Below, one piece after another: positions 1 through 26,767 of a DNA stretch of 26,767 nt. The number at the start of each line of letters is the position of its first letter. The stretch's first letter is position 1. The translations under genes were made by a program, and so were the position numbers. This stretch comes from Candidatus Firestoneibacteriota bacterium (lineage in GTDB: Bacteria > Oederibacteriota > D2-FULL-39-29 > JBDRBU01), in assembly GCA_043822305.1 (NCBI GenBank), contig JBDRBU010000022.1:1-26767 (forward strand). The letters are read 5' to 3'. A model generated the notes under the pieces. It saw only the letters and a list, made by a program, of their open reading frames with translations. It was not told the origin of the DNA and made no database searches.

Positions 1-140
1 ACTTGCATCGGTTACCTCCTGATTAAGTTGGTTGTCATAAACCTAACTATATCAGTTTTCTTCGGTAATCGGTGCTTTTTTATTTCCCCTTATAGCTTAA
101 TGCTTTCTCCTATTTCTCCCACATTATTTACGAATGACCC
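1..140 (-). mobile_element. Probable left end of an insertion sequence interrupting the MFS gene; partial gene start (MQV...) at position 8 reading out of the window
   Basis: Minus strand has AGGAGG then ATG (8-6). RBS and start lie in a long imperfect hairpin (5-75; gcatcggttacc/ggtaatcggtgc and ctgattaagttggtt/aacctaactatatcag). MFS-like sequence is lost at about 140, where GGGTCATTCGTAAATAA begins after AATT. The transposase is not visible. Confidence 0.45.
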
Positions 141-953
141 AATTAAAGTATAATTTAATTTTAGTTCTTTAATTAAATACACATTTACATAAATAGAAAC
201 TAGTGCTACAGCAAATGCCCATATGGAATTAAATAAAACCAGATTCATAAAATTTTTATTTTTTGTTACAGAAAGTATCTTTTGGGGAATGGCCGTCATA
301 GAAAATTCTTCATTGATGCAGGTTGTATTTAAGACATCAGGTAGTTTCGCCAGGTAAAAATATGAAATAAGACCGAATAATGCCCCTATTCCAAATAAAC
401 TAGCAAATCCAAAATATTGATTAGTATTCCATATGTCCAAATATTTACCGGCTAAAATACTGATTATTAAAGTTATAAAGCCACCTACAAAAACTCTTTT
501 CCCAAAATAATACCCCCTTTGTTCTGCGGGAATTAAATCAGCCATCCAGGAAAGCCAGGAAATAGATGAAAAAGTTGAAAGAAGAGATATAACAAAAAAC
601 AAAATAGAAAAAATTAAAATAGGACATGGTAAATATTTATAGAAAATGAGCAACGGAATTAAAGGCACAAGAAACCATGATAATCTTAAGGGTAATACAC
701 TTTTTACACAAAGATTCTTGCGGGTTTTTGACCTATCTATTATATAAGAAAAAACAGGAGCAAAAACACTTGCTAAAAGAGGAATTGAAGTAATTAATCC
801 TATTTGGAAATTATTAGCACCCAGCAAAAGTAAAAACCCAGTAAGAAATACACCGCCTGTTACTGCAAAAAGAATATTAACTATTCCTGCTTCAAAAAGG
901 AAGTTTTTTAATACTGATTTAGGAAGTGTGTTAGATTGAACTTGTTCTGGCAT
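90..953 (-). pseudogene. MFS transporter, 3'-truncated (N-terminal half plus about one helix of the C-half)
   Basis: Hydrophobic helices and the WLSWMADLIPAEQRGYYFG motif typical of this MFS group. Only 287 aa, ending in a non-membrane tail (SFVNNVGEIGESIKL), whereas 12-TM MFS proteins are usually over 400 aa. Confidence 0.7.
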
Positions 954-974
954 TTTAATTACCTTTCTTTTTAG

Positions 975-1003
975 ATTATATAATCTTTAAATAGACAAGT
1001 CAA
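975..1003 (-). promoter_or_regulatory. Sigma70-type promoter for the MFS gene
   Basis: Minus strand TTGACT (1003-998), 17 bp, TATAAT (980-975). Confidence 0.6.
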
Positions 1004-1020
1004 ATCAAATATGCTATAAT
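992..1020 (+). promoter_or_regulatory. Sigma70-type promoter (extended -10) for the GGDEF pair, overlapping the divergent MFS promoter
   Basis: TAGACA (992-997), 17 bp, TATAAT (1015-1020) preceded by TGn. Confidence 0.6.
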
Positions 1021-1035
1021 TTTAAAGAGATACAA

Positions 1036-2931
1036 ATGAATATTCACGCACTTCCATCAATAATTGCAGCAATAACCAATTTAACATTAGGAATCTTTGT
1101 TTATCTTAGAGGTAAAGGGAAAAAAATAAACTTACTGTTTGGCCTAATGAGTCTTGCCTATGCCTGGTGGAATTTTGGTGCTTTTATGCTTTACATTGCT
1201 CCAAATAAAGAATCTGTTTTATCTTTGTTCAGACCTACAAGTAGCGGCATGTGGTTTATTCCCCCCTTAACTTTTCACTTTATAATTCATCTGGGGAAAG
1301 ATAAAAGTAAAATATCTAAAATAATTTTAAGCATTTCATATCTTCTGGGTGTTATTTCACTTATTTCAAGCTGGGTTGTTAAAACTGAATTCATATTTTT
1401 TGAATATGGTAAATATCTTCCTAAGGCAAGTCTTCCTTTTGCTTTAATAAATATAAATATTGGAGTCGTAATTTATGGATTATATCTTTTAACTAAAAGA
1501 TATAAAAAATTAACATCGGCTATTGAACGTGTTCAGATAAAATATTTTTTCCTCGGAATAACAATTCTTTTTTTATGCAGTTTAACAGATATTCTTACTG
1601 GCTATAATATAAAAGTATATTCATTCGGTCAATTAGGAACTTTATTTTACTTAATGTGTGTGAGTTATTCTATTATAAGACATCGTTTATTTGATATAGA
1701 TATGGTTATTAATAAAATTATACTTTTTGTTTTATTTACTGTATTTATTGTTATATTTCATATTGGACTTATTAAGATTACATCTTATCTAGTAACTCCT
1801 CCATCGGCTAATTTTTGTTCTATTATTCTTCTTGTGTTTATTTTCTTCTTTACACCATTAAGATTCAAATTAAGCGACCTCATCGACCGTGTAGTTTACC
1901 ATGGCCGATACGATTATCAAAATATACTCCGTAATACATCTAAAGCATTAGTCAGCCTACTTAACTTGGAAGAATTATTAAATTATCTCACGACGACTAT
2001 GGCTAATGTCGTCGGGGTAAGAAAGGTATGTGTTTTATTAGAAAAGATACCGGGTAATTTTTCCATTCAGTCATCTTACGGCCTAGAAAATGAGCTAGTA
2101 AAAGATTATTCAATAAAGGTAAAAAACGGTATAGTTGGCTGGATGAAGAAAAAAAAGGATGTGTTTGTTAAAGAAGAGCAGGAAAGAGAACTTTCTCCAG
2201 AAGAATTTAAAGCAATATATGGAGACATAGAAAAGATAGGAGCGGATATAAGTATTCCTTTATTTTATAAAGAAAGATTGCTGGGTATTATTACCTTGGA
2301 TTCAAAAATTTCAGGCAAGATTTATAATCCGGCAGATATAGATATTCTTAACACCATCGCTTCTCAAACGGCTATTGCTTTAGAAAATGCCAGGATTTAT
2401 GATGAAGCTATAACTGATGGTTCAAGCGGGTTATATAATCATAAATATTTTATCTTTCGATTAAATAAAGAAGTAGAAAGAGCAAGAAGATATAACTTAC
2501 CACTTTCACTTCTTATGATGGATATAGACCATTTTAAGAATGTAAATGATAAATTTGGACATCTAGTGGGATCTATGGTTGTAAGAAAGATGGGTAAAAT
2601 CATTAAAGCACTCGTAAAGGAAGTAGATATTCCATGTCAGTATGGTGGAGAAGAATTTACAATTTTACTTCCACATACTGAGTTAGAAGAGGCTAAAGCA
2701 ACTGCCTATAAACTTAATAAAACAATACAGGATACAGAGTTTTCAGAAGAAAAGTCTATTTCTGTAAAAATAACTGTATCTATAGGAGTAAGTAGTTTAA
2801 GCGAAGACAATAAAGACAAAAATATCCCACAGGGACTTCCTTTGATCGCCCCTTTAGATTTTCTAAAGTTAGCTGATACGGCTTTATATAAAGCAAAAGA
2901 AAAAGGAAGAAATAAAGTTGAGGTAATGTAA
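1036..2931 (+). CDS. Membrane sensor (HisKA-7TM-like)-GAF-GGDEF protein with Hypr-type Ser substitution; candidate 3',3'-cGAMP synthase or degenerate diguanylate cyclase
   Basis: Multi-TM N-terminus, GAF (IPLFYKERLLGIITL...IALENAR), and GGDEF motifs DIDHFKNVND and GGEEF. Has GHLVGS instead of GHxxGD, QYGG instead of RYGG, and KEVD instead of RxxD. Confidence 0.9.
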   Translation: MNIHALPSIIAAITNLTLGIFVYLRGKGKKINLLFGLMSLAYAWWNFGAFMLYIAPNKESVLSLFRPTSSGMWFIPPLTFHFIIHLGKDKSKISKIILSISYLLGVISLISSWVVKTEFIFFEYGKYLPKASLPFALININIGVVIYGLYLLTKRYKKLTSAIERVQIKYFFLGITILFLCSLTDILTGYNIKVYSFGQLGTLFYLMCVSYSIIRHRLFDIDMVINKIILFVLFTVFIVIFHIGLIKITSYLVTPPSANFCSIILLVFIFFFTPLRFKLSDLIDRVVYHGRYDYQNILRNTSKALVSLLNLEELLNYLTTTMANVVGVRKVCVLLEKIPGNFSIQSSYGLENELVKDYSIKVKNGIVGWMKKKKDVFVKEEQERELSPEEFKAIYGDIEKIGADISIPLFYKERLLGIITLDSKISGKIYNPADIDILNTIASQTAIALENARIYDEAITDGSSGLYNHKYFIFRLNKEVERARRYNLPLSLLMMDIDHFKNVNDKFGHLVGSMVVRKMGKIIKALVKEVDIPCQYGGEEFTILLPHTELEEAKATAYKLNKTIQDTEFSEEKSISVKITVSIGVSSLSEDNKDKNIPQGLPLIAPLDFLKLADTALYKAKEKGRNKVEVM

Positions 2932-2933
2932 TT

Positions 2934-4820
2934 ATGAATATTTATTTATCCTCTTCTATAATTGGGGCCATAGTAAACTTAGGCTTAAGCATTTTTGTAT
3001 ATCTTAAAGGTAAGGGAAAAAAGATAAATATTGCATTTGCCTTGATGAGTCTTAGCGTTTGCATCTGGAATATTACAACTATTGGTTTCGTCCTTATAAA
3101 AGGGGAAAACACCCTTGAGTCTTTTCATCGTCTTATTGTACTTGGAATATATTTAATTCCTGCATTTACTTTTCATTTTCTGACTATCTTATCAAAAGCA
3201 AAAGGGAAAGTCGTTTCTTTATTATTAACACTTTCTTATATATTAAGTACAGGTTTATGGATTTCTAGTTTGTTAATAAAAACAGAATTTAAATATATAG
3301 ATGAAACAAAAAGATGGATGCCACTTCCAAATATTGTAAGTTTCTTTTTTATTGTAATTTTTATATTTTATATTAGCTATGGTCTTTATTTATTATTTAA
3401 AAGATATAAAGAAACCTCTTCACCTTTAGAAAAAACTCAAATAAGATATTTCCTTCTGGGGATCTCTTTTTTCTTTCTCGTTAGTTTAACTTCATTCCCT
3501 CATGTTTTTTGGAAGTTTAAAATCCCACCCTTAAGTAGTCTTGGCTGTGTTTTTTATAGTATTTGTGTATCTTATTCACTTGTCCGACATCGTTTATTTG
3601 ACATAGATGTCGTCATTAATAAAATCATTCTTTTTATTATTTTATGTGGTTCAATTATTATGTTTTATACTATATTTAACAAACTTACTTCTTCTATAAT
3701 AAATCCTACTTTGGCTAATTTTTCTTCTGCTTGTCTAATTATCTTTTTTTTATTTTTTACTCCTTTAAGATTTTGGTTAGGTAATGTTATCGACCGTGTC
3801 GTCTACCGCAATAAATACGATTATCAAAATATACTCCGTAATACATCTAAAACATTAGTCACCATGCTTGATTCAGAGGAATTATTAAATTATCTCACGA
3901 CCACTGTGGCTAATGTCGTCGGGGTAAGAAAGGTATGTGTTTTATTAGAAAAAACCCCTGGTAATTTTTCTATTCATTCATCATTTGGCCTAGAAAAAGA
4001 TATAGTAAAAAATTATTCAATAGAAGTAAAAAACGGTATAGTTGGCTGGATGAAGAAAAAAAAGGATGTGTTTGTTAAAGAAGAGCAGGAAAGAGATCTT
4101 CCTGAGGAAGAATTTAAAACAATATATAAAGATTTAGAAAAGATAGGAGCAAATGTAAGCATTCCTTTATTTTATAAAGAAAGATTGCTGGGTATTGCTA
4201 CCTTAGATTCAAAAATTTCAGGCAAGATTTATAATCCGGTAGATATAGATATTCTTAACACCATTGCCTCTCAAACTACTATTGCTTTAGAAAATGCCCG
4301 GCTTTATAATGAATCTATAACTGATGGTTTAACCGGATTACACAATCACAAATATTTTATTTTTAGATTAAATGAAGAAGTAGAAAGAGCAAGAAGATAT
4401 AAATTACCACTTTCACTTCTTATGATAGATGTAGACCATTTCAAGAATGTAAACGATAAATTTGGCCATCTGGCCGGAGATATGGTTTTAAGAAAGATGG
4501 GTAAAATTATTAAAGAATCTACAAGAACAATAGATATTCCATCTCGGTATGGTGGAGAAGAATTTGCAATTTTACTTCTACATGCCAAGTTAGAAGGGGC
4601 TAAAGTAATGGCCTATAAACTCAATAAGATAATAGCGGCTACAGAGTTTCTAATAGAAGAAAAGTCTATTCCTATAAAAATAACTGTATCTATAGGGATA
4701 AATAGTTTAAGCGAACATAAAAAGGACAGGGAGACCACATTAGATTTTCTAAAGTTAGCTGATATCGCTTTATATAAAGCAAAAGAAAACGGAAGAAACA
4801 GAGTAGAAACAACTATTTAA
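2934..4820 (+). CDS. Membrane sensor (HisKA-7TM-like)-GAF-GGDEF diguanylate cyclase, canonical
   Basis: DGLTGLHN, DVDHFKNVND, GHLAGD, RTID I-site (RxxD), RYGGEEF and ADIALYKAKENGRN all intact. Confidence 0.92.
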   Translation: MNIYLSSSIIGAIVNLGLSIFVYLKGKGKKINIAFALMSLSVCIWNITTIGFVLIKGENTLESFHRLIVLGIYLIPAFTFHFLTILSKAKGKVVSLLLTLSYILSTGLWISSLLIKTEFKYIDETKRWMPLPNIVSFFFIVIFIFYISYGLYLLFKRYKETSSPLEKTQIRYFLLGISFFFLVSLTSFPHVFWKFKIPPLSSLGCVFYSICVSYSLVRHRLFDIDVVINKIILFIILCGSIIMFYTIFNKLTSSIINPTLANFSSACLIIFFLFFTPLRFWLGNVIDRVVYRNKYDYQNILRNTSKTLVTMLDSEELLNYLTTTVANVVGVRKVCVLLEKTPGNFSIHSSFGLEKDIVKNYSIEVKNGIVGWMKKKKDVFVKEEQERDLPEEEFKTIYKDLEKIGANVSIPLFYKERLLGIATLDSKISGKIYNPVDIDILNTIASQTTIALENARLYNESITDGLTGLHNHKYFIFRLNEEVERARRYKLPLSLLMIDVDHFKNVNDKFGHLAGDMVLRKMGKIIKESTRTIDIPSRYGGEEFAILLLHAKLEGAKVMAYKLNKIIAATEFLIEEKSIPIKITVSIGINSLSEHKKDRETTLDFLKLADIALYKAKENGRNRVETTI

Positions 4821-4831
4821 AAATTGATTGC

Positions 4832-4860
4832 TTGACATTTATTATACAAAGTTATAAAAT
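4832..4860 (+). promoter_or_regulatory. Sigma70-type promoter for the HEAT/MshEN/ExbBD cluster
   Basis: TTGACA (4832-4837), 17 bp, TAAAAT (4855-4860). Confidence 0.6.
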
Positions 4861-4881
4861 AATAAAAAGCCTGATAAATCA

Positions 4882-4904
4882 CGCAGGCTAAAGCCTGCGA
4901 CTAC
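4882..4904 (-). repeat. GTAG-type REP-like palindrome
   Basis: Minus strand GTAGT-CGCAGGC-TTTA-GCCTGCG: GTAG tag followed by a GC-rich hairpin in AT-rich intergenic DNA. Confidence 0.65.
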
Positions 4905-4937
4905 CAAAAATTAACAAAAATTAAAAAAGGGGGTTAT

Positions 4938-5720
4938 ATGCGTTTTCTTATCACTTTAATTTTAATTCTTAGTACTACTCTGGTGGTTTTTGCTCAAGTA
5001 GATCTAGATATAGGAAAAAAGATTCAAAAGTATAAAGAAGATATAGAAAAGTTAAAAAAAGAGTTAGAAAATTCTGATCCTATTGTTCGAGCAGATGCAG
5101 CCTTAGCCTTAGGTGTTATAAAGAATCCAGAAGTTATTCCTTTTGTTAGAAAATTATTAAAAGATGTTGATGAAAATGTTAGATCTTCTACCATAAACTC
5201 CCTTTGTATATTGCAGGATAAAGGCTCAAGGAACGAAATCATTAAATTAGGACTATATGATAAATTTGGAATAGTTAGAGCATCAGCTGCCAGTGGGTTA
5301 GGTACTTTGCAAGATAAAATAGCCATTCCTGCTCTCAAAACTATAGCAAAACATGATAAAGAATCTATGGTTCGAATAACAGCGGCCATATCACTTAAAA
5401 GTTTTGGTGAAGATTGGGCCATTTCAATAATAAGAGAAACTATTAAAGATAGGAATTTAGATGTCCGTATCTATGCAGCCGCTATGTTATCTTCGCTGGG
5501 AGATTTATCTTGTGTTCCTATTGTTAGGCAAGGATTATCTTCTAAAGATAAAACAATACGAGGTGCATGTGTTAATGTCTTAGGACAAGTAGGTGGTGAG
5601 GATGCTATTTTGGATTTAAAATACATCTCTAAAAATGATGAAGAAGAAATTATTAGAGACACAGCCAGAAATAGCATAAGAGCCATAGAAGCAAGAATGA
5701 AGAAGAAAACTAAAGAGTAA
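4938..5720 (+). CDS. Exported HEAT-repeat (PBS-lyase-like) protein
   Basis: Signal peptide (MRFLITL...VFA-Q); repeats VRADAALALG, VRASAASGLG, VRITAAISL, VRIYAAAML; GGGGG RBS. Confidence 0.85.
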   Translation: MRFLITLILILSTTLVVFAQVDLDIGKKIQKYKEDIEKLKKELENSDPIVRADAALALGVIKNPEVIPFVRKLLKDVDENVRSSTINSLCILQDKGSRNEIIKLGLYDKFGIVRASAASGLGTLQDKIAIPALKTIAKHDKESMVRITAAISLKSFGEDWAISIIRETIKDRNLDVRIYAAAMLSSLGDLSCVPIVRQGLSSKDKTIRGACVNVLGQVGGEDAILDLKYISKNDEEEIIRDTARNSIRAIEARMKKKTKE

Positions 5721-5727
5721 AACAAAC

Positions 5728-5757
5728 AACCCCCTACCCCCTTTATTAAGGGGGAAT
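5728..5757. repeat. Short palindromic CCCCCT...AAGGGGG intergenic element
   Basis: aaccccctaCCCCCTT-tatt-AAGGGGGaat, perfect 7-bp stem at 5737-5754. Resembles a dispersed miniature repeat and lacks a U-tract. Confidence 0.5.
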
Positions 5758-5811
5758 TAAAAATTGGAGGGCTTTCTCACTGAATACTTACCAGAAAAGG
5801 AGGGTTATTTT

Positions 5812-6255
5812 ATGGCTAAATATCATATAGGAGAAATTTTAATACGGGAGGGATTAATTACATCGGAACAATTAAAGAATGCTATTGAAGAACAGAGAAG
5901 GACCGGACAAAGATTGGGTCGTGTCTTGATAGACAAAGGTTATGTTAAAGAAGATGCTTTACTAAAGGTTCTGGGCACTCAGTTAGATTCTATGATCATA
6001 AATACAGGTGCAACCCACAAGAAGGTAAATAAATACCTGGCTTTAGTTTTAGGGATTCAAAGTTTAAATATCATTTTACTTATAGGGATGTTTTTATTTA
6101 TTAGGAAATATTTAACCGGTGGATTAACTTTCTTAGTAGATGATGAGATGGTTTCATATTTAAGTTTGTTTATAGTAGGATGTATTGTTTTATTTATACT
6201 TTTTTCGTTTATTATACAACAAATCTACAGATTAAACAATAAAGAAGAATTATAG
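5812..6255 (+). CDS. Stand-alone MshEN-domain protein with two C-terminal TM helices (putative cyclic-dinucleotide receptor)
   Basis: Tandem MshEN motifs HIGEILIREGLITSEQLKNAIEEQ and RLGRVLIDKGYVKEDALLKVLGTQ. Start moved from 5764 to ATG 5812 because of AGGAGG at 5798-5803. Confidence 0.85.
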   Translation: MAKYHIGEILIREGLITSEQLKNAIEEQRRTGQRLGRVLIDKGYVKEDALLKVLGTQLDSMIINTGATHKKVNKYLALVLGIQSLNIILLIGMFLFIRKYLTGGLTFLVDDEMVSYLSLFIVGCIVLFILFSFIIQQIYRLNNKEEL

Positions 6256-6263
6256 GAGGAAAA

Positions 6264-8633
6264 GTGAAAATTAAAGCATTTTGTTGTTTATTTATAATAT
6301 GTTCACTATCTTTAGCAGAAGAAATCCTACAAGTACAAGAAGATGTTTATAAAGAAGAAGCAAAATGGCATTACAATATGGCTTTAGAAGTTTTAAGTAA
6401 GAAAGAAAATATAGCGGATAATCGTAAAGAGGCCATCAGAGTTTTGCATGAAATTATAGATTGTTATGATTCAACATATCTGGAAGGTTATGCTTTACTT
6501 ATAAAACTTTACAAAGAAGAAAAAGATGAGAAAAACTTAAAAGCAATAGAAGATAGATATAAAGCAAGAGTGGAAATTGAAAAAAAATTCAAGGAAGAAG
6601 AAGCCAAAGAGGTTTATAGTTCCAATAAAAACATTAATGAGACAATAATAAAATTAGGTTCGAATGATTTTAAGACAAGAGTTAAAGCTGGTAATGAATT
6701 ATTGAAATTGGATAAAGAAGCCGTAGATGGATTAATTAAATCTTTAAACAGTAAAAATATCTATAGGGCATGTTTATCCGCTAATATTCTGGGCAAGTTA
6801 AAAGATAAAAAGGCAATTATACCCTTAGGTGAAGTTTTAAAAAGTGGGTTTCCTTCTTTAAAGATTTCCGCCATAGAATCTTTGGGAAATATCAAAGACG
6901 AATCCAGTATATCATATTTAATAAATACTCTTTCTGATAGTTTTTATAGTCATTATGAAGGCGAATACAAAGTTAGAGAAAAAGCATCCGAAGTTTTAAT
7001 CAAGGTTTATAAAAATAAAGCACTTCCTTACTTACTAAAAGCTGTAAAAAATCCTTCTTTAAGATGGTACACATTAGAAACTCTCATTAAATTTAAACCA
7101 CTTCCAAAAGGCTTGGAAGATATATTAAATGAAGCCTTAGCTGATGGTGATGAAAAAATTCGTTTAACGGCAATTAAAGGGGTAAGTAATGTCCAAGATA
7201 AAAATAAATTTTTCAGTTCTTTTGTAAAATTAATCGCGGATAAAAATGCAACCATTCGCCATGAAGTAGTTAAATTATTAGCTGAAATACCAAAAAAAGA
7301 ATCTTTGGATTTACTGATTTTAGCCTTATCTGATTCTGATAAAGATGTGGTAAATGAATCTATAAAGGCTTTAGGAAAATTTAAATTAGATGATGTAAAA
7401 GAACTATTAGTTAAATTGGCCGAAGATGAAAAAATGGATGTAAGCATTAGATGGAATGCTATAAAATCGCTGGGAGAAAATTTTAAGAAATATGATATCT
7501 TGGAATTAAAAAAACTATTAGAAGATGAAAATATCTGGATAAAATCAGCAGCAGCTGCTGCCTTGGATTTTGAAAAAATAAACTACGAAGATATAACAAG
7601 TTCTATTTTAAAAAAGAGAAGAGAAAACTTAGATGCATTAGCTTTAAGGTTTTCATTAAGTTCTGCTAATGTATTTGAAGAAGGAAGGCAGGCATCTATT
7701 AGAAAGGGCTTGAATTTTTTGGTTAAAGAACAAGCAGAGGACGGCCATTTTAAAAGTAAATATTTTCCGCTTGGAGTAACACAATTAGCATTACTTTGTT
7801 TACTTAAGGAAGGGTGGAGCGAAGAAGACACTGTTGTTAAAAAAGGGCTAAAATATATGCTTGAACATGAACAGAAGGATGGTTCATATATTTCAAAAAG
7901 TGAAGTGGCTCTCGGAAATAATATAGAAAAACAAAGAAGTTCATACACTTCAGCCATAGCCATAATGGTCTTAGCTGCTACAAAAAATCAAAAATATACA
8001 GAAAATATAAAAAGGTCTATAGAGTTTTTAAAGAGCATTCAGGATAAAGAAGGTGGGTTTGGATATTTTAAAGATACTCGGAGTGATATGAGCTGTACTG
8101 AGTTTGCAATGTTAGGGTTGGATAGTGGTTATGACTTCTTAAAATTAGACAAAAAAGATGAACTATGGATGAAATTAACAAATTATCTTAAAAAACAACA
8201 GAATCCGGATGGAGGTTTTGGATATACAAAGGAATGGGAAAAAGCATCATACGGGAGCATGACGTCTGCTGGATTAACTTGCCAGATGTTAGCGCATATG
8301 GATTTAACTTCTTCTGATGTAAAAAACACCTTAAGTTGGGTTAGTAAAAATTATACATTGGATTCAAATCCAAAAGCGGATTCGGATAAGCATCATCCGG
8401 ATTACCTTAAAAGTTTAGCCATGGGTTTGCATTTAACTGGACTAAATAGTGTAATAGATGATAAAGGAAATATGCATTACTGGTATAAGGAACTAATAGA
8501 AAAACTTATAAAAGAGCAAAAATCAGAAGGTTTTTGGGAAGCAAAATATTATGAACCAGTACTATGTACTGAGTTTTATATTATGATCTTACAACTAAAA
8601 AAATTAGAAGAAGAAGTTATGGATATATTTTAA
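6264..8633 (+). CDS. Exported HEAT-repeat plus prenyltransferase/squalene-oxidase (QW) repeat protein
   Basis: Signal peptide, central HEAT repeats, and C-terminal QW-like repeats (FLVKEQAEDGHF, FLKSIQDKEGGFGY, YLKKQQNPDGGFGY, LIKEQKSEGFW). AGGAGG precedes the GTG start. Confidence 0.82.
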   Translation: MKIKAFCCLFIICSLSLAEEILQVQEDVYKEEAKWHYNMALEVLSKKENIADNRKEAIRVLHEIIDCYDSTYLEGYALLIKLYKEEKDEKNLKAIEDRYKARVEIEKKFKEEEAKEVYSSNKNINETIIKLGSNDFKTRVKAGNELLKLDKEAVDGLIKSLNSKNIYRACLSANILGKLKDKKAIIPLGEVLKSGFPSLKISAIESLGNIKDESSISYLINTLSDSFYSHYEGEYKVREKASEVLIKVYKNKALPYLLKAVKNPSLRWYTLETLIKFKPLPKGLEDILNEALADGDEKIRLTAIKGVSNVQDKNKFFSSFVKLIADKNATIRHEVVKLLAEIPKKESLDLLILALSDSDKDVVNESIKALGKFKLDDVKELLVKLAEDEKMDVSIRWNAIKSLGENFKKYDILELKKLLEDENIWIKSAAAAALDFEKINYEDITSSILKKRRENLDALALRFSLSSANVFEEGRQASIRKGLNFLVKEQAEDGHFKSKYFPLGVTQLALLCLLKEGWSEEDTVVKKGLKYMLEHEQKDGSYISKSEVALGNNIEKQRSSYTSAIAIMVLAATKNQKYTENIKRSIEFLKSIQDKEGGFGYFKDTRSDMSCTEFAMLGLDSGYDFLKLDKKDELWMKLTNYLKKQQNPDGGFGYTKEWEKASYGSMTSAGLTCQMLAHMDLTSSDVKNTLSWVSKNYTLDSNPKADSDKHHPDYLKSLAMGLHLTGLNSVIDDKGNMHYWYKELIEKLIKEQKSEGFWEAKYYEPVLCTEFYIMILQLKKLEEEVMDIF

Positions 8634-8647
8634 TTATGCTGGAGTAT

Positions 8648-11491
8648 ATGAAAAAAATATTCTTTTGGTTTGTAATTTTCAGTACTGTTATATTTATAAA
8701 TATCAATATTTTCTCAGCGACTAAGTCAGGGAACAAAACTAAAGGAGAAAGCATTATATGGCCTGAAGATGTTTATAAAGAAGCATCTGAATTTGCGGCT
8801 AAAGGTGATTATCAAAAAGCAGAAGAAGTTTATTTAAAATTGATTAAGGACTATCCAACCGTTTCATTAATACCATTTGTGAAATATGATTTAGGAGTTT
8901 GTTACTTATTACAAAAAAGGATTGATGAAGCACTTAAGATATTTGAAGAACTCCTTAAAGATAATACAAATATAAAGGATTTAGTATATACGTCTATGGC
9001 TGATATATACATAGAGCGAAAAAATTATGATAAAGCATTAGACTGTTACCAGAATGCTGATAGATCAGTTATAGGTGGTTCTGATAAAGCATCATATGGA
9101 AAGGCAAATTTATATCTTGTTTTAAAAAAGTATGCTGAAGCTGAAAAAGAAATTAGATTGTTTAAGGGCAGATTTCCTAAAAGCGATATTATTGACGAAG
9201 TGGATGTTTTACTTCTTCAAATCTATATATACAAAAAAGATTTTATAAACGCAAATATGCTTATTGAAGAGGTATATAAAAAGTTAGAAGAAAACCCTAA
9301 GGGAAATTTCACAATATTTAAATTAGCCGAGGCTTTATTTGATGGTGGTAATTTTGAACAAGCCATAGCATATTATAATAAAGTACTTAGCCAAGATAAA
9401 GTTTTGGAGATAGTGCAAAGGCAGATGAATATTATTTCAGAAAAGGTAAAGAATTTGGAAAAAAGCAGAGCCCCTAAAATAGAGCAAACAATAGCCTTTG
9501 CTAAAAAACAGGAAGTTGAGAAAAAAAATCTTTATGAAGAAGTTAAAGCAGGTAAAGACCTATCGCCATTAAGTTCATACAGAATAGGCCAATCTTATTT
9601 AAATATGAAAAAATTTAATGAGGCCAGAAAGAAATATAAAGAAATAATGATGTTATTTCCAAAAGATGAAATAGTAAAAGAAGCTGCTTACGGAATGGTG
9701 CTGAGTTATTTATTAGAAGGGAAATTTGAGGATTTTAAAAAAGATGCGCATAAATTCATGTCAGAATATTCTGAAGAGGCTTTAACTGATGATATTAAAT
9801 TAGCCATGATCGATGTATTTTTAAAAGAAAATAAGTTTAATGATATAATAATAGAATATAAAAAAGGGACATTTAAGTTTAAAACAAAAGAGTTACAGGA
9901 AGAAGGTTTGTGTAAAATAGGATTAGCCTATTATGGATTAAAGGATTATATGGCTTCATCAAATATTTTTGAAGATATTACTTCCAAATCCTCAAAGAGC
10001 AATACATTTGCATTATCTTTATTTTATCTGGGAAATTCTTATTATAATTTAAGCAAGTATGATGAAGCCATAAAAGTATATGATAAAATAATCAACGAGT
10101 ATCCAAAGGAGGAATTTACTAAAGATTCCATCTATCAGTTAGGTTTTTCTCATGCAAGAAAAGGAGCATATCCTAAGGCTGTTGAGATTTTAAATATGTT
10201 TTTACAAAAATATCCAAATGATGAGTTATCTCCTGATATTTTTTCTTCAATCGGAGATATTTATGTAGCCCAAGAAAAATTCAAAGAAGCCATAGAGACT
10301 TACGAGAAGGTGTTAAAAATTTATTCAAAATCAAAGAGTGCCCCAAGAATACATTCTCAAATAGGAATGTGTTATTTTAAACAGGAAAAATATGACGATA
10401 TGGTCAGAGCATATGAGTTACTCATAAGGAATTATCCACAAAGTGAGTTTTGTGCAGAAGCATTTTACTGGATAGGCTGGAAATTAATAAAAGAAGATAA
10501 AAAAGATGAAGGGATGAATAAATTTAATGAAGCAAAAAAATGGAAGGATACAGATACCGGCAGAGAAATTCAGTTTAAAATAGGCGAGTTTTATTATTCA
10601 GAGAAAGAATTTAAAAATGCAGAAAAAGAATATCTGGAAGTTATTAAAGAATCATCTAATTTGGAATCAATAGAAGGAGCCTTAGAAAGGTTAAGAGATA
10701 TTTATGAAGTAACAAGAAGAGTGGAAGAAGGGATAAAAGTATTTGAAGATTTTTCCAAGAAAAGAGCAGAAAATAAATTTGTGCTTGTCAGGATTAAGAT
10801 GGGAATTATACATCTGTATCTTAAACAAAAAAAAGTAGAAGCAGCCTTAGGTATCTGGAGGGAGATAAGTGGAGCTACCCCCAAAGAATATTTTACAGCA
10901 GTTGATTACTATACTGTAGGGAGTTATCTGGAAGGTCTTGGTAAAGAAAAAGAAGCATTGCCACTTTATTTGGAAATCATTTCAAGATATCCATCTGATA
11001 ATGCCGTTCCATATGCTTATTCAAGAGCAAGTTATATATATTTAAATTCAGGAAGAAAATCCGAGGAAATATATAATTTTATAAAACCTGCATTAAATAG
11101 ATACAAAGGGATAGAAGATATCCCTGAGATAAGTTTAGTGCTTGCCCAGTATAATTTTGAAAAAGGAAATACTGAAGAATCTATGAAGTATTACAAGAAA
11201 TCCATCAGTAAAGCAAAAGGAAAGATAGGGGCAGAGAGTTACTTCAGATTAGGGACAATTTTTTTTAAACAGAACAAGTATAAAGAAGCATTAACTGTTT
11301 ACTTACAGGTAGCCTTTGTGTATAATAAGTATAAAGATTTAGCAGAAGAATCCTTATTTAAAGCCGCTAGATGTGCTGAACTAATAGGTCAGAGAGAAGA
11401 AGCAAAGAAATATTACCAAGAGTTTGTAAAACAGTTTCCAAATAGTAAATATAAAAAAGATGCGGAAGCAAAATTAAAAGAATTAAAATAA
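8648..11491 (+). CDS. Large exported tetratricopeptide-repeat protein (CpoB/YbgF-BamD-like repeats)
   Basis: Many TPRs ending in YPxS/FPxS (e.g. LFYLGNSYYNLSKYDEAIKVYDKIINEYPK). Signal peptide from MKKIFF with GGAG RBS; alternative start at 8636. Confidence 0.87.
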   Translation: MKKIFFWFVIFSTVIFININIFSATKSGNKTKGESIIWPEDVYKEASEFAAKGDYQKAEEVYLKLIKDYPTVSLIPFVKYDLGVCYLLQKRIDEALKIFEELLKDNTNIKDLVYTSMADIYIERKNYDKALDCYQNADRSVIGGSDKASYGKANLYLVLKKYAEAEKEIRLFKGRFPKSDIIDEVDVLLLQIYIYKKDFINANMLIEEVYKKLEENPKGNFTIFKLAEALFDGGNFEQAIAYYNKVLSQDKVLEIVQRQMNIISEKVKNLEKSRAPKIEQTIAFAKKQEVEKKNLYEEVKAGKDLSPLSSYRIGQSYLNMKKFNEARKKYKEIMMLFPKDEIVKEAAYGMVLSYLLEGKFEDFKKDAHKFMSEYSEEALTDDIKLAMIDVFLKENKFNDIIIEYKKGTFKFKTKELQEEGLCKIGLAYYGLKDYMASSNIFEDITSKSSKSNTFALSLFYLGNSYYNLSKYDEAIKVYDKIINEYPKEEFTKDSIYQLGFSHARKGAYPKAVEILNMFLQKYPNDELSPDIFSSIGDIYVAQEKFKEAIETYEKVLKIYSKSKSAPRIHSQIGMCYFKQEKYDDMVRAYELLIRNYPQSEFCAEAFYWIGWKLIKEDKKDEGMNKFNEAKKWKDTDTGREIQFKIGEFYYSEKEFKNAEKEYLEVIKESSNLESIEGALERLRDIYEVTRRVEEGIKVFEDFSKKRAENKFVLVRIKMGIIHLYLKQKKVEAALGIWREISGATPKEYFTAVDYYTVGSYLEGLGKEKEALPLYLEIISRYPSDNAVPYAYSRASYIYLNSGRKSEEIYNFIKPALNRYKGIEDIPEISLVLAQYNFEKGNTEESMKYYKKSISKAKGKIGAESYFRLGTIFFKQNKYKEALTVYLQVAFVYNKYKDLAEESLFKAARCAELIGQREEAKKYYQEFVKQFPNSKYKKDAEAKLKELK

Positions 11492-11506
11492 AAAAGGAGG
11501 GGAAAG

Positions 11507-12274
11507 ATGCGTAAAAAGGTATTGGTCATAGTTTTAAGTTTGGCCGTGATATTTTTGTGTATGCAGGTTTCAACTGTAATTAATGCTCAGGAAAAAGGAG
11601 TCGAGTCTGGATTAGGGGCAAAACAGCTTACATTGTTTGGATTTCTTAAGGGAGGTGGCCCTGTATTTTTAATTATTGTCGGGTGTTCAATGTTTACCAT
11701 AAGCGTAATTATAGAGAGATTTTTGTATTTTAAAAGATTAAAAACATTAGGAGGAGAAAAACAGTTTATAGAAACAATATTAAAGACACAAAATATTAAA
11801 CAATCAATAGCCTTATGTGATAGAACATCAGGGGTGGTTCCAAGGGTCCTAAAAGTAGTGCTGGATAATTATGATAAAGGAGTAAATAAGGAAAAATTAG
11901 AAGGGGAAATAGAAACACAGGTAATAAGCGAAACTATAGGTATGGAAAAATTTTTGCCTCAGTTAGATACAATGGTAACATTAACTCCGTTACTTGGTTT
12001 ATTTGGAACGGTTATAGGTATGATAAAATCTTTCAATGTTGTAGCCGCTATGGGCATGGGAAAGCCAGAAATGTTAGCCGGAGGTATAGCCGAAGCATTA
12101 ATAAATACAGCCGGCGGTTTAGCCGTAGCTATTCCAGCATTATTTTTTTATAACTATCTTTCTGGTAAAAAAGAAACATATCTTTTAGAGATTGAAAAAG
12201 GAGTTAGTAAGTTGATACTTCAAATAGAGAAATTTAAACGAGTAGAACAACAGCAACCTCCACAGCCAAAGTAA
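11507..12274 (+). CDS. exbB: MotA/TolQ/ExbB proton-channel protein
   Basis: IIERF, PLLGLFGTVIGMIKSF and AGGIAEALINTAGGLAVAIPA motifs. Confidence 0.93.
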   Translation: MRKKVLVIVLSLAVIFLCMQVSTVINAQEKGVESGLGAKQLTLFGFLKGGGPVFLIIVGCSMFTISVIIERFLYFKRLKTLGGEKQFIETILKTQNIKQSIALCDRTSGVVPRVLKVVLDNYDKGVNKEKLEGEIETQVISETIGMEKFLPQLDTMVTLTPLLGLFGTVIGMIKSFNVVAAMGMGKPEMLAGGIAEALINTAGGLAVAIPALFFYNYLSGKKETYLLEIEKGVSKLILQIEKFKRVEQQQPPQPK

Positions 12275-12293
12275 ATGTAAGGAGGATAAATTA

Positions 12294-12704
12294 ATGAGGT
12301 TTATAAGAAGAGTTCCTAAAAAAGGTAGAGTAGAGCTTATTCCACTGATAGATACAATGTTAATGTTGTTAATATTTTATATGAGTTTTTCCACATTTGC
12401 CGAGATGGAATTAGAATATGGAGTTAAAGTACCAGCAGCAGATGAATCAGGGAAATGGAAAAAAAGTCCAGATCAGCTGATAATAAATATACCATCAGCC
12501 GGAGAAATATTAATAAGCAAGGAAAAGTATGATCTGGATAGCTTGGAGAGATTGTTAAACAATCTTGTAAGATCAAATTCTAAAATTAATGTAGTAATAA
12601 GAGGAGATAAGAATCTGTATTACAAGGAGATTTCAAAAATATTATCTATATGCTCGAGAAACAGCATATGGAATATAACATTTGCTACATTAGAAGGTGA
12701 ATAA
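12294..12704 (+). CDS. exbD: ExbD/TolR protein, copy 1
   Basis: LIPLIDTMLMLLIFYM TM helix with conserved Asp; VVIRGDKNLYY periplasmic motif. Confidence 0.9.
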   Translation: MRFIRRVPKKGRVELIPLIDTMLMLLIFYMSFSTFAEMELEYGVKVPAADESGKWKKSPDQLIINIPSAGEILISKEKYDLDSLERLLNNLVRSNSKINVVIRGDKNLYYKEISKILSICSRNSIWNITFATLEGE

Positions 12705-12706
12705 AA

Positions 12707-13111
12707 ATGAGACTAAAAAAAAGAAAAACTTATAAAAGAGGAAGAATAGAATTAATTCCCTTAATAGATACAATTCTCATGCTTCTTATATTTTATATGT
12801 CATTTGGAAAATTAGTTAAGGAAGAAAGAAAACTTGAAGCTAGTTTGCCTGCTTATGCATCAGATACATCATCAGAGATAAGTAGTTCGATAACAGTTGA
12901 AGTAACAGGAGGGGGTAAACTAATTGTTAATGATGAAGAATATACTCTTGAGGGTTTTTCAAATATGTTAAGCGGACTTTCATTAGTTTCTGAGACAGTT
13001 TCAATAGTTTTAAAAGGCAAAGAAAATATATTTTATCAAGATATAATAGATGCATTAAATGCGTGTGCTAGAAATGGAATTAAAAATGTTTCTTTTGTCC
13101 CTCTGGAGTAA
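12707..13111 (+). CDS. exbD: ExbD/TolR protein, copy 2
   Basis: LIPLIDTILMLLIFYM with conserved Asp; YQDIIDALNACARNGIKNVSF. Confidence 0.9.
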   Translation: MRLKKRKTYKRGRIELIPLIDTILMLLIFYMSFGKLVKEERKLEASLPAYASDTSSEISSSITVEVTGGGKLIVNDEEYTLEGFSNMLSGLSLVSETVSIVLKGKENIFYQDIIDALNACARNGIKNVSFVPLE

Positions 13112-14154
13112 TGAAATACATCATATTTACCTTTCTAATATTAGGGTTTATTTATGCAGATGATAGAATTTGTGCTGTAGATTTTATAGAGATTTCATTA
13201 GCCAGGTCAAGATTAGAACATCAGATAATATTAGAAGGTAAGATAAAAAATAAAAGTAATAATACTTTAGAAAAAGTAAGTCTTCAGCTAGTATGTTTAA
13301 ATTATGATTTAACAGTAATAAAAGAGTCTACGCCATATGAAATAAAAGACCTATCTCCCTATTTTAGTAAAAATTTTAAGATAGTAATTAAACAGTGCCC
13401 GTTTTTTAATGCTTATAAAATTTTAGTAAAGTATTCTGCTCATGATTTTCTTCAAGAATTTTCTTATCATGCCTCTGACCTGGGAAGTTTTCCACAACTT
13501 GAAGCAAAAGAACTAATAAAAAACGATGTTTCTTTAATGATTTTAAGCCATTATCTAGATGAAAAAACTTTAAATCTGTTTGTTAAAAATGAAGGAGATT
13601 TAGTTGCAGATGAGACCTCCGTCTTAATGGAATTTTATAATAAGAAACAAAATTTAATTAAAGAAATCATCGTATTATTAGAAGATGGTAAAGTTAAAGG
13701 TGGTGAAATAAGAGGTTTTAAAGTAAATATTAATCCGCCTAATTATACTTACTATGGGATTTCTTTAAAATTTAGCACCTTAGAAAAAGTTTTAGAAAAA
13801 ATCCCGGAAGTATCAAAAGAACTAAAGCATGAATACGAAGATAAAGAATATGGGGAATTTACTTTAGATTCTGTTGTAGAGATATCTAAATGTAGATTTA
13901 AAAAACTCCCTGATGGGTCATTAGAAGTATTAGGCAAGATACGAAATGGTAAGGATAATCCTATTAAAAATAACAAAATCGCATTTTATCTTTTAGATAA
14001 AGACAACAAAGAGATTGCCGTAAAATATTTAAATTCGGAAGAAGTTATAAAGTCAAAGGAGATTGAAGATTTTAAAATAAACTTTACATTCGACTTTAAA
14101 TGTTCTAATTATAAATACGAAATAAAATATGATGAAATTTTACCAAAAGAATGA
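13111..14154 (+). CDS. Exported protein with three FxLYD-like beta-sandwich repeats
   Basis: TAATG coupling to exbD2; signal peptide; repeats GKIKNKS...LVCLN, VKNEG...MEFYN and GKIRNGK...FYLLD. Confidence 0.7.
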   Translation: MKYIIFTFLILGFIYADDRICAVDFIEISLARSRLEHQIILEGKIKNKSNNTLEKVSLQLVCLNYDLTVIKESTPYEIKDLSPYFSKNFKIVIKQCPFFNAYKILVKYSAHDFLQEFSYHASDLGSFPQLEAKELIKNDVSLMILSHYLDEKTLNLFVKNEGDLVADETSVLMEFYNKKQNLIKEIIVLLEDGKVKGGEIRGFKVNINPPNYTYYGISLKFSTLEKVLEKIPEVSKELKHEYEDKEYGEFTLDSVVEISKCRFKKLPDGSLEVLGKIRNGKDNPIKNNKIAFYLLDKDNKEIAVKYLNSEEVIKSKEIEDFKINFTFDFKCSNYKYEIKYDEILPKE

Positions 14155-14170
14155 AATATCTAAGTTACAT

Positions 14171-15388
14171 TTACGGGCCAACGGTAACGAGTTTTAATTT
14201 ATCATCTGGCAGGAGTTTGTTTGCAAAACCCACAATATCTTTGTTGGTAATTTTTTCAACTTCCATTATAATTTCTTCTATGGTTAAATATTTTTCTCTA
14301 TAAAATTCGCATCTTAAAAGTTTTATCATCCTGTTTAAGGTATTTTCCAGTCCTAAGACCAAATTCCCCTTAATTTGTTCTTTAACTTTATGCAATTCTT
14401 TCTCTAAAACTCCTTTACTCTTGATATCTTTAAATTCTTGCAAAACTATATTAATAAGTTCATTTAACTTTTGTTTGTCTGTGGCAGCATATACTATAAA
14501 AATACCAGTATCAAGATAACAATCATAAAAAGAACTTACACTATAAGCAAGTCCTCTTTTTTCCCTAACCTCTTGAAATAAATGCGAACTCATTGAACCG
14601 CCTAAAATATTATTTAAAAGAATTAGGCTATATTTATCATCATCATTATAAGAAATACCTTTTGTGCCAAGACAAACATGAACTTGTTTAAATTCCTTTT
14701 CTTCCTTCTTGTTTTCAAAATTAAAAGACGGAGAAGTTATCTTAAAGTCAAATTCTTTTTTCTCCCATTTGCCAAAATACTTTTCAACAAGATTAAATAT
14801 ATCAGCGCTTTTTAAATTCCCGGCTAAAGAGATAATTGTGTTATTTGGTGAAAAAAATATTTTTAAATATTCAAAAATATTTTTTCTATCAAAATTCCCT
14901 GTAGTTTCTTTTGAGCCTAATATCGAATGTCCAAGCGGATGACTATCAAACAAATTTTTCATAAAAACATCCAGAGTATACTCATCAGGTGTATCTAAAT
15001 ACATTTTTATTTCTTCAAATATTACATCTTTTTCTTTTTTAATATCTTCTATTTTAAATTTTGAATTTAAAAGCATTTCAGAAAGGAGTTCTAAAACATC
15101 TGGCAGGTATGTATCTACCATTTTTACATAAAAACATGTATATTCTTTTCCGGTAAAAGCATCAACATGCGTTCCCATTAAATCGAATTTTTCAGCAATA
15201 TTCAATGCTGTTAATTTTTCTGTCCCTTGAAATAGCATATGCTCAATAAAATGAGAAATACCTTCTTGATTCTTTGATTCATATCTTGAACCCGCTCTAA
15301 TTAAAATCCCTAAACTTATTGAACGAACATAAGGAACTTCTTCGCAAACAATAGTTAGACCGGAGGAAAGGACTTTTTTACTGTACAT
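14171..15388 (-). CDS. M16 (pitrilysin-family) zinc peptidase
   Basis: HFIEHMLFQGT inverted HxxEH motif; GGSMSSHLFQEVREKRGLAYSV; usual position downstream of pnp. Confidence 0.95.
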   Translation of the reverse strand: MYSKKVLSSGLTIVCEEVPYVRSISLGILIRAGSRYESKNQEGISHFIEHMLFQGTEKLTALNIAEKFDLMGTHVDAFTGKEYTCFYVKMVDTYLPDVLELLSEMLLNSKFKIEDIKKEKDVIFEEIKMYLDTPDEYTLDVFMKNLFDSHPLGHSILGSKETTGNFDRKNIFEYLKIFFSPNNTIISLAGNLKSADIFNLVEKYFGKWEKKEFDFKITSPSFNFENKKEEKEFKQVHVCLGTKGISYNDDDKYSLILLNNILGGSMSSHLFQEVREKRGLAYSVSSFYDCYLDTGIFIVYAATDKQKLNELINIVLQEFKDIKSKGVLEKELHKVKEQIKGNLVLGLENTLNRMIKLLRCEFYREKYLTIEEIIMEVEKITNKDIVGFANKLLPDDKLKLVTVGP

Positions 15389-15389
15389 A

Positions 15390-17492
15390 TTAACTCTTGT
15401 TTTCTGTTTCTTGGGAAGATTTTAATGCTTCTTTTCTGCTTAACTTTAGCCGGCCAAGCTTATCAATTTCTATAACTTTAACTAAAACTTCTTCTCCTTC
15501 TTTTAAAACATCTTCAACTCGGTTTATCCTTTTATCTGCAATCTCGGAAATATGAACCAGCCCATCCTGACCAGGTAGTATTTCAACAAATGCTCCAAAA
15601 TCTGTTATCTTCCTTACTTTACCCGAATAAATTTTACCAACTTCTGCCTCTTGAGTTAGATTTTTAATTATAGCAATAGCTTTTTGCACTAACTCATTGT
15701 TAACGCCTGAAATATTAATAACACCATCTGCTTCTATATTTATTTCAACTCCAGTTTCTTCTACTATCTTCTTAATCGTCTTGCCTCCCTGTCCTATAAC
15801 ATCCTTTATCTTATCTGGATTTATCTTTAACGATATTATCTTTGGTGCATATAATGAGATTGAATCTCTTGGTTTTATTATCGCTTTATTCATCTCGTTT
15901 AAAATAATTCGTCTTGCTTCTTTAGCTTGAAATAAAGATTTCTCAAGTATATCTATTGAAACTCCATCAACTTTTACATCCATCTGTATAGCCGTTATAC
16001 CATCTTCTGTTCCCGCGATTTTAAAATCCATATCGCCAAAATGGTCTTCTGCACCAGCAATATCAGTTAAAGTGACAAACTTATCTTTTTCTTTAATCAG
16101 CCCTATGGATATACCCGCAACAGGTTTTGTTATAGGAACACCTGCATCCATTAAAGACAAACTCCCTCCACATACTGTGGCCATAGATGAAGAACCATTT
16201 GATTCCAAAATATCTGAGACTATATTTACAACATATGGAAATTTTTCTTTGGGCGGAATTACAGCCAGTAATGCTTTCTCAGCAAGTGCACCATGTCCAA
16301 TTTCTCTTCTACCCGGTCCTCTAACAGGCTTCACATCCCCTGTGGCTAATGGAGGAAAATTATAATGAAGCATGTATCTCTTTTTACTCTCGCCTTCAAG
16401 GTCATCTAAAATTTGAGCATCATCTTCCGTGCCAAGTGTTGTAATAACCAATGCTTGAGTTTGCCCCCTTGAAAATAAAGCAGAACCATGTGTCCTTGGA
16501 AGAACCCCTATTTCGCATTTTATTTCTCTTATTTCATCTAATTTTCTACCATCAGGTCTTATCCCTCTTTCAACTATATTTTCCCTTACATTTTGGGCTT
16601 CCATCAAATCTAATTGTATTTTTATTTCCATTTCTTTATCTTTAAAATCTGGTAAAACTTTTTGCAATATTTCTTCTTTAATTTCCTGAATTTGAACTAG
16701 TCGTTGTTTTTTATCTTGGATAGTTTCTACTTCGGATAATCTTTGTGAAGCAGTTTCTTTTAGAATATTTTTGAGGTTCTCATCAAGATTAAAGAATGTG
16801 TATTTTTTCTCTGGTTTTTGTACTTTTTTACTTAATTCCTCTTGAATCCTTATTAATTCATACGACGGTTCTTTTGCAAGATTTATGGCTGCTAAAATTT
16901 CTTCTTCTTTTACTTCCTTCGTCCCGGCTTCAAGCATAACAACTCCAAGTTTTGAGTAAACAACTACAATATCCAAAACACTTTCTTCCAATTCGCTAAA
17001 AGTTGGGTTAATTATATATCTATCCTTTATCTTTCCTACTCTAACACTACCAATAGGCCCGTTAAAAGGAATATTTGTAATACTTAAGGCAGCAGAAGTT
17101 CCTATTAAACCTAAAACATCCGCCTCGTTCTGAAGATCATATGAAAGCACAAAATTTATCACTTGAATTTCATTCATAAGATCAGGGGAAAATAATGGCC
17201 TGATACTTCTATCAATCATTCTTGCAGAAAGAATTTCCCTCTCTTTTGGTCTACCTTCTCTTTTAAAAAAACCACCTGGAATTTTTCCGGCAGAATATGT
17301 TCTTTCCTTATATTCAACAGTTAGAGGCAAGGCATTAATCTTTTCTGCTTTAGCCTCAGAAGAAGAAACAGACGACAAAACAACAGTATCTCCATACCTG
17401 ACCAGACAAGAACCTTCTGCCAGTTTTGCAACTTTACCCGTAGAGATTATTATCTCCCTTCCACCTATATTTACTTTTTCTTCTATATTCAT
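15390..17492 (-). CDS. pnp: Polyribonucleotide nucleotidyltransferase (PNPase)
   Basis: [45 protein letters not shown] and GDMDFK motifs; C-terminal KH and S1 domains. Confidence 0.99.
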
Positions 17493-17496
17493 ATCA

Positions 17497-17763
17497 TCAC
17501 TTCCTTAGGTTTAAACTTTCTATTGATTTTTTATATCTATTAAAATCCTTTCCTTTAATATATTCGAGTAACTTTCTTCTTTCCCCGACAAGTTTAAGCA
17601 AACCTCTTCTAGAACTGTGGTCTTTCTTATGGGTCTTAAAATGCTCTGTTAAATAACTTATCCTTGATGTTAAAATCGCAATCTGAACTTCCGGAGAACC
17701 TGTATCCTTTTCATGTTTTCTAAATTTTACCATTATATTCTGCTTTTGTCCCTTATCTAACAT
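17497..17763 (-). CDS. rpsO: 30S ribosomal protein S15
   Basis: [13 protein letters not shown]...[16 protein letters not shown]; rpsO-pnp synteny. Confidence 0.99.
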
Positions 17764-17815
17764 ATGTTACCCCCTTATAAAATAGGAACACATCCCATTT
17801 TTTTACTTTTCTATT

Positions 17816-17874
17816 TGGAGTGCATTGACTGTGTCAATGCTTATTATGGAGTCAGGGTCGTCCCTGACCCTGAC
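17816..17874 (+). repeat. Two tandem TGGAG-tagged perfect hairpins upstream of rpsO
   Basis: TGGAGT-GCATTGAC-tgt-GTCAATGC (17816-17840) and TGGA-GTCAGGGTC-gtccct-GACCCTGAC (17847-17874). Confidence 0.6.
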
Positions 17875-17910
17875 ATACCTTCAAAATGACAAATCACAAT
17901 GACGGTGTTC

Positions 17911-17927
17911 AGAGGCTGTGTCGCAAT
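17911..17927 (+). repeat. Left inverted repeat of the accessory region
   Basis: AGAGGCTGTGTCGCAAT; 16/17 match to the reverse complement of 26526-26542. Confidence 0.65.
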
Positions 17928-18193
17928 TAGCGAAAAACAGCCAATTTCTCTTTAACATTCGGATTTTAGAGAAAAACTTAGAGATGTTTCTCTATCTTTT
18001 TGTTTTCTTTCTCAATTTTTCCAAATTTAATTCCCATTCTTTCTATGAAGTCTGTCCTTTGTTAAAAAATTTTTCAAAAATACTTATAAAATAAGCATTT
18101 TGCACAAAAGTTTATAAAACACCTCACAAAACATATCCAAAAATCCTTATAAATCAATACCTTTCAAGGACATAAAAATTTAACAATGAACAG

Positions 18194-18219
18194 TACATTA
18201 TATCAAATATTAACTTTTT
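18194..18219 (+). repeat. 26-bp direct repeat, copy 1 (promoter -10 and spacer without the consensus -35)
   Basis: TACATTATATCAAATATTAACTTTTT, identical to 22623-22648. Confidence 0.8.
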
Positions 18220-18290
18220 AGTAATATGTTAGCTGCTCTAGCAAGTGAACAATATGTAAAAAATAGTCGTTGTCCCTAATTTTTAATACC

Positions 18291-19085
18291 TTATTTCTCC
18301 CACTTTTCAAAAATTCTCTCTGCCCACTCCCCTAGTCTTGTTCCCTTATGATCTGATGCAAATTTAGTAACAATCTTTTTAGCTTCGTCGTTATCCCTAA
18401 ATTCACCCAGTCCATCTAATGCAATTTCAACAATATATTCATCTTCATTTTTTAAAGCAGATGCAAGTATTTTAATGACTTCTTCTTGCCGTATGGATGT
18501 TAATGCTCGTATAGCTTCTTCTCTAATTTCATAATGGTTATCAGATAATTTAGACTGAAGATTCTTAATAATCTTTAAGAATGTCTTTTTGTCTTCTTTA
18601 ATCTTAAAATGTACTACACCAATATTTTTGATATTAATTAAATTATCTTTACCATCTTCAACAGGGAAATTACCCTTACATTCAACATCAAACTTTCCTT
18701 CTTTACAAAAATTAATATATTTATTAAGAAGTATACGATAAGAATAATCCTGTCCCGATTCCACAAATCTTTTTGCTGTTATTCCACCAAATTCATAATA
18801 CGGGTTTAGCACTTTGTATTTATTCAAATTATTAGAATTGATTACATTAAACTCAAAACTATCTTTTCGACCATTTCCAACAATAAAAATAATCTTATTC
18901 GATATCTGATTTTTTATTTTATAAATTAAATAAATTGGCTCACCTAAAACAAAAGTATCTTTTTCAAGAACAAAACTACATTCAACAGAATTCATTTTTT
19001 TCTCCTCCGAAATAACAACAAAATTAAAGATTATTAGAAAGAAAATAATTAATATAGCATTTTTATAACAAGTTCTATTGACCAT
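18291..19085 (-). CDS. Exported beta-sandwich plus HEAT-repeat protein; putative partner/immunity protein of 19104-20300
   Basis: Signal-like N-terminus, FVLGEPIYLIYKIKN Ig-like start, C-terminal HEATs (IREEAIRALTSI, IVEIALDGLGEF); AGGAGG RBS. The immunity role is inference. Confidence 0.75.
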   Translation of the reverse strand: MVNRTCYKNAILIIFFLIIFNFVVISEEKKMNSVECSFVLEKDTFVLGEPIYLIYKIKNQISNKIIFIVGNGRKDSFEFNVINSNNLNKYKVLNPYYEFGGITAKRFVESGQDYSYRILLNKYINFCKEGKFDVECKGNFPVEDGKDNLINIKNIGVVHFKIKEDKKTFLKIIKNLQSKLSDNHYEIREEAIRALTSIRQEEVIKILASALKNEDEYIVEIALDGLGEFRDNDEAKKIVTKFASDHKGTRLGEWAERIFEKWEK

Positions 19086-19103
19086 AATGTTTGTCCTCCT
19101 CTT

Positions 19104-20300
19104 TTAATAATTCGGGATATCTTCATCTGACTCAAATGGTCCACCAGTTCCTTCTTTTTTTGTTTTAAATCTAAGGCCTATAACAGGAGTAGGTTTACTA
19201 TTATAGATACTATAAGTAATACCATAATAACCACTAAAAATATCAGTCCAAACACTTCCACAACGTAAACACTTAAATTGATACTTTTGAGTAACTGTGT
19301 AACTTCCTGTAGATGGTGGGGTACAAACCAAAGAAGAAGGGTGTTTATGAGTATCATAAAGACCTTGAGCATTACATACATATGGCGTCGTAGGTAGCCT
19401 CTGAGTTGTACCACTTTCAGGTAAAGGTGAACCCCCATTTGATCCAAATGGGGGGTTAGAAATAGCACTATAAGTTATAAGTTCTGTAAATTCACATTTA
19501 TTAAGATCATCAATAACCCCTGTATCACTAGTAATTGCAATATTAACTCTAAGTCCATATACTAAGTTTGTCGCTAATAATGTATTAGTTATAGCAGATG
19601 GATGTGCACAAACACTGAACCCATTAGAAATAGCACACTGTTTAACTCCGTTTAATTTTGCTACTATTTTTAGATTTCCTGCATATCCTGGATTAGTTTG
19701 AGTACTTCCACCAAGTACTGTTATTGCTCCACTATCTGTTCTCTTAAATGATTCAGTGCTAATTGTCGCCATTCCATTATTTGCATCACGATTACTTACA
19801 TGAAAGCAAATATCGTGAGGTGCACCTGCAAATGAAGGTATTATACTTACAAAAACAGCAGAAGTTTTTGTTGGAGGTAAACTATTTGGCCCAGCACCTC
19901 GTGCAACATCTCCTATTACAACTTTATAAACATTAAAATCCTTATCTCCACTAAAATCTGGGTCATCCTTTTCTAAATATTTACCAGTTACCTCTGCGTT
20001 TTTCTGTCCAGGATTTTCAAATTGAACCGTATTTGAACTTGCTACAACACTCTGTCCTTGTGCTCCTCCACTCCCAGTATTTGGTGTACCTTTTATCACT
20101 CCATCTTCTCTTATAGTCATCTCCCAACTTGTAATGGTCTGGTCGGACTGTGGCTCTATTGTACAAGAAACCTTTACATCTTCATTTACAAACGGCGGGT
20201 CAGGATTTATTTCCCAACCTGTTATTTTAGGACAGCATTCTAATATGTTGCCTGGTATAAGAAAACCTATTAGAATTAAAGATATCGCTACTCTTTTCAT
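19104..20300 (-). CDS. Exported modular protein: shared 125-aa N-terminal module plus unique Cys/His-containing C-terminal domain (putative polymorphic effector)
   Basis: N-terminus nearly identical to that of 21305-22552; C-terminus has SDTG..DL..C...E.ITY, DTH and CLRC. Confidence 0.8.
   Translation of the reverse strand: MKRVAISLILIGFLIPGNILECCPKITGWEINPDPPFVNEDVKVSCTIEPQSDQTITSWEMTIREDGVIKGTPNTGSGGAQGQSVVASSNTVQFENPGQKNAEVTGKYLEKDDPDFSGDKDFNVYKVVIGDVARGAGPNSLPPTKTSAVFVSIIPSFAGAPHDICFHVSNRDANNGMATISTESFKRTDSGAITVLGGSTQTNPGYAGNLKIVAKLNGVKQCAISNGFSVCAHPSAITNTLLATNLVYGLRVNIAITSDTGVIDDLNKCEFTELITYSAISNPPFGSNGGSPLPESGTTQRLPTTPYVCNAQGLYDTHKHPSSLVCTPPSTGSYTVTQKYQFKCLRCGSVWTDIFSGYYGITYSIYNSKPTPVIGLRFKTKKEGTGGPFESDEDIPNY
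19926..20300 (-). repeat. 375-bp coding repeat (shared N-terminal module), copy A
   Basis: Ungapped match to 22178-22552 at offset 2252; residues 31-125 differ at only 3 positions. Confidence 0.92.
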
Positions 20301-20315
20301 ATTTTTCCTCGATTA

Positions 20316-21290
20316 CTACTTATCCAAAACAACATTTGTTGGACCTGCTCCTATTTCTATCATTGTATTAATCTCTCTATCTTTTAGATTTATTATTGCA
20401 CAATAACTCTTCTTATCATTACAATTAAATGTTATTAAAGCTTTATTACCATCTGAAGTCACAGCACATAGTGGTATATATATCATATAATTGTTAAACC
20501 TAAAACTATTCAATGATTCAAGATTAATTTCATAAATCATTTTACCAGTTAATCTATTTATGGATTTCATTACTCCTGCTTCTATTACTAATAATGGCAA
20601 TTTCAACTTCTCCCATGGTGGATTAAGCCCATTCCCATCTGTAAATATCTTGTCCCCCTCTTGAACTTTCTTTTTGCTTTCATCTTGCATATCTTCATAT
20701 AAAGCCACACCAGGCACCCATGTCTTATCTCCCCTTTTACCGCCCGGCCATATTGCAACCATTTTTTTTCCATCGCTACTAAAAATACTCTCCTGATCAA
20801 TCGGAATATCTGATGCAAACATAATTTCTCCTGAATCAGGATTAATTGCAGTGGTTAGCTTATTATGTTTTGGATTATAGTATCCTGCATAAATTATACC
20901 TTCCGGGGAATATCTTATTTGATAGACTTCTGGAGATCCATGTTCTGGTGTATCAGAATCTAATTTTATTCTTTTAATAACTTCCATCTTTTCTATACTT
21001 ATCCCAATAATCCCGTATTGAGATATTTGTCTACGAGCATGCTCATTTGAAATATACAAAATACCATTTTTTGAATCAATATCAATACTGCTCGGATGTC
21101 CTAATTCTTCAAATGGACCAGCAGTTTTAATCAATTTTTCGCTGTTTGTATCTATAACATAAATTTTTTTATCTGTACAAACAATAAAAGCAAGTTGATT
21201 TTTATCTGTTTCACATAACACAAAACAAGGAATTGCAAAAACATAAAAGAAATATATTATTATTTTCAAATAATTTTTATTATTTTTCAT
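20316..21290 (-). CDS. Exported YncE/YVTN-like beta-propeller protein; putative partner/immunity protein of 21305-22552
   Basis: Signal peptide; blade-like repeats KIYVIDTNSEKLIKT, AVTSDGNKALIT and IEIGAGPTNVV; GAGGTG RBS. Confidence 0.75.
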   Translation of the reverse strand: MKNNKNYLKIIIYFFYVFAIPCFVLCETDKNQLAFIVCTDKKIYVIDTNSEKLIKTAGPFEELGHPSSIDIDSKNGILYISNEHARRQISQYGIIGISIEKMEVIKRIKLDSDTPEHGSPEVYQIRYSPEGIIYAGYYNPKHNKLTTAINPDSGEIMFASDIPIDQESIFSSDGKKMVAIWPGGKRGDKTWVPGVALYEDMQDESKKKVQEGDKIFTDGNGLNPPWEKLKLPLLVIEAGVMKSINRLTGKMIYEINLESLNSFRFNNYMIYIPLCAVTSDGNKALITFNCNDKKSYCAIINLKDREINTMIEIGAGPTNVVLDK

Positions 21291-21304
21291 TTTTCACCTC
21301 ATCT

Positions 21305-22552
21305 TTACCATGGTGGATTATTGATAATTCCCCTTACTGCTGTGGTATAGATACAACCTGCTGGATGATCAATACAAGTTCTATTACCATTATGATCATA
21401 TATTGTTCTACTTACATTAGGATTAGATGCAGGACCATAACGTGCAAATGCATCATCCCAAACCCAATCAGAATGCTCTGTTCTTGGATTCCACGCCCAA
21501 TCATCGTCAGTTCCTGGTGTTTTTTTAAAATAGTCATACCAATGGTTCAAATAAGTTTGTGCTTCTGTATGTACTGAATTAAGTGCTGTAACTCCATTAG
21601 TCAAATTAGTATTCCAATTCTAAATCTCAGATTCACTTGCAGGAGTAGATTGCATCAATCCATATCCTCCATCATGTGCGTAACATGGCAATGGCATTCC
21701 TATGCCAGTATAACGAGTTGCATTGAATTGACAATGTCCACTTTCTTTCCAGCAAACAGCCTTTGCTTCAATAAAACTAGCTATAGAAAATATTAGTGCT
21801 TGTGTAGGATTAGTACCATTTATCTCATAACCTTCCTTCTCATCTTTAATTTCTCTTAAATCATCATTTTTTTTTGCAACTACATAAACTTTAACATTAC
21901 CACCAGCTAATAATCCTTGCCAATCAGGTGTCCAATCTCCATTGTTTAAACTACCAGAAATATCAACAGTATTATTTTCAGGAATTCTATGAGAAATAGT
22001 TTGACTGTTAGGATCTCTGATAAATTTGTCTTCCAAATACCATTTAAATGTAAATTTAGCAGCATTTACTTCAGCATTTATCGGTACTATATCAGCATGA
22101 AAAGTAGGATTTGGCATTGAAGGACTTGTATCTATATTCATTGCTATTGTAATTGATGTAGTAGGTATCTTTACTCCATACACATTAAAATCCTTATCTC
22201 CACTAAAATCTGGATCATCCTTTTCTAAATATTTACCAGTTACCTTTGCATTTTTCTGTCCAGGATTTTCAAATTGAATAGTATTTGAACTTGCTACAAC
22301 TTCCTGTCCTTGTGCTCCTCCACTCCCAGTATTTGGTGTACCTTTTATCACTCCATCTTCTCTTATAGTCATCTCCCAACTTGTAATGGTCTGGTCGGAC
22401 TGTGGCTCTATTGTACAAGAAACTTTCACATCTTCATTTACAAATGGTGGGTCAGGGTTGATTTTCCAACCTGTTATTGCAGGACAACCTTCCAGAATGT
22501 TACCTGGTATAATAAAACCTATTACAATTAAAAATATTATCAATCTTTTCAT
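21305..22552 (-). pseudogene. Exported modular protein with C-terminal SLT/lysozyme-like domain, split by an in-frame TAG at 21622-21620
   Basis: ORFs 21620-22552 and 21305-21604 are in the same frame (SEI*NWNTNLTNGVTAL). SLT motifs WKES, GYGLMQ, N..G...L and AFARY span the stop. Confidence 0.8.
22178..22552 (-). repeat. 375-bp coding repeat (shared N-terminal module), copy B
   Basis: Matches 19926-20300; similarity stops abruptly after ...GDKDFNVY. Confidence 0.92.
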
Positions 22553-22566
22553 ACTCTCTCCTCCTT

Positions 22567-22625
22567 GTGGTTGCTCAATTCATTGACCCCGTATTAAATA
22601 CGGGGCTGATGAATCAGGCAACTAC
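22567..22625. repeat. REPIN-like long imperfect palindrome with GTAG/GTGG termini
   Basis: GTGGTTGCTCAATTCATTGACCCCGTATT-A-AATACGGGGCTGATGAATCAGGCAACTAC. Confidence 0.75.
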
Positions 22626-22648
22626 ATTATATCAAATATTAACTTTTT
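22623..22648 (+). repeat. 26-bp direct repeat, copy 2
   Basis: Identical to 18194-18219. Confidence 0.8.
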
Positions 22649-22653
22649 GTCAA
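22626..22653 (-). promoter_or_regulatory. Consensus sigma70 promoter for the four-gene effector/partner cassette
   Basis: Minus strand TTGACA (22653-22648), 16 bp, TATAAT (22631-22626). Confidence 0.7.
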
Positions 22654-22662
22654 GAATTTTTT

Positions 22663-25600
22663 TTAATTTATAAAAAAGACTCTCATATAGTCACTATCTT
22701 CTACTTGCTCATCAAAATCATCTTTTATCTCTTTGCCTTTTATTATATAAATTTCTTTTTGTCCCATCCTTGTTTTTCTTAATATAACTATCTTTCCATC
22801 ACTTGTTAAATCTTCTATTTTACCATCAAAACTTATAGCATCATCCAGTTCATCTTCTTTTACTTTAACATATAATTTATTTTCTTCTTTTTTACTTTCT
22901 AAAGTTGGCGAATATGCAATTCTTTTCTTAAAATATACACTATCTGTTCCAAACACTTTTATCTTCTCTTCACCAATATCTGGCTTGTAATTTTTATCTA
23001 CCTTTTCTTCTTTACTTTTCTTTTTATCATGCACATAAGGGTAAATAATAAAACTCATATCTTTTCCTGTAGTAATCATTCTTTTTTCTTCATCATCCAC
23101 TTGTAATACTTTATCAAACGGTTCTATCCAAATTTCACCTTCTTCATATCCAAAATAAGAGTCATCTTTAGAACTAAATAAACATCTTTCTTTTTTATTG
23201 ATTGTTTTTACTTTACTCTCTTCTTTACATACTCTTAAAGTATTTAAATTAAAAATTACATTTTTTTCTTTGCTATCTCTTACATTTATTAAAAAGTAAC
23301 CAGGTATAACCTCTGAATTATAATTACAAGAAACAGGTTTCATATTTACTATTTCTATGTAGTTCATATTGTCTTCCTTTTGAGATAGCTTAATATAATT
23401 TATTCTTCCTGTAATTAACATCTCTGATAATTCATAAATACTTTTTGGTTCTTGTTCTATAAATGCTAATGTCCTTCCATATGGCGTGATTTCAATATTC
23501 GCATTATTTAAATCTATGGCTAACATTATCTGCCTTTCTCCAAGTAATTCTCTATCTAATTCCTTATCTTCAAACTCCATATCTAATCTTCTATCCCTTA
23601 TATTCCAACTATTTCTCATTACAAAAATTTTGCTTTTGAGAAGATAAACATTGGTTCTTTCTGGTGAAAATGAGTTTTCCATTAAAAGTCCACCAAACGC
23701 TACATATCTAAAATCCTTCCTTTTATACATCTTACTTGCCCAATAAAATATTTCCCTTATATTTTCATCGTTTATTTTATCTGCTATTTTTAATACTGTT
23801 CCATCTGGCTCACTAACATACATTAAAAATTCTACCATTTTTTCTACTAGACTAATAAGTTCCTGCGGAATTTCTATATTATTTAAATTTGCTAACCGTA
23901 TTAACTCTATTAATATTCGCGTTATTTTAGTTGTTTCTTTTTCTTTATCCATACCTTCTTCATTAATTCTTGCCTGTAAAAATTCTATTATCTGTTTAAA
24001 TCCTTTTTCTATACTTTCTTTAGAACCATTTAACTCTGGATAAAGTATTCCATATCTTATTAATCCTTTTGATTCTTCTATGATTTCTAATGAATCTGTC
24101 TTAGATGGACTTTTTAACAATAATTCTGCATCTTCAATAAACCTCTTTTTAATTAAATCTGCAAGTCCTGTATCTTTCTCTAAAACTTCTTTTATAGAAT
24201 TAGCCATTCTAATTAATTCATTTAATCTTAATGCAGATTTTTCATTAGTTGTTACCTTTAGTTGCTCTAAATAATCTTTTAAAGTTTGCAAATACTTTTT
24301 TAAATATTTTTCTTCATTATTTATATTATTTTTTTCTTTATCAAATTTATAAGCCAAGACCCATTTCATCCAATCATTGTATATCTTAGCATCTAAATCG
24401 CTTTTTATTTTCCCTTCATTATATTTTTTTATCCAATCTAAAACATCTTTATATATCCAATTTAATGTTGAATCTTGATGTGGAACCTTATAAAATAGTA
24501 AGTCTATTGGGCTTTTTATGTTACTTTTCTCAATATCTTTATAAGCGAAATAATACGGAAACTTTATTTTTTCTGCTATTACTTCTGCTTCTTTCTCTTT
24601 ATTTCCATCATAATTTATTGAAAAACATAATCTTGCTCTATGCTTTCTACTTGTTGTTCGTTCATAACTGAACATATGTGAAACTTCAAATGGAACTTCT
24701 ACATTATTATAAATAACTTTAGTAATTTGATAACCTTCTTTTATTGGTATTTGTTTATCTTTATAATACATTTCTGTTACATCTACTATTCCCAAACAGG
24801 GTGAACCAACAGGAACTTTTTGAAATTTAAATTTTACTTTTGTTTGAATTTTGTCTCCTTTACTATCGTCAAACTTTAACTCAGGGTTTTCTGTTGTGTC
24901 TAAAAGATGAAAACTTAATGCAGTTCCATACCTTAATTTCTCTGCATGATTCTGAAATGGTGCTACAAACTGATAGTAAACATTGCGACTCCTGTTTTTT
25001 CTATTGTTTGGATCATCTCCCAGCCAAAATCTATCTATTGTATATCCCTGAGGTTCTGCTTTCATACCGTAATATGCTTCTGATTCTACTTTCTCAGGAT
25101 AACCATCATATGGAGTGGCTATCCAATATGGTTCTTTCCCATCTAAAAATTCTCCAGTCTCTATTACCCAATCATCTAAATTTCTAAAACTACTTGGATT
25201 ACCTTTGAATAAATAATATTTTTTGAAAGCAGATATAAATTCTTCATCAGTTAATATTCCATTTTTCCATGCATTATATCCATAATCCAACAATACTGGA
25301 TATGCAGAACCATTTATTCCTTCTGTGCCTTTAGGAACTTTTATTCCAGTCTCTTCGTCAAAATAATTCTCCATTATGTCTTTCCATAATGTTTTAAATT
25401 TATCTTTTAAGTCTAACTTTCTATAAATTTCTAAAAATGGTATTGTTGAAGGAGCGGTTAAACTTCCACCATACATAAAAACAGCCTTCTTTAATCCATT
25501 TTTTGAATATAAATATTTTAGTAGACTATTTATTTCTTTAGATTCATCTACGAATTTATTTTTACTACTAAAATACTCTGTTAATTCTAATATTCTATCA

Positions 25601-26484
25601 TCTAAGTATTCTATACGATAGTCATTACTATGATTTACTCTCTCATTTAAATAAGTCTTTAAAAATAATCTAAGTTTTGTGTCATATTTATCAGTATCTA
25701 TTCCCAGATTATATAATGATTTTACCAAATATATAACATCTTGACCTAAACATCCCCAACTAATTCCACCTACTTGTTTAACAGGATTAGATGGTTCCAC
25801 ATCTTCTGACCTGTAGTAAAATCTTCCCCCTTTCCATACTATCATATAATCTCTATTCCAAAAATCAAGCATACCTTCTAATATTTCTATTAATTGAGAC
25901 TTTGTTTTACTATCAAGATATTTTGCTACCTCAGATAGTTCTAACATTCCTATACCAAATGCATCTGGAAACCCTGCTGATTTTATAAAATACTTTCCTT
26001 TACTCTGGTCATATGGAAAGCGACGGTCTCCACTCCCTTTTTCTGAATAACCATAAAATTTACCATCATCTGCTACCAATTGATGAGTTGGTAACCAATT
26101 CTCTCCATCTTTATCTTTTGTGTTCTTATATACCTGATATAATTTATCTATTATCTGCTCTGAAAGTTCTTTATATTCTGGAATCTCTGTTTTTGCATAA
26201 TATCTCAGGTAACCATTCGCCTTTGATGGATACTGGGCAAAAAAAACCCATTTACAATAATACAAATCTCCATTAACATCAGCATTTTCTCCAAATAATC
26301 CATTAAAATTATATACACCTTTTATGAAAGATTCTAAACTACGAAATACTGAGATTTGACCAGAAAGGATTTGATAATCAGTAGATAATGGATGAGAATA
26401 AAGAAATGAACTTGATGCAATAAGTAAATACCAAATTATTACCCATATTTTTTTTCTGACTTTATTATCAATAACTTCTTTCAT
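22663..26484 (-). CDS. Large exported protein with degenerate heparinase II/III-like C-terminal region and unassigned N-terminal region
   Basis: Signal/TM segment after MKEVIDNK (ATG 26484 preferred over GTG 26535, which lies in the inverted repeat). EKMVEFLMYVSEPDGTVLKIAD, RKDFRYVA and SKIFVMRNSW resemble heparinase II/III motifs. Confidence 0.7.
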   Translation of the reverse strand: MKEVIDNKVRKKIWVIIWYLLIASSSFLYSHPLSTDYQILSGQISVFRSLESFIKGVYNFNGLFGENADVNGDLYYCKWVFFAQYPSKANGYLRYYAKTEIPEYKELSEQIIDKLYQVYKNTKDKDGENWLPTHQLVADDGKFYGYSEKGSGDRRFPYDQSKGKYFIKSAGFPDAFGIGMLELSEVAKYLDSKTKSQLIEILEGMLDFWNRDYMIVWKGGRFYYRSEDVEPSNPVKQVGGISWGCLGQDVIYLVKSLYNLGIDTDKYDTKLRLFLKTYLNERVNHSNDYRIEYLDDRILELTEYFSSKNKFVDESKEINSLLKYLYSKNGLKKAVFMYGGSLTAPSTIPFLEIYRKLDLKDKFKTLWKDIMENYFDEETGIKVPKGTEGINGSAYPVLLDYGYNAWKNGILTDEEFISAFKKYYLFKGNPSSFRNLDDWVIETGEFLDGKEPYWIATPYDGYPEKVESEAYYGMKAEPQGYTIDRFWLGDDPNNRKNRSRNVYYQFVAPFQNHAEKLRYGTALSFHLLDTTENPELKFDDSKGDKIQTKVKFKFQKVPVGSPCLGIVDVTEMYYKDKQIPIKEGYQITKVIYNNVEVPFEVSHMFSYERTTSRKHRARLCFSINYDGNKEKEAEVIAEKIKFPYYFAYKDIEKSNIKSPIDLLFYKVPHQDSTLNWIYKDVLDWIKKYNEGKIKSDLDAKIYNDWMKWVLAYKFDKEKNNINNEEKYLKKYLQTLKDYLEQLKVTTNEKSALRLNELIRMANSIKEVLEKDTGLADLIKKRFIEDAELLLKSPSKTDSLEIIEESKGLIRYGILYPELNGSKESIEKGFKQIIEFLQARINEEGMDKEKETTKITRILIELIRLANLNNIEIPQELISLVEKMVEFLMYVSEPDGTVLKIADKINDENIREIFYWASKMYKRKDFRYVAFGGLLMENSFSPERTNVYLLKSKIFVMRNSWNIRDRRLDMEFEDKELDRELLGERQIMLAIDLNNANIEITPYGRTLAFIEQEPKSIYELSEMLITGRINYIKLSQKEDNMNYIEIVNMKPVSCNYNSEVIPGYFLINVRDSKEKNVIFNLNTLRVCKEESKVKTINKKERCLFSSKDDSYFGYEEGEIWIEPFDKVLQVDDEEKRMITTGKDMSFIIYPYVHDKKKSKEEKVDKNYKPDIGEEKIKVFGTDSVYFKKRIAYSPTLESKKEENKLYVKVKEDELDDAISFDGKIEDLTSDGKIVILRKTRMGQKEIYIIKGKEIKDDFDEQVEDSDYMRVFFIN

Positions 26485-26525
26485 AAAAAAGCATTTTTTC
26501 CTTTTGTGGTAAATCAGGCAACTGC

Positions 26526-26542
26526 ATTGCCACACAGCCTCT
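26526..26542 (-). repeat. Right inverted repeat of the accessory region
   Basis: Reverse complement is AGAGGCTGTGTGGCAAT; 16/17 match to 17911-17927. Confidence 0.65.
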
Positions 26543-26674
26543 TCTCCTAGAATTTACCTGTTTATATTTCTTTAATTTTACTTATTACATCTTTCATTAA
26601 CTGATAATACTTTTTACATTTAAATTATAGAGACTTCCTCAAGTTTAATGTAATATTTTTTATTATATATAGTA

Positions 26675-26737
26675 TATAATATGGTAACCTATATGTAAAG
26701 GAAAAAGTTTATACCTTTTAAAGGAGGTTACCAAATG
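26675..26737 (+). promoter_or_regulatory. -10 box and RBS-sequestering hairpin in front of a partial gene (possible IS left end)
   Basis: TATAAT at 26675-26680; TGGTAACCT (26682-26690) pairs with AGGTTACCA (26725-26733), overlapping AAGGAGG. Confidence 0.5.
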
Positions 26738-26767
26738 GTTAATTTTGATAAAAGTAAAATTAAAGTA
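26735..26767 (+). CDS. Partial gene start (MVNFDKSKIKV...), product unknown, possibly a transposase
   Basis: AAGGAGG then ATG 26735, open to the window end; only 11 codons are visible. Confidence 0.5.
   Translation, partial: MVNFDKSKIKV

Follow-up and report, generated by a model that had tools for sequence, protein, structure and literature searches.

GacA of Geobacter (GSU1658 / Gmet_1914; PDB 6D9M) is the founding Hypr GGDEF enzyme, a GMP-AMP cyclase. It is a Rec-GGDEF protein that carries a serine (Ser348, in the string GHLVGS) at the position of the base-reading aspartate of canonical diguanylate cyclases (PleD D344), a non-arginine residue (Tyr304) at the cross-dimer position, and the motifs DELT, REVD, RYGG, and GGDEF, the last with its central aspartate. 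The base-reading aspartate was found to drive GTP specificity, and Ser/Thr-type enzymes were described as exclusively GGDE[F/Y] (Hallberg 2019; PMC6456294). In the “Goldilocks” model of that study, serine requires a central aspartate in the signature motif; with serine and a central glutamate, the nucleotide would be unable to span the pocket. Engineered variants were in line with this rule: GacA D374E (Ser/GGEEF) was inactive, WspR mutants combining serine with GGEEF showed the same trend and were inactive, and all four D-to-S mutants in which activity was lost were GGEEF proteins, whereas D-to-S GSU3350, which has GGDEF, stayed a pure diguanylate cyclase (PMC6456294). Another protein, GSU1937, combines serine with GGDDF (PMC8835794).

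Two further systems are relevant to the locus described here. MxGacB (MXAN_2643) of Myxococcus xanthus is, according to its preprint (bioRxiv 10.1101/600031), a soluble GAF-GGDEF Hypr cyclase with a serine at the specificity site and a working I-site; cAMP is its activator and c-di-GMP its inhibitor. In Escherichia coli, heteromeric GGDEF-GGDEF contacts have been reported, and CdgI, a degenerate GGDEF protein with an N-terminal domain common to active cyclases and an intact c-di-GMP-binding I-site, has been proposed to act through such contacts (PMC5635695).

The window analyzed here, a stretch of 26,767 nucleotides from a metagenome-assembled genome (125 contigs, 96.8% complete), contains two adjacent genes for 7TM-GAF-GGDEF proteins, P1 and P2, which differ in their membrane sensor halves; P1 is the first gene of the operon. 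The layout is as follows:

1036..2931, + strand: P1, an open reading frame of 631 aa with a 7TM sensor region, a GAF domain, and a GGDEF domain (translation excerpts: ...MMDIDHFKNVNDKFGHLVGSMVV...KEVDIPCQYGGEEF)
1036..1890, + strand: membrane sensor half of P1 (codons 1-285), anciently diverged from its counterpart in P2
1908..2931, + strand: cytoplasmic half of P1 (linker, GAF, GGDEF), recently homogenized with P2 (3815-4820)
2407..2916, + strand: GGDEF domain of P1 (residues 458-627; PF00990 and genome search match)
2920..2923, + strand: GAGG, from its sequence the likely ribosome-binding site of P2, inside the 3' end of P1
2934..4820, + strand: P2, an open reading frame of 628 aa, a GAF-GGDEF cyclase of canonical appearance (translation excerpts: ...MIDVDHFKNVNDKFGHLAGDMVL...RTIDIPSRYGGEEF)
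5764..6255, + strand: small membrane protein encoded two genes downstream; its c-di-GMP-binding domain, of the MshEN/GSPII type, was recognized by PDB sequence matches

P1 matched the Pfam families HisKA_7TM (1.8e-11), GAF_2 (5.6e-09), and GGDEF (4.6e-37, 127.7 bits), and the GGDEF match of P2 was 1.5e-44 (152.1 bits). An AlphaFold2 model of P1 had a mean pLDDT of 87.8, with values below 50 solely at a loop insertion around residues 592-602. The TAA stop codon of P1 lies at 2929-2931 and the ATG of P2 at 2934, and from this arrangement the two genes appear to be translationally coupled.

A first-pass annotation of this DNA had proposed that P1 is a Hypr-type 3',3'-cGAMP synthase, produced by a recent local duplication next to its canonical twin. 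The residue differences on which that proposal was built are real; both positions and coordinates of the Ser/Asp pair were correct, and the DGSS/DGLT and QYGG/RYGG differences were found again in the two reading frames. The residues concerned are:

2416..2427, + strand: wide-turn motif DGSS (P1 residues 461-464), in place of DxLT
2440..2442, + strand: His469 of P1, which aligns with Tyr304 of GacA (6d9m) and with the canonical cross-dimer arginine
2521..2538, + strand: DIDHFK, metal and phosphate site, kept in P1; its columns are invariant in the homologue alignment
2572..2574, + strand: Ser513 of P1, codon TCT, at the position of PleD D344 and GacA Ser348 (alignment to PleD and 6d9m)
2617..2628, + strand: KEVD (Lys528) of P1, in place of the RxxD inhibitory site, read from the sequence
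2638..2640, + strand: Gln535 of P1, codon CAG, in place of the arginine of RYGGEEF, read from the sequence
2644..2658, + strand: GGEEF motif of P1 with central Glu539, read from the sequence
2809..2841, + strand: P1-specific loop insertion (about residues 592-602), a gap in P2 and homologues
4479..4481, + strand: Asp516 of P2, codon GAT, two base changes from the TCT of P1

P2 has all four canonical signatures (DGLT, Asp516, RTID, RYGGEEF), whereas P1 departs from the full class I diguanylate cyclase set at each of them (DGSS, Ser513, KEVD, QYGGEEF). Alignment confirmed the change from aspartate to serine at the base-reading position, along with the retention of the metal-binding residues and GGEEF. 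Asp496, Asp498, Lys501, Asn504, Glu539, Glu540, Lys621, and Arg625 of P1 are all intact, and this retention of the metal, phosphate, and Asn504 base contacts together with GGEEF counts against a silent P1. Like Hypr enzymes, P1 has the GGDEF fold and a Ser/Thr at the base-reading position, but it lacks the central aspartate of the signature motif. Several of its signature residues are non-conservatively replaced, as is characteristic of degenerate GGDEF domains; it also has no intact RxxD I-site, unlike degenerate receptors of the PopA and CdgI type.

Nearly all of these departures fall on highly conserved columns. The base-reading residue was aspartate in 113, asparagine in 3, and serine in 1 of the 117 motif-matching sequences among the 120 homologues listed, the single serine being that of P1 itself, so the variant exceeds what chance variation would give. 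Across 116 homologues, the columns of Lys528 and Gln535 held arginine in 100%, and the DxLT columns held leucine in 73% and threonine in 97%. Of the 35 columns with 95% or higher conservation in this alignment, 6 are changed in P1 and 2 in P2, with one departure common to both, although at a threshold of at least 90% the two depart about equally (6 versus 5). The DxLT motif acts as a hinge (PMC8041772). His469, in contrast, is shared with P2 and with 51 of the 118 family members aligned and is therefore not a marker of P1.

Comparison of the two genes revealed a mosaic history. Their membrane halves (codons 1-285) are separated by a dS of 1.34 at a dN/dS of 0.35, and that of P1 is hardly closer to P2 (46% amino acid identity) than to an outside homologue, P0003 (43%). 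Nucleotide identity between P1 and P2 is 71% over 1645-1900 and rises to 90% between 1908-2207 and 3815-4114. The cytoplasmic halves (codons 286-631) have a dS of 0.29 and a DNA identity of 84-90%, with the linker and GAF domain 80-93% identical. As the membrane halves are old and the cytoplasmic halves alone are young, the pair goes back to an old tandem duplication that was followed by recent gene conversion of approximately 1 kb spanning linker, GAF, and GGDEF; the recent local duplication of the first-pass annotation is not supported. After this homogenization, P1 lost the guanine-reading aspartate (now Ser513), the arginine before GGEEF (now Gln535), the RxxD arginine (now Lys528), and the Leu-Thr of the DxLT hinge (now Ser-Ser), and it retained GGEEF together with its metal and phosphate ligands.

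In a 125-contig assembly with cytoplasmic halves this similar, the Ser variant might be suspected to be a chimera or an error between repeats of 88-90% identity. We consider such an artefact highly improbable. The differences are many (75 amino acids in codons 286-631), in frame, and spread along the entire tract; the Ser codon is two bases away from GAT; and collapsed repeats erase differences rather than create them.

The serine arose independently of GacA, as the first-pass annotation had suspected: the GGDEF domain of P1 is 70% identical to that of P2, and 36-38% identical to Ser-type GGDEF domains from one Desulfuromonadales and one Myxococcales metagenome-assembled genome. The match of 6d9m to P1 (3.7e-31) was no better than that to canonical P2 (2.5e-33). 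No orthologue of the pair was found in 40 relatives (top identity 36-37%), in a scan of genome contigs (top identity 35%), or in a search of 5.8 billion proteins, where the best match reached 48% over residues 290-631 and has aspartate. For the PNPase gene, the nearest protein from outside was 81% identical, and the matches that carry a name, at about 55%, come from Omnitrophica.

The GGDEF domain has changed faster in P1 than in P2. Replacements unique to P1 numbered 10-16 in this domain and those unique to P2 5-10, an asymmetry seen with all 9 outgroups; in the GAF domain, the same outgroups gave no asymmetry. Values of dN/dS were 0.73-1.10 across codons 506-585 and 0.15-0.71 across 286-505, an increase that speaks for relaxed constraint in the core but was not significant (Fisher p 0.12-0.21). 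Adaptive change in the core is not claimed, dN/dS being about 1, not above it, and the tests not significant.

A core dN/dS of about 1, the loss of functional residues, and the lack of any orthologue with the same changes in the searches above would also be expected if P1 were a duplicate in an early stage of decay, with no remaining role. We regard this as rather improbable. All 631 codons form an uninterrupted frame, the membrane part and the GAF domain have dN/dS values of 0.35 and 0.33, and only the 6 of 35 ultra-conserved columns noted above have changed, where about a third would be expected without constraint, on a rough dS estimate. In addition, P1 is the first gene of the operon, with P2 apparently coupled to it. 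The constrained membrane and GAF parts, the intact reading frame, and the confidently predicted fold thus point to a protein still in use and not to a gene in decay.

To place the combination of serine and central glutamate among natural proteins, 99 genomes of the same phylum and 401 of another were scanned at the DNA level for the pattern H..G-[Ser/Thr]-23 aa-GGDEF and for its GGEEF and GGEEY variants. In the own phylum, H..G-Asp with GGEEF gave 384 matches, Ser/Thr with GGDEF 1, and Ser/Thr with GGEEF 1, which was P1. In the other phylum, Ser/Thr with GGDEF gave about 138 matches, spread over 119 of the 401 genomes, and Ser/Thr with GGEEF none; Ser/Thr with GGEEY was found in 0 of 99 and 0 of 401 genomes, respectively. 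Summed over the 500 genomes, about 139 Ser/Thr + GGDEF domains stand against a single Ser/Thr + GGEE[F/Y] domain, that of P1.

The combination does occur elsewhere. A cluster from Chloracidobacterium (C. thermophilum/aggregatum, AEP11819.1) and its relatives were the only natural domains found to share the pairing of P1. GHLVGS...RYGGEEY was present in the 15 members listed of the 25 in the cluster, and, of the best 150 representatives of 50%-identity clusters found with the Chloracidobacterium query, 10 combined serine with a central glutamate (6 GGEEF, 4 GGEEY). A domain scan of 8 proteins, namely the query (P0285) and 7 of these representatives, gave an FHA-GGDEF architecture in every case. 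This clade differs from P1 in its FHA input, in keeping the arginine before xGGEE[F/Y], and in mostly keeping RxxD and DxLT; many 50%-identity clusters conserve its state, whereas P1 stands alone. The existence of the clade indicates that the published rule of exclusively GGDE[F/Y] is not universal and suggests that serine with a central glutamate can be maintained by selection, which should be of interest to specialists in cyclic-dinucleotide signaling. Its natural retention of this pairing also counts against a silent P1. According to the eLife text, Cabther_A1065, from the same organism as the AEP11819.1 cluster, was tested in Hallberg 2016.

These data bear directly on the proposal that P1 is a newborn Hypr-type cyclase, which would use ATP and GTP to make 3',3'-cGAMP, alone or in mixed dimers with P2, so that two messengers would be produced. 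Ser513 falls exactly on Ser348 of GacA in an identical GHLVGS context, the guanine-favoring cross-dimer arginine is replaced by His469, and no metal or phosphate residue has been lost. A GAF-GGDEF Hypr enzyme is known in MxGacB (bioRxiv 10.1101/600031), although P1 differs from it in being membrane-bound and in having lost the I-site arginine, and the FHA-GGDEF clade is a natural precedent for serine with GGEE[F/Y]. We nevertheless consider the proposal very unlikely. Characterized Hypr enzymes have a central aspartate (GGDEF or GGDDF), and Ser/GGEEF was inactive in every engineered case reported (PMC6456294), while P1 amounts to a GGEEF cyclase that recently underwent the D-to-S change in nature and is the sole match of its kind among the 500 genomes. 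It differs from GacA not only in GGEEF but also in QYGG, KEVD, and DGSS, which are losses in columns conserved at 97-100% (73% for the leucine column). His469 is not specific to P1, and the core dN/dS is about 1, not above it.

Companion parts of a cGAMP pathway, which would be supportive but do not define a Hypr enzyme, were not found in the genome either. GEMM-I riboswitches (RF01051), of which the first-pass annotation had suggested a scan for the GEMM-Ib type, gave no match in the genome (95 candidates scored); the positive control, a genome carrying Ser-type GGDEF domains (G099), gave 2. An Rfam search of the window found no family at gathering score. All 4 HD-GYP proteins of the genome carry the canonical Rxx(K/R) (RIYK or RPYR) and not the cGAMP-type Rxx(Q/N), so that the second suggested scan came out negative too, and two messengers from one operon found no support.

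The candidate receptor downstream, the 5764..6255 protein, matched the PDB sequences of PilF (6f8l, 1.5e-18) and the MshE N-terminal domain (5htl, 7.4e-10), and gave no match to Pfam T2SSE_N. Its two MshEN-type half-sites are unlike one another, with histidine in motif I and arginine in motif II, a feature that counts in favor of the cGAMP proposal. The most specific form of that proposal would hold that P1 is a cGAMP synthase caught at birth: after the homogenization one copy switched from aspartate to serine in a GGEEF background, Gln535 and neighboring changes retuned the pocket so that ATP is accepted, and the cGAMP made by P1 alone or by a Ser/Asp mixed dimer with P2 goes to this receptor. 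We find this form more doubtful still; if true, P1 would add a second natural case, of independent origin, that breaks the Goldilocks rule, in an operon emitting two messengers.

Alternatively, P1 could be a weaker diguanylate cyclase, freed from product inhibition by the loss of RxxD, that provides a second, differently sensed c-di-GMP input. GGEEF, DIDHFK, Asn504, and the C-terminal KxxxR are kept, D-to-S GSU3350 remained a pure diguanylate cyclase (PMC6456294), the RxxD arginine has become Lys528, and mutation of the GacB I-site (R286A) abolished inhibition by cyclic dinucleotides (bioRxiv 10.1101/600031). GSU3350, however, is a GGDEF protein, and the four GGEEF mutants were inactive; the missing aspartate is the residue that drives GTP specificity (PMC6456294); and the invariant arginine at position 535 and the hinge motif are altered as well. 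On balance, this reading appears unlikely.

Rather, the retention of GGEEF combined with the loss of several conserved residues makes a weakened or silent enzyme likelier than a cGAMP maker, a caveat that the first-pass annotation had itself raised and that is now the better-supported reading, though not proven given the FHA-GGDEF clade. We give about even chances to P1 being a membrane sensor whose GGDEF domain is predicted to be silent or strongly impaired, which is not a cGAMP synthase and which likely acts as a regulatory partner of P2. Under the Goldilocks model, the pocket with serine and a central glutamate would not be spanned, and homodimers of P1 would therefore yield hardly any cyclic dinucleotide, or none. 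Given GAF and linker regions that are 80-93% identical and the apparent translational coupling, P1 would form mixed dimers with P2. Through these, a second membrane signal may damp or gate the c-di-GMP output of P2, for which the MshEN-type protein encoded downstream is the probable receptor. The heteromeric contacts reported in E. coli are a precedent for such dimers (PMC5635695). CdgI offers a partial parallel, as it too combines a non-canonical GGDEF domain with a sensor architecture common to active cyclases; the arrangement in P1 is the reverse, with GGEEF intact and the I-site lost.

If this regulatory-partner reading holds, the loss of catalysis by a GGDEF paralog is nothing out of the ordinary, but in P1 it is seen at an unusually early stage. 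P1 resembles a natural version of the engineered D-to-S mutants on a GGEEF background, with the difference that it carries 10-16 further lineage-specific replacements, some of them near the pocket (Val511, Val516, Gln535), which could compensate or add damage. Since an intact twin at a dS of only 0.29 allows its changes to be dated, the pair offers a clean natural test of the Goldilocks rule, as well as of how sensor paralogs become regulators, and constitutes a ready-made swap set (S513D, E539D, Q535R, K528R).

A further point against a silent P1 concerns the arginine before xGGDEF (PleD Arg366), the counterpart of Gln535. It is replaced by histidine, alanine, or lysine in 9 of the approximately 138 natural Ser/Thr-type domains, so that Gln535 may be tolerated once the aspartate is lost; given this variability, the arginine may be coupled to the base-reading aspartate.

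The two genes of the tandem pair lie on the same strand with a gap of two bases between them, and the sequence GAGG is found 10 nt upstream of the second start. Both encode a multi-helix membrane region, followed by a GAF and a GGDEF domain, and the full-length proteins are 63% identical (398/636).

1036-2931, forward strand: paralog 1 (P1), 631 aa; Pfam matches to HisKA_7TM (1.8e-11), GAF_2 (5.6e-09), and GGDEF (4.6e-37)
2934-4820, forward strand: paralog 2 (P2), 628 aa; Pfam matches to GAF_2 (4.4e-08) and GGDEF (1.5e-44)
2572-2574, forward strand: TCT codon of P1 Ser513, versus GAT (4479-4481) of P2 Asp516

The residue differences claimed in the first-pass annotation (Ser513/Asp516, DGSS, and QYGG) proved exact, in residues as well as codon coordinates. 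The hinge motif reads DGSS in P1 and DGLT in P2, the signature region QYGGEEF and RYGGEEF, and the RxxD site, 5 residues upstream of the signature, KEVD and RTID, respectively. When P1 is aligned with PleD and the GacA structure from Geobacter (6d9m), Ser513 falls on PleD D344 and GacA Ser348, and His469 on GacA Tyr304. The predicted model of P1 is confident (mean pLDDT 87.8), with values below 50 only in a P1-specific loop (592-602). The Ser and Asp codons differ at 2 bases, and we consider it extremely improbable that the serine is an artefact of assembly. P2 has a peculiarity of its own: at residues 546-551 (window 4569-4586), the conserved LP.T turn after GGEEF reads LLLHA rather than LLPHT, lacking a Pro and a Thr that are each 91% conserved among 116 aligned homologs.

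Among the 120 best homologs from a search of 5.8 billion proteins, 117 matched the motif pattern; the base-reading residue was Asp in 113 of these, Asn in 3, and Ser only in P1. In the 116-homolog alignment, Arg was 100% conserved at both 528 and 535 (P1 numbering), while Asp at 513, Thr at 464, and Leu at 516 were each 97% conserved. Of the 35 columns with at least 95% conservation, 6 are changed in P1 and 2 in P2, one being common to both. The cross-dimer histidine is shared by the wider family: of 118 sequences, 51 have His and 52 Arg, and P2 likewise has His. The same genome encodes a 387-aa GGDEF protein with Asn at the base-reading position (GHQTGN; G000:C12:13647-14126, reverse strand, L002), in which RYGGEEF, RxxD, and DELT are all intact.

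The serine had been read as the mark of a Hypr GGDEF, a GacA-like 3',3'-cGAMP synthase. Ser348 of GacA, however, requires the shorter Asp of GGDEF: the D374E variant (Ser/GGEEF) is inactive, WspR mutants behave in the same way, and activity was lost in four D-to-S mutants, all of them GGEEF, while natural Ser/Thr enzymes are said to have GGDE[F/Y] exclusively (PMC6456294). GSU1937, the second Geobacter Hypr enzyme, combines Ser with GGDDF (PMC8835794), so the central residue is Asp there too. Unlike both enzymes, P1 has a central Glu (GGEEF).

The rule was compared with natural sequences by means of DNA patterns combining the base-reading codon with a GGDEF, GGEEF, or GGEEY signature. In 99 genomes of the window's own phylum, Asp with GGEEF gave 384 matches in 97 genomes, whereas a Ser/Thr-class codon gave a single match with GGEEF (P1), none with GGEEY, and one with GGDEF. 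The latter, the only Ser/GGDEF domain found in this phylum (GHNAGS...RIGGDEF; G056:C6:149477-149575, reverse strand, L035 and L128), lies in a genome without a GEMM-I match. In 401 genomes from the phylum of a Desulfuromonadales MAG, Ser/Thr with GGDEF occurred in 119 genomes, 19 of them with two (~138 in total), and Ser/Thr with GGEEF or GGEEY in none. The Arg before xGGDEF was replaced by His, Ala, or Lys in 9 of these ~138 domains, all nine of which also lack Asn335; Gln535 alone is therefore no proof of a dead enzyme. These Arg-less subfamilies (L119-L127; genomes G264, G233, G387, G229, G260, G489, G363, G393, and G340) read VHYGGDEF, VAYGGDEF, or TKYGGDEF, with the base-contacting Asn replaced by Val (FKxVVD).

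A protein search with P1 residues 494-546 returned 111 further proteins, two of them Ser-type: P0292 (Ser with GGDEY) and P0285 (Ser with RYGGEEY). The P0285 cluster has 25 members, among them Chloracidobacterium thermophilum, C. aggregatum, and related strains, and Ser with GGEEY is kept in all 15 members listed. The best 150 matches to P0285 among 1.84 billion representatives included 10 with Ser and central Glu (6 GGEEF, 4 GGEEY) and 2 with Ser and Asp. Counting the query, the motif was readable in 51 sequences no longer than 450 residues, of which 11 were Ser/Glu, 2 were Ser/Asp, and 35 were Asp/Glu. P0285 and 7 Ser/Glu representatives were all FHA-GGDEF proteins by Pfam (8/8). Ser with GGEE[F/Y] is thus rare, yet one diversified clade keeps the combination (P0285, P0352-P0366, P0369-P0372, P0379, P0440, P0462, P0489, and P0513; none from the window), and the published exclusivity of GGDE[F/Y] is therefore not universal. 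Cabther_A1065 of C. thermophilum, whose cross-dimer residue is Arg, is reported to produce mainly c-di-GMP (PMC6456294); the P0285 cluster protein, possibly the same gene, has Arg there as well.

The window's genome, 96.8% complete, lacks the accompanying components of the known cGAMP pathway. The suggested scan for GEMM riboswitches gave no match to GEMM-I (RF01051), and GEMM-II had no match either; the same RF01051 search gave two matches in a genome with two Ser-type GGDEFs. The HD-GYP proteins, of which there are four, all read RIYK or RPYR where alignment to PmGH puts the Rxx(K/R) motif, and none has the cGAMP-type Rxx(Q/N). The Hypr reading is supported only in part: the serine lies at the Ser348 position, but GGEEF and the missing pathway parts speak against it. 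We consider it very unlikely that P1 is a cGAMP synthase, given its GGEEF and the inactivity of engineered Ser/GGEEF mutants, even with the FHA-GGDEF clade as a natural example of the combination.

The pair is a mosaic. Between the membrane halves (codons 1-285), dS is 1.34 and amino acid identity 46%, close to the 43% between P1 and the best outside homolog, P0003; P2 is 38% identical to P0003. From about nucleotide 1900 on, DNA identity rises from 71% to 90% and dS drops to 0.29, indicating that the duplication is old and that the ~1 kb cytoplasmic part was recently homogenized. Of the recent local duplication proposed earlier, only the youth of the cytoplasmic halves therefore stands. The P1-specific changes postdate this homogenization; P0003, the outside protein nearest the P1 membrane half, has the Asp, the Arg, and RxxD. 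The GGDEF domain of P1 is 70% identical to that of P2, versus 36-38% to Ser-type GGDEFs of Desulfuromonadales and Myxococcales MAGs and 29% to the lone Ser-type domain of its own phylum, which bears out the suggestion that the serine arose independently of GacA. P1 amounts to a D-to-S mutant that arose recently in nature from a canonical GGEEF cyclase, which makes the inactive engineered mutants its closest model.

The P1/P2 comparison gives dN/dS values of 0.35 for the membrane half and 0.33 for the linker plus GAF; within GGDEF, the value is 0.26 at the start, climbs to 0.81 over codons 508-592, and falls back to 0.31 at the end, with 40-codon windows reaching 0.73-1.10 over codons 506-585. 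This increase falls short of significance (Fisher p 0.12-0.21), and dN/dS = 1 cannot be rejected, which suggests relaxed constraint; positive selection is not demonstrated. Unique GGDEF replacements were more numerous in P1 than in P2 with all 9 outgroups (10-16 versus 5-10), with p < 0.05 for 3 of these nonindependent tests, while no such asymmetry was found in GAF.

Besides the aspartate, three further features are gone from P1: the hinge motif, the Arg of the I-site, and another Arg that is otherwise invariant. In its catalytic core, dN/dS is ~1. We see about an even chance that its GGDEF domain is catalytically silent or strongly impaired and would be retained as a sensor or regulatory subunit. 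That it is a weak diguanylate cyclase with product inhibition lifted seems unlikely. The sensor and GAF parts are still constrained, and a decaying gene with no remaining role is quite unlikely. A retained subunit may act through mixed P1/P2 dimers, as judged from GAF and linker windows that are 80-93% identical, the apparent coupling of the genes, and a reported precedent for heteromeric GGDEF contacts in E. coli (PMC5635695). Overall, we would class P1 as a variant or degenerating GGDEF paralog whose history is unusually clear. Its interest is moderate and lies mainly in the natural test it offers of the Goldilocks rule, the published pairing of a base-reading Ser with the shorter central Asp.

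Several genes follow the pair downstream:

4938-5720, forward strand: HEAT-repeat protein
5764-6255, forward strand: small membrane protein
forward strand: HEAT plus prenyltransferase-like protein
forward strand: TPR protein
forward strand: ExbB and two ExbD genes

The N-terminal ~60 residues of the small membrane protein match the c-di-GMP-binding N-terminal region of MshE (5htl, 7.4e-10) and PilF GSPII (6f8l, 1.5e-18), and the cyclase pair therefore probably supplies a local putative c-di-GMP receptor. In the small membrane protein, the first 24-residue motif begins His-Ile-Gly (Arg-Leu-Gly in MshE) and the second Arg-Leu-Gly; in Pfam, only DUF4388 was matched, below threshold. Elsewhere in the genome, two tandem proteins of ~1035 and 1050 aa (G000:C123:42131-46679, forward strand, L006-L009) each contain two divergent GGDEF/palm-like domains, the first with GGDDF (HFGGDDF or HLGGDDF); the one scanned showed Big_1 Ig-like repeats followed by GGDEF/palm-like matches, and a weak Cas10 palm2 match.

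Follow-up and report, generated by a model that had tools for sequence, protein, structure and literature searches.

A candidate orphan Tol/Ton-type stator operon with periplasmic repeat proteins and an MshEN-type membrane protein in an uncultured low-GC bacterium

Our analysis of a 26.8-kb window (the whole stretch of 26,767 nucleotides) from an uncultured low-GC bacterium supports an operon-like block that encodes an ExbB/ExbD/ExbD motor, an MshEN-type membrane protein and, for the periplasm, a TPR, a HEAT-QW and an FxLYD protein. We tentatively interpret this locus, with what we regard as a little less than an even chance of being right, as an orphan Tol/Ton-type proton-driven stator operon with TonB-less periplasmic parts and a c-di-GMP-responsive protein, MshEN-2TM, in the same operon; the presence of the latter beside the motor genes hints that a Tol/Ton-type motor could be under second-messenger control. 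Ten open reading frames occupy the + strand across positions 1036-14154, and the ORF list and the Pfam and NCBIfam searches recovered every domain that the original prediction had given to these ten co-directional genes. The intergenic gaps in gene order are 2, 117 and 91 bp and then, from the MshEN gene to the last gene, 8, 2, 15, 19, 2 and −1 bp; the prediction that no gap after the MshEN gene exceeds 20 bp was thus correct (−1 to 19 bp). GGAGG-type ribosome-binding sites are present across the tightly packed block. A single operon would comprise the genes at 5812-14154, perhaps starting from the HEAT gene at 4938.

The motor is represented by an ExbB/TolQ-type proton-channel subunit (11507..12274, + strand; MotA_ExbB PF01618, E 9.1e-31) bearing an N-terminal signal-peptide-like extension, and by two ExbD/TolR paralogues, ExbD1 (12294..12704, + strand; ExbD PF02472, E 1.7e-21) and ExbD2 (12707..13111, + strand; PF02472, E 2.3e-17), each with an Asp in its transmembrane helix. 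The two paralogues are 34.6% identical over 130 residues and share the motif IPLID. When ExbB was aligned to the TolQ structures 8odt and 9kpz, its stretches GLFGTVIG and GIAEALINTAGGL fell on the matching stretches of E. coli TolQ, and the IPLID of ExbD1 aligned with the VPLLD of TolR (9ddm), Asp on Asp. The ExbD Asp and the ExbB Thr/Glu, which we take to be the functional channel residues, are therefore intact as had been proposed, since both align with solved TolQ/TolR and ExbD2 has the IPLID motif too. Among the NCBIfam named models the best for ExbB was tolQ, with 91 bits against an equivalog cut-off of 221, while the exbB equivalog model gave 60.5 against 206, so that ExbB is assigned at family level only; the tolR model reached 58.7 against a cut-off of 127.3. 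By homology with the solved TolQR and ExbBD complexes, a pentamer of ExbB would enclose an ExbD1-ExbD2 heterodimer.

Alongside the stator, the locus encodes secreted proteins of the solenoid and beta-sandwich kinds (HEAT, HEAT-QW, TPR and FxLYD). Signal peptides were predicted on the HEAT, HEAT-QW, ExbB and FxLYD proteins. The secreted HEAT-repeat protein (4938..5720, + strand; 260 aa) matches HEAT_2 with an E value of 3.6e-34 and has hydrophobic residues at 3-21. HEAT-QW (6264..8633, + strand), also secreted, combines Pfam HEAT repeats with an alpha/alpha toroid, of squalene-cyclase/prenyltransferase type, at the C-terminus; its profile matches squalene-hopene cyclase 2sqc (E 3.4e-10), its AF2 model is all-helical (pLDDT 80.4) and in the Atlas it reaches TM 0.83-0.84 against planctomycetal QW proteins. 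The TPR protein (8636..11491, + strand; 951 aa) matches TPR families in Pfam, has an N-terminal hydrophobic segment at residues 5-23 that is either a signal peptide or an anchor, and contains many YbgF/CpoB- and BamD-like units; TIGR02795 matches it in nine stretches, a repeat-level resemblance given its 951 aa against the ~260 aa of CpoB. We propose that these proteins, together with FxLYD, would be the periplasmic working parts that replace TonB/TolA. The locus resembles Tol-Pal in that tolQ and tolR are the best-scoring named models, in its YbgF/CpoB-like TPR units and in its conserved channel residues, but it differs in its sub-cut-off scores, in having two TolR paralogues and in the lack of TolA, TolB and Pal from the window.

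As predicted, no TonB/TolA, TolB, Pal or TonB-dependent receptor is encoded nearby: the TonB_C, TolA, TolB, OmpA/Pal and TonB-dependent receptor families matched none of the 20 proteins of the window. The place that tonB or a vWA transducer takes in related loci is occupied by the last gene (13111..14154, + strand), which encodes a secreted protein of 347 aa with a C-terminal FxLYD-type beta-sandwich domain (NF038353, 39.6 bits, cut-off 23, residues 269-328) and a weak DUF2393 match at 30-110. An N-terminal membrane helix was considered for this protein and rejected, the segment being short and signal-peptide-like, with no transmembrane segment. TonB-like features are missing (no membrane helix, no His in the N-terminus), as are a vWA domain and an SHLS/His motif; because it has no membrane helix, the FxLYD protein cannot couple to the stator as TonB does. 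It is an orphan, with no detectable homologue among 4107 candidates, the closest relative included.

These data bear on another explanation, namely that the motor is an ordinary Ton/Tol energiser whose TonB/TolA and outer-membrane partners lie elsewhere, with MshEN-2TM, HEAT and HEAT-QW as neighbours that have a separate job. Many non-proteobacterial Ton loci normally include a TPR gene and a pair of ExbD paralogues, as in Fibrobacter succinogenes FSU_2396-2403, given as OmpA-TPR-TPR-...-ExbB-ExbD-ExbD-TonB (PMC6851124), and in Bacteroidota TonB loci with two ExbDs such as the PG0785 locus (bioRxiv 10.1101/2025.11.18.689179); in addition, tonB frequently lies apart from exbBD (PMC12204202). 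These FCB-type loci likewise have TPR gene(s) beside exbB and two exbD paralogues, but their last gene belongs to the TonB family and their role is TonB-dependent transport, whereas the window has no TonB match. We consider the ordinary energiser fairly unlikely: where tonB would stand, behind the second exbD, another kind of secreted protein is encoded, ExbB and ExbD fall well short of the exbB, tolQ, exbD and tolR equivalog cut-offs, and the 2-19 bp gaps with ribosome-binding sites from MshEN-2TM through the last gene make functional independence of these co-translated genes less likely.

A closer parallel is found in PVC bacteria, for which section 8 of PMC12204202 describes uncharacterised loci of the form TPR - tolQ-like - tolR - tolR - TMH-vWA transducer. 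The same order is seen here at 8636-13111, with a dissimilar tolR pair followed by one envelope gene, and the PVC loci, as presented there, share with ours the absence of TonB/TolA from the locus. In contrast, the PVC transducer has a membrane helix with SHLS/His, then a disordered linker and finally a vWA domain, where our locus has the secreted FxLYD protein, and the window adds the MshEN-2TM, HEAT and HEAT-QW genes. Our locus thus belongs to a loosely defined "TPR - tolQ - tolR - tolR - extra gene" class; the core order of TPR, tolQ-like, two tolR-like genes and an extra gene is already published, and the accessory set is new. The original prediction had mentioned ExbBD/TPR/QW clusters in PVC bacteria, which holds in part: TPR-motor loci are in print (PMC12204202) and the QW look-alikes of HEAT-QW are mostly planctomycetal.

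The gene that sets this locus apart is that of MshEN-2TM (5812..6255, + strand; 147 aa), which scores 74.3 bits with NF053729 (cut-off 38). A TTG at 5764 was disfavoured as its start, the ATG at 5812 having a GGAGG ribosome-binding site and being the likely start; the NF053729 match corresponds to residues 22-73 of the TTG-start form. The protein consists of a cytoplasmic 53-residue domain of the MshE c-di-GMP motif type followed by two transmembrane helices (79-97 and 117-135), between which lies a conserved periplasmic loop of acidic character. Its domain shows the two 24-residue motifs and 5-residue spacer of MshEN, as do the receptors MshE, PilF and NfrB, and aligns with V. cholerae MshE (5htl, E 7.8e-10) and with the PilF c-di-GMP domains. 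Here the motif is attached to a membrane hairpin of two helices and to nothing else, neither an ATPase nor a glycosyltransferase. Another difference from MshE is that motif 1 begins HIG, with a His aligned to MshE R9 in place of Arg; motif 2 retains RLG. In an MshEN receptor the Arg of RLG would be expected in both motifs; here one of the two has it. The His occupies this position in three of the four family members and the fourth lacks the position. In MshE, an R9A/D12A double mutant had reduced c-di-GMP binding (PMC12943098), and we count the His as evidence against our interpretation. Overall, we regard the MshEN motif as genuine and predict from it that MshEN-2TM is an MshEN-type c-di-GMP receptor.

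The MshEN-2TM family has only four proteins, with Q83, R98, Y100, D110, Y116 and S132 invariant. Polar residues inside both membrane helices are kept across the four members and, together with the acidic periplasmic loop, argue for a conserved membrane partner. MshEN-2TM may sit in the inner membrane beside the stator, where binding of c-di-GMP would change motor assembly or activity and so place some task of the surface or envelope, be it adhesion, gliding-like movement or outer-layer remodelling, under the sessile/motile signal; that it switches the motor is purely our inference. There is a precedent in YcgR, which acts as a brake on MotA, a 5:2 motor. Control of a MotA-family stator by c-di-GMP through YcgR is mentioned in PMC8669469, and the same source presents DgcJ as the dedicated cyclase of the MshEN effector NfrB; the neighbouring cyclase of our locus is comparable to DgcJ. 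A more specific proposal, which we think rather unlikely, is that MshEN-2TM is a c-di-GMP-operated clutch: its two helices, with their invariant Gln and Ser, would dock on the ExbB pentamer at or close to the TonB/TolA site of other bacteria, and its cytoplasmic four-helix c-di-GMP domain would switch the coupling to the TonB-less TPR/HEAT-QW/FxLYD scaffold. If true, the Ton/Tol motor class would gain its first member gated by a second messenger. Our literature search found no paper naming both MshEN and ExbB.

Two cyclases precede the block: cyclase 1 (1036..2931, + strand), a 7TM-GAF-GGDEF protein matching Pfam GGDEF (E 4.6e-37), HisKA_7TM and GAF, and cyclase 2 (2934..4820, + strand; GGDEF E 1.5e-44), with the arrangement (7TM)-GAF-GGDEF. 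They are 62.6% identical over 636 aligned positions. Cyclase 2 has the motifs GHLAGD, RTID (I-site) and GGEEF and is, by its motifs, a canonical diguanylate cyclase, the only one of the two with the full GD / RxxD / GGEEF set; it is a plausible local source of c-di-GMP and could supply it to MshEN-2TM. In cyclase 1 the Hypr specificity position is a Ser, the GGEEF motif is present and KEVD replaces the RxxD I-site. The PDB entry that matches cyclase 1 best is GacA, a Hypr GGDEF (6d9m, E 7.8e-31), whose GHLVGS aligns with the GHLVGS of cyclase 1 and puts the Ser at the GacA Ser348 position. The other two Hypr features are different, since GGEEF stands in place of GGDE[F/Y] and the cross-dimer Tyr (R304Y) is missing (NHK in cyclase 1 against NYR in GacA, a position assigned by eye). 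According to PMC6456294, natural Ser/Thr Hypr enzymes have exclusively GGDE[F/Y], and the pairing of Ser348 with GGEEF is inactive. The suggestion of cGAMP as a local signal had rested on the Ser of cyclase 1 and, because this Ser is paired with GGEEF, cGAMP synthesis is unsupported; cyclase 1 is probably an inactive, non-catalytic or atypical paralogue.

Cyclase 2 is separated from the HEAT gene by 117 bp, and this gap contains a promoter-like site and a hairpin (4832..4900, + strand). The former reads TTGACA, 17 nt, TAAAAT (4832-4860), and a 7-bp GC-rich hairpin lies 3' of it at 4882-4899. Such sites are overall not enriched (61 found against 70.3 expected in shuffles), and because they are no commoner than in shuffles we treat the one at 4832-4860 as a lead only. 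Even so, the gap with its site and hairpin makes co-transcription of cyclases and motor doubtful; 4832..4900 probably marks the start of a separate transcription unit, with the cyclase genes probably in a unit apart from the motor.

A single tolQ-like gene with a pair of tolR-like genes and a large TPR protein is also what might be expected of an Agl-Glt-type gliding or adhesion machine under cyclic-dinucleotide control, in which a TolQ plus two TolR motor moves TPR-rich periplasmic proteins, as the Myxococcus/Bdellovibrio systems have one TolQ-like and two TolR-like subunits with TPR-rich envelope proteins. The defining Glt components include the TonB-like proteins GltG/GltJ and outer-membrane Glt barrels. 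Neither these nor cytoplasmic Glt-like parts are encoded in the window, and cyclase 1 departs from two of the three Hypr features. We therefore judge this machine improbable, although in Bdellovibrio both gliding and the expression of aglQ are under the control of a Hypr GGDEF (PMC9140294) and the PVC loci have been proposed to serve gliding (PMC12204202). A Zorya-like system, in which anti-phage defence relies on a MotAB/ExbBD-like motor, would share with our locus only a 5:2-type motor alongside unusual partners, and we find it most improbable, as none of the ten proteins matched PADLOC defence models apart from generic HEAT-repeat matches and Pfam and NCBIfam gave no effector domain, be it a nuclease, a helicase or another.

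Finally, we compared the neighbourhoods of HEAT-QW relatives. HEAT-QW is rare, and its nearest relative, which does not mark the host as a member of the PVC group, comes from a Candidatus Firestonebacteria MAG and is 45% identical. The linkage of the motor, MshEN-2TM and cyclase genes that had been expected to be conserved was absent around these relatives: no ExbBD, MshEN-2TM or GGDEF gene lies near them in any of the three GTDB loci, none of which keeps an MshEN gene beside exbBD. Relatives at 33-45% identity thus do not share the linkage to the motor, a result that also favours an ordinary energiser. The original interpretation is partly supported: the operon-like motor with periplasmic repeats and an MshEN motif stands, and cGAMP is unsupported.

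The neighbours of the relatives are type IV pilus genes in two of the three loci (L002 and L003) and MoxR-DUF58-BatA/VWA in the other (L001). The gene after HEAT-QW in L002 and L003 encodes a secreted protein with weak conservation (22% identity, E 8e-7), and PilB-PilT come next, with PilC and pilins in addition in L003. The PilB, two genes from HEAT-QW in both, carries the NF053729 motif, which we also count in favour of our main interpretation, and its first 60 residues are 46-47% identical to the MshEN motif of the window. This arrangement would fit MshEN-2TM and HEAT-QW being a c-di-GMP envelope module, ancestrally for type IV pilus or secretion machines, that was captured beside the motor, the input acting on the HEAT-QW scaffold and not on the motor. 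We hold such a capture to be distinctly unlikely: no pilus or secretion genes are found among the window proteins, L001 has HEAT-QW without any MshEN protein, and PilB proteins with an MshEN motif are common enough that two such neighbourhoods could arise by chance. Closer relatives of HEAT-QW and of MshEN-2TM are each listed on a contig of 10,982 bases, the source being the same for both, which hints, from this one relative, at a conserved MshEN-2TM and HEAT-QW pair.

Ten co-directional open reading frames lie on the + strand between positions 1036 and 14154 of the window, whose G+C content is about 30%, and their domains were assigned with Pfam and NCBIfam. The first two encode cyclases (cyclase 1 and cyclase 2) with the same 7TM-GAF-GGDEF architecture and a mutual identity of 62.6%. 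They are followed by a secreted HEAT-repeat protein; by MshEN-2TM, a 147-aa protein in which the MshE-related c-di-GMP motif NF053729 (74.3 bits, cut-off 38) precedes two transmembrane helices; by HEAT-QW, a secreted protein with HEAT repeats and a squalene-cyclase/prenyltransferase-like alpha/alpha toroid at its C-terminal end; by a 951-aa TPR protein; by a single MotA/TolQ/ExbB subunit (ExbB); by two ExbD/TolR paralogues (ExbD1 and ExbD2, 34.6% identical); and by a secreted 347-aa protein that ends at 14154 and carries an FxLYD domain (39.6 bits vs. a cut-off of 23). The MshEN-2TM gene most likely starts at the ATG at 5812, which has a GGAGG site ahead of it. In gene order, the intergenic gaps are 2, 117, 91, 8, 2, 15, 19, 2 and −1 bp. 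The ExbB stretches GLFGTVIG and GIAEALINTAGGL aligned with their counterparts in E. coli TolQ, and the Asp of ExbD1 aligned with the TolR Asp, in a motif that is identical in ExbD2. Among the 20 window proteins that were scanned, none matched the TonB, TolA, TolB, Pal/OmpA or TonB-dependent receptor families. The domain matches, the gaps, the channel-residue alignments and this lack of TonB/Tol/receptor matches confirmed the gene content, packing, channel residues and missing partners listed in the original prediction, and the locus is a real, well-formed operon.

Proton-driven 5:2 motors supply energy for flagella, nutrient import, outer-membrane upkeep and gliding, and to our knowledge the output of many orphan tolQ/tolR loci is not known. 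By homology with TolQR and ExbBD complexes of solved structure, the motor encoded here should be an ExbB pentamer enclosing an ExbD1-ExbD2 heterodimer. Since the N-termini of the HEAT protein, HEAT-QW, ExbB and the last protein resemble signal peptides and the TPR protein begins with a longer hydrophobic segment, the partners of the motor are predicted to be periplasmic. A gliding or adhesion machine resembling Agl-Glt is a rival reading that we regard as improbable.

Among orphan Tol/Ton-like motor loci, this one is of a known but uncharacterised kind, being a variant of the PVC TPR-tolQ-tolR-tolR class in another, poorly sampled lineage. The PVC loci, of unknown function, end in a membrane-anchored vWA 'transducer' (PMC12204202), and related gene orders in Fibrobacter (PMC6851124) and Bacteroidota (bioRxiv 10.1101/2025.11.18.689179) have tonB at the end. 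Unlike the PVC transducer, the last protein of our locus is secreted and has no membrane helix; lacking a His motif as well, it cannot work like TonB, whose position it occupies. An ordinary Ton/Tol energiser, whose TonB or TolA would be encoded elsewhere, recalls the gene orders that close with tonB, and with a protein of this kind in the tonB position we consider it rather unlikely. No homologues of the last protein were found among 4107 candidates, its AF2 model built without an alignment reached a pLDDT of 32.8, and the Atlas returned only sub-threshold leads, namely DUF3426/CARDB-like beta-sandwich proteins (scores ≤0.89, TM ≤0.34). Because self-BLAST detected no internal repeats, its division into three domains is an impression from the sequence.

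The element that sets this operon apart is a predicted built-in c-di-GMP receptor, so far unreported. The N-terminal 55 residues of MshEN-2TM aligned with V. cholerae MshE (5htl, E 7.8e-10) and also with the PilF c-di-GMP domains, and this region has the two 24-residue motifs with the 5-residue spacer between them. Motif 1 starts with HIG at the position of MshE R9 and motif 2 retains RLG; the MshE work describes reduced c-di-GMP binding by an R9A/D12A double mutant (PMC12943098). An exhaustive HMMER search at E up to 0.001 returned 5377 motif-bearing proteins. Of the 150 matches listed, only the query and two relatives, P0041 and P0049 (38-40% identity), matched over the full length including the membrane part, while three further short matches were without it. 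P0031, which is 54% identical, brings the known family to four members. Their alignment revealed a conserved Gln in helix 1, a conserved Ser in helix 2 and a conserved acidic periplasmic loop of the form F-x-R-x-Y ... F-L-x-D, a pattern that would fit docking onto a membrane partner. A complex prediction for ExbB with MshEN-2TM, run on a 4-row alignment without controls, scored 0.00 where the mark was 0.32, and speaks neither for nor against binding.

The locally made ligand had been given as c-di-GMP or cGAMP, and the two cyclases bear differently on these options. In cyclase 2 the canonical set is complete (GHLAGD, the RTID I-site and GGEEF), which supports the c-di-GMP claim. For cyclase 1 (1036-2931) the top PDB match was the Hypr GGDEF GacA (6d9m, E 7.8e-31), with GHLVGS aligned to its signature Ser348. 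Despite the Ser at the Hypr specificity position, cyclase 1 carries a GGEEF motif, has a His at the cross-dimer position and has lost the I-site Arg, so that it departs from two of the three Hypr criteria (GGEEF and the His). As the GacA structure paper states, Ser with GGEEF was not found in natural Ser/Thr enzymes and was inactive once engineered (PMC6456294). Rather than a cGAMP synthase, cyclase 1 is thus more probably a paralogue that is atypical or does not catalyse, and the cGAMP part of the original prediction is not supported. Given its canonical tandem neighbour of 62.6% identity, it may also be an exception occurring in nature, or a pseudo-enzyme with a regulatory role.

The best intergenic promoter-like sites were located at 992-1020, ahead of cyclase 1, and at 4832-4860, ahead of the HEAT gene, each matching at 11 of 12 positions. 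Such sites were no commoner in the window than in shuffled sequence (61 found vs. 70.3 expected), and we therefore treated them as leads only. A GC-rich hairpin lies 3' of the 4832-4860 site and another between the HEAT and MshEN-2TM genes; neither was significantly stabler than shuffles (z −1.69 and −1.60), and both lack a U-tract on the + strand. These sites and hairpins around the HEAT gene suggest that the cyclase genes are likely a transcription unit of their own. The genes from 5812 to 14154 are packed like one operon, which may also take in the HEAT gene. Rfam returned no riboswitch or other RNA family over the whole window, and the window contains no tRNA genes.

HEAT-QW is a rare protein. 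Its search gave 29 matches among 7998 scored candidates, and only four non-query matches (P0002-P0005, 35-60% identity) covered both halves; the remaining 24 matched the HEAT part only. The closest relative of HEAT-QW (P0002) and that of MshEN-2TM (P0031) come from the same source, each listing a 10,982-base longest contig, an indication, though no proof, that one relative keeps the pair. The nearest ESM Atlas look-alikes of the toroid were planctomycetal QW proteins (TM 0.80-0.84), some of them fused to DUF4159, and a fold search with the HEAT-QW model recovered mostly HEAT/armadillo repeat proteins and was uninformative on the toroid.

A genome scan with the HEAT-QW alignment yielded 37 pattern matches, three of which were confirmed as loci carrying HEAT-QW relatives. 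In a Candidatus Firestonebacteria MAG (L001, 10004-21906; 45% identity) the gene precedes those for MoxR, DUF58, two VWA proteins (the first of the BatA-type double-anchor form) and a 1002-aa protein without a family match. In a 'Deltaproteobacteria' MAG (L002, 1610-8814; 39%) and an Elusimicrobiales MAG (L003, 2233-15523; 33%) it stands at the head of a type IV pilus operon; next comes a secreted protein of weak conservation (22% identical in L002 and L003, E 8e-7), and after it PilB-PilT; L003 additionally has PilC, pilins and PilX, and a PorV/PorQ-like outer-membrane protein immediately upstream. ExbB, ExbD, MshEN-2TM and GGDEF genes were absent from all three loci. Judged from the HEAT-QW side, relatives at 33-45% identity thus do not keep the MshEN and cyclase genes linked to exbBD. 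The HEAT + toroid protein accompanies three envelope machines (motor, type IV pilus and MoxR/BatA), and because these are different a shared scaffold role is suggested. In both pilus operons PilB scored above the NF053729 cut-off, and its first 60 residues are 46-47% identical to the window's MshEN motif. A c-di-GMP/HEAT-QW module that is proper to pilus-type machines and merely co-located with the motor here would agree with these two loci, and we judge it quite unlikely for the operon in the window. A defence system is scarcely credible and was rejected, as PADLOC gave generic HEAT-repeat matches only.

c-di-GMP brakes the flagellar stator. In the titles and abstract openings searched, no c-di-GMP receptor for TolQ/TolR motors was described, and MshEN together with ExbB was not found in the literature searched. 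In the simplest reading, which we favour tentatively and at slightly less than even confidence, MshEN-2TM, the sole cytoplasm-facing regulatory element encoded in the operon, would couple the assembly or activity of the motor to c-di-GMP supplied from nearby by cyclase 2, much as the MshEN receptor NfrB is served by the dedicated cyclase DgcJ (PMC8669469). The 'gated machine' mechanism is a hypothesis drawn from genes being neighbours in this one window and probably in a single relative. The locus raises the questions of what orphan motors do and whether such motors are regulated, and a stator operon with its own predicted c-di-GMP receptor beside a dedicated cyclase offers a testable handle on them.

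Other genes lie elsewhere in the window. A 287-aa MFS-type transporter ORF (90-953, −) matched only profile positions 10-243 of 347; either it has diverged from the typical members of its family or it is shorter than they are. Housekeeping genes for an M16 peptidase, polynucleotide phosphorylase and ribosomal protein S15 (14171-17763, −) converge on the operon end, with only 16 bp between the last operon gene and the M16 gene stop. A second co-directional cluster of envelope-type genes (18291-26535, −) encodes a 264-aa protein that has an anchor at its N-terminus and HEAT repeats at its C-terminal end, a 324-aa protein whose matches to beta-propellers are weak, a 1290-aa protein bearing a heparinase II/III N-terminal (alpha/alpha toroid) domain, and two secreted paralogues without a family match (19104-20300 and 21620-22552, both −). 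These paralogues are 90% identical over their N-terminal 129 residues, and beyond that point their sequences diverge completely. The 310-aa member of the pair ends near GYGLMQ and is followed, in another frame, by a 99-aa ORF (21305-21604); with one stop between them, the two might be a split gene.

Follow-up and report, generated by a model that had tools for sequence, protein, structure and literature searches.

The principle of polymorphic C-termini carried by a lineage-specific N-terminal domain that follows a lipobox has been published (PMC3482391; PMC5562445). In the Myxococcus SitA/SitI system (with SitB), as its reports describe it, a type II signal sequence and a conserved N-terminus precede unrelated C-terminal toxins (PMC5562445; PMC8546572), the toxin gene is immediately followed by its immunity gene and is often immediately preceded by a conserved gene for an exported accessory, and no dedicated injection machine is used; the family belongs to one lineage, and the account in PMC5562445 found no SitA relatives outside the Myxococcales. 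The APD1 and APD2 prodomains of Amoebophilus are likewise lineage-specific conserved domains directly following a signal peptide and lipobox (PMC3482391), and both they and MAFB-N of Neisseria, which occurs with the lipoprotein MafA, combine a conserved N-terminus with extremely polymorphic C-terminal effectors and are read as surface anchors (PMC3482391, PMC7738311). At the cell envelope itself, the Pseudomonas aeruginosa effector Tse1 is countered by a periplasmic immunity protein, Tsi1, a partial beta-propeller that blocks its active site (PMC3391265).

Counterparts of these SitA and APD traits, and of the envelope arrangement of Tse1 and Tsi1, are seen or proposed in a locus of Candidatus Firestoneibacteriota, a candidate phylum known from metagenomes only.

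The repeated N-terminal module

The window, by which we mean the whole 26,767-nucleotide stretch analysed, carries four genes on its minus strand, on which all features given below also lie. ORF calling bore out the operon that an earlier sequence-only reading had drawn: gene A (21620..22552; 310 aa as it stands), comprising an N-module, an Ig-like linker and the first part of a catalytic-looking domain; gene B (20316..21290; 324 aa, exported and propeller-like); gene C (19104..20300; 398 aa); and gene D (18291..19085; 264 aa, exported, in which HEAT repeats accompany an N-terminal beta domain). The resemblance of gene B to beta-propellers holds insofar as its Pfam matches are of propeller type, but they are weak and below cut-off (DUF5074 7.9e-4, Lactonase 0.012), whereas the HEAT assignment of gene D is upheld by a HEAT_2 match (E 9.1e-10). 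HEAT proteins are common in the window.

Genes A and C begin with the same module (copy 1, 22178..22552; copy 2, 19926..20300; 91% amino-acid identity). A repeat search of the window returned one direct repeat of 300 nt (19921-20220 versus 22173-22472, 94% identity), and codon-by-codon comparison over the full 375 nt found 32 nucleotide differences, with 17 of these and 8 amino-acid differences in codons 1-30, the signal peptide, and 15 nucleotide and 3 amino-acid differences (E84S, I92V, K103E) in codons 31-125, exactly the three replacements counted earlier. Changes in the latter segment divide into 10 synonymous and 3 replacement. Identity falls to 32/120 nt past codon 125 and is 35/120 upstream of the ATG, both at background; the junction at ...DFNVY, where similarity had been said to stop abruptly, is therefore real and sharp.

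The module consists of a signal peptide, Cys23 and then about 100 residues that AlphaFold2 models as seven strands (residues 25-125; pLDDT 86.5). No Pfam family matches it, in keeping with the earlier failure to place it among named toxin families, and the model is predicted to be a generic Ig-like sandwich behind an anchoring Cys; because Foldseek finds generic Ig-like folds only (best E 9.5e-4, TM 0.4-0.58), the modelled domain may serve only as a spacer. In 16 module members the Cys immediately preceding Pro is conserved, and 13 of the 16 satisfy the lipobox core, taken here as a four-residue pattern after PROSITE; the exceptions are the two window copies (LEGC and LECC) and the AHGC of a relative in genome G010. 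By sequence, then, the window lipobox appears atypical. In P0009 and P0014 a canonical lipobox lies further upstream instead. The genome encodes lipoprotein machinery (LGT, 1.1e-66; Peptidase_A8, LspA, 1.5e-43) and an outer-membrane marker (Omp85, 1.2e-59).

Many module copies with different C-termini had been anticipated. The window's own genome holds two only, but further copies occur in two related genomes, and a search of 1.84 billion cluster representatives gave 14 matches at E<=1e-3, of which 10 are credible further representatives once two from the window itself and two that, on inspection, resemble unrelated repeat proteins are set aside. Across the phylum the module is found in 4 of 99 genomes, the relatives being named Candidatus Firestonebacteria. 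Among 13 non-redundant full-length members there are about ten distinct C-termini, including Peptidase_M15_3 (5.6e-10) and DUF6973 (2.7e-10) by Pfam. Four pairs share 74-90% identity in the module and none after it: genes A and C of the window (90% over residues 1-129, nothing beyond), the products of contigs C17 and C172 in G011 (77% over 1-150), those of C8 and C46 in G010 (79% over 1-228), and P0010 with P0013 (77% over 115 residues). An exported ORF follows the relatives wherever downstream DNA is visible, so that the expectation of a different C-terminus and an exported downstream gene for each copy is borne out in part.

C-terminal domains and their downstream partners

Gene A ends at an in-frame TAG (21620..21622) that aligns with a Trp (E..WNW) invariant in 10 homologues. 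Beyond it the frame stays open for 104 more codons, to 21305, and this remainder of the C-domain (21305..21619) ends ...INNPPW like the homologues. TAG is an ordinary stop in this genome, since it ends 213 of 1,193 long ORFs; judged from the alignment, gene A in this assembly appears to be cut by a TGG-to-TAG change, with its partner gene B intact, and the codon may reflect the assembly or variation in the population. The broken gene is one reason to ask whether the locus is a decaying remnant, in which formerly acquired effector-immunity cassettes are now defunct and the likeness of the modules reflects recent duplication; the presence of just two module copies in the genome points the same way, as does a second copy of the large upstream gene on contig C50, downstream of which the ~240 nt left on the contig hold a 13-codon ORF in place of a module gene. 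We regard such decay as very unlikely: no break is seen in genes B, C and D or in the large gene, the codons past the TAG are still open, synonymous changes outnumber replacements in module codons 31-125, and the TAG itself may be a variant.

Read through with X, residues 126-415 of gene A are covered over 98% by homologues, ten of which (44-56% identity) carry other N-termini. E270-S271 and G298-L299-M300 are invariant in the 11 sequences, within the motifs ES (residues 270-271) and GLMQ (298-301). These motifs, whose spacing exceeds that in the canonical SLT of the same genome by about 13 residues, are all that remains of the proposal that the domain is SLT-like. Pfam gave no match for the window protein (P0001) at E<=10 or for the 11 members at E<=1; the PF01464 search of the genome missed gene A, its sole find being another gene on contig C67; a PDB sequence search with the domain found no match; and hhalign aligned it to the canonical SLT profile at 5.5% probability, over GLMQ only. 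An Atlas neighbour cluster in which 17% of members carry SLT (score 0.86) is a lead only, and no fold was obtained for the domain. As the domain matches neither the family model nor a solved member, the sequence does not support assigning it to the SLT lytic transglycosylases (PF01464) beyond these motifs.

Homologues of the gene A C-domain occur on 19 metagenome contigs, behind RHS-repeat, FlgD_ig or other Ig-like N-termini or a bare signal peptide. Pfam detects RHS_repeat at loci L099 (1.8e-6) and L110 (1.8e-9), where the domain forms the C-terminal tip of the protein, and more weakly at L102 (=L103). At L093, L094 and L096 the signal peptide is the sole N-terminal part, an architecture that, from sequence, would also fit a secreted hydrolase with its inhibitor. 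A relative of gene B lies directly downstream in 19/19 of these loci (14 detected by tblastn, 1 by alignment and 4 by profile comparison at 95% probability), in two tandem copies in three of them, and a divergent subgroup of effectors (L097, L104, L107 and L108) is paired with a divergent subgroup of partners.

Complex modelling of the L096 effector and partner, which are homologues of the window's proteins (48-52% and 35% identity) rather than those proteins themselves, gave an ipSAE of 0.86 (runs 0.80-0.90) against 0.00 for the best of three controls, with contacts agreeing to at least 81% and partner pLDDT of at least 86, in line with the cognate-specific pairing proposed from sequence. Of 157 solved complexes 116 attain this ipSAE mark, as do 2 of 215 mismatched pairs; the counts apply only roughly here because we used our own alignments. 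E164 of the ES motif lies in the modelled interface, together with residues 188-198 around GLMQ, so that the partner is predicted to sit over the ES/GLMQ site.

The gene C C-domain (residues 126-398; 19104..19925) belongs to no known family, has invariant GFSVCAHP and FKCxRCG motifs, and gave no confident fold on structure prediction (pLDDT 31). Its homologues, in Phycisphaerales, Terrimicrobiaceae and Bryobacteraceae genomes from three other phyla, share 34-40% identity, beginning right at the FNVY junction. All three distant loci have an exported beta-domain and HEAT gene directly downstream (HEAT_2 1.6e-9, 3.4e-14 and 2.2e-9), with gene D itself showing weak homology to these partners (hhalign 33%, E 4.4e-4). 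Two of the three adjoin genes for DUF4123 (2.2e-36, 1.8e-32) and PAAR (1.1e-25, 1.5e-7), pointing to type VI secretion, and there the domain stands alone as a protein.

The polymorphic effector-partner organization first suggested from the sequence is thus supported, both C-domains being found on recognized toxin carriers elsewhere with a constant type of exported partner. The downstream gene tracks the C-domain rather than its carrier, as in polymorphic toxin systems in the sense of Zhang et al. 2012 (PMC3482391). We consider it probable that this is a polymorphic toxin-immunity locus of two cassettes, in which a lineage-specific N-module carries interchangeable C-terminal effectors; the shared module with its sharp junction, the recurrence of the two effector domains on type VI secretion or RHS carriers, and the fixed pairing are its firmest elements. 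One short anchor module holds two different toxin-like domains known from weapons of other bacteria, each with a proposed exported protector encoded next to it, which suggests that the locus is a new carrier for an established type of bacterial warfare.

Housekeeping could leave some of the same marks. In E. coli the Mlt enzymes are lipoproteins of the outer membrane, and genes A and C might, like the lytic transglycosylases and peptidases anchored there, encode cell-wall remodelling lipoproteins with a downstream periplasmic regulator or inhibitor, the N-module serving as anchor or spacer and kept alike by gene conversion between paralogues. The architecture of signal peptide, Cys anchor and Ig-like spacer fits this picture, as do the ES...GLMQ motif, the Peptidase_M15_3 domain on one relative and the bare signal peptide on some homologues. 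We nevertheless judge it unlikely, since both C-domains occur on RHS-repeat proteins or beside DUF4123 and PAAR in other phyla, the family is patchy within its own phylum (4/99 genomes), C-termini are swapped between near-identical modules, the genome has a canonical SLT gene elsewhere and one of the present genes is broken, and the tandem duplication of partner genes in three loci is typical of immunity genes.

The upstream protein and a delivery model

Directly upstream of gene A lies a large ORF of 1,290 codons (22663..26535) encoding an exported protein, a proposed accessory of the cassettes; the collection version of the protein has 1,273 aa, its first residues being MKEV..., 17 codons into the ORF, and from there the N-terminus resembles a signal peptide. 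Separating the two genes, a 110-nt spacer contains a GC-rich perfect hairpin, CCCCGTA-TTTAA-TACGGGG (22587..22605), and direct reading shows GTAG and the palindrome CTGATTCATCAG preceding it. A similar stretch, GTAGTTG.CTGATT.ATCAG, lies 3' of the second large-gene copy on contig C50.

Paralogues of the large gene stand directly upstream of a module gene in five further loci, giving 6 of the 10 loci with visible upstream DNA. The family (~1,200 aa) is rare, with 8 clusters among 5.8 billion proteins, and occurs in 4 of the phylum's 99 genomes; both it and the N-module family occur in one small set of genomes only. Residues 694-944 match Hepar_II_III_N (E 1.8e-8; 34.5 bits versus a cut-off of 22), whereas three paralogues (L134, L136 and L137) gave no Pfam match at E<=0.01, and a profile of five members found no relative in the PDB.

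The lyase match, together with the linkage of the large gene to lipoprotein genes in six loci and the export of the partners, would also suit a predator or epibiont that displays tools for attack or feeding on its surface: the polysaccharide-lyase-like large protein would strip sugars from the prey envelope, the lipoprotein enzymes would digest the wall and the proteins encoded downstream would shield the producer, for nutrition rather than competition with kin. We think this quite unlikely: the match is confined to one member, the PDB holds no relative, and no title among the papers listed concerns the organism's lifestyle. Its mechanism overlaps that of the toxin-immunity explanation, from which it differs mainly in purpose.

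Under the toxin-immunity reading, a Sec signal peptide, an anchoring Cys and the ~100-aa Ig-like domain would be joined to an effector domain acting in the periplasm, a site of action that the exported partners imply. The gene A domain might cleave peptidoglycan. Gene B would confer immunity to the gene A domain and gene D to the gene C domain, each exported immunity protein binding its effector and covering the active site. Lipidated at the Cys, the effector would be held in the outer membrane and might reach neighbours with outer-membrane material, in vesicles or by contact-dependent exchange like SitA of Myxococcus; we propose this route because the genome, which is 96.8% complete, shows no type VI secretion markers, neither VipB/TssC (PF05943) nor PAAR (PF05488) being found in it. 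With those two absent and both proteins starting with a signal peptide, we rejected the idea that the window proteins are themselves type VI secretion effectors.

The ~1,200-aa upstream protein may act as an accessory for export or presentation, working with the Ig-like module. More tentatively, the large protein, the Ig-like module and swap-in effector-immunity pairs could together form an undescribed, lineage-specific three-part delivery system, a possibility to which we give a modest chance. Were it so, the large protein would recognize the constant module and then export, display or hand the effector to a neighbouring cell, as a counterpart of MafA or SitB built from unrelated parts, and a bacterium lacking type VI secretion would be reusing type VI secretion and RHS effector domains. 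The rare giant exported protein, tightly linked to the module, is a concrete candidate for the export or hand-over step.

Comparison with described systems

Set beside these systems, the claim that the module is undescribed stands for the domain, which has no Pfam family, and fails for the general principle, which is published (PMC3482391, PMC5562445); with SitA, MafB and APD1/2 in print, the locus is therefore less new in kind than was first held. Compared by description, SitA has a longer conserved N-terminus (441-507 aa, against ~125 aa here) and its toxins are described as mostly nuclease-like and cytoplasmic (PMC5562445), whereas the window's partners are exported; in place of SitB the window has a ~1,200-aa accessory of another kind. 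APD1/2 and MAFB-N are other domain families in other lineages: the APD effectors are thought to be aimed at a eukaryotic host and, as described, lack the immunity grammar (PMC3482391), and the Maf toxin is not itself the lipoprotein, a role taken by its upstream partner.

The propeller-like gene B recalls Tsi1, but Tse1 and Tsi1 show no sequence relation to the window proteins, judged by Pfam alone. Kinship with type VI effectors lies in the DUF4123 and PAAR neighbours of gene C domain homologues, and the difference in the Sec signal peptides of the window proteins and the missing VipB and PAAR. RHS/YD-repeat toxins can bear the gene A C-domain at their tip with the same partner family downstream (L099, L110), on an RHS shell rather than a 125-aa module.

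The comparison suggests that the same effector-immunity modules move among carriers of three kinds: type VI secretion, RHS and Sec/lipoprotein. It also defines two effector-immunity families whose effectors have no Pfam model, A with its propeller-like partner and C with its beta-domain and HEAT partner. So far, a polymorphic toxin that is itself a lipoprotein anchored in a membrane is documented for SitA of myxobacteria; the window's proposed toxins appear to share this design and would add another kind.

Gene order and the repeated module

Five minus-strand reading frames lie within 18291-26535: a large exported protein (22663-26535, 1,290 codons), gene A (21620-22552, 310 aa), gene B (20316-21290, 324 aa), gene C (19104-20300, 398 aa) and gene D (18291-19085, 264 aa). 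Genes A and C, each an N-terminal module (N-module) followed by its own C-domain, are the candidate toxins, with genes B and D as their proposed immunity partners; the sequence-only reading had taken these four genes as the whole unit, missing the giant gene directly upstream of gene A. Beyond gene D, rpsO (Ribosomal_S15, 2.1e-36) and pnp (PNPase, 700 aa) continue on the minus strand; the best PNPase matches come from many different phyla, at no more than about 46-57% identity. The remaining genes of the window (GGDEF, HEAT and TPR proteins, ExbB/ExbD and an M16 peptidase) are unrelated to the cassette and include no secretion machine. Two further HEAT-repeat proteins are encoded at 4938-5720 (HEAT_2 3.6e-34) and 6264-8633 (HEAT_2 2.4e-31), the latter also with a prenyltransferase/terpene-cyclase-like alpha-alpha toroid; because HEAT proteins are common in the window, HEAT alone is no marker of an immunity gene. 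Between the large gene and gene A, the spacer (22587-22630) combines GTAG and a CTGATTCATCAG palindrome with a GC-rich hairpin of perfect pairing (CCCCGTA-TTTAA-TACGGGG), an element that may be a terminator or operator; on contig C50 of the same genome a similar stretch, GTAGTTG.CTGATT.ATCAG, follows another full-length copy of the large gene.

The direct repeat that opens genes A and C differs at 32 positions across its first 375 nt: 17 nucleotide differences in codons 1-30, the signal peptide, change 8 residues, and 15 in codons 31-125 change 3 residues, with 10 codons there differing synonymously. On both flanks identity is at background (35/120 nt before the ATG, 32/120 nt past codon 125), so that the ungapped 375-bp repeat originally reported, with its three residue differences in 31-125 and its sharp end, is confirmed in detail.

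This 96.8%-complete genome holds only two N-module copies. A search of all 1.84 billion cluster representatives gave 14 matches at E<=1e-3, comprising the window's own two, two repeat proteins that look unrelated on inspection and ten credible relatives; the predicted recurrence of the module with different C-termini thus extends beyond the window but not elsewhere in its own genome. Four proteins that belong to the family or cluster with its members carry the name Candidatus Firestonebacteria at NCBI. Within the phylum, a profile search found the module in 4 of 99 genomes: twice in this genome, four times in G010, seven times in G011 and once, weakly (E 2.1e-5), in G094. Five of the G011 matches end inside the module at a contig end (contigs C207, C65, C219, C74 and C68); the assembly probably breaks at near-identical module copies, so the true copy number of G011 is likely above seven. 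Scans of genome contigs with a single N-module and with alignment A6 returned no match.

The earlier reading placed the module in none of the polymorphic toxin families it named. None of the members scanned has a Pfam family for it, and Foldseek with its AlphaFold2 model (13 sequences; pLDDT 86.5; a seven-stranded sandwich over residues 25-125) retrieved only generic Ig-like domains (best E 9.5e-4, TM 0.4-0.58). Sixteen members have a Cys directly ahead of a conserved Pro-x-[VI]-[ST] where the Ig-like domain begins, and in 13 of the 16 the four-residue lipobox core ending at that Cys fits the pattern; in two short members, consisting of the module alone, a canonical lipobox lies further upstream instead, followed by a linker. 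The Cys of the proposed ILEGC/ILECC signal is therefore conserved, but the window's own lipoboxes, LEGC and LECC, fall outside the four-residue core pattern. Lgt, signal peptidase II and Omp85 are all encoded in this genome. We read the family as probable lipoproteins, with less certainty for the two window copies.

All-against-all comparison of family members identified four pairs with nothing in common past the module: window genes A and C (90% identity, residues 1-129), G011 contigs C17 and C172 (77%, residues 1-150), G010 contigs C8 and C46 (79%, residues 1-228), and protein-set members P0010 and P0013 (77% over 115 residues). Just one C-terminus is common to two members, G010 C49 and P0029 (46% over ~370 residues). 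Elsewhere the module bears a Peptidase_M15_3 domain (5.6e-10), DUF6973 (2.7e-10), a stretch with an HExxH motif (P0007, by eye), a long coiled region or a Big_1-like region (below cut-off), and several C-termini have no match at all. Wherever the DNA after a module gene is visible, the next ORF begins with what looks by eye like a signal peptide; that of the M15 member is a HEAT protein (HEAT_2 4.7e-5, below cut-off). The architecture of constant N-terminus and variable C-terminus is seen in all four pairs.

The two window C-domains probably each start with an Ig-like domain of their own. MAFFT (alignments A8 and A9) placed the first ~100 residues of both onto the N-module, aligning ITTPTS...TFHADI.P of gene A's domain and V.VTIG...PPTKTYEV.VT of gene C's; as this misplaces the C-domains' first Ig-like part, both alignments were left out of the results. 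At the junction, F-x-V-x-I forms the final strand of whichever Ig-like domain comes before it, in homologues with other N-termini as well.

Putative effector domains and their partners

Gene A ends at a TAG beyond which the same frame stays open for 104 codons more. With X in place of the TAG, residues 126-415 find 10 homologous proteins (44-56% identity), most of them spanning 98% of the stretch, and the TAG position is a Trp invariant in all 10 (E..WNW). Recoding is ruled out, since TAG closes 213 of the 1,193 ORFs of at least 250 codons in this genome; TAG being an ordinary stop here, that of gene A is best taken as a nonsense change at the Trp codon, or as an assembly or population variant. 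The ORF is as first described, with its C-domain cut at a conserved residue.

A metagenome scan with this C-domain recovered 19 loci, none of which contains the window's N-module (tblastn). The domain is carried instead by RHS-repeat proteins (L099, 1.8e-6; L110, 1.8e-9; more weakly L102/L103, 5.9e-4), by other Ig-like regions and by bare signal peptides (L093, L094, L096), and directly downstream of it in all 19 loci is a relative of gene B. Fourteen of these partners are recognized by tblastn (23-34% identity, E 1e-25 to 1e-43), that of L101 by full-length alignment, and those of L097, L104, L107 and L108 by profile comparison (95.2% probability, E 2.9e-8, 305 columns); L093, L094 and L099 have a tandem double copy. 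Where the partner was found by profile, the effector carries a divergent tail, so the two components of the pair vary in concert. At one metagenome locus (L095, 1813-6922) a 483-aa protein is followed by an exported HEAT protein (HEAT_2 3.3e-12), then a 570-aa protein and a gene B relative, the 570-aa protein joining the N-terminal region of the 483-aa protein to gene A's C-domain; the constant region differs from the N-module, and the arrangement represents a parallel polymorphic family in another organism.

Complex modelling, as suggested, used a homologous pair from L096, whose effector is 48-52% identical to gene A's domain and whose partner is 35% identical to gene B. The pair gave an ipSAE of 0.86 (three runs, 0.80-0.90) against 0.00 for the best of three controls, with contacts agreeing to at least 81% and a partner pLDDT of at least 86; of 157 solved complexes 116 attain this mark, and of 215 mismatched pairs 2 do, though these counts apply only roughly here because the pair was modelled with our own alignments. 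The predicted interface takes in E164 of an ES motif and residues 188-198 around GLMQ, and the model supports a partner that binds over the putative active site of the effector.

The label "SLT-like" for gene A's C-domain found nothing beyond motif level. The domain has no PDB sequence match and no Pfam family, and hhalign against the genome's canonical SLT family aligned the GLMQ stretch only; we therefore do not file it as SLT, keeping a possible lytic transglycosylase as a motif-level lead.

Homologues of gene C's C-domain (34-40% identity) start exactly at the junction, and those in named genomes of other phyla belong to Phycisphaerales, Terrimicrobiaceae and Bryobacteraceae. In all three distant loci (L090, L091, L092) the next gene encodes a protein of 322-340 aa that starts with a signal peptide or lipobox and a beta domain and carries HEAT repeats (HEAT_2 1.6e-9, 3.4e-14 and 2.2e-9), the same architecture as gene D, whose hhalign match to these proteins is weak (33%, E 4.4e-4) and lies in the beta domain only. 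Export of the partner points to the periplasm as the site where the effector would act. Genes for DUF4123 (2.2e-36, 1.8e-32) and PAAR (1.1e-25, 1.5e-7), markers of type VI secretion cargo, adjoin the effector in two of the three loci, and the effector homologues beside them have no signal peptide. Also conserved, directly upstream of the effector, is a 251-276-aa protein without a Pfam family (L090 995-1750, L091 4144-4911, L092 1423-2253), which in L090 and L091 stands between the DUF4123 adaptor gene and the effector and may be a second chaperone or co-effector. The invariant motifs of the C-domain, GFSVCAHP and FKCxRCG, suggest a Cys/His or zinc site; neither AlphaFold2 (5 sequences, pLDDT 31) nor the ESM Atlas (pLDDT 0.47) gave it a usable fold or neighbour.

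The upstream giant protein

Among ten module loci with visible upstream DNA, six, the window included, have the giant gene directly upstream of the module gene, the other five copies (G010 C8, C46, C49 and C196; G011 C207) being paralogues of the 1,290-codon ORF at 34-48% identity; the four loci without it are G011 C17, C68, C74 and C219. The family occurs in 4 of 99 genomes (G000, which is this genome, G002, G010 and G011) and forms 8 clusters among 5.8 billion proteins; this genome accounts for two, and the named clusters are assigned to Candidatus Firestonebacteria. A profile of five members found no PDB relative, and Hepar_II_III_N matches the window's copy only. Because the giant is about as rare as the module and repeatedly lies next to it, we count it as a probable part of the toxin system, with a putative role. 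Contig C50 of this genome carries a second full-length copy (155-3748, 42% identical, ~150 nt before the contig end), followed by a 13-codon ORF behind GGAGG and no module gene, and a 164-codon N-terminal fragment of a third (36678-37130).

Proposed delivery and known precedents

The polymorphic effector-partner reading is thus supported, with corrections: gene A is broken, its SLT identity unproven, the module copies here are two, their lipobox is atypical and the unit extends to the upstream gene. We consider it probable that the locus is a toxin-immunity system; the data support periplasm-acting effector domains paired with exported, active-site-covering inhibitors and moved as cassettes between carriers. 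The carrier would be a lipoprotein anchored in the outer membrane and bearing an Ig-like stalk, the immunity protein would shield the producer while the toxin crosses or sits beside its own periplasm, neighbours would be reached together with outer-membrane material, and the giant upstream protein might help export or presentation. Neither VipB nor PAAR was found in this genome, and membrane exchange would be the simplest route for a lipid-anchored protein, as shown for SitA (PMC5562445); from these we infer outer-membrane transfer, tentatively, as a rather doubtful route.

Zhang et al. (2012; PMC3482391) describe N-terminal domains that are conserved within a lineage and joined to polymorphic C-termini. 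Among them are APD1 and APD2, located directly after a signal peptide and lipobox, and MAFB-N, for which the lipoprotein MafA is encoded upstream. PMC5562445 presents SitA, with sitB upstream and sitI downstream, as the first case of a polymorphic toxin being a lipoprotein in its own right. Tsi1 (PMC3391265), a partial beta-propeller, blocks a peptidoglycan hydrolase of type VI secretion. Open-access literature on polymorphic lipoprotein toxins, Firestonebacteria and DUF4123/HEAT immunity gave no account of the N-module, the effector-partner families or the giant. Given APD1/APD2, MAFB-N, SitA and Tsi1, this kind of system is already known; what is new here is the N-module, the candidate phylum, the two effector-partner families and the giant accessory.
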